Assembly (NCBI RefSeq): GCF_013122565.1
Contig: NZ_CP053258.1
Source of the DNA: Escherichia coli
GTDB taxonomy: Bacteria; Pseudomonadota; Gammaproteobacteria; Enterobacterales; Enterobacteriaceae
Strand: one strand, 5' to 3'
Length of the DNA stretch: 64,000 nt
Notes under the pieces: model-generated
The model's database searches: none
What the model saw: only the letters and a program-made list of their open reading frames with translations
Told to the model about the DNA's origin: nothing
Translations under genes and position numbers: made by a program
Shown: one piece after another, positions 1 through 64,000 of the stretch
Layout of the letters: the number at the start of each line of letters is the position of its first letter
How positions within the stretch are numbered: the stretch's first letter is position 1

Positions 1-3766
<3,766 letters not shown>

Positions 3767-4079
3767 GCTTACCTTCCCTGAACGAGCTAACATAAATGCG
3801 CCCTTTCTAGCACAGCGAAAAAATGTAAATCCTGATAGCAATATGATTGAAAATTAATAACTTTTCGTTAGGCAGTTTTGGGTGTGAGTTGCAAGAGGGG
3901 AGACTACTGAATTACTCAAGTTTTATAATCGAGGGGAAAATGGTGATGGCGTCCATAGCAAAACGCCCTCAACCATTAAGGTCGAAGGCGCTTAAGATGT
4001 CAAAAACCCGCTATCCGTTAAAAAGCAATGCTCAACTAAGGTCAGTGACATTGCGCTAAAAAAGCGAATTTTTAGAATT

Positions 4080-4155
4080 TGGCTCCTCTGACTGGACTCG
4101 AACCAGTGACATACGGATTAACAGTCCGCCGTTCTACCGACTGAACTACAGAGGA
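4080..4155 (-). tRNA. asnT: tRNA-Asn (GUU)
   Basis: Reverse complement of 4080..4155 is a 76-nt tRNA-Asn sequence ending in CCA, matching the recalled E. coli tRNA-Asn. Confidence 0.93.
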
Positions 4156-4255
4156 ATCGTGTGAACGGGGCGCATATTACTTAGCGGTACCTTGTCTGTC
4201 AACACTAAATTTCATAAGTCATTTCAATTGGTTAATTAATCTGCAAAGTTGTTAA

Positions 4256-5053
4256 TTAATGAACATTCGTCGCCGAAAACGAGTCTGTATCATTAGCGTG
4301 ATGCAGTCTCTGCAAAGGATCTTGTTGATAAAATTGGCAGAAACGTTGCCACAATGAAGGGAAACGAGGAGCAAAAAGTTCTGGGGCGCTAAAGAAATAT
4401 TCAGAAAGTACGGCAAAACATTCAGCAGGATCACTGGCAGCATAAGCATCAATGCTCGCCGCATTCTCGCCAACCAATTCGATTTCTTCCTGAATGTTGT
4501 TCATTGCAGCATGAAGATCGTGTTCCCAGCCAGCAACCTCACGCAACGGAATAAAGGGAACTCCGCTGGCGCGATCGCCGTTACGGGTGTCCAGCTTATG
4601 AGCGACTTCATGAATAATCAGGTTAAAACCAGAAGCATCAAAAGAATCTTGTATATCCAACCAGTTCAAAACGATAGGCCCTTGCTGCCAGCTCTGACCT
4701 GACTGAACAATACGTTGGTTATGCACCAGACCGATATCGTCTTCCCATTCATCATCGACCACAAATGGCGCAGGATAAATTAAGACTTCATGAAAACCAT
4801 CCAGCCATTCCAGTCCTAACTCCAGAACGGGTAGGGAAAATAGAAGTGCTATCCGGCAGCTTCTTAATGAATCCAGTTCAAAGCCCTGTAAAGGAACAAG
4901 CCGCTTTTGCTGTAAAAAACGTTCGGCAAGAGTGACTAATTTGCTTTGTTCCTGTTCCGTCAGACACGTTAAAAGGGGGATCGATAGTGCTTCCTGCCAG
5001 GGAAGGGCAGTTTGATGTGCTGATTCTTGTACTTTCCAGGGCCACTTAATCAT
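4256..5053 (-). CDS. mtfA: Mlc titration factor A (265 aa)
   Basis: ORF 4256..5092 (-) contains [14 protein letters not shown]...; start set at internal ATG 5053 to give the recalled 265-aa protein. Confidence 0.88.
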
Positions 5054-5146
5054 CGTTTTGCTCGCAAACTCGTCACTTGAACAAAATTGCACGGACAGGG
5101 ACTGTTAAAATGCCAAATTTCCTGGCATCATGGCAACCATCTGAAC

Positions 5147-5236
5147 GGAGAGATGCCGGAGCGGCTGAACGGACCGGTCTCGAAAACCGGAGTAGGGGCA
5201 ACTCTACCGGGGGTTCAAATCCCCCTCTCTCCGCCA
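5147..5236 (+). tRNA. serU: tRNA-Ser (CGA)
   Basis: 90-nt sequence GGAGAGATGCCGGAGCGGCTGAACGGACCGGTCTCGAAAACCGG...TCTCCGCCA read directly; long variable arm, CCA end. Confidence 0.93.
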
Positions 5237-5805
5237 CTTTATCAATGACTTATCTCCCGACTTCCCGCCTTGCTTTTCCTAAACAGAACAATCGTAGAAT
5301 ATTCTTGAAGGGTTAGATCGTCACTGTTTTCTGTTCGATACTGTGACATTCAGCACTTGATTCGCTATGGATCTGACAGGAAGGTTTCGAGCGAAAATGT
5401 GCAGTTATTCAGTCGTTTTCTTATCGCTCACCATTCTTCTTTTAGACATTCATCCTATGAAACTGCCGCAAAGTTGGTGGTGGGAACTGAAGTTGCGTAG
5501 AGAAGGGGTCAATAATTGAGCCAAAAAAGGAACGCGGCCGTCAGATTAAAGCCGCGGGACAAAGTCCATAATTTCCAAGAGTTGTTGAATTTCCCAGCTT
5601 TTTTGAAAGCCTTTGTATCATACTAACAAGTAAAAAAGGTTTAAATACCAAAATTAACCTGTATTTTTGATAAGTCTTACCATTGTACGATTTACACAGT
5701 TTCTGCTCCTCCTTGTTGATAGTGGAAAGAGTGCATTATGCACTTGCGTAAACATTTATGATGCGTTGATGTCCAGGGTTCACATTTCCTTGTCAGGGGA
5801 TCGAC

Positions 5806-6336
5806 TTATTTGCGGCGAGGCATCATTCGTAACAGAGTATTATCTTTCTGAATGTAGTGATGAAAGAGTGCTGCGCCAGCGTGAGCTGCGATTAAAAAGT
5901 AACCTATATTTGCCCAGGTTTCGTGAATATTTTTTATCAGTGCTTTAATTTCGCTGTTTGGGGTAACAAAGGGAGACACATTGAAACCAAGGAAACTCCA
6001 CGATTTTCCACTGTAAGCCATTAAAGCAATCCCCAGCAGAGGAAGCGCAAGGAAGGTTATATAAAGCATGATGTGCATTAGCGAAGCCGCTTTCATTTGC
6101 CAGGCAGGTGGCGGTGGCACAATAGAAGGATCACTATAACGGTGTTTTATAATCAGGCGTGAAAACATTAACACCCAAACGAATATACCCGCATTGTAAT
6201 GTGTTTCTCGCATCAGCAGATAAGTATTACTACCTTTAGGAAACCAGCCACGGAGTTCCATCGCGGCATAGGTTATTGCAACGAAAAGCAGCGTTATCCA
6301 ATGTAAATAAATTTGAGTTTTTGAGAATCGGTTCAT
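5806..6336 (-). CDS. yodB: Cytochrome b561 family membrane protein YodB (176 aa)
   Basis: ORF 5806..6366 (-) contains MNRFSKTQIYLHWITLLFV...; start set at ATG 6336. Confidence 0.85.
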   Translation of the reverse strand: MNRFSKTQIYLHWITLLFVAITYAAMELRGWFPKGSNTYLLMRETHYNAGIFVWVLMFSRLIIKHRYSDPSIVPPPPAWQMKAASLMHIMLYITFLALPLLGIALMAYSGKSWSFLGFNVSPFVTPNSEIKALIKNIHETWANIGYFLIAAHAGAALFHHYIQKDNTLLRMMPRRK

Positions 6337-6678
6337 TTTTGTAGCTCCTGTAATTTTCACAGTCAAGCTATCCCACGAACCTTAAAAATTCCTTATACAG
6401 ATGTGGTTTTAAGAATTTGTTATTTAAAAAATTGATAGTGCACATTGTAACCAGCCAATATAAGCAATGGCGAGAGCACAGGTATCTAACTCTGTTGGCC
6501 GTATTGTGTATGGAATCCGTTATTGGTTAACTCAATGCGGGTTAGCTTATTAATATACAGACACGTCATAGTGATGAGCGTGTCTGTAGCTAGCTTGCGT
6601 TCAGTGGCGTTTATGGATGCACCAGTGGCAGTTATGATGACTTACTAAAGCGGCATCGAGACGTTATCATGAGAATAC

Positions 6679-7329
6679 TCAATGAGACATCATTTCCTCG
6701 ACCACTTCTTCGCTACTCAACTGATATGGATAATACGTTGGCCAGTTTTCCATTTCATTCAATAAAGATTGCTGTGAATCATTACCCATAAAAATGTGAA
6801 AATGAGATGATTTTCGTGGTGCAATTATATGATCGCTAAATTGTATATATTTAGGGGCTTTGCTTTTAGGATCTTTACATTCGAATAAGTAACGAACGCC
6901 TTTCTTGCCTGATTTATAGGTGAGTATTTTGTATCCATCGTAATCATATTTACAGGATGTTGTTTCATTATTTCTATGGAATTCAACAATGCCGTCCTCA
7001 ATGCCAATCATCTCGATATCTGTCGCATAACCTTTGTGATAATAATCTTTAATTTCAGCAAATATTTTAGTTTTATCTGCATCCGCTTTTTTCTGAAAGA
7101 CGGGGTCAAGTTTGCCACTTTGCAGTAAAGGATAAACGGATTGCCAGACTCCATCCCAGTCACTTAGCGTTCGGTTTTTTACATTGGCATCATCAAAAAC
7201 ACCATTAGCAGCTTTTTGTTCGATCTCTGTTAAAGGTTTACCGTGTGAGTGATGACCATGCGAAAAGGCAGGAGCGCTAACAATAAAGACACCTAAAGCA
7301 ATAGCCAGTTTATGAAGACGAATCGCCAA
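6679..7329 (-). CDS. zinT: Periplasmic zinc/cadmium-binding protein ZinT
   Basis: 216-aa ORF with HGHHSHGK motif; first codon is TTG, preceded by GGAGGA at about 9 nt. Confidence 0.88.
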
Positions 7330-7362
7330 AACAGTTTCCTCCAGAGTTAATGTATATGATGT

Positions 7363-7385
7363 GTAATGTTATATTGTAACATATA
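7363..7385. promoter_or_regulatory. Zur-box-like palindrome upstream of zinT
   Basis: ATGTTATATTGTAACAT palindrome (7366..7382) about 40 bp upstream of the zinT start; resembles the recalled Zur box consensus. Confidence 0.5.
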
Positions 7386-7522
7386 ACAAAATGCAACAAC
7401 TCTTAGGAGACAAGAGAATAGTTCTCTCAGGTGTGCTTATCTATCTTATTGAAATAAAATAAATTATGTTGGTAATTTGAGGTTGATGACAAACGAAACA
7501 TAACCTGATGCGATCTGTGTAT

Positions 7523-7552
7523 GCCGGATAGGGCGCTCGCGCCGCATCCGGC
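7523..7552. repeat. REP (repetitive extragenic palindrome) element
   Basis: GCCGGATAGGGCGCTCGCGCCGCATCCGGC-type palindrome between zinT and msrQ; approximate coordinates. Confidence 0.5.
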
Positions 7553-7585
7553 AGGGATAACGCGTACTTTGTCGGCAATATGAAA

Positions 7586-8221
7586 TTATACAGATAATTT
7601 GTTGTGAACCTGCTTGCGTAACCGGTTAAAAAGGGAACGCAACTTCTTATACCGTAAGGCTAAAAGCAGTACAGCCAGCCCAGCGTAGATGAGCGGCTGC
7701 GGTGAAATAATCTTCACTGACCACAGATAATGTATTGGGGCCAGGATCGCGACAAGATAGACGAAATTATGCAACTGTTGCCAGTGCTTGCCGAGTTTTC
7801 GCTGCATCGCCTGGGTTGAAGTAAACGCTAAAGCAAGCAAAATAACCCAGCTGATAATTCCTAACGTTAAATAAGGCCGGGTAATTAACTCCTTGCCTAA
7901 TAACGCCAGATTATTCACGCCCAGCTCCAGCAATGCGTAACTGGTTAAATGCAGTGTCGCCCAGGCAAAGCACCATAAGCCTAACAGGCGGCGAGTGCGT
8001 ATCAATAACGGCTGTTTTGCGTAGCGTGCCAGAGGTGTGATTAACAAGGTCGCCAGCAAAAATTTCAGTGCAGTGCGACCGGTAAAATGCTGAATATCTT
8101 TCACCGGATCGGCACCCAGTCCACCGTGATTGATCGCCCAGACCAGCCAGAGAAACGGCAACAATCCGGCAAGATGCAGGCAAACTTTCAGCCATGTCAC
8201 CTGTTTTGCTGTCAGACGCAT
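7586..8221 (-). CDS. msrQ: Methionine sulfoxide reductase heme-binding membrane subunit MsrQ
   Basis: 211-aa [26 protein letters not shown]...; ATG at 8221; directly downstream of msrP. Confidence 0.9.
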
Positions 8222-9232
<1,011 letters not shown>

Positions 9233-9334
9233 TCACACTTTTTTGTCGTTAGCCAGCAAGAGCCGTTTACTGTTAATCTGTCAGGGAGTGTCCTCCCTAA
9301 CAGTAGCAGAGATCTGCTTTTACATATTTATGCA

Positions 9335-9748
9335 TTAACTGCCACGATAGGTTGAATACCCATATTGGCTAAGTAATAAAGGCACATGATAATGCTCGTT
9401 CACTTTATTAATATGAAATTCAACGGGGATCTCAGGGAAGAAACTTTCAAGATTTTGTTTCTTGAAATAGTCCCCGGTTTTAAATACGACACGGTAATCG
9501 CCAGTAGTCGCAGTTTGCTCGGGCCACAGTGCCTTAATTCGTCCATCCTTATCTGTTTTGGCGGTATTAAGTTGTAACCAGCCGTTATCCGCCTTCTTTT
9601 CAAGAGTGACTGTCACGTCAGCAGCGGGTTTTCCTGTTTGCTGGTTCAAAATGTGCACGCTAAGAATGTTTTGTTGTGCAGCATAGACCAAAGAAGGTAA
9701 TGAAAATGCAGCCGTTACTACGGAGAGTACTAAATAACGCTTTAACAT
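9335..9748 (-). CDS. hiuH: 5-hydroxyisourate hydrolase (transthyretin-like)
   Basis: 137-aa ORF ending YRGS, with signal peptide; divergent from hprR. Confidence 0.88.
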
Positions 9749-9880
9749 GTTTATATCCTTGTCATGTGAATGAGTTTTGAGGATAGCGAAAAAGCGTCCA
9801 GGGTAACCTTACAGCAGCATTACAATTTTGTAATGAACCAGGCTGTTTCTATAACATATGATTTATGGCATATTATTTTC

Positions 9881-10552
9881 ATGAAGATTTTACTTATTGA
9901 AGATAATCAAAGGACCCAGGAATGGGTAACGCAGGGGCTTTCCGAAGCGGGTTATGTCATTGATGCCGTTTCTGATGGCAGAGATGGGCTTTATCTTGCG
10001 CTGAAGGATGATTATGCATTGATCATTCTGGATATTATGCTTCCGGGTATGGATGGCTGGCAGATCTTACAAACGTTAAGAACAGCAAAGCAAACCCCTG
10101 TTATTTGCCTTACTGCAAGGGATTCTGTCGATGACAGAGTCAGAGGGCTGGACAGTGGAGCAAATGATTATCTGGTAAAACCTTTTTCATTTTCTGAGTT
10201 GCTGGCAAGGGTTCGGGCACAATTAAGGCAACATCACGCTCTGAATTCAACATTAGAAATCAGTGGCTTAAGAATGGACTCTGTTAGTCAAAGTGTGAGC
10301 AGGGACAATATCAGTATTACACTGACGCGCAAGGAGTTTCAGTTACTTTGGCTACTGGCCTCCAGAGCTGGCGAAATTATCCCCAGAACGGTTATTGCGA
10401 GTGAAATTTGGGGAATCAACTTTGATAGTGATACCAATACGGTGGACGTCGCCATTCGCAGGCTCCGCGCAAAAGTTGATGATCCTTTTCCTGAAAAGCT
10501 AATTGCCACAATCCGTGGGATGGGATATTCATTCGTAGCGGTAAAAAAATAA
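9881..10552 (+). CDS. hprR: Two-component response regulator HprR (OmpR family, 223 aa)
   Basis: ORF 9770..10552 contains MKILLIEDNQRTQEW...; start set at ATG 9881; stop overlaps hprS start (TAATG). Confidence 0.88.
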   Translation: MKILLIEDNQRTQEWVTQGLSEAGYVIDAVSDGRDGLYLALKDDYALIILDIMLPGMDGWQILQTLRTAKQTPVICLTARDSVDDRVRGLDSGANDYLVKPFSFSELLARVRAQLRQHHALNSTLEISGLRMDSVSQSVSRDNISITLTRKEFQLLWLLASRAGEIIPRTVIASEIWGINFDSDTNTVDVAIRRLRAKVDDPFPEKLIATIRGMGYSFVAVKK

Positions 10553-11910
10553 TGAAAAGATTGTCTATTACCGTCCGTTTAACCTTGCTTTTTATATTGC
10601 TGCTGTCTGTTGCTGGCGCTGGAATTGTCTGGACTCTCTATAATGGCCTCGCAAGTGAGTTGAAATGGCGCGATGATACAACACTCATTAACCGGACTGC
10701 GCAGATCAAGCAGTTGTTAATTGATGGGGTAAATCCAGATACGTTACCTGTATACTTTAACCGGATGATGGATGTTAGTCAGGATATCTTGATCATTCAT
10801 GGTGATGGCATCAATAAAATTGTTAACCGGACAAATGTCAGTGATGACATGTTAAATAACATACCTGCGACTGAAACAATCAGCGCAGCTGGCATTTACA
10901 GAAGCATTATTAATGACACAGAGATAGATGCTTTACGAATTAATATTGATGAAGTTTCGCCATCATTAACGGTTACTGTGGCTAAATTGGCTTCAGCCAG
11001 ACATAACATGCTTGAACAGTATAAAATCAATAGCATTATAATTTGCATTGTCGCCATTATACTGTGCTCAGTATTAAGTCCGCTGTTAATCAGAACGGGG
11101 TTACGAGAGATCAAAAAGTTGAGTGGTGTAACGGAAGCGCTGAATTATAACGATAGCCGGGAGCCTGTTGAGGTTAGCGCATTACCGAGAGAACTAAAAC
11201 CTCTTGGGCAGGCGTTGAATAAAATGCATCATGCTTTAGTCAAAGATTTCGAGCGTCTAAGTCAGTTTGCTGACGATCTCGCTCATGAACTTAGAACGCC
11301 AATTAATGCATTACTGGGTCAGAATCAGGTTACGCTCAGTCAAACCAGAAGTATCGCTGAATATCAAAAAACAATTGCCGGAAACATTGAAGAGCTGGAA
11401 AATATTTCGCGGTTAACAGAGAACATACTGTTTCTTGCCAGGGCAGATAAAAACAATGTTTTGGTGAAACTGGACTCGCTTTCTCTCAATAAGGAAGTCA
11501 AAAATTTGTTGGACTATCTTGAATACCTTTCAGACGAGAAAGAGATTTGCTTTAAGGTCGAGTGCAATCAGCAAATCTTTGCGGATAAAATTTTACTGCA
11601 ACGAATGTTATCGAATCTTATTGTTAACGCTATTCGATATTCGCCAGAAAAATCGCGCATTCAGATAACCAGTTTTCTTGATACCAACGGATCTCTTAAT
11701 ATTGATATCGCCAGCCCCGGAACGAAAATTCATGAGCCTGAAAAACTCTTCCGTAGATTTTGGCGGGGAGATAATTCGCGTCATTCCGTAGGTCAGGGAC
11801 TTGGCCTTTCTTTAGTCAAAGCGATTGCCGAATTACATGGGGGAAGTGCTACGTATCACTATCTCAATAAGCATAATGTGTTCCGGATTACGTTGCCGCA
11901 AAGAAATTAA
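10552..11910 (+). CDS. hprS: Sensor histidine kinase HprS
   Basis: 452-aa ORF with HELRTP H-box and ATPase motifs; coupled to hprR. Confidence 0.88.
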   Translation: MKRLSITVRLTLLFILLLSVAGAGIVWTLYNGLASELKWRDDTTLINRTAQIKQLLIDGVNPDTLPVYFNRMMDVSQDILIIHGDGINKIVNRTNVSDDMLNNIPATETISAAGIYRSIINDTEIDALRINIDEVSPSLTVTVAKLASARHNMLEQYKINSIIICIVAIILCSVLSPLLIRTGLREIKKLSGVTEALNYNDSREPVEVSALPRELKPLGQALNKMHHALVKDFERLSQFADDLAHELRTPINALLGQNQVTLSQTRSIAEYQKTIAGNIEELENISRLTENILFLARADKNNVLVKLDSLSLNKEVKNLLDYLEYLSDEKEICFKVECNQQIFADKILLQRMLSNLIVNAIRYSPEKSRIQITSFLDTNGSLNIDIASPGTKIHEPEKLFRRFWRGDNSRHSVGQGLGLSLVKAIAELHGGSATYHYLNKHNVFRITLPQRN

Positions 11911-12016
11911 CATAGGCTTCAGTACGCCATAAATTAACCGTGAAAAAACGCAGCCACGTCGTGAGTACTAACGCAGCTGCGATTGATTATGCGCTTACAT
12001 TCAAACGTAACAGGGA

Positions 12017-12868
12017 TTAACCCGCGTAAGCTGCCAGCATTTCCTGCGCCGCCAGTTTACCCAACGCATTCGCTGCGAAAGGACTGTCGCCGGTGAGAAC
12101 TTTACGGTCCTTATGTACTCGCCCGGTGATGTCGTCATTAATAATGTTCATGCCCATTTTCTTCAGCTCTTCGCCGAAGTACCAGGTGAGATGACCCGGC
12201 ATATAGCCTATCTCTGGCGTTTGTTTGTCTGCGGCGTCTGGGAATGCGCAAATGGAATAACCATTCAGTGGGTTATCGCCGTGGCGAAGCGCCAGAAAAG
12301 CCGCCGGGCCGTGGCAAAGGGAGATAACAAAACGGTCATTTTTGATTGCCCACTGTAAAGCGGCAGCTACGTCCTGGCTTTCAGGTAAACCAATAAGTGC
12401 GCCATGACCACCAGGAACAAAGATTGCTGCATATTCGCTGTCTGCGTTGAGGCTGGCGACAACATCCGCGAGTTTCTTCGGATTGCGGAACAACGATTTA
12501 TGCTGCTCAAAGAATGGCATTACTTTTTCATCTTTGTGCGGCATAGCCCAGTATTCAAACTTGGTCATCAGACCGGAAATGGTCGCCACTTCGAATTCGA
12601 AACCTGCAGCATGGAGATGATACAACGGCAGCAACGTTTCAATCGGATGGTTACCGGTCGAGAACAGTTTTCCGTTATCGGTCGGCAAATAACGTTCGTC
12701 CGCGGCGATCACCAGAATTTTATGTTTACCGCGATACGGTTTTGGATAGTCCACGCCATCAAGATCAGAGACAGGACTGGTATATTGGCTAAGCGAATAT
12801 TCTGAAGGGAAGAATGCATTATCTTCAGCAATATCGACCTGCGGGTTTTTACTTGTTTGAACAGTCAT
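12017..12868 (-). CDS. hchA: Hsp31 glyoxalase / protein deglycase HchA
   Basis: 283-aa ORF MTVQTSKNPQVDIAEDNAFFPSEYSLSQYTSP...; DJ-1/PfpI-type catalytic Cys context (ISLCHGP). Confidence 0.9.
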   Translation of the reverse strand: MTVQTSKNPQVDIAEDNAFFPSEYSLSQYTSPVSDLDGVDYPKPYRGKHKILVIAADERYLPTDNGKLFSTGNHPIETLLPLYHLHAAGFEFEVATISGLMTKFEYWAMPHKDEKVMPFFEQHKSLFRNPKKLADVVASLNADSEYAAIFVPGGHGALIGLPESQDVAAALQWAIKNDRFVISLCHGPAAFLALRHGDNPLNGYSICAFPDAADKQTPEIGYMPGHLTWYFGEELKKMGMNIINDDITGRVHKDRKVLTGDSPFAANALGKLAAQEMLAAYAG

Positions 12869-13380
12869 AGTGTATTCCTTATTGTTGCTTAGTTAGGGTA
12901 GTCACTATATTTGCGACTGAGCTGGTCGCTATTTTTAACCAGGCTGGAAAATTGAGTCAATATATCGAAAGCGGTAGTCGGCGGGTGTAAGTATGTAATG
13001 ATGATGCTGCACTGGTGTTGAATATTATTCACGCCAAATTTTCCTTATTGAGCTACGTCGTCGCAAGTGGCCTCAATGATTTTAGACCATTATCAGAGGT
13101 ACGGGGCGGCGGGGAGAGATTTAGTGCTGTGGAATATTGTGGTGCTGATGAATATTTATATCCTGGATTGGCAGAGAAAAAGCTTATTTCATGCACTATT
13201 TTTGCAAATATTTCTATATGGGAGGCGGTTTTGTTGCAGATTAATTCATAAAGAAATGCATTTGGGTCTTGGCTTTAAGAGTAGCTGGTTGATGTTATTA
13301 TGCCAGGAGGGGCAGGGTAATGTGCCGTAACGATATGCTTTGGCAATTGCGTGCGCCGCAGATGGAAATGAAATGCCAAT

Positions 13381-13416
13381 AAAAAAGCCTGAGTTCGATG
13401 AGGGACGAACTCAGGC
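13381..13416 (-). terminator. Rho-independent terminator downstream of yedS
   Basis: Hairpin GCCTGAGTTCG...CGAACTCAGGC (13387..13416) followed on the minus strand by a U-run (A-run 13381..13386 on plus). Confidence 0.55.
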
Positions 13417-13459
13417 TAGTGTTAAGTTTTACAGTAACACGCCGCAGCGAGTTGGCTGA

Positions 13460-14647
13460 TTAGAACTGGTAGACTAAGCCCACAGCAACGATATCATCGG
13501 TAGCGATGCCGTTTTCTTTGTAGAAGTCGTCGTCGTTGTCCAGCAGGTTGATTTTGTAATCAACATAGGTGGACATGTTTTTGTTGAAGTAGTAGGTCAT
13601 ACCAATATCAACATATTTAACCAGATCTTTGTTGGTGTAGTGATGATTACCCTGGCTGTCGAAGTTATCACTATTTACACCGCCTAAATCCTTACCTTTA
13701 GATTGCAGGTAAGCGATGGACGGGCGCAGGCCGAAGTCGAACTGATACTGAGCAACAACTTCAAAGTTTTGGGTTTTGTTAGCAATGGCATCAGCATCAC
13801 CGTAACCAGTCATGTTACGGGTTTCAGCATACATAGCTGCTAAGTAAACGTTATTAGCGTCGTATTTAGCACCAACGGTCCATGCTTCTGCTGTTTCACC
13901 GCCAGCAGTTGCATCGAAGCGATCTCCATAACGGGTGTTATGAGTATCTTTGTGAACCTGGTTATCGGTACGGTCAGAGTTAGAATAAGCAGCCCCCAGA
14001 CTTAAACCGAAGTCGAAGTCATAGGAAGTGGACATACCGAAGCCGTCACCGTTCTCTTTAGCTAACTTACGTCCATTACCGTTACCAGATCCTTCCTGAC
14101 CGAACGCTCCACTACCTTCATTATTACCCTGATATTGCAGAGCAAAGTTCAGGCCATCAACCTGACCGAAGAAGCCATTGTTACGGTAGGTTGCAACACC
14201 ATTGGTACGACCGTTCATGAAGTTGTCAGCACCAGCATAGGTATCGCCACCAAATTCTGGCAGCATATCGGTCCATGCTTCTACGTCATATACGACACCG
14301 TAGTTACGACCATAGTCGAAAGTACCATTCTGGCCAAAGCCTAAACCTGCAAATGCCAGACGCGTTGCGGTATTACCTTTGTCACTTTCAGGACCGTTTG
14401 CGCCAATGTTAAATTCCCACTGACCGTAACCAGTGAATTGGTCAGCGATCTGAGTTTCACCTTTGAAACCGATACGGGCATATGACATGTCGCCATCGCT
14501 GCCAGAATCATCAGAGAAGTAGTGCAGGCCCGCTACTTTTCCGTACAAATCCAGTTTATTACCATCTTTATTATAGACTTCAGCCGCATTTGCTGCGCCA
14601 GCAACTAATAACGCCGGGACCAGCATTGCCAGAACTTTTCTTTTCAT
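13460..14647 (-). CDS. yedS: Outer membrane porin YedS (OmpC/OmpF family), apparently intact
   Basis: Uninterrupted ORF 13460..14677; start set at ATG 14647 ([21 protein letters not shown] signal peptide); C-terminal ...VGLVYQF porin signature. Confidence 0.85.
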
Positions 14648-14958
14648 TATGTATTCCCTTGTGATTATAATCTTCATGAATATATCAATAAGTGCCGTTA
14701 TCCAAAAAAAAGCACATTTGGATACTATTCTATGAAGTTCATTTTATTTTAAGAATTACATGTAACAAATGTATTTAAAAGATTTCAAAATGTTTCCAAT
14801 CTATTTAATATAATTCAGAATTATGAATTCTAAATATAAGCATTCATGAAAATTATAGCTGTATATCAATAATTTATGAGTTAACCGGAAAAATAGGTAT
14901 TGTCAATGATTGTTGCGCCAAACGGCAGGTGTGATCACGCGCACATTAATGAAGACAT

Positions 14959-15050
14959 AAAAAAAAGCCGGCATCATGCCGGCCCAAAAAATATAAACAA
15001 GACGATAAAAGGCTAATAACAGGGTTATCATGACATAGAAATCAAAAAAG
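14959..15050 (-). ncRNA. rseX: Candidate small RNA, possibly RseX
   Basis: Minus-strand terminator: GCCGGC-ATCAT-GCCGGC hairpin (14967..14983) followed by an 8-10 nt U-run. RseX is recalled to lie between yedR and yedS. The 5' end is estimated from the recalled ~91 nt length, not seen. Confidence 0.3.
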
Positions 15051-15213
15051 GTATAATTGTATTCAGTGCTAATATATTGTTTAGGTGAATTAATAAAACC
15101 ATTACCAAAGATATAAATAAATCTTTATTGCTGATTTTCCGGTAATTATTGCAGTTGCGCAAAATTTATCTATTTGTTCAAAAAATGATTGAGTCTTGAC
15201 TGGCTCATCCAAT

Positions 15214-15579
15214 GTGGAAAAATGTGACTTTTATCACATAATAGTACTAAGTCTGAATTTTCCGGGTTATCTCAAAATGGAATACGGTTCGACAAAGATG
15301 GAAGAGAGACTCTCTCGCAGCCCTGGCGGCAAATTGGCTTTGTGGGCTTTCTATACATGGTGTGGCTATTTCGTCTGGGCAATGGCGCGTTACATCTGGG
15401 TGATGAGCCGGATCCCCGATGCCCCGGTGTCGGGATTTGAAAGCGATTTAGGATCTACCGCGGGAAAGTGGTTAGGGGCACTGGTCGGATTTTTATTTAT
15501 GGCTCTGGTCGGGGCATTGTTAGGCAGCATTGCCTGGTACACCCGACCTCGTCCCGCACGTAGCAGACGCTATGAATAA
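15214..15579 (+). CDS. yedR: Inner membrane protein YedR
   Basis: ORF 15196..15579; a GTG at 15214 gives the 121 aa I recall. Alternative ATG starts at 15277 (MEYGSTK) and 15298 (MEERL) lie downstream of the CRP palindrome and may be the true start. Confidence 0.65.
   Translation: MEKCDFYHIIVLSLNFPGYLKMEYGSTKMEERLSRSPGGKLALWAFYTWCGYFVWAMARYIWVMSRIPDAPVSGFESDLGSTAGKWLGALVGFLFMALVGALLGSIAWYTRPRPARSRRYE
15223..15238. promoter_or_regulatory. CRP-type palindrome TGTGA-N6-TCACA
   Basis: TGTGACTTTTATCACA read directly; perfect match to both CRP half-sites. Confidence 0.45.
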
Positions 15580-15618
15580 AAACTGCTAAGGTTGCGACTC
15601 TTTGGCAACGGAGCGCGT

Positions 15619-16314
15619 ATGGACTTACAACACTGGCAGGCAGAGTTCGAAAACTGGTTGAAAAACCATCATCAGCACCAGGACGCGGCCCATGACGTGT
15701 GTCATTTTCGCCGCGTCTGGGCTACGGCACAGAAGCTGGCGGCAGATGATGATGTCGATATGCTGGTGATTTTAACCGCCTGTTATTTTCACGATATTGT
15801 GAGCCTGGCGAAAAATCATCCGCAGCGGCAGCGTTCTTCAATCCTGGCGGCAGAAGAGACGCGTCGCCTGCTCCGTGAAGAGTTCGTGCAATTTCCGGCG
15901 GAGAAAATTGAGGCCGTTTGTCATGCCATTGCCGCTCACAGTTTCAGCGCGCAAATCGCCCCCTTAACCACGGAAGCTAAAATTGTCCAGGATGCGGATC
16001 GGCTGGAAGCCCTGGGGGCGATTGGCCTGGTGCGCGTGTTTGCCGTTTCAGGGGCATTGGGCGTGGCGCTGTTTGATGGCGAAGATCCGTTCGCACAGTA
16101 TCGCCCGCTTGATGATAAACGCTACGCGCTGGATCATTTCCAGACTAAGTTGCTGAAGCTACCGCAAACCATGCAAACCGTAAGAGGCAAGCAGCTGGCG
16201 CAGCACAACGCGCAATTTTTAGTCGAGTTTATGGCGAAGCTCAGTGCCGAACTGGCGGGGGAGAATGAAGGTGTCGATCACAAGGTGATAGATGCGTTTT
16301 CACCCGCGGGCTGA
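15619..16314 (+). CDS. yedJ: HD-domain phosphohydrolase YedJ (231 aa)
   Basis: ORF 15592..16314 contains [22 protein letters not shown]...; start set at ATG 15619. Confidence 0.85.
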
Positions 16315-16380
16315 GCGCGTGGCCCTAAATGGCTGTAATTATGTTAACCTGTCGACCATCTCAGATGGCCGGTTAAATCT

Positions 16381-17799
16381 ATGCAGGAAAATATATCAGT
16401 AACCGATTCATACAGCACCGGGAATGCCGCACAGGCAATGCTGGAGAAACTGCTGCAAATTTATGATGTTAAAACGCTGGTGGCGCAGCTTAATGGTGTG
16501 GGTGAGAATCACTGGAGCGCGGCAATTTTAAAACGTGCACTGGCGAATGACTCGGCATGGCACCGTTTAAGTGAGAAAGAGTTCGCCCATCTGCAAACGT
16601 TATTACCCAAACCACCGGCACATCATCCGCATTATGCGTTTCGCTTTATCGATCTATTCGCCGGAATTGGCGGCATCCGTCGCGGTTTTGAATCGATTGG
16701 CGGACAGTGCGTGTTTACCAGCGAATGGAACAAACATGCGGTACGCACTTATAAAGCCAACCATTATTGCGACCCGGCGACGCATCATTTTAATGAAGAT
16801 ATCCGCGACATCACCCTCAGCCATAAAGAAGGCGTGAGTGATGAGGCGGCGGTGGAACATATTCGTCAACACATTCCTGAACACGATGTTTTACTGGCCG
16901 GTTTCCCTTGTCAGCCATTTTCGCTGGCTGGCGTATCGAAAAAGAACTCGCTCGGGCGGGCGCACGGTTTTGCCTGCGATACTCAGGGCACGTTGTTCTT
17001 TGATGTGGTGCGCATTATCGACGCGCGTCGTCCGGCGATGTTTGTGCTCGAAAACGTCAAAAACCTGAAAAGCCACGACCAGGGTAAAACGTTCCGCATC
17101 ATCATGCAGACGCTGGACGAACTGGGCTATGACGTGGCTGATGCAGAAGATAACGGGCCGGACGATCCGAAAATCATCGACGGCAAACATTTCCTGCCGC
17201 AGCACCGTGAACGCATCGTGCTGGTGGGTTTTCGTCGCGATCTGAATCTGAAAGCCGATTTTACTCTGCGTGATATCAACGGATGTTTCCCTGCGCAGCG
17301 AGTGACGCTGGCGCAGCTGTTGGACCCGATGGTCGAGGCGAAATATATCCTGACGCCGGTACTGTGGAAGTACCTCTATCGATATGCGAAAAAACATCAG
17401 GCGCGCGGTAACGGCTTCGGTTATGGAATGGTTTATCCGAACAATCCGCAAAGCGTCACCCGTACGCTGTCTGCGCGTTATTACAAAGATGGCGCGGAAA
17501 TTTTAATCGATCGCGGATGGGATATGGCCACGGGTGAAAAAGACTTTGACGATCCGCTGAATCAGCAACATCGTCCACGTCGGTTAACGCCTCGAGAATG
17601 CGCGCGCTTAATGGGTTTTGAAGCGCCGGGAGAAGCGAAATTCCGCATTCCGGTTTCGGACACTCAGGCCTATCGCCAGTTCGGTAACTCGGTGGTCGTG
17701 CCGGTCTTTGCCGCGGTGGCAAAACTGCTTGAGCCAAAAATCAAACAGGCGGTGGCGTTGCGTCAGCAAGAGGCACAACATGGTCGACGTTCACGATAA
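16381..17799 (+). CDS. dcm: DNA-cytosine methyltransferase Dcm
   Basis: 472-aa ORF with C5-MTase motifs [14 protein letters not shown] and ENV. Confidence 0.93.
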
Positions 17800-18250
17800 G
17801 GCCACCCGCAGCAAAAATATGCGCGCGATTGCCACGCGTGATACGGCGATTGAGAAGCGCCTCGCCAGTATGTTAACCGGGCAGGGCCTGGCGTTTCGCG
17901 TTCAGGACGCCAGTCTGCCCGGACGCCCGGATTTTGTCGTTGATGAATATCGCTGCGTGATATTTACCCACGGCTGCTTCTGGCACCATCATCACTGCTA
18001 TCTGTTTAAAGTGCCTGCGACTCGAACCGAGTTCTGGCTGGAGAAGATAGGTAAAAATGTTGAGCGAGATCGCCGCGATATCAGTCGCTTGCAGGAACTC
18101 GGCTGGCGCGTATTGATTGTCTGGGAGTGTGCATTACGTGGGCGCGAGAAGCTGACGGATGAAGCGCTTAGCGAGCGTCTGGAAGAGTGGATCTGCGGCG
18201 AAGGTGCCAGCGCGCAGATCGACACGCAGGGGATTCATTTACTCGCTTGA
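17780..18250 (+). CDS. vsr: Very-short-patch repair endonuclease Vsr (156 aa)
   Basis: ATG at 17780 inside the dcm 3' end, different frame; [28 protein letters not shown]... Confidence 0.9.
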
Positions 18251-19159
18251 TGCGTCCTGAATAACTGGCGCAACTACGGGTTTTGCCGGGAAGAGATATT
18301 TTCCCAACGTGACCAGTACCACCGCGAAGACAATTACGCCGAGCGCCAGCCATTCAATCTTCGACAGCGTTTCTCCGCCCAGTCCCGTACCCAGCAAGAC
18401 CGCGACCACCGGGTTAACGTAGGCGTAGCTGGTGGCGAGAGCCGGACTGACGTTGCGGATTAAATACATATAAGCGTTGATGGCGATAATCGAACCAAAC
18501 AGCGCCAGATAGCCGACCGCAAGGAAGCCTGAAAGGGAAGGGAGCGCCGTCAGTTTTTCACCCGCAATCATCGACGCGATCATTAACACCATGCCTGCCG
18601 CCAGCATCTCAATCGCACCCGCCATCATCCCTACAGGTAAGGTAATGCGCGAGCCATAAACCGAGCCAAACGCCCAGCTAATCGAGCCGATTAAAATCAG
18701 AATCGCGCCCCACGGATTGCCGCTTAAATTTCCACCGCTATTGAGCATGATGATTCCGGCAAGCCCAATGGCGATACCCACCCATTCCAGTTTGCGCGTT
18801 TTAATGCCAAACAGGCGGCTGAAGCACAGGGTAAAGAGGGGCACGGTTGCAACCACAACGGCGGCGATGCCGGAAGGAACATTTTGATGTTCGGCAACCG
18901 TCACCATGCCATTACCGACAGCCAGCAATAACAGGCCAATCAGCGCGGCATTGAGCAGCGGACGTAGCGGGGGGAGCTTGTGTCCGCGTAGTAGCAAAAA
19001 TGCCAGCAATAAAATACCGGCTGCCAGGAATCGAACGCCCGCCATCATTAACGGAGGCCAGCTTTCCACGCCAATCCGAATGACAAAATAGGTTGAGCCC
19101 CAAATGATATACAACGCAAACAGCGCGCCAAAAAGCGGTAACAACTGGCGGAAACGCAT
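18239..19159 (-). CDS. yedA: EamA/DMT-family transporter YedA
   Basis: 306-aa hydrophobic ORF MRFRQLLPLFGALFALYIIWGSTYF... Confidence 0.88.
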   Translation of the reverse strand: MRFRQLLPLFGALFALYIIWGSTYFVIRIGVESWPPLMMAGVRFLAAGILLLAFLLLRGHKLPPLRPLLNAALIGLLLLAVGNGMVTVAEHQNVPSGIAAVVVATVPLFTLCFSRLFGIKTRKLEWVGIAIGLAGIIMLNSGGNLSGNPWGAILILIGSISWAFGSVYGSRITLPVGMMAGAIEMLAAGMVLMIASMIAGEKLTALPSLSGFLAVGYLALFGSIIAINAYMYLIRNVSPALATSYAYVNPVVAVLLGTGLGGETLSKIEWLALGVIVFAVVLVTLGKYLFPAKPVVAPVIQDASSE

Positions 19160-19331
19160 AATCCCTCACGGTGGAAATAAAAAGGTGGTTCATAGTAAAC
19201 GTGAAAATCATTCTGCTGGCGAGAGATATAATTGCACTTGATTGTTAAAAAAATGTTGACCTGTGAAGCAAGTATCAGAGCTGCCGTTTTTGCTTCATAC
19301 TTACACCCTTCAACAATAAAAATGAGAGGGA

Positions 19332-20249
19332 ATGCTTTTGGCCGGGAGTAGTTTACTGACGTTGCTCGATGATATCGCCACACTGCTGGACGATATCTCC
19401 GTGATGGGCAAACTGGCGGCGAAGAAAACCGCCGGTGTATTAGGGGATGACTTATCGCTCAATGCGCAACAAGTTTCAGGCGTGCGGGCCAACCGGGAAC
19501 TTCCCGTGGTCTGGGGCGTGGCGAAAGGATCGCTGATTAATAAAGTGATTCTGGTGCCGCTGGCGCTGATCATCAGTGCGTTTATCCCGTGGGCGATTAC
19601 GCCTCTGTTGATGATTGGTGGCGCGTTTCTCTGCTTTGAAGGGGTAGAGAAAGTGCTGCATATGCTGGAGGCGCGTAAACATAAAGAAGATCCGGCGCAG
19701 AGTCAGCAGCGTCTTGAGAAGCTGGCGGCGCAGGATCCGCTGAAGTTTGAAAAGGACAAAATAAAAGGGGCGATTCGTACCGATTTTATATTGTCTGCGG
19801 AAATCGTCGCCATCACGCTGGGGATTGTGGCCGAAGCGCCGTTGCTTAATCAGGTGCTGGTGCTTTCAGGCATCGCGCTGGTAGTGACCGTAGGCGTCTA
19901 CGGTCTGGTAGGGGTTATCGTTAAGATTGATGACCTGGGGTATTGGCTGGCGGAAAAATCCAGCACGCTGATGCAGGCATTAGGTAAAGGGTTATTGATC
20001 ATTGCGCCCTGGCTGATGAAAGCGTTATCGATTGTCGGCACGCTGGCGATGTTCCTCGTCGGCGGCGGGATTGTGGTACATGGTATTGCGCCGCTGCATC
20101 ACGCCATTGAACATTTCGCCGGGCAGCAAAGTGCAGTAGTGGCGATGATATTACCGACTGTTTTAAATCTGATTCTTGGATTTATCATCGGCGGCATTGT
20201 GGTGCTGGGAGTGAAAGCCGTAGCGAAAATACGCGGTCAGGCACATTAA
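19332..20249 (+). CDS. yedI: Inner membrane protein YedI (DUF808)
   Basis: 305-aa [36 protein letters not shown]... Confidence 0.88.
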
Positions 20250-20327
20250 TACTCGCACAGGCTATTATGCAAAATTCGCCATCTTCAACTAAGGTGAACA
20301 AGTTTCACTCGAAAAAAGGAGGCGAGT

Positions 20328-20510
20328 ATGAGCTTTATGGTTAGTGAGGAAGTTACGGTTAAAGAGGGCGGCCCGCGGATGATTGTCACTGGATACTCCA
20401 GCGGTATGGTTGAGTGTCGTTGGTATGACGGTTACGGGGTCAAGCGGGAAGCTTTTCATGAAACCGAGCTTGTTCCGGGGGAGGGGAGTCGTTCTGCGGA
20501 AGAAGTTTGA
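20328..20510 (+). CDS. yodC: Small protein YodC (60 aa)
   Basis: ORF with GGAGG RBS about 8 nt upstream of ATG; MSFMVSEEVTVKEGGPRMIVTGYSSGMVECRWYDGYG... Confidence 0.8.
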   Translation: MSFMVSEEVTVKEGGPRMIVTGYSSGMVECRWYDGYGVKREAFHETELVPGEGSRSAEEV

Positions 20511-20526
20511 AAGGGTATCATAAACA

Positions 20527-20715
20527 CCCGACCGGATGTGGTGCTCACGTCGCATCCGGTCGGGTGTGCCAGTGTTTGCACTGAATTGCCTGATGCGACG
20601 CTATCGCGTCTTATCATGCCTACGTTATAAAACTATCGAAGTCTGTCGCGTCTTATCATGCCACCATTATAAAATTATCGCTGTTTTGCGGTACGCTATC
20701 GCCAGGTTATGCCAG
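20527..20715. repeat. REP/BIME-like palindromic repeat cluster
   Basis: CCCGACCGGATG...CATCCGGTCGGG palindrome, then two degenerate copies of GCCTGATGCGACGC...CGCGTCTTATCATGCC; extragenic, between yodC and dgcQ. Confidence 0.5.
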
Positions 20716-20747
20716 AATCATAAAAAAGCAGGTGGGGAGTCGTCAGG

Positions 20748-23272
<2,525 letters not shown>

Positions 23273-23451
23273 TTACCAGGATGATTCTCAAAACAGCACA
23301 AATTATCAAAGATGATTTTTTCGGGAGCGATCCCGCTGACGCCAGAGCCACCAAGGGGTGACGTGCGTCACATTTCTATTCATAAGTAGCGTTAATCATT
23401 CATATAGCGAATATTTTCTTGTCAGCGAAAAAAATTGCGGATAAGGTGATG

Positions 23452-23538
23452 AACACATCAGATTTCCTGGTGTAACGAATTTTTTAAGTGCTTCTTGCTT
23501 AAGCAAGTTTCATCCCGACCTCCTCAGGGTCGGGATTT
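23452..23538 (+). ncRNA. dsrA: DsrA small regulatory RNA
   Basis: 87-nt AACACATCAGATTTCCTGGTGTAACGAATTTTTTAAGTGCTTCTTGCTTAAGCAAGTTTCATCCCGACC(T)CCTCAGGGTCGGGATTT, with terminal hairpin and U-run. Confidence 0.9.
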
Positions 23539-23551
23539 TTTTATTGTGCAT

Positions 23552-23779
23552 TCAACGATTCACTTCAGAGACGCTGAAGTCATGAATATCCAGTTCGAAG
23601 GCATCCGCCAATTCACGCCATGTATGATATTCACGTCCATCGACGCTAACGTGTTCAGAATCATTCTGGCTGCGATGAACTTCGCTTTCGCTAATTTCAT
23701 TGATCGCCGCCAGCAGGGCATCGACATCGACGCTGACCTCACGTTTTGCGGTATCGCTGTACTCTTTTGCGGTTTTCAT
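23552..23779 (-). CDS. yodD: Stress-induced small protein YodD (75 aa)
   Basis: ORF 23552..23794 contains MKTAKEYSDTAKREVSVDVDALL...; start set at ATG 23779. Confidence 0.8.
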   Translation of the reverse strand: MKTAKEYSDTAKREVSVDVDALLAAINEISESEVHRSQNDSEHVSVDGREYHTWRELADAFELDIHDFSVSEVNR

Positions 23780-23851
23780 CATCTTTCCTCGCAACCGTTA
23801 CTCTGTTGTTGCCGCCAGTCGTTAAGTCCGCCTGGTATCTCTTAAGTATAG

Positions 23852-24130
<279 letters not shown>

Positions 24131-24173
24131 TCTTATTCAGCCTGACTGGTGGGAAACCACCAGTCAGAATGTG

Positions 24174-24797
24174 TTAGCGCATGTTGACAAAAATACCATT
24201 AGTCACATTATCCGTCAGTCGGACGACATGGTAGATAACCTGTTTATTATGCGTTTTGATCTTACGTTTAATATTACCTTTATGCGATGAAACGGTCTTG
24301 GCTTTGATATTCATTTGGTCAGAGATTTGAATCGTTCCCTGACCTGCCATCCACATTCGCAACATACTCGATTCGGTTCGGCTCAATGATAACGTCGGCA
24401 TATTTAAAAACGAGGTTATCGTTGTCTCTTTTTTCAGAATATCGCCAAGGATATCGTCGAGAGATTCCGGTTTAATCGATTTAGAACTGATCAATAAATT
24501 TTTTCTGACCAATAGATATTCATCAAAATGAACATTGGCAATTGCCATAAAAACGATAAATAACGTATTGGGATGTTGATTAATGATGTGCTTGATGCGC
24601 TGACTGTTAGAAGCATCATGGATGAAACAGTCCTCATTAATAAACACCACTGAAGGGCGCTGTGAATCACAAGCTATGGCAAGGTCATCAACGGTTTCAA
24701 TGTCGTTGATTTCTCTTTTTTTAACCCCTCTACTCAACAGATACCCGGTTAAACCTAGTCGGGTGTAACTACATAAATCCATAATAATCGTTGACAT
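24174..24797 (-). CDS. rcsA: Colanic acid capsule transcriptional co-activator RcsA (LuxR family)
   Basis: 207-aa [35 protein letters not shown]...; C-terminal LuxR-type HTH. Confidence 0.9.
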
Positions 24798-25044
24798 GGC
24801 ATACCCTCACTCAATGCGTAACGATAATTCCCCTTACCTGAATATTTCATCATGACTAAACGGAACAACATGGGTCACCTAATGCGCCACTCTCGCGATT
24901 TTTCAGGCGGACTTACTATCCCGTAAAGTGTTGTATAATTTGCCTGGAATTGTCTTAAAGTAAAGTAAATGTTGCGATATGTGAGTGAGCTTAAAACAAA
25001 TATTTCGCCGCAGGAGTATCCTGGAAGATGTTCGCAGGTATTAT

Positions 25045-25061
25045 TTTTCGGATAATCCTTA
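25045..25061 (-). promoter_or_regulatory. RcsAB-box-like site upstream of rcsA
   Basis: Minus strand reads TAAGGATTATCCGAAAA, resembling the recalled RcsAB box; about 250 bp upstream of the rcsA start. Confidence 0.4.
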
Positions 25062-25086
25062 GGATAACATGATAAACGTTACGGAA

Positions 25087-25872
25087 TTATATTAATGGCA
25101 ATTCACTAATAATATCAGCCAGCAAATTAAAAATTTCACTGAATAAATGTTCGCAAAAAGGCGCAATTAACGGCATTAATGCCGCCATTAAAGAGATGCC
25201 GACAGTCAGAGTTAATGGAAATCCAATAACAAAAATGGATAATTGCGGGGCCATACGATTCAGTAAACCTAATGCCAGATTCAGGGTCAGCAGCAGAGTA
25301 ATGAGCGGTAACGCCAGCATCAGCCCGTTAAGGAAAATCAAACTCCCTGCTTTGGTGAGTGCCAGAAACGCATTGCTGTTCAACGGTTCGCCACCAATTG
25401 GCAGGGTGTGAAAGGTATCGACCAGCAGTGAAATCAACCATAAATGACCGTTAAATGTCAGGAACAGCAATAACGCCAGCATATCCATGATACGCGCTAG
25501 AACGGGCATATTGAGATGGCTGGCCGGATCGACAAACGTCGCAAATGACAGCCCCATTTGCAGACCGATAATTTCGCCAGCGGTTCGCACAGCGGCAAAG
25601 GCAAATTGCATGGTGAAACCAAGCGCAATGCCGATCAGGATCTGCTGCACGGCCAGCCACAGAGCAAAGAACGAAAAAACAGGAACATCGTTGGCAGGTA
25701 ATGATGGGGCAATAGCGAACGTGATCATCATTGCCAGACCCAGTTTTACCCGTTTCGGCACGCTGCGTTCGCTCAGAATTGGCGCGGTAGAAATGAGCGC
25801 CAGCACGCGCAGTAACGGCCAGAAGTACAGACTTAGCCAGGAAAGCCATTGATCGCTTGTCACCTGCATCAT
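25087..25872 (-). CDS. fliR: Flagellar export apparatus protein FliR
   Basis: 261-aa hydrophobic ORF, last gene of the fliL-R run. Confidence 0.9.
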
Positions 25873-25880
25873 TGTACGGG

Positions 25881-26150
25881 CTACCCGATGATATACGGCA
25901 GGTTAGTGAACAAGGTGCGGACGTAATCCAGCAACAGATTGAGCATCCACGGTCCGGCAATAATAATGGCAATAAATACGGCGATGATTTTTGGAATAAA
26001 CGACAGCGTCATTTCGTTAATCTGCGTGGCGGCCTGCAAAATACTGATGATAAGACCCGTGACCAGCGCCACCAGCAACAGCGGGGCAGCCAGTGCCAGC
26101 GCGACTTTCATCGCTTCAGTCCCCATCATCATGACCGATTCAGGTGTCAT
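25881..26150 (-). CDS. fliQ: Flagellar export apparatus protein FliQ
   Basis: 89-aa [33 protein letters not shown]... Confidence 0.9.
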
Positions 26151-26159
26151 TTTGCCTCT

Positions 26160-26897
26160 CTAGCTGTAAAAGCTCTGCGCCAGCGAACCGACCAGCAATT
26201 GCCAACCATCCACCAGTACAAACAGCATCAGTTTAAAGGGCAGAGCAATGGTGGCTGGGGGAACCATCATCATCCCCAATGCCATCAACACGCTGGCAAT
26301 CACCAGGTCGATAATCAAAAAAGGAATGAAAATCGTGAAGCCTATCTGAAATGCGGTTTTCAACTCGCTGGTCACGTAGGCCGGGAGCAAAATGCGCATC
26401 GGCACGGCTTCAGGTCCCTGCAACGGGCCGGTATTCGCCAGTCTGGCAAACAACCCTAAATCTGCCTCACGGGTCTGACGCAGCATAAACTCACGCAGCG
26501 GCTGCGCCCCTTTTTCCAGCGCCTCCTGCATTGATATTTTCTCTTCACTGAATGGCTGGTACGCATCGACATAAATTTTGTCGATCACTGGCGACATAAT
26601 AAAAAAGGTCAAAAACAGTGCCAGCCCCAGCAATACCTGGTTAGGTGGCGCGGAGGGTGTTCCCAGTGCGTTACGCAATAAACCAAAAACAATGATGATG
26701 CGGGTGAAACTGGTCATCATCAGTAAAATTGCCGGAATAAACGTCAACGAGGTGATGAACACCAGCGTCTGCACCGGGAGCGACCAGCTTTGTCCACCGC
26801 CAAGCAGCGGCTGGCTGGTGATACCCGGCAGTTGCGCGAAGGCGAGGGGCGTAATCAGCCAGAGAAGGACAGGTGCGACAGACAATAAACGACGCAT
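26160..26897 (-). CDS. fliP: Flagellar export apparatus protein FliP
   Basis: 245-aa ORF; start overlaps fliO stop (ATGA). Confidence 0.9.
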
Positions 26898-27262
26898 CAG
26901 GATCTCCCACTACGCTTAAGCAAATTTTTCATGACCGACTGAAAATCGGTCTGCGGTATCTCTTCTGTTGGTGCTGAAGGGGGAAGTTTATGCAGCAGAT
27001 TGATTTGCCCTGCGGTAACGCCGAGCACCAGCCGTGCATCTTCCACATCGACCACCACGACCCGTTCACGCGCGCCCAGCGAAGTACTGGCACTAATTTT
27101 CAGACCGTTAACGCCAGTGCGTTTAGGGGCAAATCCCAGCCGTTTTACCAGCCAGGCAGCAGCGAGGATCAGGGCAATAATGGCGATGAGTGCGCCGCTC
27201 ACCTGCAGCAGTGGCGCAGCAGAAACCGGCGCGGAAGATTGCACAGTAGCGTGGTTATTCAT
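26897..27262 (-). CDS. fliO: Flagellar export apparatus protein FliO (121 aa)
   Basis: ORF 26897..27265 begins with GTG then ATG; ATG at 27262 gives [20 protein letters not shown]... Confidence 0.85.
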
Positions 27263-27264
27263 CA

Positions 27265-27678
27265 CTAACGGCTCAGGCGGCGCATTCGCTCAGACGGAGT
27301 AATGATATCGGTGATCCGCACGCCATATTTATCGGCAACGACCACCACTTCGCCCTGGGCGATTAAATAACCGTTGATCAGAATATCCAGTGGTTCGCCC
27401 GCCAGACCGTCCAGCGCCACGACGGACCCTTGCGTCAGACGCAACAGCTCTTTGATGGTCATCCGCGTACGGCCCAGTTCGACGGTCAGCTTGACCGGAA
27501 TATCCATAATCAGGTCGATATCCTGCAACGTTCCGCTGACATCACCACCGCCAAATTGCTGGAACACCGCGTCGGCAGCGCTTTTGCTACTGGTTGATTT
27601 TTGTTCGCTCAACGCTTCAGCCCACAGATCGTCCATTGCGCCGTTGTTGTCATCGGCCGGATTATTCATGTCACTCAT
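27265..27678 (-). CDS. fliN: Flagellar motor switch protein FliN
   Basis: 137-aa ORF MSDMNNPADDNNGAMDDLWAEAL... Confidence 0.9.
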   Translation of the reverse strand: MSDMNNPADDNNGAMDDLWAEALSEQKSTSSKSAADAVFQQFGGGDVSGTLQDIDLIMDIPVKLTVELGRTRMTIKELLRLTQGSVVALDGLAGEPLDILINGYLIAQGEVVVVADKYGVRITDIITPSERMRRLSR

Positions 27679-28679
27679 TTGGGCTGTTCCTCGTTCAGAG
27701 AATTTAAAATCGGGTTAATCAAATGTTCTATCCGTAACGCATACTGACCGTTGAGGGTGCCGTACTGACTGGTCAGTACCGGAACGCCGTCAACATGAGC
27801 GATGATGCGATCGGGTTTTTCTATCGGCAGGACGTCACCGGGTTTCAGTTTTAAAATCTGCGACAGGCGTAGCGAGATATCGGCAAAGTTGGCGACCAGC
27901 TCCAGCTGTGAATGCTGCACCTGGCGCACCAGGTTATCGCGCCAGTTCTGATCTTCATTACGCGAGTTTTCCAGCGGCGGGTTAACCAACAATTCCCGTA
28001 GCGGCTCGATCATGCTGAAAGGCAGGCAGATATTAAATTCGCCGGTCAGGTTGCCAATCTCCACATGGAACGGCGTGTTAACCACAATGTCGTTCGGCGA
28101 GGTGGTGATATTGGTAAATTTCACCTGCATTTCCGAACGCACGTACTCAACTTCCAGCGGATTAATCGCCTTCCAGGCGTCGCTATAGCCTTCAAGCGCC
28201 AGCTTTAACATGCGGTTGATGACGCGCTGTTCGGTATGGGTAAACTCGCGACCTTCCACTTTGGTCGGGAAGCGTCCATCGCCGCCAAACAGGTTATCCA
28301 CGGCGATAAACACCAGACTCGGCGAGAATACCACCAGCCCTGTGCCGCGCAGCGGTTTCAGATGGATAAGGTTCAGGTTGGTCGGCACCGGCAGGTTGCG
28401 GGCAAATTCATGGTACGGCTGAATGCGGATGGCCCCGACGGTTATATCCGGGCTACGACGCAGCAGGTTGAACAGCCCCATACGAAAATGGCGGGCAAAG
28501 CGCTCATTAATGATTTCCAGCGCCTGCAAACGTTCGCGCACAACCCGTCGTTGGGTATTCGGATCGTACGGACGAATGTCACTTTCGCCGCTAACACTGG
28601 CTGTCGGTTCGTCTTTGACTTCGCTGTCACCATTCAACAGCGCATCAATTTCAGCTTGAGAAAGAATACTATCGCCCAT
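27675..28679 (-). CDS. fliM: Flagellar motor switch protein FliM (334 aa)
   Basis: ORF 27675..28781 contains MGDSILSQAEIDALLNGDSEVKDE...; start set at ATG 28679. Confidence 0.9.
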   Translation of the reverse strand: MGDSILSQAEIDALLNGDSEVKDEPTASVSGESDIRPYDPNTQRRVVRERLQALEIINERFARHFRMGLFNLLRRSPDITVGAIRIQPYHEFARNLPVPTNLNLIHLKPLRGTGLVVFSPSLVFIAVDNLFGGDGRFPTKVEGREFTHTEQRVINRMLKLALEGYSDAWKAINPLEVEYVRSEMQVKFTNITTSPNDIVVNTPFHVEIGNLTGEFNICLPFSMIEPLRELLVNPPLENSRNEDQNWRDNLVRQVQHSQLELVANFADISLRLSQILKLKPGDVLPIEKPDRIIAHVDGVPVLTSQYGTLNGQYALRIEHLINPILNSLNEEQPK

Positions 28680-28683
28680 GTCG

Positions 28684-29148
28684 TTATCGCAGAATAAAAG
28701 CGGTATACAGCACGTCGGTGACATCCTGTTTCGGTTGCCCGGCAACAAGCGGGGTGGAAAGCGTGGTTTTAATCTCGGCAATCAGGTTTTTCTTGCCTTC
28801 TTCTGTCGCCAGTACGGCAGCATCCTGACGCGAAAACAGTAACAGCAAACGGCTACGGACTTCCGGCAAATACTCACTCAGCCGCGAGCGGGTAGCTTCA
28901 TCTTTCAGGCGCAGGGTTATGCCGATATAAAGCACGCGATCCGCATCGCCCAAATTGACCGTGAAGGTATCCAGCGCATAGAAGACCGGTGAGGGCACGA
29001 CGCGTTGCTGCGCTTTGTCGTCAGCGGCAACCTGATGCGAATGCCAGTAGCTGTAACCTGCGCTGGCACAGGCCGCGAGGGTAATGAATACCAGAATCGG
29101 GATCCAAAGCGATCGCTTGCTTTTCTTGCTTATCGCGTAATCAGTCAT
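28684..29148 (-). CDS. fliL: Flagellar basal-body-associated protein FliL
   Basis: 154-aa [34 protein letters not shown]... Confidence 0.9.
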
Positions 29149-29252
29149 GTGTTGCGGTCTTCCTGTGTCGCTACTGCTTATCGGCTAATTATCCTGCGTC
29201 TTGAGCGCAACAAAGCGGGGAAAAGACGCGGATTACGGTGCTACCTCTGACG
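29149..29252 (-). promoter_or_regulatory. fliL operon promoter region (class 2, FlhDC-dependent by homology)
   Basis: Intergenic region between fliK stop and fliL start; promoter presence is from established knowledge of the fliLMNOPQR operon, no motif was scored. Confidence 0.35.
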
Positions 29253-30380
29253 TTAGGCGAAAATATCAACGCCGCTGTTGCCTGTTACACGCCCTTGTAA
29301 AGAGACGGGAACCGGAAGCGTATCGTCGTCTTCCCCCGCCAGAGGTTCATGGTTTGCTGTGCGTTGGCTTTGCTGTTGCTGGGAAGCGGCCTGCTGCTGA
29401 CCACTAAAGCTTTCGCCACTGATGTTGCTTTGCCCTAACTGAATGCCACTTTCGGCCAGCTGCGTACGCAGTACCGGCAGCGCTGCTTCCAGGGCGGCGC
29501 GTACGTGCTGATGTGGTGAAACCATCTGGATTTGCGCCTGGTTATCATCCACTTTGAGGGAGATTTGCACTTCACCTAAATCCTGCGGGTGCAGACGCAA
29601 CTCTGCACTTTGTTGCCCCTGGCGGGTAAACAGCAAAATATGCTGGCTTAATGATTGTTGCCATTCGTGAGAACCCAGCGGTGCACTCAAAACAGGCGCG
29701 GCGGCGGTGGGCAGTGGCTGTGTCTGGTGTGGAGTGATTAGCGGGCTGGCGGCAGCGGTCACCGACGAAGGCGTGCTGATGACTTCCGCTTTACTCTGGG
29801 CTTCTGCTATCAGCGGTGTTAATGGCTGAGCTGGCGTGCCGGGGGCGTCATCAGGCTGTGCTGTTGTGAGTTGCGCAGAAGTCAGTTTTGTGAAAAGCGT
29901 TGGTTTCTCTGTCGGTAACACGGTTGACGGTGCATCAGTCACTTTGGGCGTATTGTCAAAACCCGGCAACATCGCAAAAAGGGCACTCAGGCTGGCGGTG
30001 ACGTCTTCATTCAGATCATCCGCTTTTTCGTCTTTTGCCGTATTGTTGTCAGCCGCCGCAGCCAACGTTATCGTCTGAGCGGTGGTTAACGGTGTCGATG
30101 TGGATTGTTCGTCGTTGATGACAGGCGGTGTTTCATCCACAGGGATCAGTAAATCCGCTTGTTGCGCGTCGGAAACAATATCGCTGACCAGCGGCTCGCC
30201 TTTTGTCGTGGGCTTATCTGTTGCCACCAGCAACTGGGGAGTCGCTTTGTCGGTTGTTGCCTCGCCTGTTAATGCTTCGCTCAACAACGCGAGAAAATCT
30301 TGTGCAGCATCGCTGGCTTTGCCGCCAGACAATGTGGTGTTATCAACGTCAGCGGTAATCAAGGGCGCTATGCGAATCAT
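29253..30380 (-). CDS. fliK: Flagellar hook-length control protein FliK
   Basis: 375-aa ORF, Pro/Thr/Gln-rich central region, conserved C-terminal domain. Confidence 0.9.
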
Positions 30381-30820
30381 TCAGGTTTCCTCATGGCGGC
30401 GCGCTGGGCGAACTCATCCATCTTTTTCTGATCGAGGCGGTTTTCTGCAAGCAGTGCCGCCGTGGATTGCCGTTCCTGCAGTGTCTGCCAGGCCTGCAAA
30501 CGTTGTTTCTTTTCTCGCCAGCTGTTCAGGGCAATGTCAACTTTCTGCGTCCACTGATTAAGTTGCTGGCGATGCTGAGTAATGGCTTTTTCCAGCGTCT
30601 GGATAAACTGCTGATAGTTGATCCAGCGGTTGCTGGTCATCCCGGCACTCATATCGCTGTTGAGGTTATTGCGATATTCATTCTGATAATCGATCAGCAT
30701 TTTGAGCTGTTCTTCCGCCTGCTGACATCCGCGACGCATTTCACCCAGCAGGCGCGCGGCATCCTCTACCTCTTTTTCTGCCAGATCTTTCAGGGTCGCC
30801 AGCGCGCCATGTTCTGTCAT
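30377..30820 (-). CDS. fliJ: Flagellar export chaperone/stalk protein FliJ
   Basis: 147-aa [34 protein letters not shown]... Confidence 0.9.
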
Positions 30821-30838
30821 CTGCCGTTATCTCCTGGG

Positions 30839-32211
30839 TTATGACACTGTCGGGAAAATACGCTCCAGCCCCTGGAGAGACGCTTCCCAGTCCGCGCGTT
30901 CAAAAATGCCTTGTTGCAAATAGCCCTCCAGCTGCGGCCACAGGGCGATGGCTTTGTCGAGCATCGGATCGCTGCCTTTGGCATACGCGCCGACGCTAAC
31001 CAGATCGCGGTTACGCTGAAAACTCGACAACAGCTGTTTGAAGGTGCGCACTCGCGCGTAATGTTGCTCGCTGATCAACGCCGTCATTGCGCGGCTGATC
31101 GACGCTTCAATATCGATAGCCGGATAGTGCCCGGCTTCCGCCAGTCGGCGAGACAGCACAATGTGACCGTCGAGGATCGCCCGCGCGGAGTCTGCAATGG
31201 GGTCCTGCTGGTCATCGCCTTCAGTAAGCACGGTATAAAACGCGGTAATCGAGCCGCCGCCGCTAATGCCATTTCCGGCACGCTCGACCAGTGCCGGTAA
31301 TTTGGCAAACACCGACGGTGGATAACCTTTGGTGGCGGGTGGTTCGCCAATCGCCAGCGCAATTTCACGCTGGGCCATCGCGTAGCGGGTGAGGGAGTCC
31401 ATAATCAGCAACACATGCTGACCACGATCGCGAAAATCTTCGGCAATGCGCGTGGCATAGGCGGCACCTTGCATTCGCAGGAGCGGAGACACATCCGCCG
31501 GAGCGGCAATCACCACTGATCGTGCACGCCCTTCGGCACCGAGGATATTCTCAATAAAATCTTTTACTTCGCGCCCACGTTCACCAATCAAACCCACGAC
31601 AATGACATCGGCGCGGGTGTAACGTGCCATCATCCCCAGCAGCACACTTTTACCAACGCCGGACCCGGCAAACAGCCCCATACGCTGCCCACGCCCAACG
31701 GTAAGCAGGGCATTGATTGGGCGCACGCCGGTGTCCAGCACATGTTCAATCGGTGTACGTTGCAACGGGTTAAATGGCGGGGTAATCAGCGCACCGGTTT
31801 CCGTCGTATCGGGGGAGGGCAGGCCATCGAGCGGTTTACCGCTGCCGTCCAGAACGCGACCTAATAACGCCGGACCGAGCGGCAACTGCTTGCCGCTTTG
31901 CAGCCCTTCTGTCGAAATGTTTTTGGCATAAACACGCGCGCCGGGCAGGACACCTTCCACTTCCTCCAGCGGCATTAAAAACAGCCGTTGACCGTTAAAG
32001 CCAACGACTTCGCTTTCTACTTCGTGCGTTTCGCTGCCGTTCTGGCGCTCAATGACACAGGTTGCGCCGAGCGGCAATTGTAATCCGGTGGCTTCCAGCA
32101 CCAGCCCGGTAGCGCGAGTTAATCGCCCGTAGCGACGTACCGCAGGCAACTGCGCCATTTTGGCTTCAAAGTTATCCAGCGTGGTTAGCCAGCGAGTCAG
32201 GCGCGTGGTCA

Positions 32212-32212
<1 letters not shown>
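30839..32212 (-). CDS. fliI: Flagellum-specific ATPase FliI
   Basis: 457-aa ORF with Walker A GSGVGKS and Walker B; stop overlaps fliH region. Confidence 0.92.
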
Positions 32213-35537
<3,325 letters not shown>

Positions 35538-35751
35538 CGCGCACCTCGTGGCTGATTATGGACGGCGTTATTGGCAAAGTGGAACAAGACTCACTCCCGG
35601 GTCAGCAAACTCGAAAAATTGACGCTCCCATTATTTGTGCTTTCGTTTTTTTCTATCCGCCAATAAACCCGTTTTTTTGTTGCTATTTAGCGCCTTTGTC
35701 TTATTGACTTACTGGTAGGCTTTGCTACCAGAAATTATCCGGGAGATGAAA
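35538..35751. promoter_or_regulatory. Divergent fliF / fliE promoter region (class 2, FlhDC-dependent by homology)
   Basis: 214-bp intergenic region between divergently transcribed fliF and fliE; promoter assignment from established flagellar regulon knowledge. Confidence 0.4.
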
Positions 35752-36066
35752 ATGTCAGCGATACAGGGGATTGAAGGGGTTATCAGCCAGTTACAGGCTA
35801 CGGCGATGAGTGCGCGTGCACAGGAGTCCCTGCCACAACCGACCATTAGTTTTGCCGGGCAGCTGCACGCCGCGCTCGATCGCATAAGCGATACACAAAC
35901 AGCCGCCCGCACGCAGGCAGAAAAATTCACTCTCGGTGAACCCGGCGTGGCGTTAAACGATGTGATGACCGATATGCAAAAAGCCTCAGTTTCTATGCAA
36001 ATGGGGATTCAGGTGCGTAATAAGCTGGTGGCGGCGTATCAGGAAGTGATGAGCATGCAGGTATAG
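35752..36066 (+). CDS. fliE: Flagellar hook-basal body protein FliE (104 aa)
   Basis: ORF 35722..36066 contains [24 protein letters not shown]...; start set at ATG 35752. Confidence 0.9.
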
Positions 36067-36456
36067 GTTGTGTAACCTGTTGTTAATTACATCCGATCTC
36101 ACAGCGTGGGGCATGGATGGGGCAAACTCACTCTATTTCTGGTTTAAAATGGATACCTGATCATGAACGTTTTCTGCCATCCACGCTCCGTAACGCGATA
36201 ACCCCCTGAATATCAGAGTGTCTCATTTGACACATCACCACGTCGGATGTTGTTACGACCACAGACGCAACAGTAACCTCTGGATAATTTAATCTTTGTT
36301 GATGTTTTTATTCATATTCCGGGCTAGGGAAATAATCAGGCATAATTGTGTCACTGGAATAGAGGTTTCTTGTGGCGCATGTGGAAGGAGCGTCTACTAT
36401 TGTCTAATAGAGATTTCTTATTACGCAGTTTTGTTCATCACTAATCTCCAGGTTTA

Positions 36457-37125
36457 TCAAACAGGTTGAATTAACTCCGCGCCCTGGTTTTTAACATTAC
36501 CCACCGCGCGCGATACCGGGTGCCAGGTGAACTGGTTTGCTGACACACAACCACTGGTAGCGATTTCTGAGGCTTCTTTACCGCCAATATCTTGCCGCAT
36601 CCATTCCCGCGCAGCTTCTGGCGACAGAACCAGAGGGCGGCGGTCATGAATATCTACCAGACCCTGGTCTGCTGCTGCAGTGACGATCAAAAATCCTTCG
36701 GCTTCGTCACCACGCTCGAACGGTGTGCTACCTATCGCGGCCATAAAAATAGGTTGTCCATCAGCACGATAGATAAAAAAAGGCTGTTTTTTGTCGCCTT
36801 CTTTTTTCCACTCAAACCAGCCATCGGCAAAACAGATTGCCCGACCATGTTGCCAGAGCGGCTTAAACATGCGACTGGTTGCGGCAGTTTCTACGCGGGC
36901 GTTAATCAGCGGCGGTTTATCCCACCATCCGGGAGCATATCCCCAGAAAACCGGATCCAGATGAAGGTGTTCGTCACGTTCACTGAGCAGAAGGACTTTG
37001 GTTCCCGGCGCGACGTTGTATCTGCCAATGGGTTCGGGATCATAGGGAATATCGCGTTCAATATCTTCCGCGAGAAGCGCAAGGTAATCTTCACGCGTTT
37101 GGGATTGGGCAAAGCGTCCACACAT
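36457..37125 (-). CDS. yedK: SOS-response-associated peptidase (SRAP) YedK, abasic-site processing protein (222 aa)
   Basis: ORF 36457..37218 contains MCGRFAQSQTREDYLALL... with the SRAP N-terminal Cys2; start set at ATG 37125. Confidence 0.88.
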   Translation of the reverse strand: MCGRFAQSQTREDYLALLAEDIERDIPYDPEPIGRYNVAPGTKVLLLSERDEHLHLDPVFWGYAPGWWDKPPLINARVETAATSRMFKPLWQHGRAICFADGWFEWKKEGDKKQPFFIYRADGQPIFMAAIGSTPFERGDEAEGFLIVTAAADQGLVDIHDRRPLVLSPEAAREWMRQDIGGKEASEIATSGCVSANQFTWHPVSRAVGNVKNQGAELIQPV

Positions 37126-37233
37126 AGAAACCTCCTGAGAGCACACTGAAAAGAATAGGAGAGGGGGCGGGTAAAATCTATGTGGTACAGAGGCAACGAT
37201 ATTCCCGCTGTGGGCCACAGCGGGAATGAGGGA

Positions 37234-37467
37234 TTACTTCTGAATTAAATAACGAATGGTCGGCCCGTCTTGCTGAATATCCAGCACCGTATAGCCGTGA
37301 TTACGCGCATCCAGTGGAATATTATTGATCGACTGCGGACAGTCGCTCACCACTTCCAGGATTTCCCCTTTTTTTAACTGCGGCATCGCCTCAAGAGTTG
37401 CGACTGCCGGATAAGGGCAGGGTTCACCCACCATATCAAGGCGGTAATCAGGAACGATATTTTTCAT
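37234..37467 (-). CDS. yedF: TusA-like sulfur-carrier protein YedF
   Basis: 77-aa ORF with CPYP motif (MVGEPCPYPAVATLEAM); start overlaps yedE stop. Confidence 0.88.
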   Translation of the reverse strand: MKNIVPDYRLDMVGEPCPYPAVATLEAMPQLKKGEILEVVSDCPQSINNIPLDARNHGYTVLDIQQDGPTIRYLIQK

Positions 37468-38669
37468 GCGATCTCCTTAGCAGTCTGCGGTGCCGCACGG
37501 CGGAAGAAGCGTTTTTCCCAGCCGATAATCAACATCAGCGCAGCAAACAACAGCAAATATGTCACCAGCAGGCCACCCATCGGGCCAAAGGTTTTCAGCA
37601 GGTTAATTTTGTCCCAGTCGGTGGCCAGCGCCGGAGCGAAATCATCCCAGTAATACGCCAGAATCGTTGAGCCGATCACGTTGCCCAGACCGACCCACCA
37701 GTAGTGCACCTGGCCTTCTACCGCGCGGTACATCCAGCCGGTTTCGCAGCCGCCTGCCAGCACGATGCCAAAACCAAACAGTAAACCACCAATTACCGCG
37801 TTTGGTCCTGCCCACATGATTTTGGGTTCAACACCTAACTGTACGTAACTGAAGATCCCGATGGCACTCACCGCCATACCGATAATGATTGCTTTCGCCA
37901 TATGGGTACGTCCGGTGATCCACATATCGCGGAACGCCGAAGTAAAGCAGATTTGCGCACGTTCAATCAGTAAACCAAAGCCGACGCCAAACAGCATTGC
38001 CAGCCCCAGTTTTGGTTGGTTCATCGCCGTGAGCAGCGCCCAGCCCTGCATACCGAAAAAGACCAGCATCCCGAGACGAAAACGACGCCGCGCCTGATCC
38101 GGTTTTTGCGTCAGCGGTGAGGCGGCAGAAACTTTCTGCATTTTCACGGGAATACGGAAGATGGGCAGCAGGGTAAAGCGCGCGCCAAACCATGAACCAA
38201 TGGCAGTGGCGATGGCAAAGAACCAGGCATGCAGCGAGAACTGAGGAATACCGGTAAAGAACGCCGCCAGGTTACAGCCCATTGCCAGACGCGCGCCAAA
38301 ACCAGCGATAATACCGCCAATGATGGCCTGCATAATGCGGATACGGCTGCGTGGCATGCGCAGTTTGACATTGTTGGCCCACAGCGCTGCGGCAAAGCAG
38401 CCGCCAAACATACCGAGGATCATCATCCCGTCGATGCGGGTTAATGGCGATCCTTCCAGATGGATAATTTTAAAGTAACCCCACTCTTCAGCATGGACGC
38501 CGAACAGCTGCAGGAGCTGGCCGCCCCAACGGGTAAATTCACCCGTGACAGCCCAAAAGGTGCCAGTGATGCCAAAATAGTAAGTGGAGAGAATACCCGC
38601 CGCGATGACCGCGGGGATGGGCGCCCAGAATTTAATCAACCAGGCGTGTTTGAATTGCTGCCATGACAT
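37464..38669 (-). CDS. yedE: YedE family inner membrane transporter (putative selenium/thiosulfate uptake)
   Basis: 401-aa polytopic membrane ORF MSWQQFKHAWLIKFWAPIPAVIAAGILSTYYFG... Confidence 0.88.
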   Translation of the reverse strand: MSWQQFKHAWLIKFWAPIPAVIAAGILSTYYFGITGTFWAVTGEFTRWGGQLLQLFGVHAEEWGYFKIIHLEGSPLTRIDGMMILGMFGGCFAAALWANNVKLRMPRSRIRIMQAIIGGIIAGFGARLAMGCNLAAFFTGIPQFSLHAWFFAIATAIGSWFGARFTLLPIFRIPVKMQKVSAASPLTQKPDQARRRFRLGMLVFFGMQGWALLTAMNQPKLGLAMLFGVGFGLLIERAQICFTSAFRDMWITGRTHMAKAIIIGMAVSAIGIFSYVQLGVEPKIMWAGPNAVIGGLLFGFGIVLAGGCETGWMYRAVEGQVHYWWVGLGNVIGSTILAYYWDDFAPALATDWDKINLLKTFGPMGGLLVTYLLLFAALMLIIGWEKRFFRRAAPQTAKEIA

Positions 38670-38855
38670 GAATGTAGCCTCTGAACTCAGAAGGTTTGAA
38701 ACAAGAGTCGCGAATCATACATCAAGCAAATTTATTTTCGGGGTAATAATTCACAAAAATAATAGTTAGATCAAATTTCTCGCTGAACCTGGAAAGGCTG
38801 GCGACATCAGGGCTTTAATGCCACAATCCTCTTTTCTTCTCATGCAGGACGAATG

Positions 38856-39269
38856 ATGAAAAAACTCGCAATTGCAGGCGCGCTCATGTTGCTGGCGGGC
38901 TGTGCCGAAGTCGAAAACTATAACAATGTCGTGAAAACCCCCGCGCCGGACTGGCTGGCGGGCTACTGGCAGACCAAAGGGCCGCAACGTGCGCTGGTCA
39001 GTCCGGAAGCGATAGGCAGCCTGATTGTCACTAAAGCGGGCGATACCCTGGATTGCCGTCAGTGGCAGCGGGTGATTGCCGTGCCGGGTAAGTTGACATT
39101 GATGTCTGATGATCTCACTAACGTTACCGTAAAACGTGAGCTGTACGAGGTTGAGCGTGACGGTAACACCATTGAGTACGATGGTATGACGATGGAGCGT
39201 GTGGATCGCCCGACAGCAGAGTGTGCCGCCGCGCTGGATAAAGCGCCGTTACCGACGCCACTGCCGTAA
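38856..39269 (+). CDS. yedD: Lipoprotein YedD (137 aa)
   Basis: ORF 38853..39269 begins MMKKLAIAGALMLLAGC (lipobox LAGC); second ATG chosen. Confidence 0.85.
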   Translation: MKKLAIAGALMLLAGCAEVENYNNVVKTPAPDWLAGYWQTKGPQRALVSPEAIGSLIVTKAGDTLDCRQWQRVIAVPGKLTLMSDDLTNVTVKRELYEVERDGNTIEYDGMTMERVDRPTAECAAALDKAPLPTPLP

Positions 39270-39302
39270 TGAAATCTCCCCGGCTTGCTGCCGGGGATGA
39301 AT

Positions 39303-40790
39303 TTAAATCACCTCTTCGATAACCCACACGCTAACGCTGCCGCCGTTGCAAAAGAAGGTCGCTTCGCCGTTTTCGTCGGTTACTACACTCTCTTGCCGGT
39401 TCCCAAGAAAATCACGCCAGGTTTTATTGCCGTAATTCTCTCCTAAATGAATGGTTTTTTCGCCATCATCTCCGTTCGACATGACCACCACGCAGCCGGG
39501 ATATTCGTCGGTGCCACTGCGGCTAAAGGCAATGCAGTTCGGATGGTCGAAAAATAACGTCTGTACACCGTGGGCGAAACGCTGACGGGCGAGAATTAAC
39601 TCATCAAGTTGTTCGATTATTGGCATATCTATCGGATAGGTTTGCCCGTCACCGCCGACATCTTCGTAATGTGCACCGTAGAGATCCGGATAGAACACCG
39701 AAGGAACGCCATTTTCCCGCAACAAAATTAAGGCATATGCCAGCGGTTTAAACCACGGTTCGACCGGCGCTTCGAGGGCTTGCAACGGTTGGGTGTCGTG
39801 GTTGGCAACGAGCGTCACGGCGTGGAAAGGATCGGCTTCCACTAATGTACCCGTGAAAATCTGCGTCATGTCGTAGTCGCGCCCCATGCGCGATGCTTCA
39901 TGGAATTTCATCTGCAGCGGTGCATCGAACAGCATGGTTTTGCCTTCCACCTGATCAATATACGTTTGCAGTTTATCGACTTCATGCGACCAGTACTCTG
40001 CCACAATAAACAGCGGCTTTGGCGCAACTTCCTGTACGTGTTCGATCCACTCTTTATAAAACCACGCCGGTATATGTTTGACCGCATCAAGACGAAAACC
40101 GTCGCATTGTGTTTGTTCCATCACCCAGCGCGCCCAGTATTTAATCTCTTCCGTCACGGCATGATTGCGGAAATCGATATTCTCACCCATCAGATAATCG
40201 AAATTACCGAGTTCATCATCAACCTGATCGTTCCAGCCTTCGCCGGTGTAGTCGTTAACAATTTTAAATATGCCATCTTCATCAGGATTTTCGATATGGT
40301 CGATACCGCTAAAACATTTGAAATCCCAGATAAACTGCGAGTATTGCCCGGCACGAGCGGGGAAGGTGTAACGCGTCCAGCCTTCGCACTCAATGATTTC
40401 TTCGTCAATTTGCGTACGGTCATCAGCATTTACACGCTGCACGCGAATAGCTTCTTTTTCATCCGCGCCCATTTTGTGGTTGACTACCACATCCAACAGC
40501 ACCGCAATGTCATTACGTTTCAGAGCGTCAATGGCGGCCAGCAGTTGTGCTTTATCGCCATATTTAGTAGGGATGCTGCCTTTCTGATCAAACTCGCCTA
40601 AATCAAATAAATCATAGGAGTCGTAGCCGACCGAATACCCGCCCGATGCGCCTTTATAGGCGGGCGGCAACCAGACCATATTGATACCAATATCATTAAA
40701 ACCGTCGGCGCGCTCGGCCAGTTCAGGCCAGAGCTTACCGCCTTCCGGGTAATACCAGTGAAAACATTGTAACAGCGTGGGATTACGCAT
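39303..40790 (-). CDS. amyA: Cytoplasmic alpha-amylase AmyA
   Basis: 495-aa [50 protein letters not shown]...; GH13 motifs. Confidence 0.92.
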
Positions 40791-40867
40791 TCTTCGACTC
40801 CATTCAAGGGGAACATTAGAAGCGTAGCCGTAATCAGATTATTCGCGAGCCATTAGCTCGTTAAGAT

Positions 40868-41233
40868 TCACGAGAAGTTATCTTGCGGAGCCAGCACAAA
40901 GCCGCCCTGATCGCCATAGGCACTTAACACCGATTTTTGCACCGATGACTGACCGACCAGTTTCGCCAGTTCATTCATCCGAATCTGTAATAACTGCTTT
41001 ACCTTGCTTTCGTTATCGAGAATCAGGCGCAGCATCGGGCGGAGCTGCTCCTGCATCGTGGTGGACGGGTCAATCTCATCAGTCAGATGTGCAATCTCCT
41101 GCACCGCATTCACATACGCCATTTCGCTGGCGATGAGTTCGTCCCATTGTTCTTCCGTTGCCAGGCGTAACATGAGCTGGCTTTTTTCGACGAGTTGTTG
41201 CCAGGCGAAATACAAATGCGGTGCGTGGTTCAT
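40868..41233 (-). CDS. fliT: Flagellar export chaperone FliT
   Basis: 121-aa [36 protein letters not shown]... Confidence 0.9.
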
Positions 41234-41643
41234 CAGACTGGGTCCTGAATCAAAGAAGGGGAGAGTAACGACTCTTTCCAGGCATCGGCAATATTGCGCA
41301 TTAATGCTTCCACTTCTTCGACTGCGGAGACATCGTTGCGTAAATTGGCTTGCAGCAAACGCCTGACCATATAGCTATAAAGAGCAATCAAGTTTTGGGT
41401 TAATTCGTCTTTGCTCTCTTCATCAAGACTCACCCGAAGTCCGTTCTCAATGATGTTGATCGCTTTTGACAAAGAGACGCCTTTGCCTTGCTGATTGTTG
41501 TCCTGCATAAACAGGCGCGCTCTAACCAGTGCGCTCAGCACTCCATCAAATAGCATGGTGACCAGCTGCTGCTGGCTGGCGCTCATTACGGCGCTTTCGA
41601 CGCCAATTTGTGCATAGGCCTGGGTGCCTTTTGCCGCGTACAT
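41233..41643 (-). CDS. fliS: Flagellin-specific export chaperone FliS
   Basis: 136-aa [37 protein letters not shown]... Confidence 0.9.
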
Positions 41644-41658
41644 AGTTTCTCCTGAAGA

Positions 41659-43074
41659 TTATTTCGAGTTGCTATTTGAGGTGTCGAACTGCTGTGTCAG
41701 ATAGCTACTGGTGGAGTTAAGCGAGTTCATTAACACATCTAATTGGGTGAACTGGGCTTTATAGCGCGTCATTAAGGTATCGATACGCTCACTGGCTGCG
41801 TTGTACTGGTCGGTCAAATTATTAAGCGTTTTGCTGACGCCATCTTTTGCGGCCTGGATTATCCCGGTGGAAGAGAGCCAACTGGTCAGGTTGCTACTAA
41901 TGCCGGTGGTTACCCCTGTACTTTTACCGTCACCTATAAACATTTCACCGATGCCAGCGGCATCTTTTTTTAGCGCCGTTTGCAGTTTGTCAGTCGCGAT
42001 TTCCAGCTTGCCGGTACTGGCATCGCTGGTAATGCCAATCTGTGCCAGCGTTTTATAGTTTGAACTGCTGTGAGTATTGGCGAGCAAGGTTTTAAGCTGA
42101 GTCTGGATGGTACGCAGTGTGGAGTCACCGAGTAATGCGCCATTACTGGAGTCCTGACTTTCTGCTCCGGCATCGACAGCGGTGTATTTGGTTAAGCTAC
42201 TGAATGTATCCTGCAATGTGTTATAGGCATCCACCCATGCTTTGACCGCATTTTCAGCTTTGGATGTGTCTTTATTGATGGTCAGTGTCTGATTACCGGT
42301 GGTGACGTCATTCAGGTTGAGTGTGATATCTTCCAGCGCGTCGCTGATAGTGTTACTGCTGTTTTCAATCTCAACGTTATTGACTGTCAGTTTGGCGTTT
42401 TGCGCGGTGACGCTTTCAATCATGCCATTGCTGCTATCACCCGACGTTCCGTTGTAACCCATAAAACTTTCCAGGGCGCTGTCGCCGCTGACGCTAAGTT
42501 TCATAGCGTTATCGTTGCCCGTATCGTTAGCGGTGATGGACAGACGATATTCGCCGTTTCTCACATTGATGATACTGGCGCTGACACCAGCTTTGGCGTT
42601 GTTAATGGCATCGCGAATGCCGGAAAGTGACGAGTTAGCTGCGCTGATATCAATCGTGACCGGATCTTTACCGCCGCCTTGCTGGATGGTCAGTACGCTA
42701 TCGCTGGTGGCGATGGCAGCTTTACTGTCTTTTTGACTAATTTTTGTGGTCAGCGTTTGTGCCTGCGCCAGTTGGCTAACGCTAATGGTGTATTTCCCGG
42801 CAATCGCGCTGCCCGTGGTGGTGGCGCTGAAAGCCGATGAACTGCTGGTGGTTGAAGTGGCGGTAAATAAATCGGCTTTATTCAGTGCTGTGTTGGCTGT
42901 CTGGAAACTCTCTAGTGCACTTTTCAGCGTCCCGTAGGCGCTCAGTTTCGCGGTGTAAGAGCTTTGCTGTTTTGATATCGGCGTCAGGGTAGATTTTTCT
43001 GCCGCCTCCAGACTGTCAAGGATGCTGCTTAAATCCAGCCCCGACCCAACCCCAAGCGTTGAAATACTAGCCAT
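41659..43074 (-). CDS. fliD: Flagellar filament cap protein FliD
   Basis: 471-aa ORF MASISTLGVGSGLDLSSILDSLEAAEKS...; conserved termini, variable centre. Confidence 0.9.
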   Translation of the reverse strand: MASISTLGVGSGLDLSSILDSLEAAEKSTLTPISKQQSSYTAKLSAYGTLKSALESFQTANTALNKADLFTATSTTSSSSAFSATTTGSAIAGKYTISVSQLAQAQTLTTKISQKDSKAAIATSDSVLTIQQGGGKDPVTIDISAANSSLSGIRDAINNAKAGVSASIINVRNGEYRLSITANDTGNDNAMKLSVSGDSALESFMGYNGTSGDSSNGMIESVTAQNAKLTVNNVEIENSSNTISDALEDITLNLNDVTTGNQTLTINKDTSKAENAVKAWVDAYNTLQDTFSSLTKYTAVDAGAESQDSSNGALLGDSTLRTIQTQLKTLLANTHSSSNYKTLAQIGITSDASTGKLEIATDKLQTALKKDAAGIGEMFIGDGKSTGVTTGISSNLTSWLSSTGIIQAAKDGVSKTLNNLTDQYNAASERIDTLMTRYKAQFTQLDVLMNSLNSTSSYLTQQFDTSNSNSK

Positions 43075-43116
43075 ATAAATTCCTTAATCATGCGACGTAT
43101 AGAACGAATACCGGGG

Positions 43117-43143
43117 TTATCGGCGTAAGCGGGGCAAAGTTTA
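43117..43143 (-). promoter_or_regulatory. Sigma-28 (FliA) class 3 promoter for fliDST
   Basis: Minus strand reads TAAACTTT-N11-GCCGATAA, matching the sigma-28 consensus TAAAGTTT-N11-GCCGATAA. Confidence 0.55.
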
Positions 43144-43216
43144 CGATTTATTTTTTGGCTTAATGACACGAACAGCAACGAGGAAGGGGAGTATTTCGAC
43201 CGCTAGAAAAAAATTC

Positions 43217-43243
43217 TAAAGGTTGTGAGTGACCAGACGATAA
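43217..43243 (+). promoter_or_regulatory. Sigma-28 (FliA) class 3 promoter for fliC
   Basis: TAAAGGTT-N11-GACGATAA on the plus strand, about 75 bp upstream of the fliC ATG. Confidence 0.55.
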
Positions 43244-43319
43244 CAGGGTTGACGGCGACGAAGCCGAAGGGTGGAAGCCCAATACTTAAACCGTAGACTT
43301 GAAAACAGGAAAATGAATC

Positions 43320-44663
43320 ATGGCACAAGTCATTAATACCAACAGCCTCTCGCTGATCACTCAGAACAACATCAACAAAAACCAGTCTGCGCTGTCGACT
43401 TCTATCGAGCGCCTCTCTTCTGGTCTGCGCATTAACAGCGCTAAAGATGACGCTGCGGGCCAGGCGATTGCTAACCGCTTCACTTCTAACATCAAAGGTC
43501 TGACTCAGGCCGCACGTAACGCCAACGACGGTATCTCTCTGGCGCAGACCACTGAAGGCGCACTGTCTGAAATCAACAACAACTTGCAGCGTGTTCGTGA
43601 ACTGACCGTTCAGGCCACTACCGGTACTAACTCTGATTCTGACCTGTCTTCAATCCAGGACGAAATCAAATCCCGTCTCGATGAAATTGACCGCGTATCC
43701 GGTCAGACTCAGTTCAACGGCGTGAACGTACTGGCAAAAGATGGCTCGATGAAAATTCAGGTCGGTGCAAATGATGGTCAGACAATCAGCATTGATTTGC
43801 AGAAGATTGATTCTTCTACTTTAGGGTTAAATGGTTTTTCTGTTTCCAAAAATGCAGTATCTGTTGGTGATGCTATTACTCAATTGCCTGGCGAGACGGC
43901 AGCCGATGCACCAGTAACCATCAAGTTTGATGATTCAGTAAAAACTGATTTAAAACTGACCGATGCTTCAGGGTTAAGTCTGCATAACCTCAAAGATGAA
44001 AATGGTAATTTAACTAACCAGTATGTTGTACAGAATGGCGGAAAATCTTACGCTGCTACAGTCGCTGCCAATGGTAATGTTACGCTGAACAAAGCAAATG
44101 TAACCTACAGCGATGTCGCAAACGGTATTGATACCGCAACGCAGTCAGGCCAGTTAGTTCAGGTTGGTGCAGATTCTACCGGTACGCCAAAAGCATTCGT
44201 GTCTGTCCAAGGTAAAAGCTTTGGCATTGATGACGCCGCCTTGAAGAATAACACTGGTGATGCTACCGCTACTCCACCGGGAGCATCTGGGACAACAGTT
44301 GTCGCAGCGTCAATTCATCTGAGTACGGGCAAAAACTCTGTAGACGCTGATGTAACGGCTTCCACTGAATTCACAGGTGCTTCAACCAACGATCCACTGA
44401 CTCTGCTGGACAAAGCTATCGCATCTGTTGATAAATTCCGTTCTTCTTTGGGGGCGGTACAGAACCGTCTGAGCTCCGCTGTAACCAACCTGAACAACAC
44501 CACCACCAACCTGTCTGAAGCGCAGTCCCGTATTCAGGACGCCGACTATGCGACCGAAGTGTCCAACATGTCGAAAGCGCAGATTATCCAGCAGGCAGGT
44601 AACTCCGTGCTGTCCAAAGCTAACCAGGTACCGCAGCAGGTTCTGTCTCTGCTGCAGGGTTAA
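43320..44663 (+). CDS. fliC: Flagellin FliC (447 aa; H-antigen type not determined)
   Basis: MAQVINTNSLSLITQNNINKNQSALSTSIERLSSGLRINSAKDDAAGQAIANRF... conserved N- and C-termini (ends ...QVLSLLQG) flanking a divergent central domain. Confidence 0.93.
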   Translation: MAQVINTNSLSLITQNNINKNQSALSTSIERLSSGLRINSAKDDAAGQAIANRFTSNIKGLTQAARNANDGISLAQTTEGALSEINNNLQRVRELTVQATTGTNSDSDLSSIQDEIKSRLDEIDRVSGQTQFNGVNVLAKDGSMKIQVGANDGQTISIDLQKIDSSTLGLNGFSVSKNAVSVGDAITQLPGETAADAPVTIKFDDSVKTDLKLTDASGLSLHNLKDENGNLTNQYVVQNGGKSYAATVAANGNVTLNKANVTYSDVANGIDTATQSGQLVQVGADSTGTPKAFVSVQGKSFGIDDAALKNNTGDATATPPGASGTTVVAASIHLSTGKNSVDADVTASTEFTGASTNDPLTLLDKAIASVDKFRSSLGAVQNRLSSAVTNLNNTTTNLSEAQSRIQDADYATEVSNMSKAQIIQQAGNSVLSKANQVPQQVLSLLQG

Positions 44664-44707
44664 TCGTCGTAACCTGATTAACTGAGACTGACGGCAACGC
44701 CAAATTG

Positions 44708-44813
<106 letters not shown>

Positions 44814-44836
44814 GCGCAATTTGTCAGCAACGTGCT

Positions 44837-44860
44837 CCCCCGCCACCGGCGGGGTTTTTT
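44837..44860 (+). terminator. Rho-independent terminator after fliC
   Basis: CCCCGCC-ACC-GGCGGGG hairpin followed by TTTTTT. Confidence 0.6.
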
Positions 44861-44949
44861 CTGTCCGCAATTTACCGGTAACCCCCAAATAACCCCTCAT
44901 TTCACCCACTAATCGTCCGATTAAAAACCCTGCAGAAACGGATAATCAT

Positions 44950-44957
44950 GCCGATAA
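44950..44957 (+). promoter_or_regulatory. Sigma-28-type -10 element (GCCGATAA) upstream of fliA
   Basis: Exact GCCGATAA 26 bp upstream of the fliA GTG; no canonical -35 at 11-bp spacing, so promoter assignment is tentative. Confidence 0.35.
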
Positions 44958-44982
44958 CTCATATAACGCAGGGCTGTTTATC

Positions 44983-45702
44983 GTGAATTCACTCTATACC
45001 GCTGAAGGTGTAATGGATAAACACTCGCTGTGGCAGCGTTATGTCCCGCTGGTGCGTCACGAAGCATTGCGCCTGCAGGTTCGACTGCCCGCGAGCGTGG
45101 AACTTGACGATCTGCTACAGGCGGGCGGCATTGGGTTACTTAATGCCGTCGAACGCTATGACGCCCTACAAGGAACGGCATTTACAACTTACGCAGTGCA
45201 GCGTATCCGTGGCGCTATGTTGGATGAACTTCGCAGCCGTGACTGGGTGCCGCGCAGCGTGCGACGCAACGCGCGTGAAGTGGCACAGGCAATAGGGCAA
45301 CTGGAGCAGGAACTTGGCCGCAACGCCACGGAAACTGAGGTAGCGGAACGTTTAGGGATCGATATTGCCGATTATCGCCAAATGTTGCTCGACACCAATA
45401 ACAGCCAGCTCTTCTCCTACGATGAGTGGCGCGAAGAGCACGGCGATAGCATCGAACTGGTTACTGATGATCATCAGCGAGAAAACCCGCTACAACAACT
45501 GCTGGACAGTAATCTGCGTCAGCGGGTGATGGAAGCCATCGAAACGTTGCCGGAGCGCGAAAAACTGGTATTAACCCTCTATTACCAGGAAGAGCTGAAT
45601 CTCAAAGAGATTGGCGCGGTGCTGGAGGTCGGGGAATCGCGGGTCAGTCAGTTACACAGCCAGGCTATTAAACGGTTACGCACTAAACTGGGTAAGTTAT
45701 AA
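44983..45702 (+). CDS. fliA: Flagellar sigma factor sigma-28 (FliA)
   Basis: 239-aa ORF, GTG start, MNSLYTAEGVMDKHSLWQRYVPLVRHEALRL...; sigma-70 family regions 2-4. Confidence 0.92.
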   Translation: MNSLYTAEGVMDKHSLWQRYVPLVRHEALRLQVRLPASVELDDLLQAGGIGLLNAVERYDALQGTAFTTYAVQRIRGAMLDELRSRDWVPRSVRRNAREVAQAIGQLEQELGRNATETEVAERLGIDIADYRQMLLDTNNSQLFSYDEWREEHGDSIELVTDDHQRENPLQQLLDSNLRQRVMEAIETLPEREKLVLTLYYQEELNLKEIGAVLEVGESRVSQLHSQAIKRLRTKLGKL

Positions 45703-45747
45703 CGTCAGTAAATGCCGCACTTTAACTTTGACTACCAGGAGTTCTTA

Positions 45748-46299
45748 ATGATGGTGCAGCACCTGAAAAGACGGCCATTAAGCCGCTATCTTAAAGACTT
45801 TAAACACAGCCAGACCCATTGCGCGCATTGCCGTAAATTACTCGATCGCATTACCTTAGTTCGCGACGGCAAAATAGTGAATAAAATCGAGATTTCCCGC
45901 CTGGACACGCTGCTTGATGAAAATGGCTGGCAAACGGAACAAAAATCATGGGCGGCATTGTGCCGATTTTGCGGTGATTTACATTGCAAAACGCAGAGTG
46001 ATTTTTTCGATATTATCGGCTTTAAGCAATTTCTTTTTGAGCAAACTGAAATGAGCCCTGGTACGGTGCGTGAATATGTCGTTCGTCTGCGCCGTTTGGG
46101 GAATCATCTACATGAGCAAAATATTTCCCTCGATCAGCTGCAGGACGGTTTCCTTGATGAAATCCTCGCCCCGTGGCTGCCCACCACCAGCACCAACAAT
46201 TACCGCATCGCATTACGGAAGTATCAACACTATCAGCGTCAAACGTGTACCGGACTTGTGCAGAAATCCTCCAGCCTGCCTGCTTCTGATATATATTAA
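45748..46299 (+). CDS. fliZ: Flagellar regulator FliZ (183 aa)
   Basis: ORF 45712..46299 contains MMVQHLKRRPLSRYLKDFKHSQTHCAHCRKLL...; start set at ATG 45748. Confidence 0.88.
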   Translation: MMVQHLKRRPLSRYLKDFKHSQTHCAHCRKLLDRITLVRDGKIVNKIEISRLDTLLDENGWQTEQKSWAALCRFCGDLHCKTQSDFFDIIGFKQFLFEQTEMSPGTVREYVVRLRRLGNHLHEQNISLDQLQDGFLDEILAPWLPTTSTNNYRIALRKYQHYQRQTCTGLVQKSSSLPASDIY

Positions 46300-46386
46300 A
46301 TAAGAATAAGATGTAGCGGAGTTGTTTTTGTGTTTACAAACAATGGCTCTACACTGCAAACAGACATAACAACATTCGGGGTGAAT

Positions 46387-48278
<1,892 letters not shown>

Positions 48279-48292
48279 CTCCGGAAACGCTC

Positions 48293-48961
48293 ATGCAAGA
48301 AAGTATACAACTGGTTATTGATTCCTTGCCGTTCCTGCTGAAAGGGGCTGGGTATACGCTGCAACTCAGTATCGGCGGCATGTTTTTTGGCTTACTGCTA
48401 GGGTTTATTCTCGCGCTGATGCGCCTGTCGCCAATCTGGCCCGTGCGCTGGCTGGCGCGTTTTTATATCTCTATTTTTCGTGGTACACCGCTCATCGCAC
48501 AACTGTTTATGATCTATTACGGCTTGCCGCAGTTTGGCATCGAATTAGATCCCATTCCGTCAGCAATGATTGGTCTGTCGCTGAACACTGCCGCCTATGC
48601 CGCCGAAACACTGCGCGCCGCCATTTCTTCTATTGATAAAGGTCAGTGGGAAGCGGCAGCCAGTATTGGTATGACGCCGTGGCAGACCATGCGTCGCGCG
48701 ATTTTGCCACAGGCGGCGCGTGTGGCGTTGCCGCCGCTGTCGAACAGCTTTATCAGCCTGGTAAAAGATACGTCGCTGGCCGCGACAATCCAGGTGCCGG
48801 AGCTGTTCCGTCAGGCACAGTTGATTACCTCGCGTACGCTGGAGGTGTTCACCATGTATCTGGCGGCTTCGCTCATCTACTGGATCATGGCGACTGTGTT
48901 ATCGACGTTGCAGAACCATTTTGAGAATCAACTTAATCGCCAGGAGAGAGAACCAAAATGA
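48293..48961 (+). CDS. tcyL: L-cystine ABC transporter permease TcyL (YecS)
   Basis: 222-aa membrane ORF MQESIQLVIDSLPFLLKGAGYTLQLSIGGMFFG... Confidence 0.88.
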   Translation: MQESIQLVIDSLPFLLKGAGYTLQLSIGGMFFGLLLGFILALMRLSPIWPVRWLARFYISIFRGTPLIAQLFMIYYGLPQFGIELDPIPSAMIGLSLNTAAYAAETLRAAISSIDKGQWEAAASIGMTPWQTMRRAILPQAARVALPPLSNSFISLVKDTSLAATIQVPELFRQAQLITSRTLEVFTMYLAASLIYWIMATVLSTLQNHFENQLNRQEREPK

Positions 48962-49710
48962 GTGCCATTGAAGTTAAGAACCTGGTGAAAAAATTCCACG
49001 GTCAGACGGTGCTGCACGGTATCGACCTCGAGGTAAAGCCTGGCGAAGTGGTGGCAATTATCGGTCCGAGTGGTTCCGGCAAAACCACGTTGCTACGCAG
49101 CATAAATCTGCTGGAACAACCGGAAGCGGGAACCATCACCGTTGGCGATATCACTATTGATACTGCACGTTCATTAAGTCAGCAAAAATCGCTGATTCGC
49201 CAGTTGCGTCAGCACGTCGGGTTTGTCTTCCAGAACTTTAATTTGTTTCCGCATCGTACGGTGCTGGAGAACATTATTGAAGGGCCGGTGATCGTCAAAG
49301 GCGAACCGAAAGAAGAGGCCACGGCGCGCGCTCGCGAGCTGTTGGCGAAAGTTGGGCTGGCCGGTAAAGAAACCAGCTATCCACGTCGTTTGTCTGGCGG
49401 TCAACAGCAGCGTGTTGCGATCGCGCGTGCGCTGGCAATGCGTCCTGAGGTGATTTTGTTTGACGAGCCAACGTCGGCGCTGGATCCAGAGCTGGTGGGC
49501 GAAGTCCTGAACACCATCCGTCAGCTGGCGCAGGAAAAGCGCACGATGGTGATTGTGACGCACGAAATGAGCTTTGCGCGGGATGTTGCGGACCGGGCGA
49601 TCTTTATGGACCAGGGGCGGATAGTCGAGCAGGGGGCCGCAAAAGCGTTATTTGCCGATCCCGAGCAGCCTCGCACCCGCCAGTTCCTCGAGAAGTTTCT
49701 GCTGCAATAA
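48958..49710 (+). CDS. tcyN: L-cystine ABC transporter ATP-binding protein TcyN (YecC)
   Basis: 250-aa ORF with Walker A GPSGSGKTT and ABC signature LSGGQQQR; start overlaps tcyL stop. Confidence 0.9.
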   Translation: MSAIEVKNLVKKFHGQTVLHGIDLEVKPGEVVAIIGPSGSGKTTLLRSINLLEQPEAGTITVGDITIDTARSLSQQKSLIRQLRQHVGFVFQNFNLFPHRTVLENIIEGPVIVKGEPKEEATARARELLAKVGLAGKETSYPRRLSGGQQQRVAIARALAMRPEVILFDEPTSALDPELVGEVLNTIRQLAQEKRTMVIVTHEMSFARDVADRAIFMDQGRIVEQGAAKALFADPEQPRTRQFLEKFLLQ

Positions 49711-49939
49711 TAAGAAAAAATCCGCCCCGACGATTCGACAGTCGGGGCGGAACGCCATTTCAAGCGTGATAAAACTGTTTAACAAATCAGCATAACTCAT
49801 TAATAACATAAGAGAATGCGATGGCTTGCAAAAGTAATTCATTGTCTGAATAATATAAATTATATATAAATCTTATTTATGTGATAGTTTGAATTATCAT
49901 TATAAATGATACTCACTCTCAGGGGCGTTGCGGTTTACT

Positions 49940-50662
49940 ATGCAGGATACGGATTTTTTCAGCTGGCGTCGCACGATGCTGTTGCATTTTCAGAGGATGG
50001 AGGCCGCAGAAGAGGTCTACCATGAAATAGAGCTTCAGGCTCAGCTGCTGGAGTACGATTACTATTCGTTATGTGTTCGCCACCCGGTACCATTCACGCG
50101 ACCTAAAGTGGCTTTCTACACCAATTACCCTGAGGCGTGGGTTAGTTATTATCAGGCAAAAAACTTTCTCGCAATTGATCCGGTGCTGAACCCTGAAAAC
50201 TTTAGTCAGGGCCATTTAATGTGGAATGATGACTTATTCAGCGAAGCACAGCCGTTATGGGAAGCCGCGCGCGCACATGGTTTACGCCGCGGTGTCACTC
50301 AGTATTTAATGCTGCCAAACCGGGCGCTGGGCTTTTTGTCCTTTTCCCGTTGCAGCGCGCGCGAAATACCCATTCTTAGTGATGAACTGCAATTAAAAAT
50401 GCAGTTACTGGTGCGCGAAAGTCTGATGGCTCTGATGCGTTTAAATGATGAAATAGTGATGACGCCAGAGATGAATTTCAGCAAGCGCGAAAAAGAAATT
50501 CTGAGGTGGACGGCGGAAGGGAAGACATCAGCAGAGATAGCGATGATTTTGTCAATCTCTGAGAATACGGTCAATTTCCACCAGAAAAACATGCAGAAAA
50601 AAATTAATGCACCAAATAAGACCCAGGTTGCCTGTTACGCGGCCGCTACTGGCTTAATTTGA
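49940..50662 (+). CDS. sdiA: LuxR-family quorum-sensing regulator SdiA (240 aa)
   Basis: ORF 49928..50662 (TTG in track) contains MQDTDFFSWRRTMLL...; start set at ATG 49940; C-terminal LuxR HTH. Confidence 0.9.
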   Translation: MQDTDFFSWRRTMLLHFQRMEAAEEVYHEIELQAQLLEYDYYSLCVRHPVPFTRPKVAFYTNYPEAWVSYYQAKNFLAIDPVLNPENFSQGHLMWNDDLFSEAQPLWEAARAHGLRRGVTQYLMLPNRALGFLSFSRCSAREIPILSDELQLKMQLLVRESLMALMRLNDEIVMTPEMNFSKREKEILRWTAEGKTSAEIAMILSISENTVNFHQKNMQKKINAPNKTQVACYAAATGLI

Positions 50663-50729
50663 TCTCTTTTCTGTCCTGCGTGCCAGATGCAAAAACCGGC
50701 TGAAAGGCACGCTATCAGCCGGTTTTATA

Positions 50730-50954
50730 TTACTGACGGTAGGCTTGTTTAATTTGCTTAACCGTTTTGGAAAATACTGCAGCCTGGGTTTCGTCTTCGA
50801 TCAGCGCAAGCTGTTTTTCCATCTTTAACATCACGCGGCCCGCGTCAGCTTGTCCCATCGCCTGCAGCATCAGCGTCAGCATCGCTTTCAGGCAGGAGAC
50901 TTCATTTGCCAGTTCTTGATTATTCTCGGCAGTAGAAAAATCAGGCGTACTCAT
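50730..50954 (-). CDS. yecF: Small protein YecF (74 aa)
   Basis: [38 protein letters not shown]... Confidence 0.8.
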
Positions 50955-51411
50955 TTATTTTCCTCGTCATGTTGCAATGAAAATTTGCGGTGAAAAATGT
51001 TAAGGCGGCGGAGTATACCATAAGCTTTGCTAAAAATAGCAGTGGTTGTTTTTTGAGCGTGCCGTCAACGGTGCTATTAAATGCGTTAATATAATGACCA
51101 ATAAATATTTTTATCATGAATGTTTTTGCCCGTATTGTTCGGGTTAATTAATGTTACATATTCAGCGGGCTGATTTTCATTTTTGCTGAATAAAGGTAAT
51201 TTTTGTCACATTTCGTCGCAGGGCTTACTGTGAAACGATCCGGTAAGCCGTTGGTGACGGGCGTGACCATAACTGTGGACAATCGAATTGACAAAAACGA
51301 GAGAAAAATCGAATACCCACCATTTTTAACGTTTCAAAGTTGCAATAAAAACCGCTAATATACGAATGACTAACTATCAGTAGCGTTATCCCTATTTCTG
51401 GAGATATTCCT

Positions 51412-52068
51412 TTGATCAACGTTCTACTTGTTGATGACCACGAACTGGTGCGCGCAGGGATACGACGCATTCTGGAAGATATAAAGGGTATAAAAGTCGT
51501 CGGTGAGGCATCGTGCGGTGAAGACGCCGTTAAGTGGTGCCGGGCAAATGCCGTTGACGTGGTGCTAATGGACATGAGTATGCCGGGCATTGGCGGTCTT
51601 GAGGCGACGCGTAAAATCGCGCGTTCCACAGCTGATGTAAAAATCATCATGCTTACCGTCCATACAGAAAACCCTTTACCAGCGAAAGTCATGCAGGCCG
51701 GTGCTGCGGGCTACCTCAGCAAAGGCGCGGCTCCGCAGGAAGTCGTGAGTGCGATTCGTTCTGTCTATTCTGGGCAGCGTTACATTGCTTCTGACATCGC
51801 TCAACAAATGGCATTAAGCCAGATCGAACCAGAAAAAACAGAAAGCCCATTTGCCAGTTTGTCTGAACGTGAATTGCAGATTATGCTGATGATCACTAAG
51901 GGCCAGAAGGTCAATGAGATCTCAGAACAGCTCAATCTCAGTCCGAAAACGGTGAACAGCTACCGCTATCGAATGTTCAGTAAACTAAACATTCATGGCG
52001 ATGTTGAGCTGACTCACCTGGCAATTCGCCATGGTCTGTGTAATGCGGAGACATTATCAAGTCAGTGA
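51412..52068 (+). CDS. uvrY: Response regulator UvrY (BarA partner, LuxR/FixJ family)
   Basis: 218-aa ORF, TTG start, [39 protein letters not shown]... Confidence 0.9.
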
Positions 52069-53897
52069 GTGATCAGTTTGACGCAAAAGCGTTTTTAAAA
52101 ACCGTAACCAGCCAGCCAGGCGTTTATCGCATGTACGATGCTGGTGGTACGGTTATCTATGTCGGCAAAGCGAAAGACCTGAAAAAACGGCTTTCCAGCT
52201 ATTTCCGTAGCAACCTCGCTTCGCGCAAAACCGAAGCGCTGGTCGCCCAGATCCAGCAAATTGATGTAACGGTTACTCATACAGAAACCGAAGCGCTGTT
52301 GCTGGAACACAACTACATCAAACTCTATCAGCCGCGTTACAACGTTTTGCTACGCGATGATAAATCATATCCTTTTATCTTCCTGAGTGGTGATACCCAC
52401 CCGCGTCTGGCGATGCATCGTGGTGCAAAGCATGCCAAAGGTGAATATTTCGGCCCGTTCCCGAATGGCTATGCCGTACGTGAAACACTGGCGCTACTGC
52501 AAAAGATTTTCCCCATTCGCCAGTGCGAAAACAGTGTTTATCGCAATCGCTCGCGTCCGTGTCTGCAATATCAGATAGGGCGCTGTCTGGGGCCGTGCGT
52601 TGAAGGACTGGTGAGTGAAGAAGAATACGCTCAGCAGGTCGAGTATGTGCGCCTGTTTTTGTCTGGCAAAGATGATCAGGTGCTTACGCAACTGATTAGC
52701 CGTATGGAAACTGCCAGCCAGAATCTGGAGTTTGAAGAAGCGGCACGTATTCGCGACCAAATTCAGGCGGTGCGACGCGTCACCGAAAAACAGTTTGTTT
52801 CCAATACCGGCGACGACCTTGACGTTATTGGTGTGGCGTTCGATGCGGGCATGGCTTGTGTCCACGTATTGTTCATTCGTCAGGGCAAAGTGCTCGGCAG
52901 CCGCAGCTATTTCCCGAAAGTGCCTGGCGGTACGGAACTGAGCGAGGTGGTGGAAACCTTCGTAGGTCAGTTCTATTTACAAGGCAGCCAGATGCGCACC
53001 TTACCGGGTGAGATCCTGCTCGATTTTAATCTTAGCGATAAAACGCTGCTCGCCGATTCCCTTTCAGAACTGGCGGGACGCAAGATTAATGTTCAAACCA
53101 AACCTCGCGGCGATCGGGCGCGTTATCTGAAACTCGCGCGCACCAATGCGGCGACGGCCTTAACCAGCAAACTTTCGCAGCAATCTACCGTTCACCAGCG
53201 GCTGACAGCGCTTGCCAGCGTGTTAAAATTGCCGGAAGTGAAGCGGATGGAGTGCTTTGACATCAGCCATACCATGGGGGAACAAACCGTCGCTTCCTGT
53301 GTGGTGTTTGATGCTAACGGCCCGCTGCGTGCGGAGTATCGGCGCTATAACATTACTGGCATCACGCCGGGCGATGATTATGCGGCGATGAATCAGGTGC
53401 TGCGTCGGCGTTATGGTAAAGCCATCGACGACAGTAAGATGCCGGATGTGATCCTTATCGACGGCGGCAAAGGCCAGCTTGCGCAGGCGAAAAATGTCTT
53501 CGCCGAACTGGATGTCTCATGGGATAAAAATCATCCGCTGCTACTTGGCGTTGCCAAAGGAGCAGATCGTAAGGCTGGGCTGGAAACGCTGTTCTTTGAG
53601 CCGGAAGGTGAGGGATTCAGTTTGCCGCCAGATTCTCCCGCGCTGCATGTTATCCAGCATATTCGCGATGAATCACATGATCACGCGATTGGCGGGCACC
53701 GTAAAAAACGGGCGAAGGTCAAAAATACCAGTTCCCTGGAAACCATTGAAGGCGTCGGGCCAAAACGCCGGCAAATGTTGTTGAAATATATGGGTGGTTT
53801 GCAAGGTTTACGTAACGCCAGCGTCGAGGAAATTGCAAAAGTGCCGGGTATTTCGCAAGGTCTGGCAGAAAAGATCTTCTGGTCGTTGAAACATTGA
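52065..53897 (+). CDS. uvrC: Excinuclease ABC subunit C (UvrC)
   Basis: 610-aa ORF, GTG start overlapping uvrY stop; [43 protein letters not shown] (GIY-YIG). Confidence 0.92.
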
Positions 53898-53953
53898 TGT
53901 CTCTGTAGCAACATAGGGGTAATCTTACTGACAACAGATAGTTACCCGTCATT

Positions 53954-54502
53954 ATGCAATTTAATATCCCTACGTTGCTTACACTGTTCCGTGTCATCCT
54001 TATCCCATTCTTTGTATTGGTCTTTTATCTGCCTGTCACCTGGTCGCCGTTTGCCGCCGCGCTCATTTTCTGCGTCGCGGCGGTGACTGACTGGTTCGAT
54101 GGTTTTCTGGCACGCCGCTGGAACCAGAGTACCCGGTTTGGTGCTTTCCTTGACCCTGTCGCAGATAAAGTTCTCGTGGCTATCGCCATGGTGCTGGTAA
54201 CCGAGCATTATCACAGCTGGTGGGTGACCTTACCGGCGGCAACGATGATCGCCCGTGAGATTATTATTTCTGCGCTACGCGAATGGATGGCGGAGTTGGG
54301 TAAACGCAGTAGCGTGGCTGTCTCCTGGATTGGGAAAGTGAAAACTACTGCCCAGATGGTGGCGTTGGCCTGGCTGCTGTGGCGTCCGAACATTTGGGTT
54401 GAGTACGCCGGTATTGCACTTTTCTTTGTGGCTGCGGTACTGACTCTGTGGTCAATGTTGCAATATTTGAGCGCTGCGCGTGCAGATTTGCTTGATCAGT
54501 GA
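53954..54502 (+). CDS. pgsA: CDP-diacylglycerol--glycerol-3-phosphate 3-phosphatidyltransferase PgsA
   Basis: 182-aa [30 protein letters not shown]...; CDP-alcohol phosphatidyltransferase motif DWFDGFLAR. Confidence 0.9.
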
Positions 54503-54653
54503 TCGTTTCGACGCAATTTTCAGCAAACGATCAAAAGTGGTGAAAAATATCGTTGACTCATCGCGCCAGGTAAGTAGAATGCAACGCATCGAACGGCGGC
54601 ACTGATTGCCAGACGATAATAAAATCAAGTGATTAACTGATTGCTTGATGAAT

Positions 54654-54729
<76 letters not shown>

Positions 54730-54782
54730 GTTTAAAAGACATCGGCGTCAGCGGATGTCTGGCTGAAAGGCCTGAAGAATTT

Positions 54783-54856
54783 GGCGCGTTAACAAAGCGG
54801 TTATGTAGCGGATTGCAAATCCGTCTAGTCCGGTTCGACTCCGGAACGCGCCTCCA
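54783..54856 (+). tRNA. cysT: tRNA-Cys (GCA)
   Basis: 74-nt GGCGCGTTAACAAAGCGGTTATGTAGCGGATTGCAAATCCGTCTAGTCCGGTTCGACTCCGGAACGCGCCTCCA. Confidence 0.93.
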
Positions 54857-54868
54857 CTTTCTTCCCGA

Positions 54869-54955
54869 GCCCGGATGGTGGAATCGGTAGACACAAGGGA
54901 TTTAAAATCCCTCGGCGTTCGCGCTGTGCGGGTTCAAGTCCCGCTCCGGGTACCA
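54869..54955 (+). tRNA. leuZ: tRNA-Leu (UAA)
   Basis: 87-nt GCCCGGATGGTGGAATCGGTAGACACAAGGGATTTAAAATCCCTCGGCGTTCGCGCTGTGCGGGTTCAAGTCCCGCTCCGGGTACCA. Confidence 0.93.
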
Positions 54956-54997
54956 TGGGAAAGATAAGAATAAAATCAAAGCAATAAGCAGTGTCGT

Positions 54998-55024
54998 GAA
55001 ACCACCTTCGGGTGGTTTTTTTGT
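54998..55024 (+). terminator. Rho-independent terminator after the glyW-cysT-leuZ operon
   Basis: AAACCACC-TTCG-GGTGGTTT hairpin followed by TTTTTTGT. Confidence 0.6.
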
Positions 55025-55150
55025 GCCTGCAACTTGTCGTTACACCCTCCTTAATTTTTAATCACCGGCAAAGCCACTCAAAAAGTATCTCTGATACGGA
55101 CCGACATGTAAGATAGGTGCTGGCGAGTTGAGATCCACAAGGAAAAGCGT

Positions 55151-55816
55151 ATGAAAACGGGACCGTTAAACGAAAGTGAGTTGGAATGGCTGGACGATAT
55201 TCTGACCAAATACAACACTGACCACGCCATTCTTGATGTGGCGGAGCTGGACGGTTTATTGACGGCGGTGTTGAGTTCTCCGCAAGAGATTGAACCGGCA
55301 CAGTGGCTGGTTGCCGTATGGGGTGGGGCTGACTATGTGCCACGCTGGGCGTCAGAGAAAGAGATGACGCGCTTTATGAACCTGGCTTTTCAGCATATGG
55401 CCGATACCGCAGAGCGTCTGAACGAATTCCCGGAGCAGTTTGAGCCGTTATTCGGCTTGCGAGAAGTCGATGGCAGCGAGCTGACGATTGTTGAGGAGTG
55501 GTGCTTTGGCTATATGCGGGGCGTGGCACTTTCTGACTGGTCAACGTTGCCCGATTCGTTAAAACCAGCGCTGGAGGCGATTGCGCTGCACGGTACTGAG
55601 GAAAACTTCGAGCGGGTAGAGAAGATGTCGCCAGAAGCGTTTGAAGAGAGCGTAGATGCCATTCGACTGGCGGCGCTTGATTTACATGCGTACTGGATGG
55701 CCCATCCGCAGGAAAAAGCTGTTCAGCAACCGATCAAAGCAGAAGAGAAACCTGGGCGCAACGATCCTTGTCCGTGCGGCAGTGGTAAGAAATTTAAGCA
55801 GTGCTGCCTGCATTAA
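55151..55816 (+). CDS. yecA: UPF0149 protein YecA with C-terminal SEC-C metal-binding motif
   Basis: 221-aa ORF ending ...[19 protein letters not shown]. Confidence 0.88.
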
Positions 55817-55877
55817 GAGGTCACATTGGGTGTCAGCGTTAATTCTGGCACCCAATAAGGAATTTGAGGCTATCTGA

Positions 55878-57089
55878 TCACCCCACTTCTGGTAACAACC
55901 CTGCCGCAATCAAAAATTGCACGCTAATCACAGCAATACCACAGAGAAACACCACCACCAGCGCCGGACGACCACCTTTGACCCGGTAACCCGCCTGAGG
56001 ATTGTGCTTTCTGCTTTGCCAGGTCAACAGCGAAGGGATAATCAATGCCAGTACCGCCAGCGCCACACCGGCGTAACCCAGCGCCATCACAAATCCTCGT
56101 GGATAAAACAGTGCAAACGCCAACGGCGGCAGAAAGGTAATTGCACCAGTTTGCAATCGTCCACCAACGGTATTTGAACGCTGAAACAAATCAGCCAGAT
56201 AATCAAATAAGCCTAACGCAACGCCGAGAAATGACGTGGCGAGCGCTAAATCAGCAAATAAATGCACTGCCAGCTCAACATGCGGAGAGGCCACCATTTC
56301 GCGTAACGCCTGTAACAGCCCGTTTAATCCAGCATGATTAGCCAGCAATCCCATAAAGGTTGTTGAATCAATGCTGCCAAGCGTCGCCACCTGCCAGAAA
56401 ATATATGCCACCAGGGGGATCGCACTACCAGTTATAAACACCCAGCGTAGCTTACGAATGTTGCCATCCATATAACTGACAATGCTCGGCACGCTGCCGT
56501 GAAAACCAAACGACGTAAAAATCACCGGGATTGCAGACAGTGCCAGCCCCTGTTGCAATGGCAGGGTTAAAAGATTCACCTTGTGAATATGTGGAAGCAG
56601 CAGTACCAGCATTACCACCAGAAAAATAATTTTGGCGCTGAACAGAAAACGGTTAAATAAATCGACCAGCGAAGTTCCAACACAAACCACGCCACCGGCA
56701 ACAAAAGTGAACAACAGCACGCCAGCGGTTGCCGACATTGAAATACCTGTCCAGTCGCTGATGCTGGAGGCCAACAATTCACCGGCACCGCTGATGTATG
56801 CCGCAGTCAGAGCATACATTAAGAACATCATACTGAAGCCCGTCAGCCACTGACCGTAGCGTCCCAGATAGCGTTTTGCCAGCGTGCCCAAGCCGGTATC
56901 TGCCGGGACATGCTGGTACACCTCCAGCAGTAATAGCGCCGTGTAGCACATCAACGCCCAAAGCCCAATCAACAATATTAACGTGACGCTAAAACCAACA
57001 CCTGCCGCAGCCAGCGGCATTGCCAGCATACCTGCGCCAATTGTGGTTCCCGCCACGATAAAAACACTTCCCAGAGTTCTGTTTTTCAC
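55878..57089 (-). CDS. tyrP: Tyrosine-specific transporter TyrP
   Basis: 403-aa polytopic ORF, GTG start, [30 protein letters not shown]... Confidence 0.9.
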
Positions 57090-57277
57090 GCTTTCTTCTG
57101 TCCTGACGATCTTTATGAGTGATATCTGCGGCGCAGGTTAAGGCATTACGTCTGATTCGTCAAACCGACGTTACATATGATGTAAAGATAAATGTACAAT
57201 AAAAACATTCAGTCCTGCGCTGGCGCAAAGTCTTCATAAGCGGCAATCGGTACGCTAGGCTTTTTTGAGGAGGAACG

Positions 57278-57517
57278 ATGGACTCTATTCACGGTCACGA
57301 AGTGTTAAATATGATGATTGAATCAGGCGAGCAATATACGCATGCGAGTCTGGAAGCAGCGATTAAAGCGCGTTTCGGTGAACAGGCACGTTTTCACACC
57401 TGCTCGGCAGAAGGGATGACAGCGGGAGAGCTGGTAGCGTTTCTGGCAGCAAAAGGCAAATTTATACCTTCAGAAGAAGGTTTTTCGACCGATCAGAGTA
57501 AGATTTGCCGTCACTGA
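57278..57517 (+). CDS. yecH: Small protein YecH (79 aa)
   Basis: ORF MDSIHGHEVLNMMIESGEQYTHASLEAAIKARFGEQARFHTCSAEGM... Confidence 0.8.
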   Translation: MDSIHGHEVLNMMIESGEQYTHASLEAAIKARFGEQARFHTCSAEGMTAGELVAFLAAKGKFIPSEEGFSTDQSKICRH

Positions 57518-57553
57518 TTTGAAACGGCGGCAGAAACCTGCCGCCGGAGAGCA

Positions 57554-58051
57554 TTAGTTTTGTGTGTCGAGGGTAGAGAGTTCTTTGTCGATAAAATACA
57601 GACCTTCGCCGCTTTTGCCTGCCAGGCTTAATTTATCAATAATCGATTTGAACAGTTTCTCTTCTTCGTGCTGCTCAGAAACATACCATTGCAAGAAATT
57701 AAATGTTGGATAGTCCTGATTGGTCATTGCAGCATGAGCCAGTTCGTTAATTTTCTGCGTGATTAATTGTTCGTGTTTATAGGTTTCCTGGAATAATTCA
57801 TCAAGTGAGGAATATTCAGCAAACGGAGATTCAACGGTATTAATACGCGGTAAATTGCCGGTATCAGTCAGGTAATCAAACAGACGCTGCATATGTGTCA
57901 TCTCTTCCTGGGCGTGGCGGCGCAGGAACGCGGCAGCACCTTCGAAGGTATGATAGCTGCACCAGGCGCTCATTTGCTGATAAAGCAGTGAAGAGTACAG
58001 TTCCAGGTTCATCTGCTCATTAAGTTTTTCAATCATTTCTGGTTTCAGCAT
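57554..58051 (-). CDS. ftnA: Ferritin FtnA (165 aa)
   Basis: ORF 57554..58066 contains [31 protein letters not shown]...; start set at ATG 58051. Confidence 0.9.
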
Positions 58052-58222
58052 GATAGTGCTCCACAAAGGTTATATTTGTTGCTGTGGCGTCACTATAATT
58101 TGTTATTTTATTATTTGCAAAAGGTAAAATATAAACTTCAATTATTAAAAATACGAATGGGAATAAAACGCATTACCGCTATTTATTTAATCAGCGAAGA
58201 TCCCCCTCGCTGATTAAAACAT

Positions 58223-58546
58223 TTAGAGAAAGACAGGGAAGGCGGAATGATGGCACTGATATGACAAAGTGAATTCCGTATTCAAACATAAGGAACCCGC
58301 AAAGAGGCTACAGTTGCCTACTGGCTGACCAAAGGGGATAGCGTGGGTATAGCCTTCCTGCTGGCATGCGCGATCGGCGATCCCGCGACTGACATAACGA
58401 TCGGTATGGGCATGCTGCAAAAAAGCCTGGTCATAAACCAACCGTACAATACCTGTTGCCGCGTCAACTTCGCTCACATGGGCCTGGCGAGTAACCGTAC
58501 ACCCCGCCAGCGTTATTAATGAAAGAGTCAGAATCAGAAGTCTCAT
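58223..58546 (-). CDS. yecR: Lipoprotein YecR
   Basis: 107-aa ORF MRLLILTLSLITLAGCTVTRQ... (lipobox LAGC). Confidence 0.8.
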   Translation of the reverse strand: MRLLILTLSLITLAGCTVTRQAHVSEVDAATGIVRLVYDQAFLQHAHTDRYVSRGIADRACQQEGYTHAIPFGQPVGNCSLFAGSLCLNTEFTLSYQCHHSAFPVFL

Positions 58547-58711
58547 GGTCCAGCCAGAAGAGTAAGAGAAAGCACTATTTTACGCGTTACAGCGCTGCGA
58601 CAATGGCCGGAAAAGACGCCTGGCAGGCGCTATTTCTTGCCATCTGTAGGTGTCAGAAATAGGGGGGCTGTTTTTTTGATTATCATTTTTATAACATTAA
58701 AGGGGTATTTA

Positions 58712-58727
58712 TGTGATTTGTATCACA
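58712..58727. promoter_or_regulatory. CRP-type palindrome TGTGA-N6-TCACA upstream of azuC
   Basis: TGTGATTTGTATCACA read directly, about 80 bp upstream of the azuC ATG. Confidence 0.45.
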
Positions 58728-58809
58728 TAAAGATTGATTTTTGTGATGGTTGTCATATTATAAGCGCAAAGACAATAACACCTGTATAACAAATGGTCGG
58801 AGTGCCGCG

Positions 58810-58896
58810 ATGAAACTGCGCAAGATCCTGAAAAGTATGTTCAATAACTATTGCAAGACGTTCAAAGACGTACCGCCTGGCAATATGTTCCGATAA
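58810..58896 (+). CDS. azuC: Small protein AzuC (28 aa), encoded on the dual-function AzuCR RNA
   Basis: Hand-translated ATG..TAA: MKLRKILKSMFNNYCKTFKDVPPGNMFR; immediately followed by a terminator. Confidence 0.8.
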   Translation: MKLRKILKSMFNNYCKTFKDVPPGNMFR

Positions 58897-58897
58897 C

Positions 58898-58926
58898 AAA
58901 AAACCTGCTCCGGCAGGTTTTTTTGT
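58898..58926 (+). terminator. Rho-independent terminator of the azuC transcript
   Basis: AAAACCTGC-TCCG-GCAGGTTTTTTTGT hairpin plus U-run directly after the azuC stop. Confidence 0.6.
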
Positions 58927-59010
58927 GTCCTGATGATGGTGGATGTGACTATCGCTGAAGATGTGAAGCCGCTACTATAACGGCTTTCAAAATGCTATCA
59001 GGAGTTTACG

Positions 59011-59262
59011 ATGTCCCAGCCGCTGAATGCCGATCAGGAACTGGTTTCTGATGTGGTTGCTTGCCAGTTGGTTATCAAACAAATTCTGGATGTTCTCGAT
59101 GTAATCGCGCCCGTTGAAGTTCGCGAAAAAATGTCCAGCCAGCTGAAGAATATCGACTTTACTCACCATCCCGCCGCCGCAGACCCGGTCACCATGCGGG
59201 CAATCCAAAAAGCCATCGCGCTGATTGAACTCAAGTTTACCCCACAGGGCGAATCCCATTAA
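59011..59262 (+). CDS. yecJ: Small protein YecJ (83 aa, DUF2766)
   Basis: [44 protein letters not shown]... Confidence 0.8.
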
Positions 59263-59340
59263 AAAACCGCTGCTTCAAAAAGATGAGGCAGCGGTTTCTC
59301 AAAAACTTCATCGGCGCAATGCATTAGCGCCGATGTATGA

Positions 59341-59844
59341 TCAATGCAGCTGATGCGACACGACATTCAGAACATGTTGGTCGGTCTGCACAGGGCACAT
59401 ACCCGCAAGTTTCGCACTGCGCACCTCTTCAAGAATGGTTTGCAGCAACAGGCCATCATGCTGCTGTTCTTTTTCCAGATCGCGCAGGAAATTGACGGTT
59501 GAATCATCATTCAGTTCTTTCGCTTCATCGGCTAACTGCGCCAGCGTGCTTGAACGTTGCTCGTATTCTTCCATCGTTTTTTGGAACAGTTCTTCCAGAG
59601 AGTTCAGTTTTTCACCGGGAACATCAATGGCTTTAACGATGGGGGTAGCGCCGACACTCTTCATAAAGTTAAACATGCGCATCATTTGGGTCACATTACT
59701 CTGTGCCTGGGCGCGTAGGAAAGTGGCGGTGCCGTTCAGACTCTGTTCAGAACACCAGTTACTCAGGTGAAGGTAGAGATTGGATGCGTAAAACTCGCGG
59801 TTCATTTGAGAGTTGAGTTTGAGAAGCATTCCAGCGGTTGCCAT
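59341..59844 (-). CDS. ftnB: Ferritin-like protein FtnB
   Basis: 167-aa [51 protein letters not shown]... Confidence 0.88.
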
Positions 59845-60640
59845 ACCTAATATCCTTATATCCAGAAGTGGAGAGGTGCAAGATAAATCAAAGCACCATA
59901 ATTACTGTTTGCAGAATAATTCCTTTCTGCCGGTCCGAAATGTGATCGTGGAGTCAATTCTGACGATGATCTGAAATAAGAATAACGTGTGTACGGGTAT
60001 AAGAAAATCCTTAAATCATCAAGTTTATATTTTTTTACATTTCATTGATGAAATCAATGTAACTGCAATGAATTTTAATGATAGTGCTTTTTGTATCTTG
60101 TTGATATCAATCGATAGATTTAAATTCATGATGAAGCAATGATTTTATAAAACGTTTTTTCATTTTTGCGAGATGGCTCGCATTATATGTGTTCTGTTAA
60201 TTAATGAGCCCAGTGATAATTAATGGCGAAATGAATGACGCGCATTTCCCACATCTTTGAGTTGCGGTTATTACGCCATTTCAAAAGCTCAACGTCAGGT
60301 AATGCGGCCTATTGACTGGTTAAAAAGAAGACATCCCGCATGGGTACCAAAGACAACAAGGACTTCCAGGCTAATCTTATGGATTAATCTGCTGTGCACT
60401 CGACAATTTGTCTGACAAATAAGTATTTCCTTATGTCTTTTCCCGCTAAATTTATGCACGTTCTCACTGTAATTCTGCGATGTGATATTGCTCTCCTATG
60501 GAGAATTAATTTCTCGCTAAAACTATGTCAACACGGTCACTTATCTTTTAGTTAAAAGGTAATGCTTTGTTTTCCGATTAATTTAACGAAAGTCATTCGT
60601 TTTTGCCCTACACAAAACGACACTAAAGCTGGAGAGAACC

Positions 60641-61630
60641 ATGCACAAATTTACTAAAGCCCTGGCAGCCATTGGTCTGGCAGCCGTTATGTCACAATCC
60701 GCTATGGCGGAGAACCTGAAGCTCGGTTTCCTGGTGAAGCAACCGGAAGAGCCGTGGTTCCAGACCGAATGGAAGTTTGCCGATAAAGCCGGGAAGGATA
60801 TAGGGTTTGAGGTTATTAAGATTGCCGTGCCGGATGGCGAAAAAACATTGAACGCGATCGACAGCCTGGCTGCCAGTGGCGCAAAAGGTTTCGTTATTTG
60901 TACTCCGGACCCGAAACTCGGCTCTGCCATCGTGGCGAAAGCGCGTGGCTACGATATGAAAGTCATTGCCGTGGATGACCAGTTTGTTAACGCCAAAGGT
61001 AAGCCAATGGATACCGTTCCGTTGGTGATGATGGCTGCGACCAAAATTGGCGAACGTCAGGGCCAGGAACTGTATAAAGAGATGCAGAAACGGGGCTGGG
61101 ATGTCAAAGAAAGCGCGGTGATGGCGATTACCTCCAACGAACTGGATACGGCTCGTCGCCGTACTACGGGGTCTATGGATGCGCTGAAAGCTGCCGGATT
61201 CCCGGAAAAACAAATTTATCAGGTACCTACCAAATCTAACGACATCCCGGGGGCATTTGACGCTGCCAACTCAATGCTGGTTCAACATCCGGAAGTTAAA
61301 CATTGGCTGATCGTCGGTATGAACGACAGCACCGTACTGGGCGGCGTACGTGCAACCGAAGGTCAGGGCTTTAAAGCGGCCGATATCATCGGTATCGGTA
61401 TTAACGGTGTGGACGCAGTAAGCGAACTGTCTAAGGCACAGGCAACCGGCTTCTACGGTTCCCTGCTGCCAAGCCCGGATGTACATGGTTATAAGTCCAG
61501 CGAAATGCTTTACAACTGGGTAGCAAAAGGTGTTGAACCGACCAAATTCACCGAAGTTACCGACGTGGTGCTGATCACGCGTGACAACTTTAAAGAAGAA
61601 CTGGAGAAAAAAGGTTTAGGCGGTAAGTAA
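60641..61630 (+). CDS. araF: L-arabinose ABC transporter periplasmic binding protein AraF
   Basis: 329-aa ORF MHKFTKALAAIGLAAVMSQSAMAENLKLGFLVKQPEEPWFQTEWKFADKAG... Confidence 0.92.
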   Translation: MHKFTKALAAIGLAAVMSQSAMAENLKLGFLVKQPEEPWFQTEWKFADKAGKDIGFEVIKIAVPDGEKTLNAIDSLAASGAKGFVICTPDPKLGSAIVAKARGYDMKVIAVDDQFVNAKGKPMDTVPLVMMAATKIGERQGQELYKEMQKRGWDVKESAVMAITSNELDTARRRTTGSMDALKAAGFPEKQIYQVPTKSNDIPGAFDAANSMLVQHPEVKHWLIVGMNDSTVLGGVRATEGQGFKAADIIGIGINGVDAVSELSKAQATGFYGSLLPSPDVHGYKSSEMLYNWVAKGVEPTKFTEVTDVVLITRDNFKEELEKKGLGGK

Positions 61631-61645
61631 TTTGCCGGAAAAATT

Positions 61646-61668
61646 CCCCTCTGCATGATGCAGAGGGG
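61646..61668 (+). other. Intra-operon perfect stem-loop between araF and araG
   Basis: CCCCTCTGCAT-G-ATGCAGAGGGG perfect 11-bp inverted repeat 16 nt after the araF stop; no U-run follows, so not a classic terminator. Confidence 0.5.
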
Positions 61669-61699
61669 GTGTGAACGACCAGTGATTCACGGAGACGTT

Positions 61700-63214
61700 A
61701 TGCAACAGTCTACCCCGTATCTCTCATTTCGCGGCATCGGTAAAACGTTTCCCGGCGTTAAGGCGCTGACGGATATTAGTTTTGACTGCTATGCCGGTCA
61801 GGTTCATGCGTTGATGGGTGAAAATGGCGCAGGAAAATCAACTCTCTTAAAAATCCTCAGCGGCAACTATGCGCCAACCACGGGTTCTGTAGTGATTAAT
61901 GGGCAGGAAATGTCCTTTTCCGACACGACCGCAGCACTTAACGCGGGCGTGGCGATTATTTACCAGGAACTGCATCTCGTGCCGGAAATGACCGTCGCGG
62001 AAAACATCTATCTCGGCCAGCTGCCGCATAAAGGCGGCATTGTGAATCGCTCATTGCTGAATTATGAGGCGGGTTTACAACTTAAACATCTTGGTATGGA
62101 TATTGACCCGGACACGCCGCTGAAATATCTCTCCATTGGTCAGTGGCAGATGGTTGAAATCGCCAAAGCGCTGGCGCGTAACGCCAAAATTATCGCCTTT
62201 GATGAGCCAACCAGCTCCCTCTCTGCCCGTGAAATCGACAATCTTTTCCGCGTTATTCGTGAACTGCGAAAAGAGGGGCGGGTGATCTTATACGTTTCTC
62301 ACCGTATGGAAGAAATATTTGCCCTCAGCGATGCCATCACTGTCTTTAAAGATGGACGTTATGTCAAAACCTTTACCGATATGCAGCAGGTTGACCACGA
62401 CGCGCTGGTGCAGGCGATGGTCGGGCGCGACATTGGCGATATCTACGGCTGGCAACCGCGTAGTTATGGCGAGGAGCGCCTGCGTCTTGATGCTGTGAAA
62501 GCACCAGGCGTGCGTACGCCAATAAGTCTGGCGGTTCGCAGTGGTGAAATTGTTGGGCTGTTTGGTCTGGTAGGGGCGGGGCGTAGCGAATTAATGAAAG
62601 GCATGTTTGGCGGGACGCAAATAACCGCCGGTCAGGTTTATATCGACCAACAGCCGATCGATATTCGTAAACCGAGCCACGCCATTGCCGCAGGCATGAT
62701 GCTCTGCCCGGAAGATCGCAAAGCGGAAGGCATTATTCCCGTGCACTCCGTTCGCGACAATATCAACATCAGTGCCAGACGTAAACATGTGCTCGGCGGT
62801 TGTGTAATCAACAACGGTTGGGAAGAAAACAATGCCGATCACCACATTCGTTCTCTCAACATCAAAACGCCGGGCGCTGAGCAACTGATCATGAATCTCT
62901 CAGGCGGAAATCAGCAAAAAGCCATTCTGGGCCGCTGGTTATCGGAAGAGATGAAGGTCATTTTGCTGGATGAACCTACGCGCGGCATTGATGTTGGTGC
63001 TAAGCATGAAATTTACAACGTGATTTATGCGCTGGCGGCGCAGGGTGTGGCGGTGCTGTTTGCCTCCAGCGACTTACCTGAAGTCCTCGGCGTTGCCGAC
63101 CGGATTGTGGTGATGCGGGAAGGTGAAATCGCCGGTGAATTGTTACACGAGCAGGCAGATGAGCGTCAGGCACTGAGCCTTGCGATGCCTAAAGTCAGCC
63201 AGGCAGTTGCCTGA
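61700..63214 (+). CDS. araG: L-arabinose ABC transporter ATP-binding protein AraG (504 aa)
   Basis: ORF 61655..63214 contains [23 protein letters not shown]...; start set at ATG 61700; duplicated ABC cassette with Walker [10 protein letters not shown]. Confidence 0.9.
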
Positions 63215-63225
63215 GTAAGGAGAGT

Positions 63226-64000
63226 ATGATGTCTTCTGTTTCTACATCGGGGTCTGGCGCACCTAAGTCGTCATTCAGCTTCGGGCGTATCTGGGATCAG
63301 TACGGCATGCTGGTGGTGTTTGCGGTGCTTTTTATCGCCTGTGCCATTTTTGTCCCGAACTTTGCCACCTTCATTAATATGAAAGGGTTGGGCCTGGCAA
63401 TTTCCATGTCAGGGATGGTGGCGTGTGGCATGTTGTTCTGCCTTGCTTCCGGTGACTTTGACCTTTCTGTCGCCTCCGTAATTGCCTGTGCGGGTGTCAC
63501 CACGGCGGTGGTTATTAACCTGACTGAAAGCCTGTGGATTGGCGTGGCAGCGGGGTTGCTGCTGGGCGTTCTCTGTGGCCTGGTCAATGGCTTTGTTATC
63601 GCCAAACTGAAAATAAATGCTCTGATCACGACACTGGCAACGATGCAGATTGTTCGAGGTCTGGCGTACATCATTTCAGACGGTAAAGCGGTCGGTATCG
63701 AAGATGAAAGCTTCTTTGCCCTTGGTTACGCCAACTGGTTCGGTCTGCCTGCGCCAATCTGGCTCACCGTCGCGTGTCTGATTATCTTTGGTTTGTTGCT
63801 GAATAAAACCACCTTTGGTCGTAACACCCTGGCGATTGGCGGAAACGAAGAGGCTGCGCGTCTGGCGGGTGTACCGGTTGTTCGCACCAAAATTATTATC
63901 TTTGTTCTCTCTGGCCTGGTATCAGCGATAGCCGGAATTATTCTGGCTTCACGTATGACCAGTGGGCAGCCAATGACGTCGATTGGTTATGAGCTGATTG
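63226..64000 (+). CDS. araH: L-arabinose ABC transporter permease AraH, N-terminal part; the 3' end lies beyond the window end
   Basis: ATG at 63226 after GGAGAG RBS; hand translation M(M)SSVSTSGSGAPKSSFSFGRIWDQYGMLVVFAVLFIAC...; frame open to 64000. Confidence 0.85.
   Translation, partial: MMSSVSTSGSGAPKSSFSFGRIWDQYGMLVVFAVLFIACAIFVPNFATFINMKGLGLAISMSGMVACGMLFCLASGDFDLSVASVIACAGVTTAVVINLTESLWIGVAAGLLLGVLCGLVNGFVIAKLKINALITTLATMQIVRGLAYIISDGKAVGIEDESFFALGYANWFGLPAPIWLTVACLIIFGLLLNKTTFGRNTLAIGGNEEAARLAGVPVVRTKIIIFVLSGLVSAIAGIILASRMTSGQPMTSIGYELI

Follow-up and report, generated by a model that had tools for sequence, protein, structure and literature searches.

The window, by which we mean the whole 64-kb stretch of DNA analysed here, carries a tRNA-Asn gene that lies between mtfA and serU on one side and yeeJ on the other. 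A sequence-only reading of this DNA had taken the 3' flank of this gene to be an empty attachment site for islands, with about 310 bp separating the end of the tRNA gene from yeeJ. The gap is exactly 313 bp. The features of the locus are the following:

1..3766, minus strand: 5' part of yeeJ, a cryptic gene for an inverse autotransporter adhesin; the start codon ATG is at 3766-3764 and the gene runs past the window start
3767-3955, minus strand: sequence preceding yeeJ, presumed to hold its promoter and 5' UTR; ~190 bp, AT-rich
3767-4079, minus strand: native asnT-yeeJ intergenic spacer, without mobile-element DNA; 313 bp, 40% G+C
3961-3993, minus strand: hairpin B, with a 14-bp stem, a 5-nt loop, and a 3' arm entering UUUU
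4001-4074, minus strand: hairpin A, long and imperfect, closed by A5/U5 pairing; it starts 6 nt past the tRNA end
4079-4095, minus strand: 17-bp att core (attB), CCAGTCAGAGGAGCCAA; it comprises the final 16 nt of asnT and one base of the flank
4080-4155, minus strand: asnT, tRNA-Asn with anticodon GTT and an encoded CCA end (ARAGORN; Rfam tRNA, 72.6 bits)
4174-4202, minus strand: promoter-like site of asnT, TTGACA, 17-nt spacer, TAATAT (consensus scan only, 10/12 matches)
4256-5053, minus strand: mtfA (yeeI) (Pfam Peptidase_M90, 6e-59; in RefSeq, mtfA genes of 798 nt occupy this position)
5147-5236: serU, tRNA-Ser (CGA) (ARAGORN)

Its upstream neighbours, mtfA and serU, and its downstream neighbour, yeeJ, identify the tRNA-Asn copy as asnT rather than as asnU, asnV, or asnW. 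This gene order is established by Pfam, by the tRNA calls, and by synteny with RefSeq genomes, from whose annotations of syntenic loci the start of mtfA (at MIKWPWK) is inferred. Among the asn tRNA genes, the 64-kb window covers asnT alone; asnU, asnV, and asnW are located beyond the window start, and the genome may carry HPI or pks islands at those copies or elsewhere. The sequence of asnT is identical (76/76) across the 8 aligned strains in which the gene is intact. Its 3' end is at position 4080 on the minus strand, and the downstream flank therefore heads to lower coordinates, towards yeeJ.

The yeeJ frame extends over 1,255 codons inside the window without a stop, and the protein starts with MATKKRSGEEINDRQ. 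Pfam identified the domains IAT_beta (4.8e-113), Big_1, and Invasin_D3, and in syntenic E. coli loci RefSeq annotates the position as yeeJ or as 'Ig-like domain-containing protein'. An earlier study noted that yeeJ directly follows asnT, which is often used for insertion (PMC5595812). A Shine-Dalgarno-like motif, GGAAGG, can be read at 3772-3777 before the start of the gene, and the 64 nt closest to yeeJ show no unusual structure (z -0.06). The sequence-only reading had spoken of a yeeJ promoter region next to asnT. The region upstream of yeeJ is indeed present, but its promoter was assumed, and our scan of the spacer (3767-4079) for minus-strand sigma-70 sites gave no good match for one. The lack of such a match in the spacer is consistent with the yeeJ promoter being reported as silent in the laboratory (PMC5595812). 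Judging from the sequence, this promoter would lie in the spacer's distal portion.

The spacer and hairpins downstream of asnT

The spacer is poorer in G+C than the window (40% versus 49%). We aligned asnT, the spacer, and the start of yeeJ in a set of strains including K-12 (DH5alpha), O157:H7, L73, MEW, EC590, PK5074, and 129130. The spacer is collinear with that of K-12, O157:H7, L73, MEW, EC590, and the others, with a mean column identity of 97% and no indel longer than 1 nt, so it holds no scar and conceals no remnant. When compared with K-12, it is 97.4% identical, and point substitutions are the sole differences. The spacer haplotype of the window is rare: it was found at an identity of at least 99% in 41 genomes. 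Among the RefSeq matches listed, none has a feature annotated beneath the spacer. The search of positions 3000-6000 against Rfam, with E-values up to 1, gave no match within the spacer. It also returned weak sX4 and plastid matches, which overlap serU, are far under the gathering scores, and were rejected.

The flank is free of mobile DNA yet not featureless. The fold of the whole spacer is not unusual (z -0.32), and two local hairpins alone stand out. They make up the first ~120 nt of the asnT flank, and each is followed by a U-run. Hairpin A has a folding energy of -21.1 kcal/mol (z -2.97) and is followed by 5 U; 1 of 200 shuffled sequences folds equally well. Hairpin B reaches -22.8 kcal/mol (z -5.85), is followed by 4 U, and is equalled by none of the 200 shuffles. 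A stricter scan for the terminator consensus passed neither of them. On the basis of these predicted folds, hairpin B is a probable intrinsic terminator of asnT, and hairpin A may be its first terminator or else a structure of the 3' trailer. The two together would probably act as tandem intrinsic terminators of the tRNA gene.

Across 9 strains the stem of hairpin B is conserved, and the few substitutions between them do not form clean compensatory pairs. At position 3986, within this stem, the minus strand of the window reads U, as opposed to C in each of the eight other strains of the alignment. This window-specific C>U change turns a C-G pair into G-U, and the pairing is kept. Inside hairpin A, positions 4043-4051 of the spacer (ATGTCACTG) match the internal positions 44-52 of asnT; this 9-nt match falls outside the att core and is no better than expected by chance (E=13).

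The att core and the occupation of asnT

The 17-mer CCAGTCAGAGGAGCCAA is the direct repeat that bounds HPI/ICEKp (PMC2801613 Table 1; bioRxiv 10.1101/098178). Its exact reverse complement lies at 4079-4095, over the 3' end of the tRNA-Asn gene. We searched the 64-kb window for the 17-mer TTGGCTCCTCTGACTGG, allowing up to 3 mismatches, and found a single match, at 4079-4095, for a chance expectation of 0.09. The sequence-only reading had reported no att-like repeat and had proposed looking for a duplicate of the asnT 3' end. Suffixes of the tRNA gene of 12-30 nt have no second copy in the 64-kb window with up to 4 mismatches, apart from three matches at 4 mismatches, more than 30 kb away, that we judged to be due to chance. 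Similarly, a general repeat search over 3300-4700 gave short families at chance level only. The absence of an integrase, also claimed in that reading, was upheld. The best tblastn match of the UTI89 HPI integrase to the 64 kb has an E-value of 0.67, and no integrase or transposase is annotated in the 24 kb of strain 23CRST027 that are syntenic with the window. Neither a partial repeat of the tRNA end nor integrase remnants were found in 3767..4079. The traits of an HPI-occupied locus, i.e., a P4-type integrase and ybt/irp/fyuA by the tRNA 3' end, are missing from the window. Instead, the native flank comes directly after the tRNA gene, without integrase or cargo genes.

We compared the window with 5,426 complete genomes of E. 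coli from RefSeq. The junction is uninterrupted in 2,678 of them (49%) when one uses a junction-centred query (3880-4280, at least 80% covered), and in 2,579 when one uses a longer query (3300-4700, at least 80% covered). A chimeric query made of the integrase, asnT, and mtfA of UTI89 (at least 80% covered) revealed a P4-type integrase joined to asnT, mostly that of HPI, in 2,065 genomes (38%). The sequence-only reading had named asn tRNA genes as known integration sites of pathogenicity islands in E. coli. The spacer is present in 3,005 genomes and absent from the remaining 2,421. This absence fits the right-border deletion of the common E. coli HPI, which reaches into the backbone (PMC2606025). 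In interrupted genomes, among the matches inspected, the homology to the window ends at 4075-4079, i.e., at the tRNA 3' end. The proportions of empty and of integrase-joined sites, together with the number of genomes lacking the spacer, may serve as a baseline.

The comparison with individual loci gives the same picture. K-12, O157:H7, and the HPI-negative ECOR strains show the same order as the window: mtfA, asnT, a 313-bp spacer, and yeeJ. In the empty loci of K-12 and O157:H7, the tRNA and the 17-bp core are identical to those of the window and the spacer is collinear. In the HPI-negative ECOR strains, the asnT locus was described as intact and without any trace of the HPI (PMC2606025). The HPI-occupied genomes of UTI89 and ATCC 11775 share with the window the tRNA, the mtfA side, and the point of recombination, namely the 3' end of the tRNA. 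However, the tRNA gene is followed in HPI-occupied genomes by an integrase and ybtS/X/Q, which the window lacks. In UTI89, for example, asnT precedes a P4-type tyrosine integrase (a pseudogene in the record), ybtS, ybtX, and ybtQ, which identify the HPI.

Other elements use the same site. JNE151685 has an islet of ~6.5 kb at asnT, with integrase and HTH genes, and FDAARGOS_1337 has a different island there, with DUF2169/DUF4150 genes and an integrase junction of ~83% DNA identity. The core of both is shared with the window. In JNE151685, the tRNA end is repeated over 17 nt (TCCAGTCAGAGGAGCCA) just before the spacer on the yeeJ side; this repeat is attR, and the full spacer is kept beside it. 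Whereas these two genomes carry an integrase and HTH or DUF2169/DUF4150 cargo, the window has one copy of the core and no cargo. Finally, the ICEKp/HPI elements of Klebsiella and Yersinia have a 17-bp direct repeat identical to the core of the window, but their flanking genes are different and integration takes place at any one of several asn tRNA genes.

History and role of the asnT-yeeJ junction

We conclude that the interval between asnT and yeeJ is almost certainly an ordinary chromosomal junction, free of islands, with an intact, single-copy attB and its native flank. The description of the site as empty was thus correct: the core is single, the flank is native and collinear with that of empty strains, and occupied genomes break at the end of the tRNA gene. 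The empty state of asnT is common and already described in the literature. Its value is that of a typing fact, since it means that no HPI or other islet occupies the usual integration point of E. coli. It is indicative of a lineage that has no yersiniabactin at asnT and has retained the 5' end of yeeJ and its upstream region.

The core at 4079-4095 is the point of recombination for the P4-family tyrosine integrases of the yersiniabactin HPI and related islets. The integrase of an incoming island recombines attP with attB at the 17-bp core, whose sequence is identical in the two. Upon integration, island DNA rebuilds the tRNA 3' end, and the original tRNA end is shifted to the far side, where it forms attR next to the native flank with its hairpins and yeeJ. 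As for the window, this exchange has either never happened or been exactly reversed. The scheme comes from established knowledge on tyrosine-recombinase islands and is supported by the junctions seen in occupied genomes. As far as one can tell from its sequence, the asnT site could still accept an island.

A reversed exchange implies past occupation of the site, by the HPI or by some other islet at asnT, followed by its restoration through precise excision, mediated by an integrase and an excisionase. Site-specific excision regenerates an attB identical to one that was never occupied, and is thus compatible with the clean core and the collinear spacer. Furthermore, excisable islets with both repeats intact do exist at asnT, as in JNE151685. 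However, the common E. coli HPI has no right-hand repeat and cannot excise (PMC2606025). Because of this, and because half of the species is empty, as fits an ancestral condition, we regard past excision as very unlikely. The HPI-negative ECOR strains were themselves judged never to have carried the HPI (PMC2606025), and the sequence of the window gives no positive sign of excision. A different possibility is that the spacer is a scar concealing the degraded remains of an island, e.g., a piece of its integrase gene or part of an att repeat. One could invoke the low G+C of the spacer, the 9-nt match to the tRNA gene, and a 70-codon ORF on the plus strand inside the spacer (3847-4059), but the probability of this scenario is practically negligible. 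The spacer can be aligned with that of K-12 and other empty strains at every position, the tblastn search for an integrase was null, and the 9-nt match is of the kind expected by chance and not in the att core. The ORF has no Pfam match and no annotation among the RefSeq matches listed, and we rejected it as a gene.

The remaining explanation adds to the empty site rather than competing with it: the tRNA-proximal flank would be a functional RNA, either a stable fragment of the 3' external transcribed spacer or a leaky terminator that lets the asnT promoter drive yeeJ. We find it unlikely. It would account for two unusually stable hairpins directly after the tRNA, for a spacer without a sigma-70-like promoter for yeeJ, and for the increased activity of a yeeJ reporter in a pnp mutant, given that PNPase works on RNA 3' ends (PMC5595812). 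Yet the spacer has no match in Rfam even at E-values up to 1, and a terminator is the simplest explanation for a hairpin and a U-run after a tRNA gene. We hold it decidedly unlikely that the ~120-nt trailer of asnT yields a stable tRNA-derived spacer RNA or allows read-through from the strong tRNA promoter to aid the expression of yeeJ. If it did, the role of the trailer would tie the reported control of yeeJ by PNPase to the turnover of tRNA trailers, and the insertion of an island at asnT would cut yeeJ off from the input of the tRNA promoter.

Other features of the window

The 3' flank of serU is also unoccupied (5147-5805): the 3' end of the gene is not repeated in the window, and yodB is found 570 bp further on. 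In JNE151685, a lambdoid prophage of ~38 kb lies between serU and yodB, with its integrase adjoining serU. The cytochrome b561 gene yodB (ORF 5806-6366, minus strand) is part of a 995-bp segment (5684-6678) that is present in the window, 23CRST027, and FDAARGOS_1337, and in whose place MEW and UTI89 have ~221 bp. This segment is a presence/absence polymorphism beside serU.

The best identities to the window among the 5,426 genomes are 98.0% for positions 1-24000, 98.4% for 24001-46000, and 99.0% for 44001-64000. The best matches are mostly one piece per segment, fully collinear in order, and each segment has a different strain as its best match. The lineage of the window is either unsampled or a recombinant mosaic.

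The small RNAs DsrA (23452-23538, plus strand, 100.2 bits) and RseX (14960-15049, minus strand, 94.1 bits) were both found at their expected positions. The glyW-cysT-leuZ cluster (Gly GCC, Cys GCA, Leu TAA) is at 54654-54955, and the 3' end of leuZ is unique in the window. The 3' trailer of leuZ is a known sRNA sponge in K-12. Queries taken from 24001-64000 matched a median of 24-28 places per genome, with at least 40 pieces in more than 1,300 records, which indicates that this part of the window may hold short dispersed repeats, REP-type elements or similar.

Follow-up and report, generated by a model that had tools for sequence, protein, structure and literature searches.

The serU–yodB intergenic region of Escherichia coli: an empty tRNA attachment site, a yodB breakpoint and a minus-strand RNA 3' end in a nearly invariant block

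Genes and features of the locus

The window analysed here is a stretch of 64,000 nucleotides of Escherichia coli DNA. In this window, the tRNA gene serU is followed on its 3' side by a gap of 569 nt (positions 5237-5805), which extends to the stop codon of yodB (5806, minus strand, in the list of open reading frames). The gene mtfA lies between asnT and serU, and yodB, a cytochrome b561 homologue, lies beyond the gap together with zinT. The window presents the K-12 order as its reverse complement, and a K-12 coordinate is obtained as 2048704 minus the window coordinate. The gap is identical in length to K-12 2042899-2043467, which is flanked in K-12 by the end of yodB (2042898) and by serU (2043468-2043557). 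The GC content of the gap is low (36-45%). The gap is a composite of three layers, i.e. a left part (5237-5521), a block (5522-5645) and the flank of a yodB-containing segment (5684-5805). The features of the locus are summarized in Table 1.

Table 1. Coordinates (window positions), strand and supporting evidence for the features at the serU locus
Feature	Position	Strand	Evidence or remarks
asnT	4080-4155	-	ARAGORN
serU, tRNA-Ser(CGA), intact, CCA encoded	5147-5236	+	ARAGORN; Rfam tRNA (57 bits); K-12 serU b1975
attB identity segment for lambdoid and ST64B-family integrases, anticodon stem to tRNA 3' end	5175-5236	+	prophage attR, phage attP matches, breakpoints
14-bp direct-repeat segment of the tcpC/hfp 'serU island'	5223-5236	+	island attR from 5223, attL ending at 5236
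Left part of conserved core, variable, non-coding	5237-5521		alignable with E. albertii; 14-37 variable sites in 285 bp among nine alleles
50-codon ORF, spurious, hydrophobic, not conserved	5367-5519	+	allele comparison
Nearly invariant block, candidate small transcription unit (promoter-like site, RNA of about 88 nt, terminator)	5522-5645	-	conservation
Intrinsic terminator: stem 5556-5550/5539-5533, 10-nt loop, then UUCCUUUUUU ending at 5523	5523-5556	-	custom scan, fold, Term-seq, CLASH
Sigma-70-like promoter motif TTTAAA-17-TATGAT (-35, 5645-5640; -10, 5622-5617)	5617-5645	-	consensus scan
Right edge of shared core	5646-5683		strong divergence between yodB-carrying and yodB-less alleles; 8 variable sites in 38 bp
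yodB segment, 995 bp, CDS plus flanks	5684-6678	-	blastn of window against MB49; alignment; terminator scan
3' flank of yodB segment, 122 bp, part of the yodB 3'UTR	5684-5805	-	missing from yodB-less genomes
yodB CDS	5806-6336	-	comparison with K-12 and PGAP genomes
zinT	6679-7329	-	beyond yodB

The K-12 genome record (NC_000913.3) holds no annotation within the gap. Among 60 sampled genomes annotated with PGAP, no gene was called under the first 447 bp of the gap (5237-5683, termed the core below), with the exception of a terminase call in one rearranged strain. A search of the serU region against Rfam (E<=1) returned just two tRNAs plus sub-threshold matches; of the latter, a match to sX4 (25.6 bits; gathering score, 70) and a match to a plastid 3'UTR both overlap the tRNA and were treated as tRNA-driven noise. 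Open reading frames within the gap reach 50 aa at most, one frame of 93 aa runs antisense into yodB, and none of the gap frames matched a Pfam or NCBIfam family at E<=1. The preliminary description of an ORF-poor spacer of about 570 bp after serU is thus borne out.

It had also been suggested that the spacer may hold an unannotated small gene. This suggestion fails for a protein-coding gene, as the 50-codon ORF is disrupted in some alleles and takes substitutions freely in others, and it gains support for an RNA: on the opposite strand, the nearly invariant block has a promoter-like site, a functional terminator and the 3' end of an RNA that associates with Hfq. A small membrane protein, encoded either by the 50-codon ORF or by one of the ORFs of 26-36 aa in the block, is extremely unlikely. 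The 50-codon ORF does begin with ATG, encodes a hydrophobic stretch and remains intact across most alleles, and 36-aa ORFs are found on both strands of the block; however, nearly all substitutions between alleles of the 50-codon ORF change the amino acid, strain CUVET21-PYO5 carries a premature stop, strain 167 has lost the start codon and is frameshifted by a 13-bp insertion, and E. albertii has no counterpart frame. The ORFs of the block, in turn, have their start codons inside the promoter motif or ahead of it and, as read from the sequence, have no clear ribosome-binding site; moreover, K-12 is unannotated here despite the dedicated small-protein surveys that are reflected in NC_000913.3.

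serU as an attachment site and the origin of its flank

Transfer-RNA genes are frequent targets of integrases, and serU is a textbook integration hotspot. A query spanning 4900-6100 was recovered whole and in one piece in 2,323 of the 5,426 complete E. coli genomes in our collection, which is biased towards clinical isolates, so that these and all following percentages are not population frequencies. The shorter query across the tRNA 3' junction (5100-5340) was uninterrupted in 3,855 of the 5,426 genomes and interrupted in 1,567 of 5,422 (approximately 29%). In the interrupted genomes that were sampled, the breaks lie at 5166-5176, or the matches end at 5236 or 5252.

Several integrated elements account for such breaks. 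In the O145:H28 strain 12E115, a lambdoid prophage has a complete serU on one side and, on the other, a partial copy beginning at the equivalent of 5175 (attR); the integrase gene of this prophage is frameshifted and ends 27 bp from the complete serU, and the cargo comprises nleB2, nleC, nleH and nleF. In strain CUVET21-PYO5, an island of 22.5 kb, with the 14-bp repeat at its two ends, contains tcpC and a homologue of hns. Both types of occupant are known, the 'serU island' of B2 strains having been described already (PMC5521745, PMC7074111) and serU being a known prophage locus in O145:H28 (PMC7067040). The island PAI-CFT073-serU (tcpC, hfp, hnsT) and the lambdoid prophages of STEC/EPEC strains use the same tRNA gene and flank; the attB that they target is intact in the window. 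Integrase genes of the serU type, or C-terminal stubs of such genes, were also found directly after serU in several Citrobacter species, in Pseudescherichia vulneris and in S. enterica arizonae.

The same target is used by phages of other enterobacteria: Salmonella phage ST64B, Citrobacter phage Chris1 and the Klebsiella phages KpF5 and P7641 integrate into tRNA-Ser with an attP that corresponds to 5175 up to the end of the tRNA, and the attP regions of ST64B, Chris1 and KpF5 match serU from 5175. The integrases of this group share 55-59% identity with the one encoded by the E. coli O145 serU prophage. Past the tRNA end, the attP regions of this group retain a loose similarity for approximately 16 bases, and the int-proximal arms are otherwise unlike the E. 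coli spacer.

In the window, serU is intact and matches, in its 3' portion, the attP of these phages and the attL and attR of prophages, and in other genomes the site is occupied by integrase-bearing elements flanked by partial tRNA repeats; the serU of the window is an unoccupied attachment site, in the K-12-like state. In contrast to the genomes with a serU island or a lambdoid prophage, the window has no integrase, no repeat and no cargo at this site, in line with the earlier statement that no island is present. Likewise, no direct repeat of the tRNA 3' end had been visible, and a search with the last 14-25 nt of serU, allowing 1-3 mismatches, found no second copy within the 64-kb window. 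The general expectation that the 3' end of this tRNA gene serves as an island site also holds, with about 29% of the complete E. coli genomes carrying an element at serU; a comparison with other E. coli strains had been proposed as the check, with a lack of occupancy in every strain as the outcome that would speak against it, and occupancy is what was seen.

The asnT site is likewise unoccupied in the window, with neither an integrase of the HPI nor ybt genes. Strains MB49, A7 and LR-64-2 carry an integrase beside asnT, followed in MB49 by ybt (HPI) genes. To the left of asnT, a long yeeJ-like frame on the minus strand apparently runs off the left end of the window.

A part of the serU flank is also carried by phages. 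The genomes of the lambdoid phages ev099, mEp332 and PhiR70_1 contain window positions 5175-5514 at 97% identity, located between a tail-fibre assembly gene and a gene for an AraC-type regulator, at a distance of approximately 2.1 kb from the gene for the integrase. Immediately before this copy lies DNA that resembles the P arm of serU prophages. In the phage copy, a P arm is thus followed by 62 nt of tRNA sequence and then by 278 bp from the host flank, and this arrangement is fused to DNA with the AraC-type regulator and IS remnants. The fused junction was found in 537 of the 5,426 E. coli genomes, and phage and prophage copies include L087 3939-4278, L086 3941-4278 and L096 approximately 6870-7130; in strain 2824, the copy lies beside yagP'/paoD and not at serU.

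Specialised transducing phages of the lambda gal/bio type take up host DNA next to their attachment site by aberrant excision. The order of P arm, core and 278 bp of bacterial flank in the phage copy is that of such a phage, with an arbitrary end (here, 5514), and on the basis of this order the copy is the fossil of an attR together with host DNA that was captured, as would arise from an aberrant excision. Unlike in lambda gal/bio phages, the captured piece is just 278 bp long, and it has become fixed in a widespread prophage lineage (the 537 genomes) with a different integrase and at other loci. This second, phage-borne copy of the tRNA end and the first 278 bp of the flank, in approximately 10% of the genomes, can mislead the calling of attachment sites and of island boundaries.

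The preliminary description had considered that the spacer could be a remnant, and a decayed island or prophage at serU, of which the spacer would be a leftover attL arm, would explain why its first 278 bp are common to phages. The phage copy itself, the integrase remnants immediately downstream of serU in Citrobacter species and S. enterica arizonae, and the low GC content of the gap are all in agreement with such an origin. However, the integrase of ev099 is lambda Int, just 25% identical to serU-type integrases, and the phage segment is embedded at a distance from it, amid tail-fibre/moron DNA and after a P arm of the serU-prophage type. The attL arms of true serU elements part from the spacer immediately after 5236, and the gap itself holds neither similarity to an integrase nor a tRNA repeat: tblastn of five integrases of the relevant families against the gap and sensitive blastn against attL arms both returned noise only. 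Furthermore, the core is near-universal, covered to at least 80% in 5,342 of the 5,426 E. coli genomes (98%) at 96-100% identity and constant length. The E. albertii sequence aligns over 5237-5520 and 5634-5683 at approximately 80% identity with small indels, against 97% for the phage copy, a difference that points to a recent transfer from host to phage. An island would be expected to be patchy in its distribution; the core is not, and patchiness was seen just for the yodB segment (5684-6678). A remnant origin is largely refuted by these findings and we regard it as very improbable.

The presence of the core in 98% of the E. coli genomes, together with its alignment with E. albertii, indicates instead that it is probably vertically inherited intergenic DNA of Escherichia and not an island scar. 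Its left part tolerates disruption, given that an IS66-family element (ISCro1) is inserted at approximately 5304 in the spacer of strain A1, beside a prophage with nle effectors (L095 approximately 4300-7000).

In Escherichia sp. E1V33, E. whittamii and a divergent genome designated 'E. coli' (L008, L009 and L010), the genes shiA-amn-yeeO-cbl follow serU directly, approximately 300-350 bp downstream. The asnT-mtfA-serU block thus has the opposite orientation to that in E. coli and E. albertii, so that synteny breaks in the 3' flank of serU and the cryptic Escherichia clades cannot be used as outgroups for this region.

The yodB segment

The right-hand 122 bp of the gap belong to a yodB presence/absence polymorphism that had been missed in the preliminary description. 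In yodB-less genomes (MB49, LR-64-2, A7, CUVET21-PYO5 and ATCC 25922), the sequence is homologous to the window up to 5683 and again from the zinT stop codon (6679), and the 995 bp in between are replaced by 222 unrelated bp (L001 6785-7006). The hairpin of the zinT terminator (6559-6586) is the sole part that the two alleles have in common. A query across the yodB junction was complete in 3,106 of the 5,426 genomes (57%), and yodB is absent in approximately 43%. No direct or inverted repeats were found flanking the segment, and hence no signature of transposition.

The E. albertii locus has no yodB as searched by tblastn, and its zinT-proximal spacer is similar in length to the yodB-less allele and aligns loosely with it. 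From these two observations we infer that yodB was gained, the 995-bp segment having replaced 222 bp in the lineage that leads to the 57% or so of sequenced genomes with the gene. The left breakpoint of this dimorphism (approximately 57:43) lies inside the gap, which is relevant wherever the locus is used as 'backbone' in island typing.

The invariant block and its minus-strand RNA 3' end

The middle layer of the gap is far more conserved than its surroundings. The block is at least 99% identical in 5,365 of 5,417 genomes; over the whole core, this level is reached in just 2,127 of 5,423 genomes (39%). Among nine E. coli alleles, one variable site was found in the 124 bp of the block, compared with 22 in the 323 bp of its flanks, or 45 when strain 167 is included (Fisher's exact test, p = 0.007, and p = 6e-6 with strain 167). 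The left edge of the block, 5522, is adjacent to a mapped RNA 3' end at 5523 and the right edge, 5645, is the start of the -35 hexamer of the promoter motif. The block is equally invariant in yodB-less genomes.

The blood isolate strain 167 has a very divergent allele (L092 1501-1960), with 91% identity over the core and the 13-bp insertion located after 5440. Both flanks of the block differ in this strain, yet 5517-5683 are identical to the window; this mosaic is consistent with constraint on the block, or with recombination around it.

Conservation above that of the neighbouring non-coding DNA, as is looked for in an sRNA gene, was found within E. coli only. The E. albertii alignment lacks 5522-5633, and the conservation of the block is accordingly shallow. 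An 8-bp direct repeat, AAAAAAGG, is present at 5524-5531 and 5633-5640 and flanks the 112 bp that are missing in E. albertii; the 112-bp segment has no terminal inverted repeats. The repeat fits a microhomology-mediated deletion in E. albertii and an insertion with duplication in E. coli equally well.

On the minus strand, the block ends in an intrinsic terminator (dG of -11.6 kcal/mol), which was the sole strong candidate on either strand of 5200-5900 in a custom scan that allowed loops of up to 12 nt; a standard scan with the loop capped at 8 nt missed it. No terminator was found on the plus strand of 5237-5805.

Published transcriptome tables hold RNA ends at this position. A Term-seq 3' end of the 'orphan' class at K-12 2043181(+) corresponds to window 5523(-), exactly where the U-run ends (Adams et al. 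2021, PMC7815308, supplementary file 1); of the three condition lists, two contain it (scores, 2241 and 1864) and the first does not. These scores are low, approximately 2000 where DsrA reaches approximately 10^6, and long 3'UTRs are among the ends classed as orphan (PMC7815308). In Hfq CLASH data, the fragment int-1073-1 spans 2043157-2043181(+) and forms a chimera with mreC (Iosub et al. 2020, PMC7213987), which provides a lead to a possible target of the RNA. In RIL-seq data, an entry 'yodB.serU.IGR', tabulated without strand or coordinates, has 39 chimeric fragments with one partner in exponential phase and 33 with two partners in stationary phase (Bar et al. 2021, PMC8175672). In every case this entry occupies the second position of the chimera, and its scores in the authors' sRNA classifier, 0.010 and 0.046, are under their cut-off of 0.1 (PMC8175672). 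The Term-seq and CLASH tables show that the minus-strand terminator works in vivo and that the RNA 3' end which it yields at 5523 is bound by Hfq. In strains that carry yodB, this terminator ends the yodB transcript, with a 3'UTR of 283 nt.

As minor results, the main text of a RIL-seq paper on EPEC does not mention the locus, and the fold of the whole predicted RNA is no more stable than that of shuffled sequences (z = -0.92). As the exponential-phase RIL-seq partner, ompF was deduced from matching table values; its predicted duplex with the RNA body (-24.7 kcal/mol) was no better than those of 39 of 40 shuffles, and no claim is made for this candidate.

In our view the block could well be a gene that is specific to E. 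coli and older than the arrival of yodB and that encodes, under a sigma-70 promoter of its own, an independent, Hfq-binding sRNA of about 88 nt, although we advance this reading tentatively. It is suggested by the promoter-like site at the far edge of the block, with a predicted start near 5610, and by the equal conservation of the block in yodB-less strains, in which zinT has a separate terminator. The zinT gene has a strong terminator of its own in both allele types, located approximately 260 nt upstream of the block in yodB-less genomes, so that these strains do not need the block terminator for zinT. The RNA's own promoter, as well as any regulatory function, is putative: the motif is the sole such site in 5000-6000, with one found against 1.4 expected by chance in 1 kb, and the supplements of the Cappable-seq and SMRT-Cappable-seq studies have no start-site entry for this interval.

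Somewhat more doubtful, yet to be taken seriously, is that the block represents merely the intrinsic terminator of yodB and the end of its 3'UTR, where Hfq would bind the U-tail as it does at many mRNA terminators, with no promoter and no role in trans. The position of the 3' end 283 nt downstream of the yodB stop codon with no other strong terminator in between, the inclusion of long 3'UTRs in the orphan Term-seq class, the low abundance of the RNA with its few partners and a classifier score under the cut-off, and the chance-level occurrence of the promoter motif would all be accounted for in this way. It accounts less readily for the invariance of the block in the yodB-less 43% of genomes, in which a separate terminator serves zinT, for the approximately 90 nt upstream of the hairpin being as invariant as the hairpin, and for conservation that stops exactly at the -35 hexamer. 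The invariance could also reflect a recent sweep or a constraint at the DNA level and not RNA function; to such constraint or hitch-hiking we assign the probability that is left after the sRNA and the 3'UTR readings.

If the block is an independent sRNA gene, this gene would predate the insertion of yodB, and yodB, once inserted, would now be using the terminator of the block. The left part of the gap (5237-5521) is non-coding DNA that evolves freely beside an att core contained within the tRNA. Overall, an empty, vertically inherited flank of composite structure, with a minus-strand terminator and an Hfq-bound 3' end, is probably the best explanation of the gap. The finding is real but ordinary; what adds to it are the unannotated RNA end in the invariant block, the breakpoint of the yodB dimorphism and the copy of the flank that phages have captured.

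Hfq-binding sRNAs that end in an intrinsic terminator, such as CpxQ, SdhX and MicL, are either intergenic or derived from 3'UTRs. The candidate RNA shares with them the GC-rich hairpin followed by a U-tail, a 3' end in vivo, the recovery on Hfq and the position as second partner in RIL-seq chimeras. In contrast to these sRNAs, it is of very low abundance, below the classifier cut-off and restricted to E. coli, and its start and targets are putative. The gap is thus not featureless, but contains an unannotated, experimentally supported RNA 3' end within the most conserved 124 bp of the locus, and the block is a cheaply testable sRNA candidate in the best-studied bacterium. Should the sRNA reading be true, a gene would exist that is unannotated in K-12 while its 3' end is already present in Term-seq and CLASH tables and RNA of the gap in those of RIL-seq.

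A tRNA trailer is another known source of Hfq-associated RNA, and the sRNA sponge 3'ETS-leuZ resembles the candidate in being an RNA next to a tRNA gene and on Hfq. The candidate RNA, however, is on the strand opposite to the tRNA and converges with it, and no plus-strand terminator follows serU. A 3' external transcribed spacer of serU was rejected as the source of the gap RNA, given that there is no plus-strand terminator and that the mapped end is on the other strand. The glyW-cysT-leuZ tRNA operon is itself present in the window (54654-54955; leuZ, 54869-54955), and its leuZ trailer is presumably the known 3'ETS-leuZ sponge RNA. In the RIL-seq table that holds the serU gap entry, 3'ETS-leuZ is listed as leuZ.yecA.IGR (PMC8175672).

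Follow-up and report, generated by a model that had tools for sequence, protein, structure and literature searches.

A TTG start codon and a Zur operator in the zinT control region of an Escherichia coli genome

Two questions are raised by the DNA in front of zinT (yodA) in the Escherichia coli genome studied here: at which codon translation of the gene begins, and whether the inverted repeat upstream is an operator for Zur. A preliminary description of this DNA, a stretch of 64,000 nucleotides that is called the window throughout, held that the first codon of the only full-length frame is TTG with a good ribosome-binding site, that a Zur-like palindrome (ATGTTA...TAACAT) lies about 40 bp further upstream, and that both features are consistent with zinc regulation. 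The reading favored by the evidence presented below, with a probability of roughly 0.94, is that the locus is the standard, already described Zur-repressed control region of zinT. It holds no novelty, as the TTG start and the Zur operator are both known, in the K-12 annotation and in the Zur literature.

The zinT coding sequence occupies positions 6679..7329 of the minus strand, a strand left out of the preliminary description, and encodes 216 amino acids including a signal peptide, as identified from the list of open reading frames and from profile and PDB matches. The product belongs to the ZinT/YodA family: in profile searches it exceeds over its full length the curated cut-offs of the NCBIfam ZinT equivalog NF007639 (429 bits, cut-off 300) and of Pfam PF09223 (282.7 bits, cut-off 27), and over its entire length it can be aligned with E. 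coli YodA/ZinT in PDB entry 1s7d (E=9e-147). Six residues differ from K-12 ZinT. The signal-peptide coding region (7261..7329, minus strand) covers residues 1-23, in which n-, h- and c-regions are recognizable, and the cleavage site precedes the His-rich N-terminus HGHHSHG, which follows the signal peptide directly. The mature PDB chains 1oee and 5aq6 (193 aa) match residues 24-216. Since these chains begin at residue 24, residues 1-23 are read here as a cleaved signal peptide that, by the sequence, could be supplied by the TTG start alone. Histidines are present at positions 167, 176 and 178, that is, 144, 153 and 155 in mature numbering; His144/153/155 in the mature numbering of the YodA structure are the three metal ligands.

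The window is collinear, in reverse orientation, with the interval from 1.984 to 2.048 Mb of K-12 MG1655 at about 97-98% identity, and the gene order hiuH-msrP-msrQ-zinT-yodB is the same as in K-12. The 1-kb zinT region is present in 5,417 of 5,426 complete E. coli genomes, with a top match of 98.6%. Further along, at 36333-36400, the window lacks about 1.9 kb of K-12 DNA (the yedL-yedN-intG pseudogene region); the adjoining 7.4 kb (yedK to fliD, within 36333-44405) is 91% identical to K-12, against about 98% elsewhere, and the central part of fliC is unalignable to K-12, as expected for a different H antigen.

The TTG at 7327..7329 (minus strand) is the first ATG, GTG or TTG after the in-frame stop. 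Thirteen sense codons precede it in frame, none of them one of these three triplets, and the frame is closed by a TAA at 7369..7371 (minus strand) that sits within the Zur box. The first internal methionine of ZinT is residue 107, and the TTG is the sole ATG, GTG or TTG between the upstream stop and this residue; the claim that TTG opens the only full-length frame (7329..6679) therefore stands. An in-frame upstream ATG that might have been misread was looked for, and none was found among the 13 codons before the TAA at 7371-7369. The description of the ribosome-binding site as good was borne out as well: a Shine-Dalgarno sequence, GGAGG, lies at 7338..7342 (minus strand), 8 nt 5' of the TTG, and its duplex with the anti-Shine-Dalgarno 3' end of 16S rRNA has a predicted energy of -9.3 kcal/mol. 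GGAGG is unchanged in seven aligned E. coli strains, whereas strain A34, which was aligned separately, has GGAGA; a GAGG/GGAG core occurs at the equivalent place in other genera.

TTG is among the rarer start codons. At zinT it is accompanied by a Shine-Dalgarno sequence at 8 nt, inside the range of 5-9 nt, by no rival in-frame ATG or GTG, and by conservation of its position in orthologues. Comparison with K-12, as the preliminary description had suggested, settled the point in its favor: zinT of K-12 MG1655 (b1973) is annotated from the homologous TTG, and PGAP starts the gene at this codon in A34, ST131, O157:H7, 2015C-4498, YD786 and STEC299. The TTG at 7329-7327, already used in the reference annotation, is thus confirmed as the predicted translation start. 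Annotations of zinT should accordingly begin at the TTG rather than at an internal ATG or, for relatives like E. albertii, at an upstream ATG that belongs to the promoter. The neighbor of zinT, yodB (5806-6366, minus strand), presents the opposite case, in which the first TTG is probably not the start: the mechanical call from an upstream TTG gives 186 aa, whereas yodB is annotated in K-12 and A34 as 176 aa from an internal ATG (MNRFSK...).

Translation could be imagined to begin instead at the near-cognate in-frame codons CTG (7344-7342) or ATT (7323-7321), or at Met107. The cleavage of the signal peptide leaves room for such proposals, since the mature protein gives no N-terminal evidence on the start codon, and in E. 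albertii the frame is open upstream as far as an ATG in the Zur box, so that gene callers could pick a longer protein. We nevertheless regard initiation away from the TTG as highly improbable. The CTG overlaps the Shine-Dalgarno sequence and has no other to serve it; the ATT would be spaced 14 nt from that sequence; a start at Met107 would leave out the signal peptide together with the His-rich N-terminus, which is at odds with mature chains that begin at residue 24. The ATG of the Zur box is out of frame in the window (7382-7329 = 53 nt); it belongs to the promoter and precedes every plausible transcription start. The position of the start codon, moreover, is exactly conserved across genera.

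This conservation was assessed by scanning one genome per species for a DNA pattern encoding an 11-residue ZinT motif, which yielded 35 zinT loci; the 30 with a complete upstream region, including the window, K-12 and A34 and covering about ten enterobacterial genera, formed the comparison set. All 30 carry a start codon at the homologous position, 480-489 nt before the ZinT motif. It is TTG in 20 loci (Escherichia, E. albertii, most Citrobacter, two Salmonella subspecies, Yokenella, Atlantibacter, a Raoultella-labelled MAG and [Erwinia] mediterraneensis), GTG in five (Kluyvera, C. sedlakii, Raoultella ornithinolytica) and ATG in the remaining five (Pantoea, a MAG and a divergent copy in E. 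coli E69). In Pantoea, the ATG lies one codon upstream of a TTG that has been kept at two of the three loci, and of a GTG at the third.

Several loci encountered in this survey deserve separate mention. The E. albertii leader is 5 nt shorter, which, in this species alone, puts the ATG of the Zur-box half-site ATGTTA into the reading frame of zinT, and the upstream stop of that frame is gone; ORF finding consequently returns a protein that is 16 codons longer (MLQYNITNPTTQEKTV-LATRL...). As this upstream ATG falls in the promoter, it is a likely source of mis-annotation. In the record titled E. coli strain E69, the ZinT homologue is divergent: it has a signal peptide of its own (MMVVNKLAFALGLLLTGNYALA) and starts with ATG, and a separate Zur box precedes that start by 28 nt; this is either a second, acquired zinT copy or a mislabelled species representative. 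Two MAGs labelled 'uncultured Bacteroides sp.' and 'Bacillota bacterium' hold zinT fragments whose translation is identical to that of E. coli over the stretch examined, and these are probably misbinned or contaminating Enterobacteriaceae DNA.

As to the inverted repeat, ATGTTA (7366-7371) and TAACAT (7377-7382) form a perfect 6-5-6 repeat whose near edge is 36 nt and whose center is 45 nt from the TTG, in agreement with the distance of about 40 bp given earlier. The 17-bp core palindrome that contains it, ATGTTATATTGTAACAT (7366..7382), has one mismatch to ATGTTATANTATAACAT and is the sole site in the 64 kb within three mismatches of that sequence, where 0.14 would be expected by chance. The structure-based 20-mer for E. 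coli Zur, given in IUPAC code as TGWNAYRWTATAWYRTNWCA and including the skeleton RNNNYRNNRYNNYRNNNY, was taken from Gilston 2014. It represents a two-dimer operator and is matched exactly at 7362..7381, with no other exact match in the 64 kb; even with two mismatches allowed, 0.2 sites would be expected there by chance. With the older 23-bp gamma-proteobacterial consensus, GAAATGTTATA-N-TATAACATTTC, the site has four mismatches (18 of 22 specified positions match), and it is the sole site in the window at four mismatches or fewer, counted once per strand. The 20-bp box precedes the zinT start by 32 nt and lies over the predicted core promoter.

The operator is larger than the 6-5-6 palindrome noted at first: it spans 20 bp, accommodates two dimers and has further overlapping dyads that reach out to 7388. 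A second, offset dyad, TGTTATAT/ATATAACA (7367..7388), overlaps the first, and its arms pair at 8/8 positions here and at 7/8 in K-12. Overlapping dyads are usual for operators of the Fur family. An offset match to the 20-mer, with two mismatches, is found at 7367-7386. The role of the second dyad is doubtful, because its distal arm is polymorphic within E. coli.

Published binding data place the operator at this position, which answers the comparison with Zur footprints that had been proposed. The gel-shift probe Cy5-zinT-f, comprising 47 genomic bases (Table S2 of Gilston 2014, PMC4219657), has its counterpart at 7347..7393 (minus strand), with 46 of 47 bases matching and T for C at 7386 as the mismatch. 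Two Zur dimers bind this PzinT probe cooperatively in vitro, with an apparent Kd of 0.053 × 10^-18 M^2, and deletion of zur raises zinT mRNA 984-fold in K-12 (Gilston 2014, PMC4219657). The zinT Zur box has been placed at -23 to -4 (Velasco 2018, PMC5916954). No DNase I footprint of PzinT turned up in the literature searched; the Introduction of Gilston 2014 (PMC4219657) mentions about 30 bp of DNase I protection but cites a 1998 paper on znuABC. The exact box sequence returned no match in a full-text literature search and is present only in Table S2 of Gilston 2014. The exact 20-mer match and the published probe together bear out the label "Zur-like". The suggestion that both features are consistent with zinc regulation can be kept for the palindrome, on the Zur data, but not for the TTG: a literature search found no link between the TTG start of zinT and zinc control, nor any initiation profiling or mutagenesis of that codon, and a connection between TTG and zinc control has no support.

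The palindrome might alternatively be a site for Fur or another regulator of the Fur family, in which case zinT would respond to iron or oxidative stress and not to zinc. Boxes of this family are all AT-rich inverted repeats, and the Fur box, GATAATGATAATCATTATC, likewise is an AT-rich operator with overlapping dyads that lies over -10/-35 elements. Effects of Fur and SoxS on yodA were reportedly described by Puskarova and colleagues in 2002, which counts for a role of Fur. At the level of sequence, however, the likeness ends: the 19-bp Fur consensus is matched near the site with eight mismatches at best, 594 sites in the window do as well, and a Fur box at the zinT palindrome was rejected as a background-level match, whereas the match to the Zur 20-mer is exact and unique. 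The affinity of purified Zur for the homologous fragment, furthermore, is very high, and zur deletion de-represses zinT about 1000-fold. Discrimination between Zur and Fur sites is provided by Tyr45 of Zur (Gilston 2014, PMC4219657). There is only a very slight chance that the site belongs to Fur or one of its other relatives.

The identification as a Zur operator is also consistent with conservation. With the upstream regions anchored on the palindrome itself, each of the 30 orthologous loci shows it at 0-3 mismatches and at a distance of 27-36 nt from the start. The 20-mer with at most one mismatch occurs 38 times in 260,803 nt of related loci, each time 531-540 nt ahead of the ZinT motif and never elsewhere; this is the position of the zinT promoter. 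Flanking DNA is essentially unalignable between genera, except for a TTGnnn 8 nt upstream of the palindrome and the Shine-Dalgarno sequence. The cross-genus alignment is thus a clean phylogenetic footprint, in which a 17-20 bp operator is kept while the surrounding DNA is not. The idea that the palindrome arose by chance in an AT-rich promoter and regulates nothing can draw on the abundance of perfect 6-5-6 repeats (27 in the window, one per 2.4 kb, against 16.6 in shuffles, so that symmetry alone proves nothing and the sequence counts), but it is refuted by the unique match to specific Zur motifs, by the fixed distance from the zinT start in about ten genera amid unalignable DNA, and by the location within a published Zur-binding fragment.

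Within E. coli, the 70 nt from the -35 to the TTG differ between strains at up to 4-7 positions. The box, the Shine-Dalgarno sequence and the TTG are invariant in seven diverse strains, and variation among these falls in the -35 and spacer, in the leader and in a patch at 7406-7435 (minus strand). This patch, about 25-55 nt upstream of the Zur box, carries a cluster of about ten substitutions relative to K-12 within 30 nt, and its version differs by E. coli lineage. In the window strain it contains a hairpin, AGAGAA-CTA-TTCTCT (7413-7427), which was rejected as a conserved structure because it is not kept in other Escherichia; the patch looks like unconstrained or recombining DNA rather than a structural element.

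The promoter elements were read from the sequence. A candidate -35 hexamer, TTGCAT, lies at 7391..7396 (minus strand) and coincides with the TTGnnn that precedes the palindrome by 8 nt in Escherichia, Citrobacter, Salmonella, Kluyvera and Yokenella. A candidate -10 hexamer, TATAAC, follows the conserved TTGnnn after 17 nt (7368..7373, minus strand); alternatives on the same strand are an extended -10, TGnTACAAT (7381-7373), and TAACAT (7371-7366). All three fall within the 20-bp Zur box, and repression by promoter occlusion is for this reason the most likely mechanism, as judged from the sequence; it is consistent with the published box position of -23..-4. A consensus promoter scan, which overall returned no more sites than expected by chance, missed the zinT promoter, since the -10 lacks the final T required by the rule of the tool, and the promoter elements were therefore deduced from cross-genus conservation. 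The best sigma-70-like match of the intergenic region in that chance-level scan (TTGTCA, 18 nt, CATAAT; 10/12) is at 7463-7492 (minus strand), about 80 nt upstream of the Zur box and between a REP element and the zinT promoter; it may serve as an additional promoter further upstream, read through the operator. The REP-type element, a GC-rich imperfect palindrome (TGCCGGATAGGGCGC/GCGCCGCATCCGGCA), is located at 7504-7553 just downstream of msrQ, as in K-12. In one of the seven sampled strains, E. coli 2015C-4498, a 5-bp deletion (window 7392-7396) removes TTGCA of the candidate -35 while the Zur box, the Shine-Dalgarno sequence and the TTG are intact; the promoter there could rely on the extended -10 (TGnTACAAT) and not on a -35, or zinT expression could be altered.

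Transcription is predicted to start near 7358 by the published numbering and at 7362-7360 by the -35/-10 geometry, positions that differ by 2-4 nt, which gives a predicted 5' leader of about 29-33 nt (7330..7362, minus strand). A search of the supplements of Mendoza-Vargas 2009 for a transcription start found no entry for zinT/yodA. The leader has no structure beyond chance (fold z = +0.5) and matched no Rfam family; a leader RNA structure or riboswitch was rejected on these grounds, and there is accordingly no sign of a second, RNA-level control.

The following sequence of events can be proposed, in which promoter occlusion, the exact transcription start and the -10 hexamer in use are inferred. 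When zinc is sufficient, two Zn-loaded Zur dimers would bind the 20-bp operator (7362-7381) cooperatively; the bound operator would cover every plausible -10 and the start-site region, so that RNA polymerase would be shut out. When zinc is scarce, Zur would lose its regulatory zinc and leave the DNA, and the promoter would fire from the -35 TTGCAT and a -10 within the box. An unstructured leader of about 30 nt would then be made, ribosomes would load on GGAGG and start at the TTG (7329-7327), and the 23-residue signal peptide would send ZinT to the periplasm, where it is the zinc-scavenging partner of ZnuABC.

The closest known system is PzinT of K-12 (b1973), which is the same locus: the TTG start, the Shine-Dalgarno sequence and the 20-bp Zur box are identical. 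The T for C at 7386, just outside the box, makes the second dyad perfect in the window strain, unlike that of K-12. The znuA/znuCB operator, crystallized with two Zur dimers (Gilston 2014), shares with zinT the RNNNY-xxx-RNNNY arrangement and the 20-mer pattern, as well as cooperative two-dimer binding and promoter overlap. It differs in serving a divergent pair of promoters, in being about 150-fold weaker (8.2 vs 0.053 × 10^-18 M^2) and in a repression of about 7-fold as against about 1000-fold. The small Zur regulon of E. coli also includes ykgM (L31p) and pliG. Their operators have the same motif as zinT but stand before other genes, which code for a paralogue of a ribosomal protein and for an inhibitor of lysozyme, respectively; the pliG operator is weak and shows a single-dimer intermediate.

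The window thus carries an intact, canonical zinc-starvation switch. One question that it raises is why a weak TTG has been retained across several genera. The homologous codon is still TTG in Escherichia, Salmonella, most Citrobacter, Yokenella and Atlantibacter, and this persistence despite an unalignable leader, when a single T-to-A change would give ATG, suggests that it may be kept by selection and not by accident. We hold this only tentatively and consider it rather unlikely; nor is TTG obligatory, as three lineages have switched to GTG or ATG. If it is selected, the TTG could restrain translation of the transcripts that leak from the promoter under the tightest Zur repression, and it could also pace the synthesis of ZinT, a zinc-binding protein exported by the Sec pathway.

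Follow-up and report, generated by a model that had tools for sequence, protein, structure and literature searches.

An intact gene for the OmpC-like porin YedS is the usual state in Escherichia coli, with K-12 as the exception

The yedS gene is intact in the stretch of Escherichia coli DNA analysed here, 64,000 nucleotides of contig NZ_CP053258.1 (assembly GCF_013122565.1; hereafter the window), as it is in most E. coli, K-12 being the exception. The finding is correct, and it is ordinary, because an undamaged yedS is usual in E. coli and has already been described. Like most E. coli, the strain retains a spare OmpC-like porin that was lost by K-12, which leaves current understanding unchanged. 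We consider it quite probable that yedS encodes an OmpC-like diffusion porin which is functional, though normally silenced, with its variable loops facing outward. This explanation rests on the intact reading frame, the protein family, the yedS locus, the pore-lining residues, purifying selection and the conserved upstream region. The coordinates of the features discussed below are collected in Table 1.

Table 1. Features of the yedS locus, and a second small RNA gene, with positions numbered along the window
Feature	Position	Strand	Basis and remarks
hchA	12017..12868	minus	ORF list; downstream neighbour of yedS
yedS intrinsic terminator hairpin	13386..13417	minus	Terminator scan; 12-bp stem with 7 G-C pairs, 8-nt loop, then TTTTTATT
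yedS coding sequence	13460..14647	minus	Intact ORF; 395 codons plus TAA, 1188 nt
yedS signal peptide region	14585..14647	minus	Read from sequence; 21 residues, predicted cleavage before AEVYNK
AT-rich yedS regulatory region	14648..14959	minus	Composition profile and 15-locus alignment; 312 bp from rseX terminator to start
Shine-Dalgarno-like AAGGGA	14655..14660	minus	7 nt upstream of ATG 14647; invariant in 15/15 aligned loci
Candidate sigma-70 promoter	14741..14768	minus	Consensus scan, 9/12 matches; putative
Four tandem phased 10-bp units, GAAACATTTT GAAATCTTTT AAATACATTT GTTACATGTA	14757..14796	minus	Read from sequence
rseX sRNA gene	14960..15049	minus	Rfam RF01401, 94.1 bits (gathering score 50); directly upstream of yedS
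rseX terminator	14985..14965	minus	Terminator scan; described as strong
DsrA sRNA gene	23452..23538	plus	Rfam, 100.2 bits; position expected from K-12

Re-translation of yedS from the ATG at 14647 gave no stop codon and no frameshift up to the C-terminal end GLVYQF, and an open frame of 395 codons is too long for chance to explain it. The frame in the ORF list extends over 13460..14677 on the minus strand. Starting at the alternative ATG at 14677, as in some older annotations (the 405-aa entries), would place 10 extra residues before the signal peptide; the RefSeq start and the 1188-nt length of yedS in the closest complete genome are the same as in our reading from 14647. Residues 1-21 line up with the signal peptide of OmpC, whose cleavage context is identical, while the mature chains of solved porins begin to align at residues 21-22 of YedS. 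The terminator-like hairpin starts 42 nt past the stop codon and is followed by a run of T. The initial annotation, which had described an uninterrupted frame of about 395 codons running from a signal peptide to a C-terminal aromatic porin signature, and a terminator belonging to the gene itself, was thus borne out at its exact coordinates, with both protein ends aligned to those of OmpC.

It had also described yedS of K-12 as a disrupted pseudogene, and the alignment located the damage. The annotation of the K-12 gene (b4496, formerly split into yedS_1/2/3) gives a pseudogene, 'frameshifted; internal stop', and two lesions were located in it: near nt 663 one nucleotide is deleted, and at codon 162 CAG has become TAG (FFG-stop-VDG, against FFGQVDG in the window). 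The aligned window gene has neither the codon 162 stop nor the nt 663 deletion. Both findings that would have spoken against the initial annotation, an interrupted frame here and an intact gene in K-12, are thus absent. Both genes lie in the same orientation at the same locus, between hchA and rseX-drpB. Their signal peptides are identical and just two amino-acid changes separate them in the first 161 codons; in the loop-coding parts, three indels of 9, 24 and 9 nt, all in frame, also set them apart. In total, 1046 positions are identical in an alignment of 1212 columns, and nucleotide identity over 1.9 kb (the gene with its flanks) is 89.2%.

How common an intact yedS is was assessed from a megablast ranking of 5,432 records (5,426 complete genomes), listed at even steps. 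We opened the loci of 14 evenly spaced ranking rows, of the best match and of one K-12 derivative. The gene is intact at this locus in 13 of the 14 evenly spaced complete E. coli genomes, the exception being NZRM3614, in which it is frameshifted; in AHM8C212RI, a further row of the ranking outside these 14, it is interrupted by an IS2 insertion. The initial annotation had drawn from the intact copy that this strain could express an extra OmpC/OmpF-family porin; the intactness stood, and it is no special property of this strain, being the state of the majority. The databases give the same picture. NCBI already lists the exact YedS protein of the window (WP_171459248.1 / QJU23837.1) under the name 'porin OmpC', and its cluster at 90% identity has 1201 members, including Escherichia albertii. 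The best 120 database relatives are all full-length (395-405 aa) and come from E. coli and Shigella; their names include 'outer membrane protein yedS' and, for E. coli KTE142, 'outer membrane protein S1'.

A functional YedS with a role in carbapenem susceptibility was reportedly found in a clinical E. coli isolate by Warner et al. (2013, Antimicrob Agents Chemother 57:1935). The YedS of that isolate is reportedly intact in a non-K-12 background, as it is in the window. Relevance of the intact gene to permeability and antibiotics, proposed in the initial annotation, has a published counterpart: two citing papers connect an intact, expressible yedS of a non-K-12 strain with the entry of carbapenems and with marR/MarA/MicF as a pathway (PMC4048246, PMC11267920), and one of them names an active yedS together with marR inactivation as a mode of carbapenem resistance (PMC4048246, citing Warner 2013). 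The loss of yedS in K-12 has to be borne in mind when results obtained with K-12, be they on permeability, on carbapenem resistance caused by porin loss or on phage receptors, are carried over to natural isolates.

By its sequence, YedS belongs with OmpC, OmpF and PhoE to the general diffusion porins. Residues 27-395 match Pfam PF00267 (Porin_1) over all of profile positions 1-337/337, hence full-length, with an E-value of 1.5e-141 and 472.2 bits (cut-off 23.7). The protein passes the NCBIfam model 'porin OmpC' (NF007841; 544.9 bits against a cut-off of 484), which is a subfamily model and not an equivalog, and it stays below the cut-offs of both the OmpF and the PhoE equivalog models of NCBIfam. 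About 50 solved enterobacterial porins match it over the full mature length, the best being OmpK37 of Klebsiella pneumoniae (PDB 6v78, E-value 5.9e-147), followed by OmpK36 and OmpC. This match, a comparison of sequences with solved structures, is decisive for the fold assigned to YedS, which is collinear with 16-stranded porins across the whole mature chain. An AlphaFold2 model, computed from a 17-sequence alignment, had modest to low confidence (pLDDT 60.5, pTM 0.62), because the alignment was shallow; in this low-confidence model DSSP delimited 17 strand elements, following one another as expected with loops between them, and the low-confidence segments coincide with loops L1-L7. The beta-barrel prediction that the initial annotation had proposed as a check thus came out in favour of a porin barrel through the collinearity, with strands of low confidence in the model.

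The alignments suggested alongside it, with OmpC-family porins and with K-12 yedS, revealed OmpC-like hallmarks and homology to yedS over the whole gene. The OmpC residues K16, R37, R74, R124, D105, E109 and D113, which we take from the established OmpC structure to form the constriction, correspond to K37, R58, R96, R147, D127, E131 and D135 of the YedS precursor in the alignment with K-12 OmpC, and the L3 motif PEFGGD is kept. YedS has its porin fold, L3 PEFGGD, basic ladder and C-terminal YQF in common with OmpK37 and with OmpC/OmpK36 (2j1n, 6rd3). It differs from OmpC in length, the precursors having 395 and 367 aa, respectively, with longer L4, L5 and L7 loops in YedS.

For the expression of yedS, its silencing, its regulators and the substrates transported, we infer the following course. 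YedS would join OmpC and OmpF as a third general diffusion porin of the OmpC-like kind, and would correspond in E. coli to OmpS1, a quiescent porin. Its precursor would be exported via Sec and cleaved after AANA, and the BAM machinery would recognise the C-terminal YQF and insert the protein into the outer membrane, where it is predicted to fold as a trimer of 16-stranded beta-barrels. The pore would be narrowed by L3 (PEFGGD) opposite the conserved Lys/Arg ladder, and small hydrophilic solutes, including beta-lactams and carbapenems, could cross through it. Loops L4-L7, long and allele-specific, would be within reach of phages, colicins and antibodies. In ordinary culture the gene would probably be held nearly silent by its upstream region, which is very AT-rich and of the H-NS type, and it would be turned on only under particular conditions; it would matter most upon loss of OmpC or OmpF.

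The proposed counterpart in Salmonella, OmpS1, is an OmpC-like quiescent porin of low expression, which is silenced by H-NS and StpA, derepressed by LeuO and dependent on OmpR (PMC4264507). OmpS1 is equated with YedS by name, in the literature and in databases; one such listing is 'yedS (ompS1)', in a study in which yedS expression fell 2.5-fold on sigmaE induction (PMC2731931). The AT-rich, conserved region upstream of yedS fits the OmpS1-type pattern, and it also fits the silencing by H-NS of the neighbouring rseX, which in K-12 is seen only in hns mutants (PMC8313858).

The GC content of the upstream region drops to 21-29%. Across the 15 aligned loci, the approximately 150 bp before yedS are nearly invariant over the allele classes, while the coding parts differ by up to 40%; this promoter-proximal block is far more conserved than the coding sequence and has no strain-specific lesion. 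The candidate promoter (-35 TTGTTA at 14768..14763, a 16-nt spacer, and -10 TAAAAT at 14746..14741) falls inside the block, and its -10 would predict a transcription start near 14734. The four 10-bp units overlap the candidate -35, are conserved across alleles, and could possibly form an OmpR-type binding array. OmpR sites in this region, to which the initial annotation had pointed, could not be told from chance by simple consensus comparison. With the ompC C1 and ompF F1 sites as references (positions verified in K-12), the best upstream 20-mer agreed with C1 at 13/20 positions, a score reached by 879/2000 shuffles, and the best agreement with F1 was 12/20, reached by 1855/2000. OmpR boxes were rejected as evidence, shuffled sequences often scoring as high.

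A search of the promoter region (14648..14959) for the high-affinity H-NS motif TCGATAAATT with at most one mismatch found no match; one match lies upstream of rseX, at 15163..15172. Pairing of MicF nt 1-33 with yedS positions -90..+30 was predicted at -7.7 kcal/mol, weaker than with shuffles (-11.6 +/- 2.8), whereas the ompF positive control gave -27.1 kcal/mol (z = -5.5). The reported control of yedS by MicF may be indirect, or may involve pairing outside the start region. Duplex prediction for RseX with yedS was likewise no better than for shuffles. The shuffles in the pairing and OmpR tests were mononucleotide. Full-length sRNA duplexes with yedS were long and unrealistic, and were set aside as uninformative. 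Expression and regulation of yedS in the window strain are therefore what we infer, the sequence tests having confirmed none of the regulators.

Selection on the protein is clearer. When the window gene was compared with five alleles of 87-98% amino-acid identity, dN/dS was 0.02-0.06 in barrel codons and 0.12-0.32 in loop codons. The low barrel values indicate that yedS is kept by selection and is not decaying. With a standard set of optimal codons for E. coli, their fraction in yedS comes to 0.74, which tops the 29 window ORFs that are 250 aa or longer (median 0.55) and approaches the 0.80 of ompF. These values bear on the possibility that the frame is intact and the gene nevertheless functionally dead, a silent relic or one with an inactive promoter, and without effect on permeability. 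Such a state would agree with native expression at the K-12 locus being hard to detect, and with the separate inactivations noted above: the stop and frameshift of K-12, the frameshift of NZRM3614 and the IS2 insertion of AHM8C212RI. The gene has thus been inactivated independently several times, and its loss is tolerated. A dead gene is nonetheless improbable here: the barrel dN/dS and the strong codon bias point to ongoing selection on the protein, the promoter-proximal block is nearly the same as that of other strains and bears no lesion of its own, and nearly all sampled genomes have kept the gene intact.

At the yedS locus (window against loci L002-L018), proteins of 352-404 aa share 60-98% identity with that of the window, and the indels are confined to surface loops. 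Loop dN/dS is 5-10 times barrel dN/dS, and dS between allele classes is saturated, while in flanking genes it is about 0.05-0.06 against K-12. The window allele is itself rare, its best match among the 5,426 complete genomes having 96.2% nucleotide identity; the protein of this best match is 98% identical, with 8 substitutions, five of them in surface loops. Divergence of this kind behind an almost invariant promoter-proximal block points to selection over a long time, diversifying or balancing, or else to recombination, in either case confined to the coding part. There is a slim chance that the locus is a long-lived balanced polymorphism, its allele classes, up to 40% apart in protein sequence and 50 residues apart in loop length, sharing one nearly invariant promoter region. 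If this is true, the rare window allele could have a phage, colicin or antibiotic-uptake phenotype of its own, which lies outside the published studies.

Carried further, the same observations could mean that YedS is selected mainly for what it presents at the cell surface, whether as an adhesin or as a target of phages, colicins, contact-dependent toxins or antibodies. The divergent alleles would then persist because selection on their loops is diversifying or frequency-dependent, and solute diffusion would be secondary. The spread of length and identity at one locus, with indels in loops only, the excess of loop over barrel dN/dS and the saturated interclass dS speak for this, as does the strong immunogenicity reported for Salmonella OmpS1 (PMC4264507). 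We hold it to be very unlikely as the main role, since loop dN/dS is still below 1 and YedS is not known to act as a receptor; in addition, it is compatible with the explanation that we prefer, a functional and normally silenced porin.

The identity of the gene follows from its surroundings. The order hchA / yedS / rseX / drpB / yedJ / dcm is common to the window and K-12, with yedS transcribed towards hchA, and with drpB, yedJ and dcm on the plus strand beyond rseX. The window is collinear with K-12 from 2,048,146 to 1,983,000 at 97.6-98.1% identity. In K-12, yedS is at 2.034 Mb, and ompC is 277 kb away, at 2.31 Mb beside micF and rcsD, neither of which adjoins the porin gene of the window. 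Since this neighbourhood is that of K-12 yedS, the gene is yedS, as the initial annotation had named it, and not ompC. The yedS query matches a median of 3 places per E. coli genome, so that other porin loci exist alongside. That this is simply the OmpC of the strain and no additional porin, as the RefSeq/PGAP name 'porin OmpC' of YedS and its relatives and the passing of the NF007841 cut-off might suggest, is hardly credible, given that this model carries no equivalog assignment, that the locus is the hchA-rseX-drpB one at 2.034 Mb and not the micF/rcsD one, that matching places are several per genome, and that identity to K-12 OmpC is just 67% at the protein level. The product name arises from the subfamily-level NCBIfam model, and the labelling of yedS as 'ompC' by automatic annotation is a warning for users of annotations.

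Several further observations concern the neighbourhood. The first approximately 30 nt of rseX occur as two E. coli haplotypes, that of the window and loci L002, L005 and L010 as against the K-12 type, and the 3' approximately 60 nt are nearly invariant. Frameshifts in drpB are annotated in JE86-ST05 (L002 2621..2903) and NZRM3614 (L006 1..203); DrpB of the window is intact and identical to the K-12 protein. At 36333..36400 of the window, about 66 bp take the place of K-12 2,010,546-2,012,431, a segment containing yedL, the yedN pseudogene and the edge of the intG remnant. The region around fliC (36400..43838) has merely 91% identity to K-12, and the central part of fliC (43838..44384) is without a match to K-12 fliC, so that the flagellin (H antigen) type differs. 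For yedJ-dcm (15592..17799), the top identity among the complete E. coli genomes of the collection is 98.8%, against 96.2% for yedS, and the lineage of the window seems to be sparsely sampled among complete genomes.

Follow-up and report, generated by a model that had tools for sequence, protein, structure and literature searches.

The minus strand between drpB (yedR) and yedS in this Escherichia coli chromosome carries rseX, to judge from covariance-model and pairwise matches, and we put the probability that the region is the rseX gene, specifying a free-standing 91-nt RNA, at roughly 95%. The element lies in the window, by which we mean the whole 64,000-nt stretch of DNA that was analyzed. 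It is an already described gene and an ordinary orthologue, with nothing new in kind. It stands out only in having an uncommon variant of the 5′ end and an intact porin gene next to it. Because RseX has been known since 2002–2006, the assignment carries little weight as a discovery. The natural alleles differ only in their 5′ third and could serve as ready-made mutants for assigning parts of the RNA to targets.

In K-12, a sigma-70 promoter and a terminator led to the prediction of RseX in 2002, and rseX then emerged as a multicopy suppressor of rseP lethality. 5′ RACE data from that strain pointed to a primary transcript, and Hfq was found to be required for repression of ompA and ompC. Native RseX was never seen until hns was deleted, at which point bands of about 91 and about 75 nt appeared; induction was stronger in an hns stpA double mutant (PMC8313858). 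H-NS/StpA keep the gene silent, it lies outside the sigma-E and OmpR regulons, and it is not known to be induced by any natural condition (PMC8313858). The same work added fimB and ihfB as direct targets, with the 5′ end of the RNA proposed as a toehold, and the pairing site on ompA is without experimental mapping in the literature (PMC8313858). Compared with the full RNA, the last 40 nt (RseX+52) are the stronger repressor of fepA, an effect that requires the terminator loop, Hfq and RNase E and apparently proceeds without direct pairing (PMC11979758).

None of the automatic RefSeq/PGAP records inspected (L001, L003–L012 and L021–L031) has a feature over rseX, which is annotated in the curated K-12 record alone. 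Because PGAP annotations lack the feature, rseX has, in nearly every genome, the appearance of an orphan terminator in “intergenic” DNA. The yedS–yedR intergenic region has been used as a marker for tracking host sources, and RseX is never mentioned in that report (PMC11267920).

Identification of rseX

An earlier reading, made from the letters of the sequence without database searches (hereafter the sequence-only reading), had described a minus-strand hairpin and U-run at 14959–15050 as an orphan terminator belonging to a short independent transcript, possibly RseX. String searches place both elements where they had been described, to within one base, and the transcript proves to be RseX. When the whole window was scanned with Rfam 15, RF01401 (rseX) matched at 14960..15049 on the minus strand over model positions 1–94 of 94, with a score of 94.1 bits against a gathering score of 50 (E = 1.6e-11). 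In a permissive Rfam scan of the intergenic region, RF01401 was the only family above threshold. Sub-threshold matches to AniS, Esr41, RyhB and Bp1_781 (17–25 bits versus thresholds of 50–102) were driven by the terminator and were rejected.

The curated K-12 MG1655 record gives rseX (b4603) as a 91-nt ncRNA at 2033649–2033739. Aligned with it, window positions 15049..14959 (minus strand) are identical at 81 of 91 positions without a gap. The K-12 gene is flanked by drpB (b1963) and the yedS pseudogene (b4496), with hchA and hprS further out, and the window shows this gene order in reverse orientation. In both, rseX is co-oriented with yedS and divergent from drpB, and 23 other E. coli loci have the same drpB–rseX–yedS arrangement. 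Between the RNA 3′ end (14959) and the yedS ATG (14647, minus strand) there are 311 nt, as in K-12 and in agreement with the figure of about 310 bp proposed from sequence alone. On the other side, the drpB ATG (15277) is 227 nt beyond the RseX 5′ end. The view that the hairpin ends no protein gene also held, the upstream neighbor drpB being on the opposite strand and diverging. K-12 RseX thus shares locus, strand relation, length, spacing to yedS and −10 hexamer with the RNA described here. Coordinates are collected in Table 1.

Table 1. Positions of RseX, its parts and its neighbors, in window numbering.
Feature	RNA position (nt)	Window position	Strand	Basis
RseX sRNA, 91 nt		14959..15049 (5′ end 15049, 3′ end 14959)	−	Rfam RF01401 and K-12 b4603 alignment
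−35-like hexamer TAAACA		15078..15083	−	Consensus scan, alignment to K-12 (TAATCA there)
−10 hexamer TACAAT		15056..15061	−	Ends 6 nt upstream of K-12-equivalent RNA 5′ end
Stem-loop 1	14–38	15012..15036	−	Rfam consensus structure, pair counts
Predicted ompA-pairing site, GCCUUUUAUCGUCUU	37–51	14999..15013	−	Local duplex scan; identical to K-12
U/A-rich stretch UAUAUUUUUU, putative Hfq module	55–64	14986..14995	−	Read from sequence; directly upstream of terminator hairpin
Intrinsic terminator hairpin	65–85	14965..14985; core GCCGGCA-UGA-UGCCGGC 14983..14967	−	Terminator scan, fold, string search
U8 tail, transcript 3′ end and presumed Hfq-binding tail		14959..14966	−	String search
yedS, intact 395-aa porin gene, neighbor outside the RNA		13460..14647	−	ORF; Pfam Porin_1
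drpB (yedR), neighbor outside the RNA		15277..15579	+	ORF, K-12 record; start codon per PMC7648144

Terminator and promoter

On the plus strand, a string search finds A8 at 14959–14966 followed by GCCGGCATCATGCCGGC at 14967–14983. The corresponding minus-strand hairpin has seven perfect pairs and a 3-nt loop, followed by U8. It is the element seen by the sequence-only reading, whose version of six pairs and a 5-nt loop omitted the closing A-U pair. The stem can be lengthened to nine pairs, including two G-U (14985..14965), with six G-C pairs, a loop of 3 nt and then T8. The terminator core is unchanged in 27 of 27 aligned Escherichia sequences.

Because hits to a loose terminator pattern are common here (5 versus 3.4 ± 1.7 in shuffles), a strict census was performed for sites with a perfect 7-bp stem, at least five GC pairs, a loop of 3–8 nt and at least seven T in the next nine bases. 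Only three sites were obtained from both strands of the 64-kb window, and none from any of 20 shuffles: the rseX terminator, the DsrA terminator (23514) and a site at 44838 (plus strand). The 92-nt RNA folds with a free energy of −19.0 kcal/mol (z = −2.56), and 3 of 200 shuffled sequences were equally stable. The length of the T-run is polymorphic among E. coli genomes, being 6, 7 or 8 bases, which could affect termination efficiency and Hfq binding.

A sigma-70 promoter, which the sequence-only reading had suggested should be sought upstream, is found at the expected place (TAAACA-16-TACAAT, 15083..15056), although only 9 of 12 consensus positions match. Matches of this quality occur at the level of chance in the region (9 such sites versus 5.9 ± 2.8 in shuffles). 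Since the match is weak by itself, the weight given to this promoter comes from its position and its conservation in K-12. K-12 and most of the aligned E. coli alleles share the −10 hexamer, two sampled alleles differing there, and the −35 hexamer is one base removed from that of K-12. In K-12, the rseX sigma-70 promoter has 5′ RACE support, and an H-NS motif is reported at −42 to −32 (PMC8313858). The intergenic region here is 29% GC, compared to 49% for the whole window, which is consistent with silencing by H-NS.

The best sigma-70 match in the region is on the other strand. It is ATGACA-16-TATAAT (11/12) at 15030–15057 of the window, facing drpB, overlapping RseX nt 1–20 and conserved in K-12. 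Note that this site is not the documented drpB promoter, which is located between 15214 and 15277 (PMC7648144). Its −10 hexamer shares two bases with the rseX −10, and its −35 hexamer is the complement of RseX nt 15–20, which are invariant in all alleles. Part of the conservation of nt 15–20 might therefore belong to the plus-strand site.

Predicted structure of the RNA

RseX begins with a U-rich 5′ tail (nt 1–13), followed by stem-loop 1. The core stem of the latter, AUGAU/GUUAU (nt 19–23 with 30–34), is almost invariant, and its 6-nt loop (nt 24–29) is AACCCU here versus GCUUCC in K-12. An outer G14-C38 pair is disrupted by A14 in the window. Nucleotides 39–64 form a single-stranded, A/U-rich linker ending in the stretch UAUAUUUUUU, within which the U-run at nt 60–64 is invariant across Escherichia alleles and nt 55–59 are conserved without being invariant. 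Hfq-binding regions of enterobacterial sRNAs usually have this layout, a U-rich stretch next to a terminator and its long U tail. By analogy with Hfq-dependent sRNAs generally, this stretch and the U8 tail would be expected to bind Hfq.

When the Rfam structure was placed on 14 Escherichia sequences, 97.3% of cells were paired and no pair was changed on both sides. With so little variation in the stems, the alignment gives no evidence for or against the structure.

Distribution and allelic variation

Of 5,426 complete E. coli genomes, 4,879 contain the rseX region. Over 111 nt, 18 of these 4,879 match the window with at least 99% identity and 204 with 95–99% (222 with at least 95%), the remainder being lower. 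Relative to K-12, the window RNA has ten differences, at nt 6, 7, 8, 9, 14, 24, 25, 26, 27 and 29, so that its tail is UGAU rather than AUUA and position 14 is A rather than G. Nucleotides 30–91, which contain the predicted ompA-pairing stretch, the U-rich module, the terminator hairpin and its loop, do not differ between the two. By these comparisons, the window allele is uncommon in E. coli, yet different only where the RNA is least constrained.

For the distribution outside E. coli, a sequence pattern was run against 100,044 species, each represented by a single genome, and recovered rseX in Escherichia only: E. albertii, E. whittamii, two unnamed Escherichia species and representatives labelled E. 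coli. Note that the pattern demanded exact matches in the 3′ part, and a diverged homologue (e.g. upstream of Salmonella ompS1) could be missed. In five other Escherichia species-level representative genomes beside E. coli, rseX scores 87–95 bits with RF01401. Six rseX sequences from GTDB species-representative genomes were used to count differences over nt 1–31, and four of them are closer to the window allele. E. whittamii, Escherichia sp. E1V33, Escherichia sp. MOD1-EC7003 and E. coli E69 differ from the window at 3–4 positions and from K-12 at 6–8. The pattern is not followed by E. albertii (7 differences from the window and 5 from K-12), and strain SCPM-O-B-8794 resembles neither allele closely (7 and 9 differences, respectively). 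On this count, the window allele appears to be the older of the two, and the form common in E. coli appears derived.

To describe variation without bias, 12 genomes were chosen via the neighboring yedJ gene, independently of rseX. In this sample, values for π are 0.044 for rseX nt 1–31, 0.044 for the rseX promoter, 0.042 for the rseX–yedS spacer and 0.024 for the spacer from the rseX promoter to the drpB start codon. The value for rseX nt 32–91 is 0.012, making these nucleotides the most conserved part of the intergenic region. Judged by these values, the 3′ two-thirds of rseX is constrained, and the 5′ third is not visibly so. An apparently hypervariable 5′ third (π of 0.16 versus 0.05–0.08) was obtained from 13 alleles picked by identity over rseX itself and was rejected as an ascertainment artefact.

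Differences between the window and K-12 are concentrated in nt 1–31 (10/31, versus 47/598 in the remaining non-coding region; Fisher p = 1.7e-4). Such a cluster is not unique, given that 45 sliding 31-nt intergenic windows have at least ten differences, with a maximum of 15 near 15104. No co-variation was seen between the rseX allele and the YedS porin allele; the former follows the haplotype on the drpB side. The haplotype from 14400 to 15560 is a mosaic, in which the first 198 nt of yedS are 1% from K-12. The 5′ part of rseX and the drpB side belong to a rarer haplotype that is 5.7% from K-12 and 0.2–2.8% from strains 162.2, FELIX_MS724 and WWCOL-236. This mosaic implies a recombination junction within or near rseX.

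About 547 complete E. coli genomes are without rseX, an absence of about 8–10%. Because about 10% of E. coli genomes lack it, the gene is dispensable. In strain E300010 (NZ_CM128601.1, positions 2499–2508 of locus L032), hchA abuts a 5′-truncated yedJ, and yedS, rseX and drpB have been deleted together. A partial yedJ match only was found in 453 complete E. coli genomes. Deletions like that of E300010 probably explain most of the absences.

Target pairing and proposed mode of action

Pairing was predicted using 20-nt windows of RseX nt 1–64 against positions −45 to +21 of the K-12 ompA and ompC mRNAs and of yedS from the window. The shuffle fractions obtained for ompA and ompC (0.01–0.04) are uncorrected, and the results are thermodynamic predictions only. 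For ompA, nt 37–51 are predicted to pair with −23 to −7, over the Shine-Dalgarno sequence, with a ΔG of −17.5 kcal/mol for both alleles, a value reached by 2–3% of shuffled sRNAs. For ompC, the predicted hybrid of the K-12 allele joins nt 30–44 to −15 to +1 (ΔG of −16.6; 4% of shuffles). That of the window allele is longer, joining nt 23–42 to −28 to −5 (ΔG of −20.1; 1% of shuffles), and in it the loop AACCCU would pair with AGGGUU at the Shine-Dalgarno sequence. Pairing with ompC is thus predicted to be somewhat stronger with the window allele. Predicted pairing with the yedS start region is at chance level, 83–88% of shuffles being as good. When full-length duplexes with the ompA, ompC and yedS leaders were predicted, the end-to-end hybrids were no better than those of shuffled sequences (z of −0.1 to −2.0).

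These data and the published work on K-12 suggest how the gene would operate. A sigma-70-type promoter (−35 at 15083–15078, −10 at 15061–15056) would start the transcript at about 15049, and the intrinsic terminator (hairpin 14985–14965, U8 to 14959) would end it, giving a free-standing RNA of 91 nt. As published for K-12, rseX would be silenced by H-NS with StpA as back-up, leaving the RNA undetectable in wild-type cultures. When made, RseX would repress ompA and ompC in trans with Hfq, the route by which multicopy rseX rescues an rseP mutant in K-12. Going by the K-12 data, it would also repress fimB and ihfB, and fepA via the 3′ end and terminator loop in a manner dependent on Hfq and RNase E. 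Since the window RNA matches that of K-12 throughout nt 30–91, it should bind Hfq and repress ompA and fepA just as the K-12 RNA does. Pairing could differ for targets that use nt 6–29, where the ten substitutions lie in the 5′ tail and in the stem-loop 1 loop.

The allele comparison can be extended to a more speculative proposal, which we consider unlikely. Here the window would carry the older, genus-wide 5′ third (tail UUUUUUGAUUUCU, loop AACCCU) and mainstream E. coli a replaced form (AUUA tail, GCUUCC or GCCUCC loop), the locus, with its intact and H-NS-silenced YedS porin, acting as a porin-replacement cassette that turns YedS on and OmpC/OmpA off. Target ranges might differ between the two forms because a pyrimidine-rich loop can pair with Shine-Dalgarno sequences. 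If this were true, a window-type allele would show stronger ompC pairing and altered toehold pairing with fimB and ihfB. Against the cassette, the rseX allele does not travel with yedS, the 5′ third is no more variable than its flanks, and equally dense patches of differences occur elsewhere.

RseX can be compared to MicA, RybB, MicC and MicF, which are likewise described in the literature as short, trans-acting, Hfq-dependent RNAs with an intrinsic terminator that pair at or near the ribosome-binding site of OMP mRNAs (ompA, ompC). MicF also adjoins a porin gene, in its case ompC. These RNAs have no sequence relationship to RseX, RF01401 alone reaching threshold at this locus. The 3′ ends of SdsR and ArrS repress fepA in a terminator-loop-dependent manner, as does RseX+52 in K-12 (PMC11979758). 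The genes and sequences of SdsR and ArrS are distinct from RseX, the RseX+52 part of which is identical in the window.

Alternative explanations

The element might instead be mainly a cis-acting leader or attenuator of yedS, with read-through under some conditions and the 91-nt RNA as a by-product. It is co-oriented with yedS, lies 311 nt upstream with no intervening gene, and precedes a yedS that is intact in the window. We nevertheless consider this quite unlikely, given that the terminator is strong (7–9 bp, six GC pairs, U8), that RseX acts in trans from plasmids without an intact yedS (PMC7648144; PMC8313858), and that the 3′ part of the K-12 gene is unchanged even though K-12 yedS is a pseudogene. 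Nor is any pairing of RseX with the yedS start region predicted. A limited amount of read-through into yedS may nevertheless occur. Between the terminator and yedS there are AT-rich repeats and promoter-like sites (14834..14807 and 14768..14741), which indicate that yedS probably has a promoter of its own.

If the locus were instead a silent relic, a former sRNA (or one that arrived with the porin gene) would now be drifting without function in this lineage. Such a history would fit an RNA never detected in wild-type K-12, a gene deleted with its neighbors in about 8–10% of E. coli genomes and a 5′ third whose π of 0.044 equals that of the surrounding intergenic DNA (0.042–0.044). It would not fit nt 32–91, which are 3–4 times less variable than the flanks (π of 0.012) and almost unchanged in five other Escherichia species-level representatives. 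Low variability both within E. coli and across species points to purifying selection, and the promoter −10 and terminator are intact in the window, making a relic very unlikely. A small hydrophobic protein encoded by a 42-codon ORF (15031..14903, minus strand) is almost certainly not what the region specifies. The ORF starts inside RseX and runs through the terminator, is open in both the window and K-12, and has a product of membrane-like appearance. Its translation would need a transcript that ignores the strong terminator, and a Shine-Dalgarno sequence is absent from the upstream 20 nt in all alleles. Comparison of 13 alleles led to its rejection as not conserved: a T7/T8 change in the terminator tail shifts the frame in 6 of 13, giving an unrelated 31-aa end, one allele has ATC for ATG, one is limited to 15 codons and two have a stop at codon 37.

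Neighboring genes and other features of the window

The yedS product matches the full Pfam Porin_1 profile with E = 1.5e-141. In K-12, the gene downstream of rseX is a pseudogene, disrupted by a frameshift and by a CAG-to-TAG stop. Of the E. coli loci retrieved, some have an intact yedS and others a frameshifted one, and PGAP labels the gene either “porin” or “porin OmpC”. The 5′ part of the coding region is very diverse between strains (π of 0.18–0.22). Upstream of yedS, at about 14750–14800 on the minus strand, are repeats such as GAAACATTTTGAAATC and ACATTTGTTACATGT that by eye resemble the OmpR-binding boxes of porin promoters. They are located just upstream of the promoter-like site at 14768..14741. 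When the region upstream of yedS was compared with that upstream of ompC, the result was a forced alignment of AT-rich DNA.

A second sRNA gene, that for DsrA, is present at full length at 23452–23538 (plus strand; RF00014, 100.2 bits), 8.4 kb from rseX. DsrA represses hns. The proximity of the two genes is probably coincidental, despite the connection through hns/H-NS. Apart from the terminators of RseX and DsrA, the only strong intrinsic terminator in the window is the site at 44838 (plus strand), which has a CCCCGCC stem, a 3-nt loop and T6. Five tRNA genes (RF00005) were found, including a cluster of three, at 4083–4155 (minus strand), 5147–5233 (plus strand) and 54654–54952 (plus strand), and appear ordinary; by the K-12 map, they are presumably asnT, serU and glyW-cysT-leuZ. 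None of the 5,426 complete E. coli genomes comes nearer to the window than about 98–99% over stretches of about 20 kb, which places the source lineage outside that collection. The window is nevertheless syntenic over its full length with E. coli chromosomes (hprS-hchA-yedS...dcm-vsr...fli genes...uvrC-ara).

Follow-up and report, generated by a model that had tools for sequence, protein, structure and literature searches.

A high-affinity cAMP-CRP operator probably overlaps the core promoter of the Escherichia coli drpB (yedR) operon and represses it

Introduction

Does a consensus CRP site near the 5′ end of a gene lie in its coding sequence or on its promoter? The question is raised by yedR of Escherichia coli, which RefSeq now names drpB and describes as 'cell division protein DrpB'. 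In the stretch of DNA analyzed here, a 64-kb window of the E. coli chromosome, the gene can be read in one frame from four candidate start codons (TTG at 15196, GTG at 15214, ATG at 15277 and ATG at 15298) to a stop codon at 15577-15579. On the same plus strand, the sequence TGTGACTTTTATCACA at 15223-15238 reads as the cAMP-CRP operator core, TGTGA-N6-TCACA. An earlier note placed this sequence inside both the TTG-initiated (127-aa) and the GTG-initiated (121-aa) frames, and the coordinates and reading frame confirm that placement. The same note proposed that the site marks a promoter, that translation begins at ATG 15277 or ATG 15298 and that the gene is controlled by cAMP-CRP. We asked if the site is an operator and, if so, which transcript it serves and in which direction it acts.

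Over positions 14903-15600 the window shares 94% identity with K-12 and 99.6% with strain 162.2; within this range, the segment 15186-15303 is identical to K-12. Downstream of drpB on the plus strand RefSeq annotates yedJ (15619-16314), which is co-transcribed with drpB, followed by dcm (16381-17799). SMRT-Cappable-seq assigns yedR-yedJ-dcm-vsr to one operon, and Li 2021 (PMC8085971) handles yedRJ as a single unit.

Results

A consensus CRP site precedes drpB

The full 22-bp site, AAATGTGACTTTTATCACATAA, occupies 15220-15241 and is centered at 15230.5. Its core matches the CRP consensus at 10/10 positions with both half-sites exact, and its left flank is AAA, the favored A-rich type. The site had been called a perfect palindrome, a description that holds for the 5 + 5 half-site positions but not for the whole 16-mer, in which the C at position 6 and the A at position 11 are not complementary. 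TGTGA-N6-TCACA has two exact matches in the 64-kb window, where 0.07 would be expected by chance, and in 100 shuffles a count of two or more was never reached. The 2026 Footprint-seq preprint (PMC12871828) lists the drpB site as its reverse complement, taTGTGAtaaaagTCACAttt, and estimates a Kd of 1.9 nM; the sequence of the site is identical in K-12. We also scanned 68 drpB loci from about 19 named genera of Enterobacteriaceae and found the site, with no more than one mismatch, in 65 of them; in 51 of these 65 it was perfect.

A functionless chance match could be imagined here, as the surrounding intergenic DNA is AT-rich and CRP half-sites are short. This explanation has a negligible probability given that the pattern is expected only 0.07 times per 64 kb, that the Kd is in the nanomolar range and that the site is kept between genera despite diverging surroundings. 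We exclude chance because of the count statistics together with the equivalent site, at no more than one mismatch, in nearly all related loci.

Transcription starts just past the operator

Supplementary file 2 of Kim 2012 (PMC3415461) lists a transcription start on the minus strand of NC_000913, at position 2031473. It is 370 nt upstream of the yedJ ATG, and the 51 nt of upstream sequence given with it are identical to window positions 15199-15249. Since the yedJ ATG is at 15619 in the window, the 370-nt distance places this start at the A at 15249 on the plus strand, 11 nt past the CRP site, in agreement with the proposal that the site marks a promoter. The start is represented by 7 reads in one dataset. 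The available portion of the sorted list gives no further start between 15249 and a site inside yedS. Starts upstream of 15196, which the earlier note had named as evidence that would speak against its reading, are likewise absent from this portion of the single dataset. Yahashiri 2020 (PMC7648144) cites a RegulonDB start site for yedR, the SMRT-Cappable-seq supplements held no yedR entry, and the part of the Kim 2012 supplement that was searched yielded no Klebsiella start site for the drpB promoter.

A promoter scan identified the promoter that fits the mapped start. This promoter, P2, spans 15215-15242 on the plus strand and consists of a -35 element TGGAAA (15215-15220), a 16-bp spacer and a -10 element CATAAT (15237-15242) that ends 7 nt before 15249. 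The scan also predicted an overlapping promoter, P1, at 15196-15223 on the same strand, with the -35 hexamer TTGACT (15196-15201), a 16-bp spacer and an extended -10, TGG-AAAAAT (15215-15223). Its predicted start is at about 15230, in the middle of the operator, whereas the start mapped in Kim 2012 fits P2. The first three bases of the P1 -35 hexamer are the 'TTG start codon' at 15196. Over eight Escherichia sequences the -35 and -10 of P1 are invariant, and the CATAAT of P2 varies (CATACT, CATAAC, CACAAT and CATAAA).

Relative to the mapped start, the center of the CRP site at 15230.5 corresponds to -18.5, and the core site covers -26 to -11. The site covers the +1 position of the predicted P1, for which its center would be at about +1. 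The overlap amounts to 2 bp of the CATAAT -10 and 1 bp of the AAAAAT/TATAAT -10. The operator thus overlaps core elements of the promoter that it regulates, as in occlusion-type control, and its center is away from the positions near -41.5, -61.5, -71.5 or similar that characterize class I and class II sites. A center at -18.5, over the spacer and the -10, fits repression by occlusion and not activation.

Kim 2012 contains a second start for this operon, 20 nt upstream of the yedJ ATG (NC_000913 2031123, 13 reads; PMC3415461). It corresponds to window position 15599, within the 39 bp that separate the drpB stop (15579) from yedJ, and with a start at this position part of yedJ(-dcm-vsr) transcription may escape the CRP operator.

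Translation of drpB begins downstream of the operator

The start codon of drpB has been determined experimentally. Yahashiri 2020 (PMC7648144) reported that a stop at codon 10 of the 121-aa YedR model leaves function intact and that, from the chromosomal locus, only the form starting at ATG-22, which is window position 15277, was detected by Western blot; translation from GTG-1 was possible from a plasmid. The authors concluded that GTG-1 is mis-annotated, that ATG-22 is the start and that the promoter lies between them, which gives a drpB coding sequence of 100 aa at 15277-15579 on the plus strand. RefSeq annotates a 93-aa protein (WP_001297704.1) starting at 15298, the beginning of the family-conserved core, and so disagrees with the experimental start by seven codons. 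Each of the two ATG codons put forward in the earlier note is therefore borne out in its own way, 15277 as the start used in the K-12 chromosome and 15298 as the one annotated in RefSeq and conserved between genera. ATG 15277 is limited to Escherichia and the Citrobacter amalonaticus group. Homologues in other genera begin at the equivalent of ATG 15298, with a stop codon directly before this ATG in many of them, and such cross-genus conservation favors ATG 15298 as the likely ancestral drpB start.

The four candidate starts all had weak anti-Shine-Dalgarno scores (-1.5 to -3.8 kcal/mol; random mean, -2.25), which do not set any one of them apart, as Yahashiri 2020 (PMC7648144) also remarked of the yedR starts. 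The 5′ leader from the mapped start to ATG 15277 (15249-15276, plus strand) is 28 nt long and carries no Shine-Dalgarno sequence, and its 3′ part is invariant in Escherichia. The block AATTTTCCGGGTTATCTCAAAATGGA at 15251-15282, which includes ATG 15277 and also lacks a Shine-Dalgarno sequence, is invariant in seven Escherichia sequences; E. albertii is the exception in the genus to the invariance of ATG-22 and the ~26 nt before it. The invariance of this block suggests that it may be a constrained, unconventional translation-initiation region or another regulatory element. We considered a leaderless mRNA starting at ATG 15277 and rejected it: no -10 element fits such a start, and ATG-22 is preferred even on transcripts from an upstream plasmid promoter (PMC7648144).

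Codon-level conservation over residues 1-27 of the long frame, which the earlier note had named as evidence for a coding 5′ end, was looked for and none was seen. Variable sites in the eight Escherichia sequences were counted at codon positions 1/2/3. From 15298 to 15579 the counts were 6/7/54, a pattern indicating that the protein is under purifying selection from 15298 onward. The counts over 15196-15276 were 13/9/10, with no third-position bias, and those over 15277-15297 were 2/4/3. E. albertii carries a 5-bp indel within 15196-15276. The NCBIfam profile NF038392 matches residues 36-120 of the 127-aa reading frame, and a Pfam search with that frame returned no match (PF28000 is precomputed for its homologues). 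By this substitution pattern, the 5′ extension, together with the seven residues between ATG-22 and ATG-29, is free of protein-level constraint.

These results bear on the possibility that the CRP site is truly intragenic, in the coding 5′ end of a 121- or 127-aa YedR. The frame is indeed open from 15196, GTG-1 can be translated from a plasmid (PMC7648144), NC_000913.3 still implies a long YedR, and Footprint-seq labels the site internal to yedR (PMC12871828). However, the mapped transcription start at 15249 is downstream of both 15196 and 15214, the chromosome gives only the ATG-22 form (PMC7648144), the family profile begins at residue 36, and the extension combines its missing third-position bias with an indel in E. 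albertii and stops in other genera. We consider an intragenic site highly improbable. The TTG 15196 and GTG 15214 'starts', which are both upstream of the mRNA start, are annotation artefacts. The Footprint-seq list, in which the strong drpB site is novel and 'internal' to yedR (PMC12871828), carries that label because NC_000913.3 retains the long, 121-aa gene model.

The operator is conserved across genera next to a -10 element

In the 65 loci that carry the site, it lies 47-86 bp (mostly 55-70) upstream of the family-conserved ATG, and adjacency of drpB and yedJ was detected in 66 of the 68 loci. Free variation is seen in the N6 spacer and in the flanks but not in the half-sites, which are fixed, and the reading frame in which the site falls differs between loci. 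Fixed half-sites with a varying spacer, varying flanks and differing frames are the signature of a protein-binding site at the DNA level.

Directly 5′ of TGTGA, the consensus of the drpB loci is TATAA (T 64%, A 88%, T 63%, A 90%, A 92%), which with the first T of the CRP site makes TATAAT. The A at -4 (88%) is outside the 22-bp site, and the TTTTT on the 3′ side does not mirror the 5′ flank, which argues that a -10 element is fused to the operator. A TATAAT abutting the operator would place the transcription start inside the operator in most genera. The TATAAT of other genera corresponds in position to the -10 of P1 in E. coli.

Three loci lack the site at the one-mismatch threshold (L034, L045 and L064). 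In L034, from Leclercia adecarboxylata NCTC13032, the right half-site has been lost at about 1400-1440 of the locus (gaaaaaTGTGATTTATTGCCGG), and the sister Leclercia loci L028 and L037 retain TGTGATTTATTTCACG. L034 is a natural operator knock-out that could be used for testing repression.

The cross-genus conservation suggests that catabolite control of drpB may be old and under selection. More tentatively, the fusion of operator and -10 (TATAA-TGTGA) could itself be ancient, and catabolite repression of DrpB, an accessory protein of the divisome, and possibly of Dcm/Vsr could represent a conserved link from carbon status to cell division or DNA methylation; Escherichia would have acquired an additional promoter, both promoters being shut by the one operator. 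We hold this to be possible, at odds of roughly one in three.

CRP binds the drpB promoter and probably represses the operon

The proposal that the gene is under cAMP-CRP control agrees with published binding and expression data. Drawing on transcriptomes from seven carbon sources and from a crp deletion strain, Li 2021 (PMC8085971) reported yedRJ as a new CRP-repressed operon, and the yedRJ promoter fragment bound CRP in a gel shift. The Kd of 1.9 nM from Footprint-seq (PMC12871828) agrees with this binding. A CRP peak in the drpB intergenic region was found by ETEC ChIP-seq, where a second CRP-like site, at a distance of 293 bp, was taken as the motif. The idea that the site marks a promoter accordingly stands as far as the promoter is concerned, and any reading of it as an activating site does not, as both the geometry (-18.5) and the published expression data favor repression. 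One transcriptome study (Li 2021, PMC8085971) and the geometry together point to repression of drpB by CRP.

Activation of drpB would be the default expectation, since most E. coli CRP sites activate and since a consensus site close upstream of a gene tends to be interpreted as activating. As at lac or gal, the site would then act as a class I or class II site on a promoter located further downstream, and a weak -10-like sequence, GGTTAT/TTATCT, is present at 15265-15272. The mapped start at 15249, however, puts the center at -18.5 instead of -41.5 or -61.5, and downstream of the operator the scan detected nothing resembling a promoter. In addition, yedRJ is classed as CRP-repressed in Li 2021 (PMC8085971), and in other genera the TATAAT abuts the left half-site, so that the start would be inside the operator. 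We regard activation as unlikely.

We conclude, with a probability of about 85%, that the drpB site is a high-affinity cAMP-CRP operator on the core promoter of drpB(yedR)-yedJ(-dcm-vsr), that it lies outside the coding region and that it represses the operon. In the proposed mechanism, RNA polymerase would start at 15249 from TGGAAA-N16-CATAAT (P2), and the upstream overlapping TTGACT-N16-TGG-AAAAAT (P1) may be used as well. Bound CRP, which overlaps both promoters, would exclude RNA polymerase, steric occlusion being the presumed mechanism. The operon would be repressed at high cAMP, that is, on poor carbon sources. Translation begins at ATG 15277, with ATG 15298 as the family-conserved start.

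rseX, a porin gene and a second CRP-like site

On the minus strand upstream of drpB lies the sRNA gene rseX (14960-15049; Rfam RF01401, 94 bits), with an intrinsic terminator found by sequence scan at 14965-14985 on the same strand and a promoter-like site, TAAACA-16-TACAAT, at 15083-15056. Among the 68 loci, rseX is beside drpB only in Escherichia, in two Citrobacter amalonaticus loci and in Salmonella diarizonae. Further away is a yedS/ompC-type porin gene (13460-14677, minus strand), an intact 405-aa ORF with a likely start at MKRKVL (14647); in RefSeq this gene is annotated as frameshifted both in K-12 and in strain 162.2, the closest one. The second CRP-like site, TGTGATCACGCGCACA, with one mismatch, lies at 14930-14945 between the rseX terminator and the porin gene, 293 bp from the drpB site. 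Its K-12 version has a Footprint-seq Kd of 4.9 nM and was assigned to yedS (PMC12871828). This second site was found in all Escherichia loci and in no other genus of the scan.

The drpB site might instead serve a divergent minus-strand transcript, that of rseX or of the porin gene. The rseX gene is upstream on the opposite strand, is silenced by H-NS and has poorly understood regulation, and the second CRP-like site at 14930-14945 flanks it on its other side. Against this, ~181 bp separate the operator center from the rseX 5′ end and >550 bp separate it from the porin start, the site keeps a fixed distance to the drpB ATG in about 19 genera, many of them without rseX at this location, and our search found no literature linking CRP to rseX. 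A divergent target thus appears very unlikely. A CRP-rseX link in its own right was dropped, as the literature search gave no support. Looping between CRP bound at the two sites was also considered and set aside; the spacing varies from 290 to 293 bp in Escherichia, the one genus in which the scan found the second site. If the drpB operator is ancient, then it might also bracket the H-NS-silenced rseX jointly with the CRP site 293 bp upstream that only Escherichia has, an extension that we hold just as tentatively, at odds well short of even.

A near-consensus sigma-70-like site, ATGACA-16-TATAAT (11/12), is present at 15030-15057 on the plus strand, antisense to the rseX 5′ end and promoter and facing drpB. 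No start at this site appears in the available part of the Kim 2012 list (PMC3415461). The site may be a promoter that is silent or masked by H-NS, or it may interfere with rseX.

Discussion

The start re-annotation, the promoter location, CRP binding and CRP control of drpB have each been published already, and a specialist would find none of the drpB operator story surprising. The drpB promoter is an ordinary, known CRP-repressed promoter that looks odd only through an outdated gene model. What is new here is modest and consists of the explicit -18.5 geometry, the operator fused to a -10 in about 19 genera and the evidence from codon positions. The value of the result is mainly one of annotation hygiene, as NC_000913.3 and older EcoCyc releases keep the 121-aa model. 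The result also means that DrpB is under catabolite repression, as yedJ, dcm and vsr probably are too.

The closest parallels are cyaA P2 and the azuC/AzuCR (isrB) promoter, which are CRP-repressed promoters. As at drpB, a near-consensus TGTGA-N6-TCACA overlaps the -10/start region, and cAMP-CRP lowers transcription on poor carbon sources. For IsrB (azuC), Crp is entered as repressor in a table that credits Hemm 2010. The azuC locus, which specifies a small protein and an sRNA, is itself within the window and holds the only other perfect TGTGA-N6-TCACA of the 64 kb, TGTGATTTGTATCACA, at 58712-58727, ~85 bp upstream of a 28-aa ORF, MKLRKILKSMFNNYCKTFKDVPPGNMFR (58811-58897). At the same locus a weaker CRP-like site, TGTGATGGTTGTCATA, at 58742-58757 adjoins a -10-like stretch, TATTATAAG. 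The drpB promoter differs from cyaA P2 and azuC in the products of its operon, namely a division protein, a phosphohydrolase and probably Dcm/Vsr, and, in Escherichia, in that a single operator appears to be common to two overlapping candidate promoters. Our literature search found no published mutational dissection of the drpB operator.

Comparison with the activated promoters lac (-61.5) and galP1 (-41.5) shows the same protein, the same 22-bp consensus and a comparable affinity. The drpB site differs in its center, at -18.5 from the mapped start or at about +1 of the predicted ancestral one, and in that its published control is repression. With a center at either of these positions, CRP would make no productive contact with the alpha-CTD or alpha-NTD of RNA polymerase.

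Finally, the present account shares with Yahashiri 2020 (PMC7648144) the gene and the conclusion on its start codon and promoter, and it differs from that paper in that neither CRP nor cAMP occurs there. The link between promoter and operator comes from combining Yahashiri 2020 with Li 2021, Kim 2012 and Footprint-seq.

Follow-up and report, generated by a model that had tools for sequence, protein, structure and literature searches.

The DNA-cytosine methyltransferase Dcm makes 5-methylcytosine, whose deamination to T gives rise to mutation hot spots, and the resulting T:G mismatches are repaired by Vsr. The arrangement of the two genes in Escherichia coli K-12 was reportedly established between 1990 and 1993 by Sohail et al. 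(1990) and by Dar and Bhagwat (1993), the latter of whom are said to have found that dcm and vsr share a promoter, that Vsr is no fusion protein and that efficient translation of vsr requires translation of dcm. PMC12907096 (citing Sohail 1990) places the two genes in the same operon, and full-length transcripts of K-12 join yedR, yedJ, dcm and vsr (bioRxiv 10.1101/262964). In RefSeq, vsr of K-12 MG1655 (2030448..2030918) overlaps dcm (2030899..2032317) by 20 bp. Interlocking the antidote gene with the mutagenic gene ensures their joint inheritance and transcription, and the overlap may also tie Vsr synthesis to translation of dcm, at a level low enough to avoid the mutator effect of Vsr.

In this study, we analyzed a 64,000-nucleotide stretch of E. 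coli DNA (assembly GCF_013122565.1, contig NZ_CP053258.1), hereafter the window, whose dcm-vsr features are listed in Table 1. A preliminary description, made from the sequence alone, had named the two genes, placed an out-of-frame overlap of 20 bp at 17780-17799 and called this arrangement already well described. The names were borne out by family models (NF007772, TIGR00632 and Pfam); the coordinates, length and frame relation of the overlap proved exact when the sequence was read against codon tables; and the K-12 MG1655 annotation has the same geometry. The locus of strain 14EC033 in RefSeq also has it (locus coordinates: dcm, 1582..3000; vsr, 2981..3451; overlap, 20 bp), and in a three-way alignment the junctions of the window, K-12 and 14EC033 were 99% identical and showed the same overlap. 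A 2-kb query spanning dcm-vsr matched 5367 of 5426 complete E. coli genomes, in which dcm, vsr, yedA and yedJ are annotated. The overlap described here is the canonical enterobacterial junction, which is already known, annotated and published for E. coli K-12, and is ordinary. The window supplies another instance of it, with a common allele, and our comparative data (frame-specific constraint, a conserved Shine-Dalgarno (SD) sequence in a Dcm tail that drifts, and other geometries, among them loci where dcm was lost and vsr kept) give it context and are no discovery.

Table 1. Features of the dcm-vsr junction and its upstream neighbours in the window
Feature	Position	Strand	Basis or remark
dcm, DNA-cytosine methyltransferase, 472 aa	16381..17799	+	ORF; NF007772, TIGR00675, PF00145, PF18284
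vsr, very-short-patch repair T:G mismatch endonuclease, 156 aa	17780..18250	+	TIGR00632, PF03852, 1cw0
dcm/vsr overlap, 20 bp	17780..17799	+	sequence reading and codon tables; homologous coordinates in K-12
vsr Shine-Dalgarno-like AAGAGG	17768..17773	+	within dcm codons Gln463-Glu464-Ala465
T/C site compared with K-12, in the overlap	17784..17784	+	junction alignment, codon tables
vsr Met14 codon, ATG	17819..17821	+	rejected alternative start
CAG, Dcm Gln462	17764..17766	+	aligns with the TAA dcm stop of non-overlapping species
drpB (yedR, end 15579) and yedJ (15619..16314)	15277..16314	+	ORFs; upstream operon members

The ORF listing and direct reading agreed on TAA at 17797..17799 as the dcm stop and on 18248..18250 as the last codon of vsr. 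The genes are co-directional on the same strand, and the vsr ATG (17780..17782) opens a frame of 156 codons that is +1 relative to dcm (16381 mod 3 = 1; 17780 mod 3 = 2). In terms of vsr, the 20 nt of overlap are six codons plus 2 nt, and in terms of dcm they are 2 nt of His467 followed by five codons and the stop. Over the junction, the dcm frame reads CAT GGT CGA CGT TCA CGA TAA (H G R R S R stop, codons 467-472) and the vsr frame reads ATG GTC GAC GTT CAC GAT AAG (M V D V H D K).

The Dcm translation matched NF007772 (“DNA cytosine methylase”) over residues 1-469 of 472 with 949.1 bits against a cutoff of 710, TIGR00675 with 348.7 bits, and the Pfam families PF00145 (259 bits) and PF18284. 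This full-length, above-cutoff match, together with the catalytic GFPCQPFS (PC motif) and FVLENVKN (ENV motif) in the translation, places the protein in the Dcm family. Identity to the dcm genes that RefSeq annotates in 14EC033 and K-12 is 99%, and from the identity to the K-12 enzyme we infer that its product would methylate the inner C of CCWGG. Vsr matched TIGR00632 (“DNA mismatch endonuclease Vsr”; 181.7 bits, cutoff 97.85) with residues 1-118 on model positions 1-119, and PF03852 (133.3 bits, cutoff 27). The PDB chain 1cw0 matched Vsr residues 3-156 (E = 2.5e-105) with two substitutions, Leu to Met at 31 and Thr to Ser at 130. Taking Asp51, His64 and His69 as the catalytic residues and Cys66, His71, Cys73 and Cys117 as the zinc residues of E. 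coli Vsr (1vsr/1cw0), we found the corresponding stretches, including WECAL, identical to those of 1cw0. Differences from K-12 and 1cw0 were confined to residues 2, 31 and 130, of which residue 2 lies outside the HMM alignment, and with about 98% identity to the K-12 enzyme the protein is predicted to nick 5' of the T in T:G mismatches within CTWGG. Flanking ORFs were assigned to yedJ (NF007515, 455 bits) and to a convergent yedA (NF008432).

The locus therefore shares with K-12 dcm-vsr (b1961-b1960) the genes, the drpB-yedJ-dcm-vsr synteny, the convergent yedA, the 20-bp overlap in the +1 frame and the SD; one base within the overlap differs, the rest of the junction being identical, and Vsr differs also at residues 31 and 130. 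That base, T at 17784 where K-12 has C, leaves Gly468 of Dcm unchanged (GGC to GGT) and replaces Ala2 of Vsr by Val (GCC to GTC). It was followed with a 55-nt megablast query centred on 17784, with which C-allele genomes share at most 27 exact bases per side, below the word size of 28 bases. Of 5426 complete E. coli genomes, the query matched 1630 (1524 of them at 99% identity or above), including the type strain ATCC 11775, and the idea that the C-to-T change (A2V) is unusual was dropped, since the allele is common. Compared with the best complete E. coli genome, divergence is about 1.1% for the 2-kb dcm-vsr region and about 1.1-1.3% for the window as a whole, and the flanks show 98.8% and 96.9% identity. 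That the divergence of about 1% from all complete E. coli genomes is specific to dcm-vsr was rejected as well; because the flanks are equally or more diverged, the divergence reflects the source lineage.

A Vsr-protein search of genome contigs gave 80 loci, all from Enterobacteriaceae, with Vsr 72-97% identical. In 58 of these, dcm and vsr overlap, and all overlap lengths are 3n+2, which keeps the +1 frame. The length is 20 bp in 48 loci, as in the window (Escherichia, Citrobacter, Salmonella, Enterobacter, Lelliottia, Trabulsiella and others), and differs in 10 loci (14 bp in two, 17 bp in four, 23 bp in two, 26 bp in one and 35 bp in one), a few lengths hinging on which tandem start codon is chosen. 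Since the geometry recurs at 48 loci with exactly 20 bp and at 10 with 14-35 bp, always as 3n+2, it reflects more than chance. Changes synonymous in vsr are enough to alter the overlap: with CAT in place of CAC, a TAA arises earlier and the overlap is 17 bp, and with GAC in place of GAT, the usual TAA is lost and it is 35 bp. Among the remaining loci, a gap of 10-35 nt separates the genes in six (10-12 nt with GGAG-type SDs in five, from Cedecea, Dryocola and two “Enterobacter sp.”; 35 nt in one Buttiauxella), an insert of about 0.9-1 kb lies between them in five, all Buttiauxella, and a 67-codon remnant of dcm in Klebsiella indica retains the same terminal overlap. No dcm homolog was found upstream of vsr in 10 loci, one of which (L066) has too little upstream sequence to judge; at seven dcm-less loci, yedJ lies about 27-40 nt before vsr (Kosakonia, Phytobacter). 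The insert of one Buttiauxella locus (L038) carries a 172-aa ORF on the opposite strand.

Selection on the shared bases was read from 49 sequences with the 20-bp overlap. Nucleotide variation at the vsr N-terminus is found at third positions of vsr codons, where dcm has its first positions, and Vsr residues 3-5 and 7-17 are invariant, indicating that this stretch is translated in the vsr frame. Over the last 11 residues of Dcm, entropy reaches 2.5 bits with 2-10 residues per column, and the overlapping Vsr residues are fixed. By this comparison, selection within the overlap is shown to follow the vsr frame, the last 11 or so Dcm residues drifting. The exception in the Dcm tail is a Glu at position −9, conserved at 96%, whose GAG codon occupies nt −9 to −7 from the vsr ATG (100, 96 and 84% conserved) and is the SD core; this conserved element is best read as an RNA signal for vsr rather than as a Dcm residue.

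When the geometric classes were aligned, the CGC TAA of gap-type loci fell opposite CGT CAG of the overlap type (Gln462), the gap-type spacer being 1-3 nt shorter. Gln462 also marks the point beyond which conservation of the Dcm tail is poor. Most simply, the two forms would be related by conversion between stop and sense (TAA/CAG) with a change of 1-3 nt in the spacer, in either direction. We advance only tentatively, as somewhat improbable, the further idea that the 20-bp overlap is a relic of the loss of the dcm stop in the ancestor of Escherichia, Salmonella, Citrobacter, Enterobacter and Raoultella and no device for coupling, and that the −20 geometry mainly keeps Vsr low. In such a history, the ancestral TAA would have become a sense codon and the spacer would have shifted by 1-3 nt, so that the dcm frame would continue across the former SD and spacer of vsr as far as vsr codons 1-6. 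Dcm would have gained an unconstrained tail of about 11 residues, and Vsr would be kept low through weak coupling or occlusion.

The vsr start itself is marked by several independent features. The SD AAGAGG lies 6 nt upstream of the ATG and forms a duplex with the 3' end of 16S rRNA of −5.8 kcal/mol, a value matched or bettered at 6.4% of random window positions, and the family model TIGR00632 aligns from residue 1. Across the 80 species loci the start codon, ATG or in five loci GTG, is kept at the homologous position or at an in-frame codon next to it. The vsr frame is closed by a stop no more than 5 codons before the homologous ATG in 17 loci, a TAG immediately preceding this ATG in Salmonella, and species in which the genes do not overlap or dcm is absent have the same ATG behind a strong SD. 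In the window, the vsr frame is open back to 17612, 56 codons upstream; an N-terminal extension from TTG at 17618 (a 210-aa ORF) was rejected as an open-frame artefact, as the frame is closed in those 17 loci and the model starts at the ATG. As judged from these comparisons, the vsr start at the ATG at 17780 is sound. Having a start codon and a conserved SD of its own, Vsr is a separate polypeptide initiated within the dcm message and no frameshift fusion.

Regarding transcription, a scan of 16200..18400 for sigma-70 consensus sites gave 0 sites with 1.8 expected, the scan being blind to weak or alternative-sigma promoters; an internal vsr promoter within dcm was set aside on this weak test. 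For coupling of translation, hints come from genetics and from SD strength. According to PMC4444293, Vsr activity is lost as well in the dcm-6 nonsense mutant (codon 45), which fits translational coupling and could equally result from transcriptional (Rho-dependent) polarity. The mean SD energy was −5.6 kcal/mol in overlapping loci, −8.15 in dcm-absent loci and −8.5 in gap loci (one-sided Mann-Whitney U test, p = 7e-4, uncorrected for phylogeny), and the weaker SDs of overlapping loci are consistent with some reliance on dcm translation.

Folding of the RNA pointed the other way. The junction folded no better than its shuffles (z = −0.36), and an alignment fold of 21 species had no conserved pairs over the vsr SD or ATG and 0 compensatory changes. 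A hairpin masking the vsr ribosome-binding site was accordingly rejected, although the single-sequence minimum free energy structure pairs 17751..17806. With no masking structure by shuffles or alignment, coupling through RNA unfolding is unsupported. A 2025 review (PMC12548453) reports that coupling declines as the overlap grows from −4 to −25 nt and is none at −25, and termination-reinitiation requires very short distances (PMC10666635). The first base of the dcm stop follows the vsr start by 17 nt, within the range termed “spatially coupled” but at its weak-coupling end (PMC12548453). A full-text literature search combining vsr, dcm and ‘translational coupling’ returned no match. The preliminary description had also stated that the overlap couples Vsr translation to Dcm. 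This claim stands in part, through the weaker SDs at overlaps and the loss of Vsr with dcm-6, and is undercut by the lack of a masking structure, by the conservation of the SD core and by the weak coupling expected at −20 nt; the coupling of vsr to dcm translation, as partly supported here, would be partial or weak at most.

Taken together, we consider it probable that the canonical junction works by separate initiation of vsr at 17780 on a shared mRNA, with partial help from ribosomes that translate dcm. Transcription of dcm and vsr would proceed together with drpB and yedJ, and vsr would be initiated from its modest, conserved SD. Ribosomes translating the end of dcm would contribute to this initiation, and Vsr would be made only where the dcm message is translated. 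Since termination takes place 17-20 nt beyond the AUG, the coupling is expected to be weak and partial, and it would give a low output of Vsr. Overexpression of Vsr is mutagenic (PMC2715241), and a low level would for that reason be desirable.

Two alternatives to initiation at 17780 fare poorly against the start-site evidence. If the true start of vsr were Met14, past the dcm stop, there would be no functional overlap; this is the only in-frame ATG after that stop, 20 nt beyond it, and a downstream start of this kind is what the preliminary description had held could overturn its reading. The start in the overlap withstands it. No SD-like sequence precedes 17819, and starting there would cost 13 conserved residues, which the Vsr family model covers. 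In the 49 sequences, residues 3-13 hardly change and variation is limited to synonymous positions, so they are translated, and Met14 is invariant as an internal residue in all 49. The protein lacking this stretch, Vsr-delta14, is impaired (PMC2715241), and we regard a start at Met14 as extremely improbable. Equally remote, and effectively refuted, is the idea that ribosomes shifting by +1 within the overlap produce a Dcm-Vsr fusion, and that this fusion is the source of Vsr activity. Such a fusion would be allowed by the +1 register and by the 56 open codons upstream in the window. Against it, conservation extends to both the start codon (ATG or GTG) and the SD, the frame is closed upstream in the 17 loci with in-frame stops, including the TAG abutting the ATG in Salmonella, gap-type and dcm-less species have the same Vsr from the same ATG, and the complete structure and activity of the endonuclease reside in a 155-residue protein (1cw0). 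Dar and Bhagwat are also said to have excluded a Dcm-Vsr fusion in 1993.

The other two alternatives accept separate initiation and differ on what the overlap does. The overlap may have no regulatory role, vsr being initiated independently and the geometry being a neutral by-product of a lost dcm stop, with the next stop found in vsr codons 6-7. Much of the comparative evidence is compatible with this: the Dcm tail is unconstrained where the SD core is conserved, overlap length shifts freely by vsr-synonymous changes (17 bp, 35 bp), the gap-type TAA aligns with a sense codon of the overlap type, and relatives function with a 10-12-nt gap, with an insert of about 1 kb or without dcm. The vsr start is masked by no RNA structure, and synthetic data show little coupling near −25 nt (PMC12548453). 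However, SDs are significantly weaker in overlapping loci, as if initiation were assisted otherwise, and exactly 20 bp is found in 48 of the 58 overlapping loci although other lengths are easily reached. Methyltransferase-vsr overlaps also recur in unrelated operons, and the dcm-6 nonsense allele is reported to abolish Vsr activity (PMC4444293), so that a purely neutral overlap appears rather unlikely to us. Less likely still, and by a good distance from probable, is a role as a throttle, in which ribosomes finishing dcm would cover the vsr SD and AUG, keeping Vsr low under heavy dcm translation and letting it rise as dcm is translated less, such as in stationary phase. From the vsr SD and AUG to the dcm stop, the distance is indeed about one ribosome footprint or less, excess Vsr is mutagenic (PMC2715241) and deep overlaps couple poorly (PMC12548453); citing papers, including PMC2715241, tie stationary phase to greater VSP repair activity and possibly to higher Vsr. 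On the other hand, a weak SD by itself would also hold Vsr low, and the early nonsense allele dcm-6 loses rather than gains Vsr activity (PMC4444293), although polarity could mask an effect. Separate initiation with partial help from dcm-translating ribosomes is the reading we prefer over both.

Finally, the junction can be set beside other known arrangements. Like pairs coupled through short overlaps (ATGA, −4 nt; TGATG/TAATG, −1 nt; PMC6728339, PMC10666635, PMC12548453), dcm and vsr are co-directional, have a start near a stop and encode linked products; in contrast to those pairs, the overlap is 20 nt instead of 1-4, a terminating ribosome would need to back up 17-20 nt, a range over which coupling decays in synthetic series (PMC12548453), and the products are no subunits of a complex. 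Enterobacterial gap-type dcm-vsr loci (Cedecea, Dryocola, Enterobacter sp. Ag1 and Cy-643) have the same synteny, Vsr N-terminus and ATG as the window, whereas their dcm TAA aligns at Gln462, their strong GGAG SD lies in a true intergenic spacer and their Dcm is without the tail of about 11 residues. The dcm-vsr-R restriction-modification operons on alphaproteobacterial plasmids (Acidiphilium NZ_CP041721, Agrobacterium NZ_CP110833) resemble the window in that a C5-methylase gene is followed by an out-of-frame vsr; their overlap, also 3n+2, is 8 bp and shorter than the 20 bp of the window, their vsr is about 45% identical, and a restriction endonuclease gene comes next, whereas the chromosomal dcm of the window is solitary.

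At seven vsr loci of Kosakonia, Phytobacter and their relatives (L031, L033, L037, L042, L054, L059 and L064; ~2960..3001 of each locus), no dcm was found between yedJ and vsr, and only ~27–40 nt lie between the end of yedJ homology and the vsr ATG, which is preceded by a strong Shine-Dalgarno sequence, GGGGGAG/GAGGG. The vsr of these loci is an 'orphan' kept at the same locus with its adjacent methylase missing, a statement that refers to this locus only. In Klebsiella indica (L029, 2800..3020), dcm was reduced to an open remnant of 67 codons, which is homologous to Dcm residues 297–347, continues into a tail ending ...HHGGRSR* and at its 3' end keeps the same 20-bp overlap (GATAA) with vsr. 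The vsr gene of this locus is intact, and its dcm looks like a pseudogene with an internal deletion. In five Buttiauxella loci (L038, L041, L047, L058 and L078), an insert of ~0.9–1 kb separates the stop codon of dcm from the ATG of vsr; in L038 this insert bears an ORF on the opposite strand. For L085, a locus on the Pseudomonas ficuserectae plasmid pZJDX1, the Vsr match at 1801..2243 was obtained in two pieces, and the PLSDB gene table, which is incomplete, lists dcm and a type II restriction endonuclease without any vsr gene between them; this pattern may represent a vsr pseudogene in a restriction-modification operon, or else an effect of the incomplete table.

In the window, the vsr stop codon (18248..18250, + strand) falls inside the yedA ORF (18239..19159, − strand). 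Since this convergent 3' overlap adds to that with dcm at the 5' side, vsr is overlapped at both ends, and no space is left there for an intergenic terminator.

The best identity to 5426 complete E. coli genomes, sampled at 12300..23500, was only ~98.7–98.9%, so the window appears to come from an Escherichia lineage with no close representative among these genomes. The 4-kb porin region was the most diverged of the parts examined (best identity 96.9%), and it matched 2–4 places per genome, which indicates paralogs.

Coordinates of features in the window and in the Buttiauxella locus L038
Feature	Position	Strand	Remarks
vsr/yedA convergent 3'-end overlap	18239..18250	vsr +, yedA −	12 bp; ORF coordinates
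Porin-locus ORF	13460..14677	−	intact, 405 aa; between hchA and drpB; 'porin OmpC' annotation in related genomes
sRNA rseX	14960..15049	−	Rfam, 94.1 bits
sRNA DsrA	23452..23538	+	Rfam, 100.2 bits
tRNA-Asn(GTT)	4080..4155	−	
tRNA-Ser(CGA)	5147..5236	+	
tRNA-Gly(GCC)/Cys(GCA)/Leu(TAA) cluster	54654..54955	+	
L038 insert ORF	2185..2703 (locus)	opposite	172 aa; N-terminus signal-peptide-like

The K-12 counterpart of the porin-locus ORF, yedS, is a pseudogene, and the tRNAs fit asnT, serU and glyW-cysT-leuZ on the K-12 map. Both rseX and DsrA are placed as K-12 synteny predicts, and K-12 has the same convergent 12-bp overlap of vsr (2030448..2030918) and yedA (2029539..2030459).

Follow-up and report, generated by a model that had tools for sequence, protein, structure and literature searches.

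A partly decayed Y/Z2 BIME in the yodC 3' untranslated region of Escherichia coli

The repeats between yodC and dgcQ in Escherichia coli are a BIME (a REP cluster) of approximately 1.5 units, partly decayed and of the Y/Z2 type, and they lie in the 3' untranslated region of yodC. The element is an ordinary representative of a repeat family that is very well known. On balance, it was considered probable that it descends from a Y/Z2 BIME that entered the spacer within Escherichia, and that its first hairpin serves the 3' end of yodC as a stabiliser or attenuator.

The window, i.e., the whole stretch of 64,000 nucleotides that was analysed, is E. coli chromosome. The yodC–dgcQ spacer occupies 237 nt (20511–20747). 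It is preceded by yodC (20328–20510, plus strand, 60 aa), which was delimited by the ORF list and by the RefSeq annotation of near-identical genomes, and followed by dgcQ (20748–22442, plus strand), delimited by the same annotation. On the 5' side of yodC lies yedI (19332–20249), with yedA (18239–19159, minus strand, from annotation and the ORF list) beyond it, while yedP (22439–23254, minus strand) is the 3' neighbour of dgcQ. The dsrA sRNA gene (23452–23538, plus strand) was identified by Rfam RF00014 with 100.2 bits over the full model, and adjoins yedP as in K-12. A small open reading frame of 83 aa that crosses the spacer (20536–20787) was rejected, since its frame is shifted by 13-nt and 54-nt indels between alleles.

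The spacer contains, in order, a Y-derived hairpin, a linker, a Z2 REP, a linker, a headless Z2 REP and a further linker. The first of these, hereafter hairpin A (20524–20567, plus strand), begins 13 nt downstream of the yodC stop codon (TGA, 20508–20510); it was recognised as derived from a Y-type REP by its inverted repeat, its fold, orthologous Y REPs, covariation, and the 5' hairpin of the Rfam naRNA4 model. The head-side linker GCCAGTGTTTGCACTGAATT (20568–20587) lies between the GCC(G/T)GATG or 'head' sides of the two REPs, and was delimited through alignment of the alleles and the Rfam alignment. The near-canonical Z2 REP GCCTGATGCGACGCTATCGCGTCTTATCATGCCTAC (20588–20623, minus strand) is followed by the first copy of the tail-side BIME linker, GTTATAAAACTATCGAAGT (20624–20642), then by the 3' half only of another Z2 REP, CTGTCGCGTCTTATCATGCCACC (20643–20665, minus strand), and the second copy of the tail-side linker, ATTATAAAATTATCG (20666–20680). 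Both linker copies are part of a direct repeat, and the headless Z2 REP was recognised through this repeat and through alignments. The remainder (20681–20747, plus strand) is a block proximal to the dgcQ promoter and nearly invariant across Escherichia. A Y-derived hairpin and a Z2 REP in inverse orientation across a 20-nt linker constitute a BIME. The A/T-rich sequence TTATAAAAnTATCG, present twice, is the linker that comes after Z2, at its CTAC end.

An earlier note on this DNA had described the repeats as extragenic REP-like palindromes, which was borne out by the Z2 consensus, the Rfam alignment, the copy number and the sister species. The clean palindrome that it reported is real and slightly larger than claimed, with perfect 15-nt arms at 20524–20538 and 20553–20567. 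The strings it described as shared were also recovered, CGCGTCTTATCATGCC at 20605–20620 and 20647–20662, and TTATAAAA-n-TATCG at 20625–20638 and 20667–20680. It was mistaken, however, in taking these for two decayed copies of the first palindrome; they belong to Z2, the other REP type, in the opposite orientation. The first (20588–20623) is an almost intact palindrome; the second is without its 5' half and cannot fold. Of the interval 20527–20715 assigned to the repeats, the last part (20681–20715) is mostly a block that is conserved 5' of dgcQ in genera without REPs here.

As RNA, hairpin A forms a 20-bp stem, counting G-U pairs, at -37.3 kcal/mol (z = -5.7), and none of 200 shuffled sequences folded as well. 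Its stability of -37 to -42 kcal/mol compares with -19.5 kcal/mol for a canonical Y REP. Owing to the G-U pairs, the yodC-sense strand is 7–10 kcal/mol more stable than the antisense strand. The hairpin carries the Y core CCGGAT...TCACG.CGCATCCGG in the orientation opposite to Z2, and its orthologues in three other Escherichia loci (L007, L008 and L010) are canonical Y REPs. The REPs of E. coli are defined by a flanking GTAG, which is essential for TnpA-REP, and by an AA-GC mismatch bulge (PMC8266576). In hairpin A the GTAG tag is gone; ACAC/CCGA are found instead, with CCGA where the second unit of L008 and L010 has GTAG. The AA/GC bulge is closed, as AA has become GT to give a G-C and a U-G pair (columns 19–34 and 20–33 of the hairpin alignment). 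Hairpin A looks immobilised because the tag has been lost and the bulge closed, each of which abolishes TnpA-REP activity (PMC8266576). The spacer departs from known TnpA-REP substrates in that hairpin A is without GTAG and has a fully paired stem, and in that the third element is only half a REP. The E. coli TnpA-REP (RAYT) gene itself lies elsewhere on the chromosome.

The pairing of hairpin A was maintained in an alignment of 13 sequences, where 89.8% of cells were paired and six pairs had changed on both sides. The pairing score was reached by none of 500 shuffles, while controls in which the alignment was slid paired at 30–39%. The set is small and its members related, and the covariation was regarded as supportive rather than conclusive. 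The symmetry of a palindrome can also persist without selection, when mutation is templated or when other REP copies act as donors in conversion.

Comparison with the REP/BIME consensus, which the earlier note had suggested, gave 33 of 36 matching positions for the Z2 REP at 20588–20623 (E = 5.6e-9 by blastn-short), and this was supported by alignment with the 3' hairpin of the naRNA4 model. The copy folds at -14.8 kcal/mol (z = -4.2) and keeps its tag (CTAC at 20620–20623 on the plus strand, i.e., GTAG on the minus), its bulge (GAT-GC-GACGC / GCGTC-TT-ATC on the plus strand) and the expected length. A mismatch in its lower stem, CATGCC rather than CAGGCC, is common to the full-length Escherichia orthologues except L004, which has TATGCC. 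The intact Z2 REP is absent from K-12. The headless Z2 aligned with full-length orthologues in L004 and L005, and with K-12, where the sole Z2 remnant of the K-12-type allele is this same element (20643–20665). Its tag is mutated (CACC for CTAC) and it forms no hairpin (z = +0.9 for the fold of 20640–20720). Among the linkers, the first tail-side copy also follows Z2 in L005, L007, L008 and L010, and the second is identical in both E. coli alleles; the head-side linker (20568–20587) is strongly diverged between the alleles, and is unpaired in the Rfam alignment, where it has a 13-nt insertion.

The 117-nt unit at 20524–20640 had at least 40 similar places per genome (median) in 5425 of 5426 complete E. 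coli genomes, the figure of at least 40 being reached in 4237 records. The naRNA4 model (RF02564) aligned end to end with 20530–20620 as Y hairpin, linker and Z2 hairpin, scoring 39.7 bits (E = 6.5e-6 on a stretch of 281 nt) and falling short of the gathering threshold of 59.5 bits. The element is a relative of naRNA4 through the shared REP unit, and not a member of that family. REP325/naRNA4, between yjdM and yjdN in K-12, has the same building block of Y hairpin, linker and Z2 hairpin, and its setting is likewise the 3' UTR of the first of two co-directional genes. In contrast with REP325, the yodC element has a linker that is 13 nt longer, 1.5 units rather than many, and a Y hairpin without the GTAG tag and bulge; moreover, the role of REP325 as terminator and stabiliser is experimental, whereas that of the yodC–dgcQ element is putative. 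With the y, z1 and z2 REPs of E. coli (PMC8266576), the Z2 copy shares its GTAG tag, AA/GC bulge and length, and with E. coli BIMEs in general the element shares the inverse Y/Z2 orientation, a variable linker and high-copy dispersal.

Two further REP loci were observed in the window. The fliC 3' UTR contains a BIME (44707–44805) in which a Z1 REP (44707–44735, 28/29 to consensus) and a Y REP (44772–44805, 33/34) lie tail to tail with a 36-nt linker between them; its K-12 counterpart (2001968–2002067) falls inside the annotated sRNA FliX in the fliC 3' UTR. This is likewise a REP pair in a 3' UTR, and it shows that REP-containing 3' UTRs can yield stable RNA species, but it differs in being a canonical Z1-Y pair, tail to tail, between convergent genes. 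No sRNA is known from the yodC 3' UTR. The RefSeq table for K-12 has no REP features even at the fliC BIME, so it is uninformative for yodC–dgcQ. The other locus (7504–7552) comprised a Y-type REP on the minus strand (7523–7552, 27/30), preceded by an isolated Z-type head, CCTGATGCGA (7504–7513).

When one genome per species was scanned with YodC, 80 loci were obtained and the order yodC then dgcQ was widely conserved. Canonical Y and Z2 REPs occupied the orthologous site in all six of the other Escherichia species-level genomes, which include E. albertii, E. whittamii, two Escherichia sp. and two deposited as E. coli (L007 and L008). One Y–Z2 unit was present in L004 to L007 and two tandem units in L008 and L010, the Y REPs of whose second unit bear the GTAG tag; across Escherichia, unit number ranged from approximately 0.7 to 2. 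There was no REP at this site in Citrobacter, Salmonella, Enterobacter, Kosakonia, Trabulsiella and others, where a classical terminator of the form AACGCCCGG-loop-CCGGGCGTTTT directly follows yodC. A strict pattern of GC hairpin plus T-run was matched at 39 of 74 loci outside Escherichia (more by eye) and at none of the six Escherichia loci; within Escherichia, TGTTTT followed the hairpin only in L005 and L007. Hairpin A occupies the position of this ancestral yodC intrinsic terminator. The two are GC-rich hairpins in the same place, the outgroup one being similarly stable or less so (-23 to -25 kcal/mol), but a U-tract is present in the outgroup terminator, which does not resemble REPs, whereas the E. 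coli hairpin is without a U-tract and belongs to a dispersed repeat family. These comparisons indicate that the terminator was replaced within the Escherichia lineage by a REP unit, which was then duplicated and eroded. In the Citrobacter freundii complex, nine YodC homologues (L023, L024, L028–L030, L033, L042, L045 and L052) were not followed by dgcQ and shared a downstream sequence, CTCTCAACCATTAGTTATATTTATCATTTTGGTGAGAATTAT, at about 1683–1760; these are probably a paralogue in a different context.

Within E. coli, the spacer exists as two alleles. The long allele of the window was found in 1215 of 5363 complete genomes with the locus (approximately 23%, with at least 80% of the query matched); ATCC 8739 is one strain that has it. 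A second allele, shorter by 67 nt, was found in 29 of 31 lower-ranked rows of an evenly spaced sample and, separately, in K-12 MG1655, and most of the remaining E. coli genomes carry it. The short allele is without 13 nt of the hairpin top and without 54 nt containing the intact Z2 REP and first linker. A full two-unit form was found in none of 5426 E. coli genomes. The hairpin has 20 bp in the long allele against 14 bp in the short, and a perfect stem is kept in both through two compensatory pair swaps, the arms being CCAGGCCGG/CCGGCCTGG in K-12, CCAGACCGG/CCGGTCTGG in L004 and CCCGACCGG/CCGGTCGGG in the window. Divergence between the alleles was approximately 13 in 95 alignable positions (about 14%) in the hairpin and linker part, as opposed to 1 in 100 (about 1%) in the promoter-proximal part. 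The K-12-type linker (CCAATGCCTGCAATGAAT) is similar to that of L008, and the window-type linker (CCAGTGTTTGCACTGAAT) to those of L004 and L010; such resemblances hint at old haplotypes or exchange between lineages.

In the outbreak-lineage genome E. coli O104:H4 FDAARGOS_348 (L003, 1782–3384), dgcQ is a RefSeq pseudogene with an internal stop and the spacer is the short allele. In E. coli AST205 (L091, 748–1540), a rare structural variant of the yodC–dgcQ locus, an IS1A lies directly upstream of dgcQ; yodC through part of hchA is missing, and dgcQ is left without its native upstream region and the repeats.

The role that appears most likely for the element is that of a stabiliser and partial terminator at the yodC 3' end. 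Under this explanation, a Y-Z2 unit would have entered the spacer in the Escherichia lineage, at the point where other Enterobacteriaceae keep an intrinsic terminator, and would have been duplicated in some lineages before deletions gave rise to the 1.5-unit allele of the window and the shorter K-12-type allele. The part under constraint would be the first hairpin, which, as yodC-sense RNA, would form the 3' end structure of yodC transcripts. There it may block 3'-to-5' exonucleases and so stabilise yodC mRNA, and it may attenuate read-through into dgcQ, which it would insulate as a partial terminator. The other parts of the array (Z2 copy, headless Z2 and linkers) would be passengers or remnants upstream of the dgcQ core promoter. 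Position argues for this reading, in that a hairpin 13 nt after the yodC stop, where a terminator stood ancestrally, suggests a role at the yodC 3' end rather than at dgcQ, while the better folding of the yodC-sense strand fits a role at the RNA level in yodC transcripts. Hairpin A is not followed by a U-tract, the next sequence being GCCAGTGTTTGC, and is not an intrinsic terminator by that criterion; a consensus scan of 20250–20850 also produced no terminator-like site. Any termination at hairpin A is therefore not classical. As the hairpin of the K-12-type allele is much shorter, the additional stability seen in the long allele is dispensable.

Experimental precedent exists in REP325, which in the tandem pair yjdM-yjdN is both a partially Rho-dependent terminator and a stabiliser of the upstream mRNA, and REP-containing tandem gene pairs show upstream-biased expression genome-wide (bioRxiv 10.64898/2026.03.23.713779). 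The same study found that REPs do not uniformly lengthen mRNA half-lives, which counts against a stabilising role. No entry for yodC was present in the supplements of that preprint, nor in the supplement mapping 3' ends in K-12 (eLife 2021, PMC7815308, file 2); the latter does record an RNA 3' end internal to dgcQ, at K-12 position 2027287 (minus strand), the equivalent of which lies near 21478 in the window.

A purely neutral origin was judged doubtful, while deserving serious consideration. The repeats would then be decaying selfish or repetitive DNA, with the symmetry of hairpin A explained by its palindromic origin together with templated repair or conversion. Erosion is in progress, as seen in the headless Z2 half and the presence/absence polymorphism of 67 nt, and the variable unit number and very high local divergence of the alleles described above agree with a neutral remnant, as do reports that the effects of REPs depend on context and are often absent. 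Nevertheless, a strong hairpin was present in every Escherichia genome sampled, exactly at the position of the outgroup terminator, and the stem in E. coli has lengthened and lost its bulge instead of decaying. Nor does symmetry repair at the DNA level predict G-U pairs that favour the yodC-sense strand.

Roles for REPs at the level of DNA or translation are compatible with action at the yodC 3' end, and were thought improbable here. In the first form, the Y-Z2 pair would be a DNA gyrase site of the BIME-2 type, relieving supercoiling between co-directional genes; in the second, a hairpin within 15 nt of the stop codon would stall terminating ribosomes and lower YodC synthesis through tmRNA. 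Gyrase binding and stop-proximal stalling have reportedly been described for REPs, by Espeli and Boccard in 1997 and by Liang, Rudd and Deutscher in 2015 respectively. In its Y/Z2 composition and inverse orientation the pair matches the kind of BIME that is said to bind gyrase, but the K-12-type allele has lost the Z2 partner, so that most E. coli do not conserve a gyrase-type BIME. The base of hairpin A, 13 nt after TGA, suits the stalling form, and both gyrase binding and stalling are putative at this locus. Structural, transcriptional and post-transcriptional roles are all listed for REP/BIME in the review text of PMC8266576.

The repeats might instead act on dgcQ, either as a part of its 5' UTR that shapes the mRNA 5' end or by modulating its promoter; this too was rated as having little chance of being correct. 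On the 5' side of dgcQ, Escherichia, Citrobacter and Salmonella share a single conserved element, TATG(C/T)CAG(A/G)AT, which occurs 29–33 nt before the start codon (77 nt in Salmonella). Its version in the window, TGcCAGAAT at 20710–20718, is a putative extended -10 of dgcQ and lies downstream of all the repeats; it is followed by a Shine-Dalgarno sequence (GGGGAG, 20734–20739) and the GTG start at 20748. The earlier note had proposed that the repeats may influence the 5' end of dgcQ mRNA, and with a conserved candidate -10 in this position such a direct effect seems unlikely, since the repeats would be outside the transcript of the dgcQ promoter and would enter a dgcQ transcript only via read-through from yodC. 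For promoter modulation, it can be said that 67 nt separate the repeats from the start codon and that, if the -10 is rightly placed (20713–20718), linker copy 2 (20666–20680) would stand at about -59 to -45, where UP-elements are positioned. The linker TTATAAAAnTATCG could then behave like an UP element, and its additional copy in the long allele, given that the alleles differ upstream of linker copy 2, could alter the upstream geometry. However, the promoter-proximal 107 nt before the start codon, linker copy 2 included, are the same in both alleles bar position 20733, which leaves the polymorphism beyond about -60, and Salmonella and Citrobacter express their dgcQ homologues with no REP here. 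A consensus sigma-70 scan of the spacer produced no promoter-like site at threshold on the plus strand, which also counts against such an effect. On the minus strand, there was a match at 20746..20717 (CTGACG-18-TATGAT, 9/12), pointing back into the repeats; as a match to the consensus, it marks a putative promoter at most. A third REP copy at 20686–20715 was considered and appears unlikely: 20686–20702 (TGCGGTACGCTATCGC) resembles a Z2 head weakly (a score of 21, which 1 in 1000 shuffles also attained), and the block is conserved in genera without REPs. This stretch was treated as dgcQ promoter region, possibly an ancient remnant. No paper was found that names both yodC and dgcQ/yedQ.

The 38-nt direct repeat that underlies the Z2 copies (20601–20638 and 20643–20680) has 33 of 38 positions identical at a spacing of 42 nt, while the best 38-nt window in 1000 dinucleotide-preserving shuffles of the spacer reached at most 25 matches. 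That it belongs to a degenerate CRISPR array or another system of regularly spaced repeats is refuted and was accorded a negligible probability, in agreement with the earlier note: the resemblance is a superficial one of repeated palindrome-containing units and nothing more, there are only two copies, 4 nt apart and without spacers, Tandem Repeats Finder detected no tandem periodicity in the spacer, the neighbours (yedA, yedI, yodC, dgcQ and yedP) include no cas genes, and the repeat family is dispersed over at least 40 places per genome.

Taken alone, the locus carries little weight, as REP/BIME are the commonest repeats of E. coli and this is a decayed example. It is of mild interest for the replacement of a terminator by a REP and for the polymorphism of two alleles. 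It is conceivable, though rather unlikely, that the REP was co-opted as the yodC 3' end and insulator and that the two old alleles set different levels of read-through into dgcQ. If so, strains would differ heritably in the regulation of c-di-GMP, cellulose and the phage N4 receptor, and such differences would arise without any change to promoter or protein. The yodC–dgcQ pair is also a natural experiment, since it is associated, according to lineage, with a classical terminator, with canonical REP units, or with one of two REP-derived alleles. This makes it a convenient locus for testing the model of REPs as dual terminators and stabilisers, and it could show whether REP turnover tunes a diguanylate cyclase in the control of cellulose and the phage N4 receptor.
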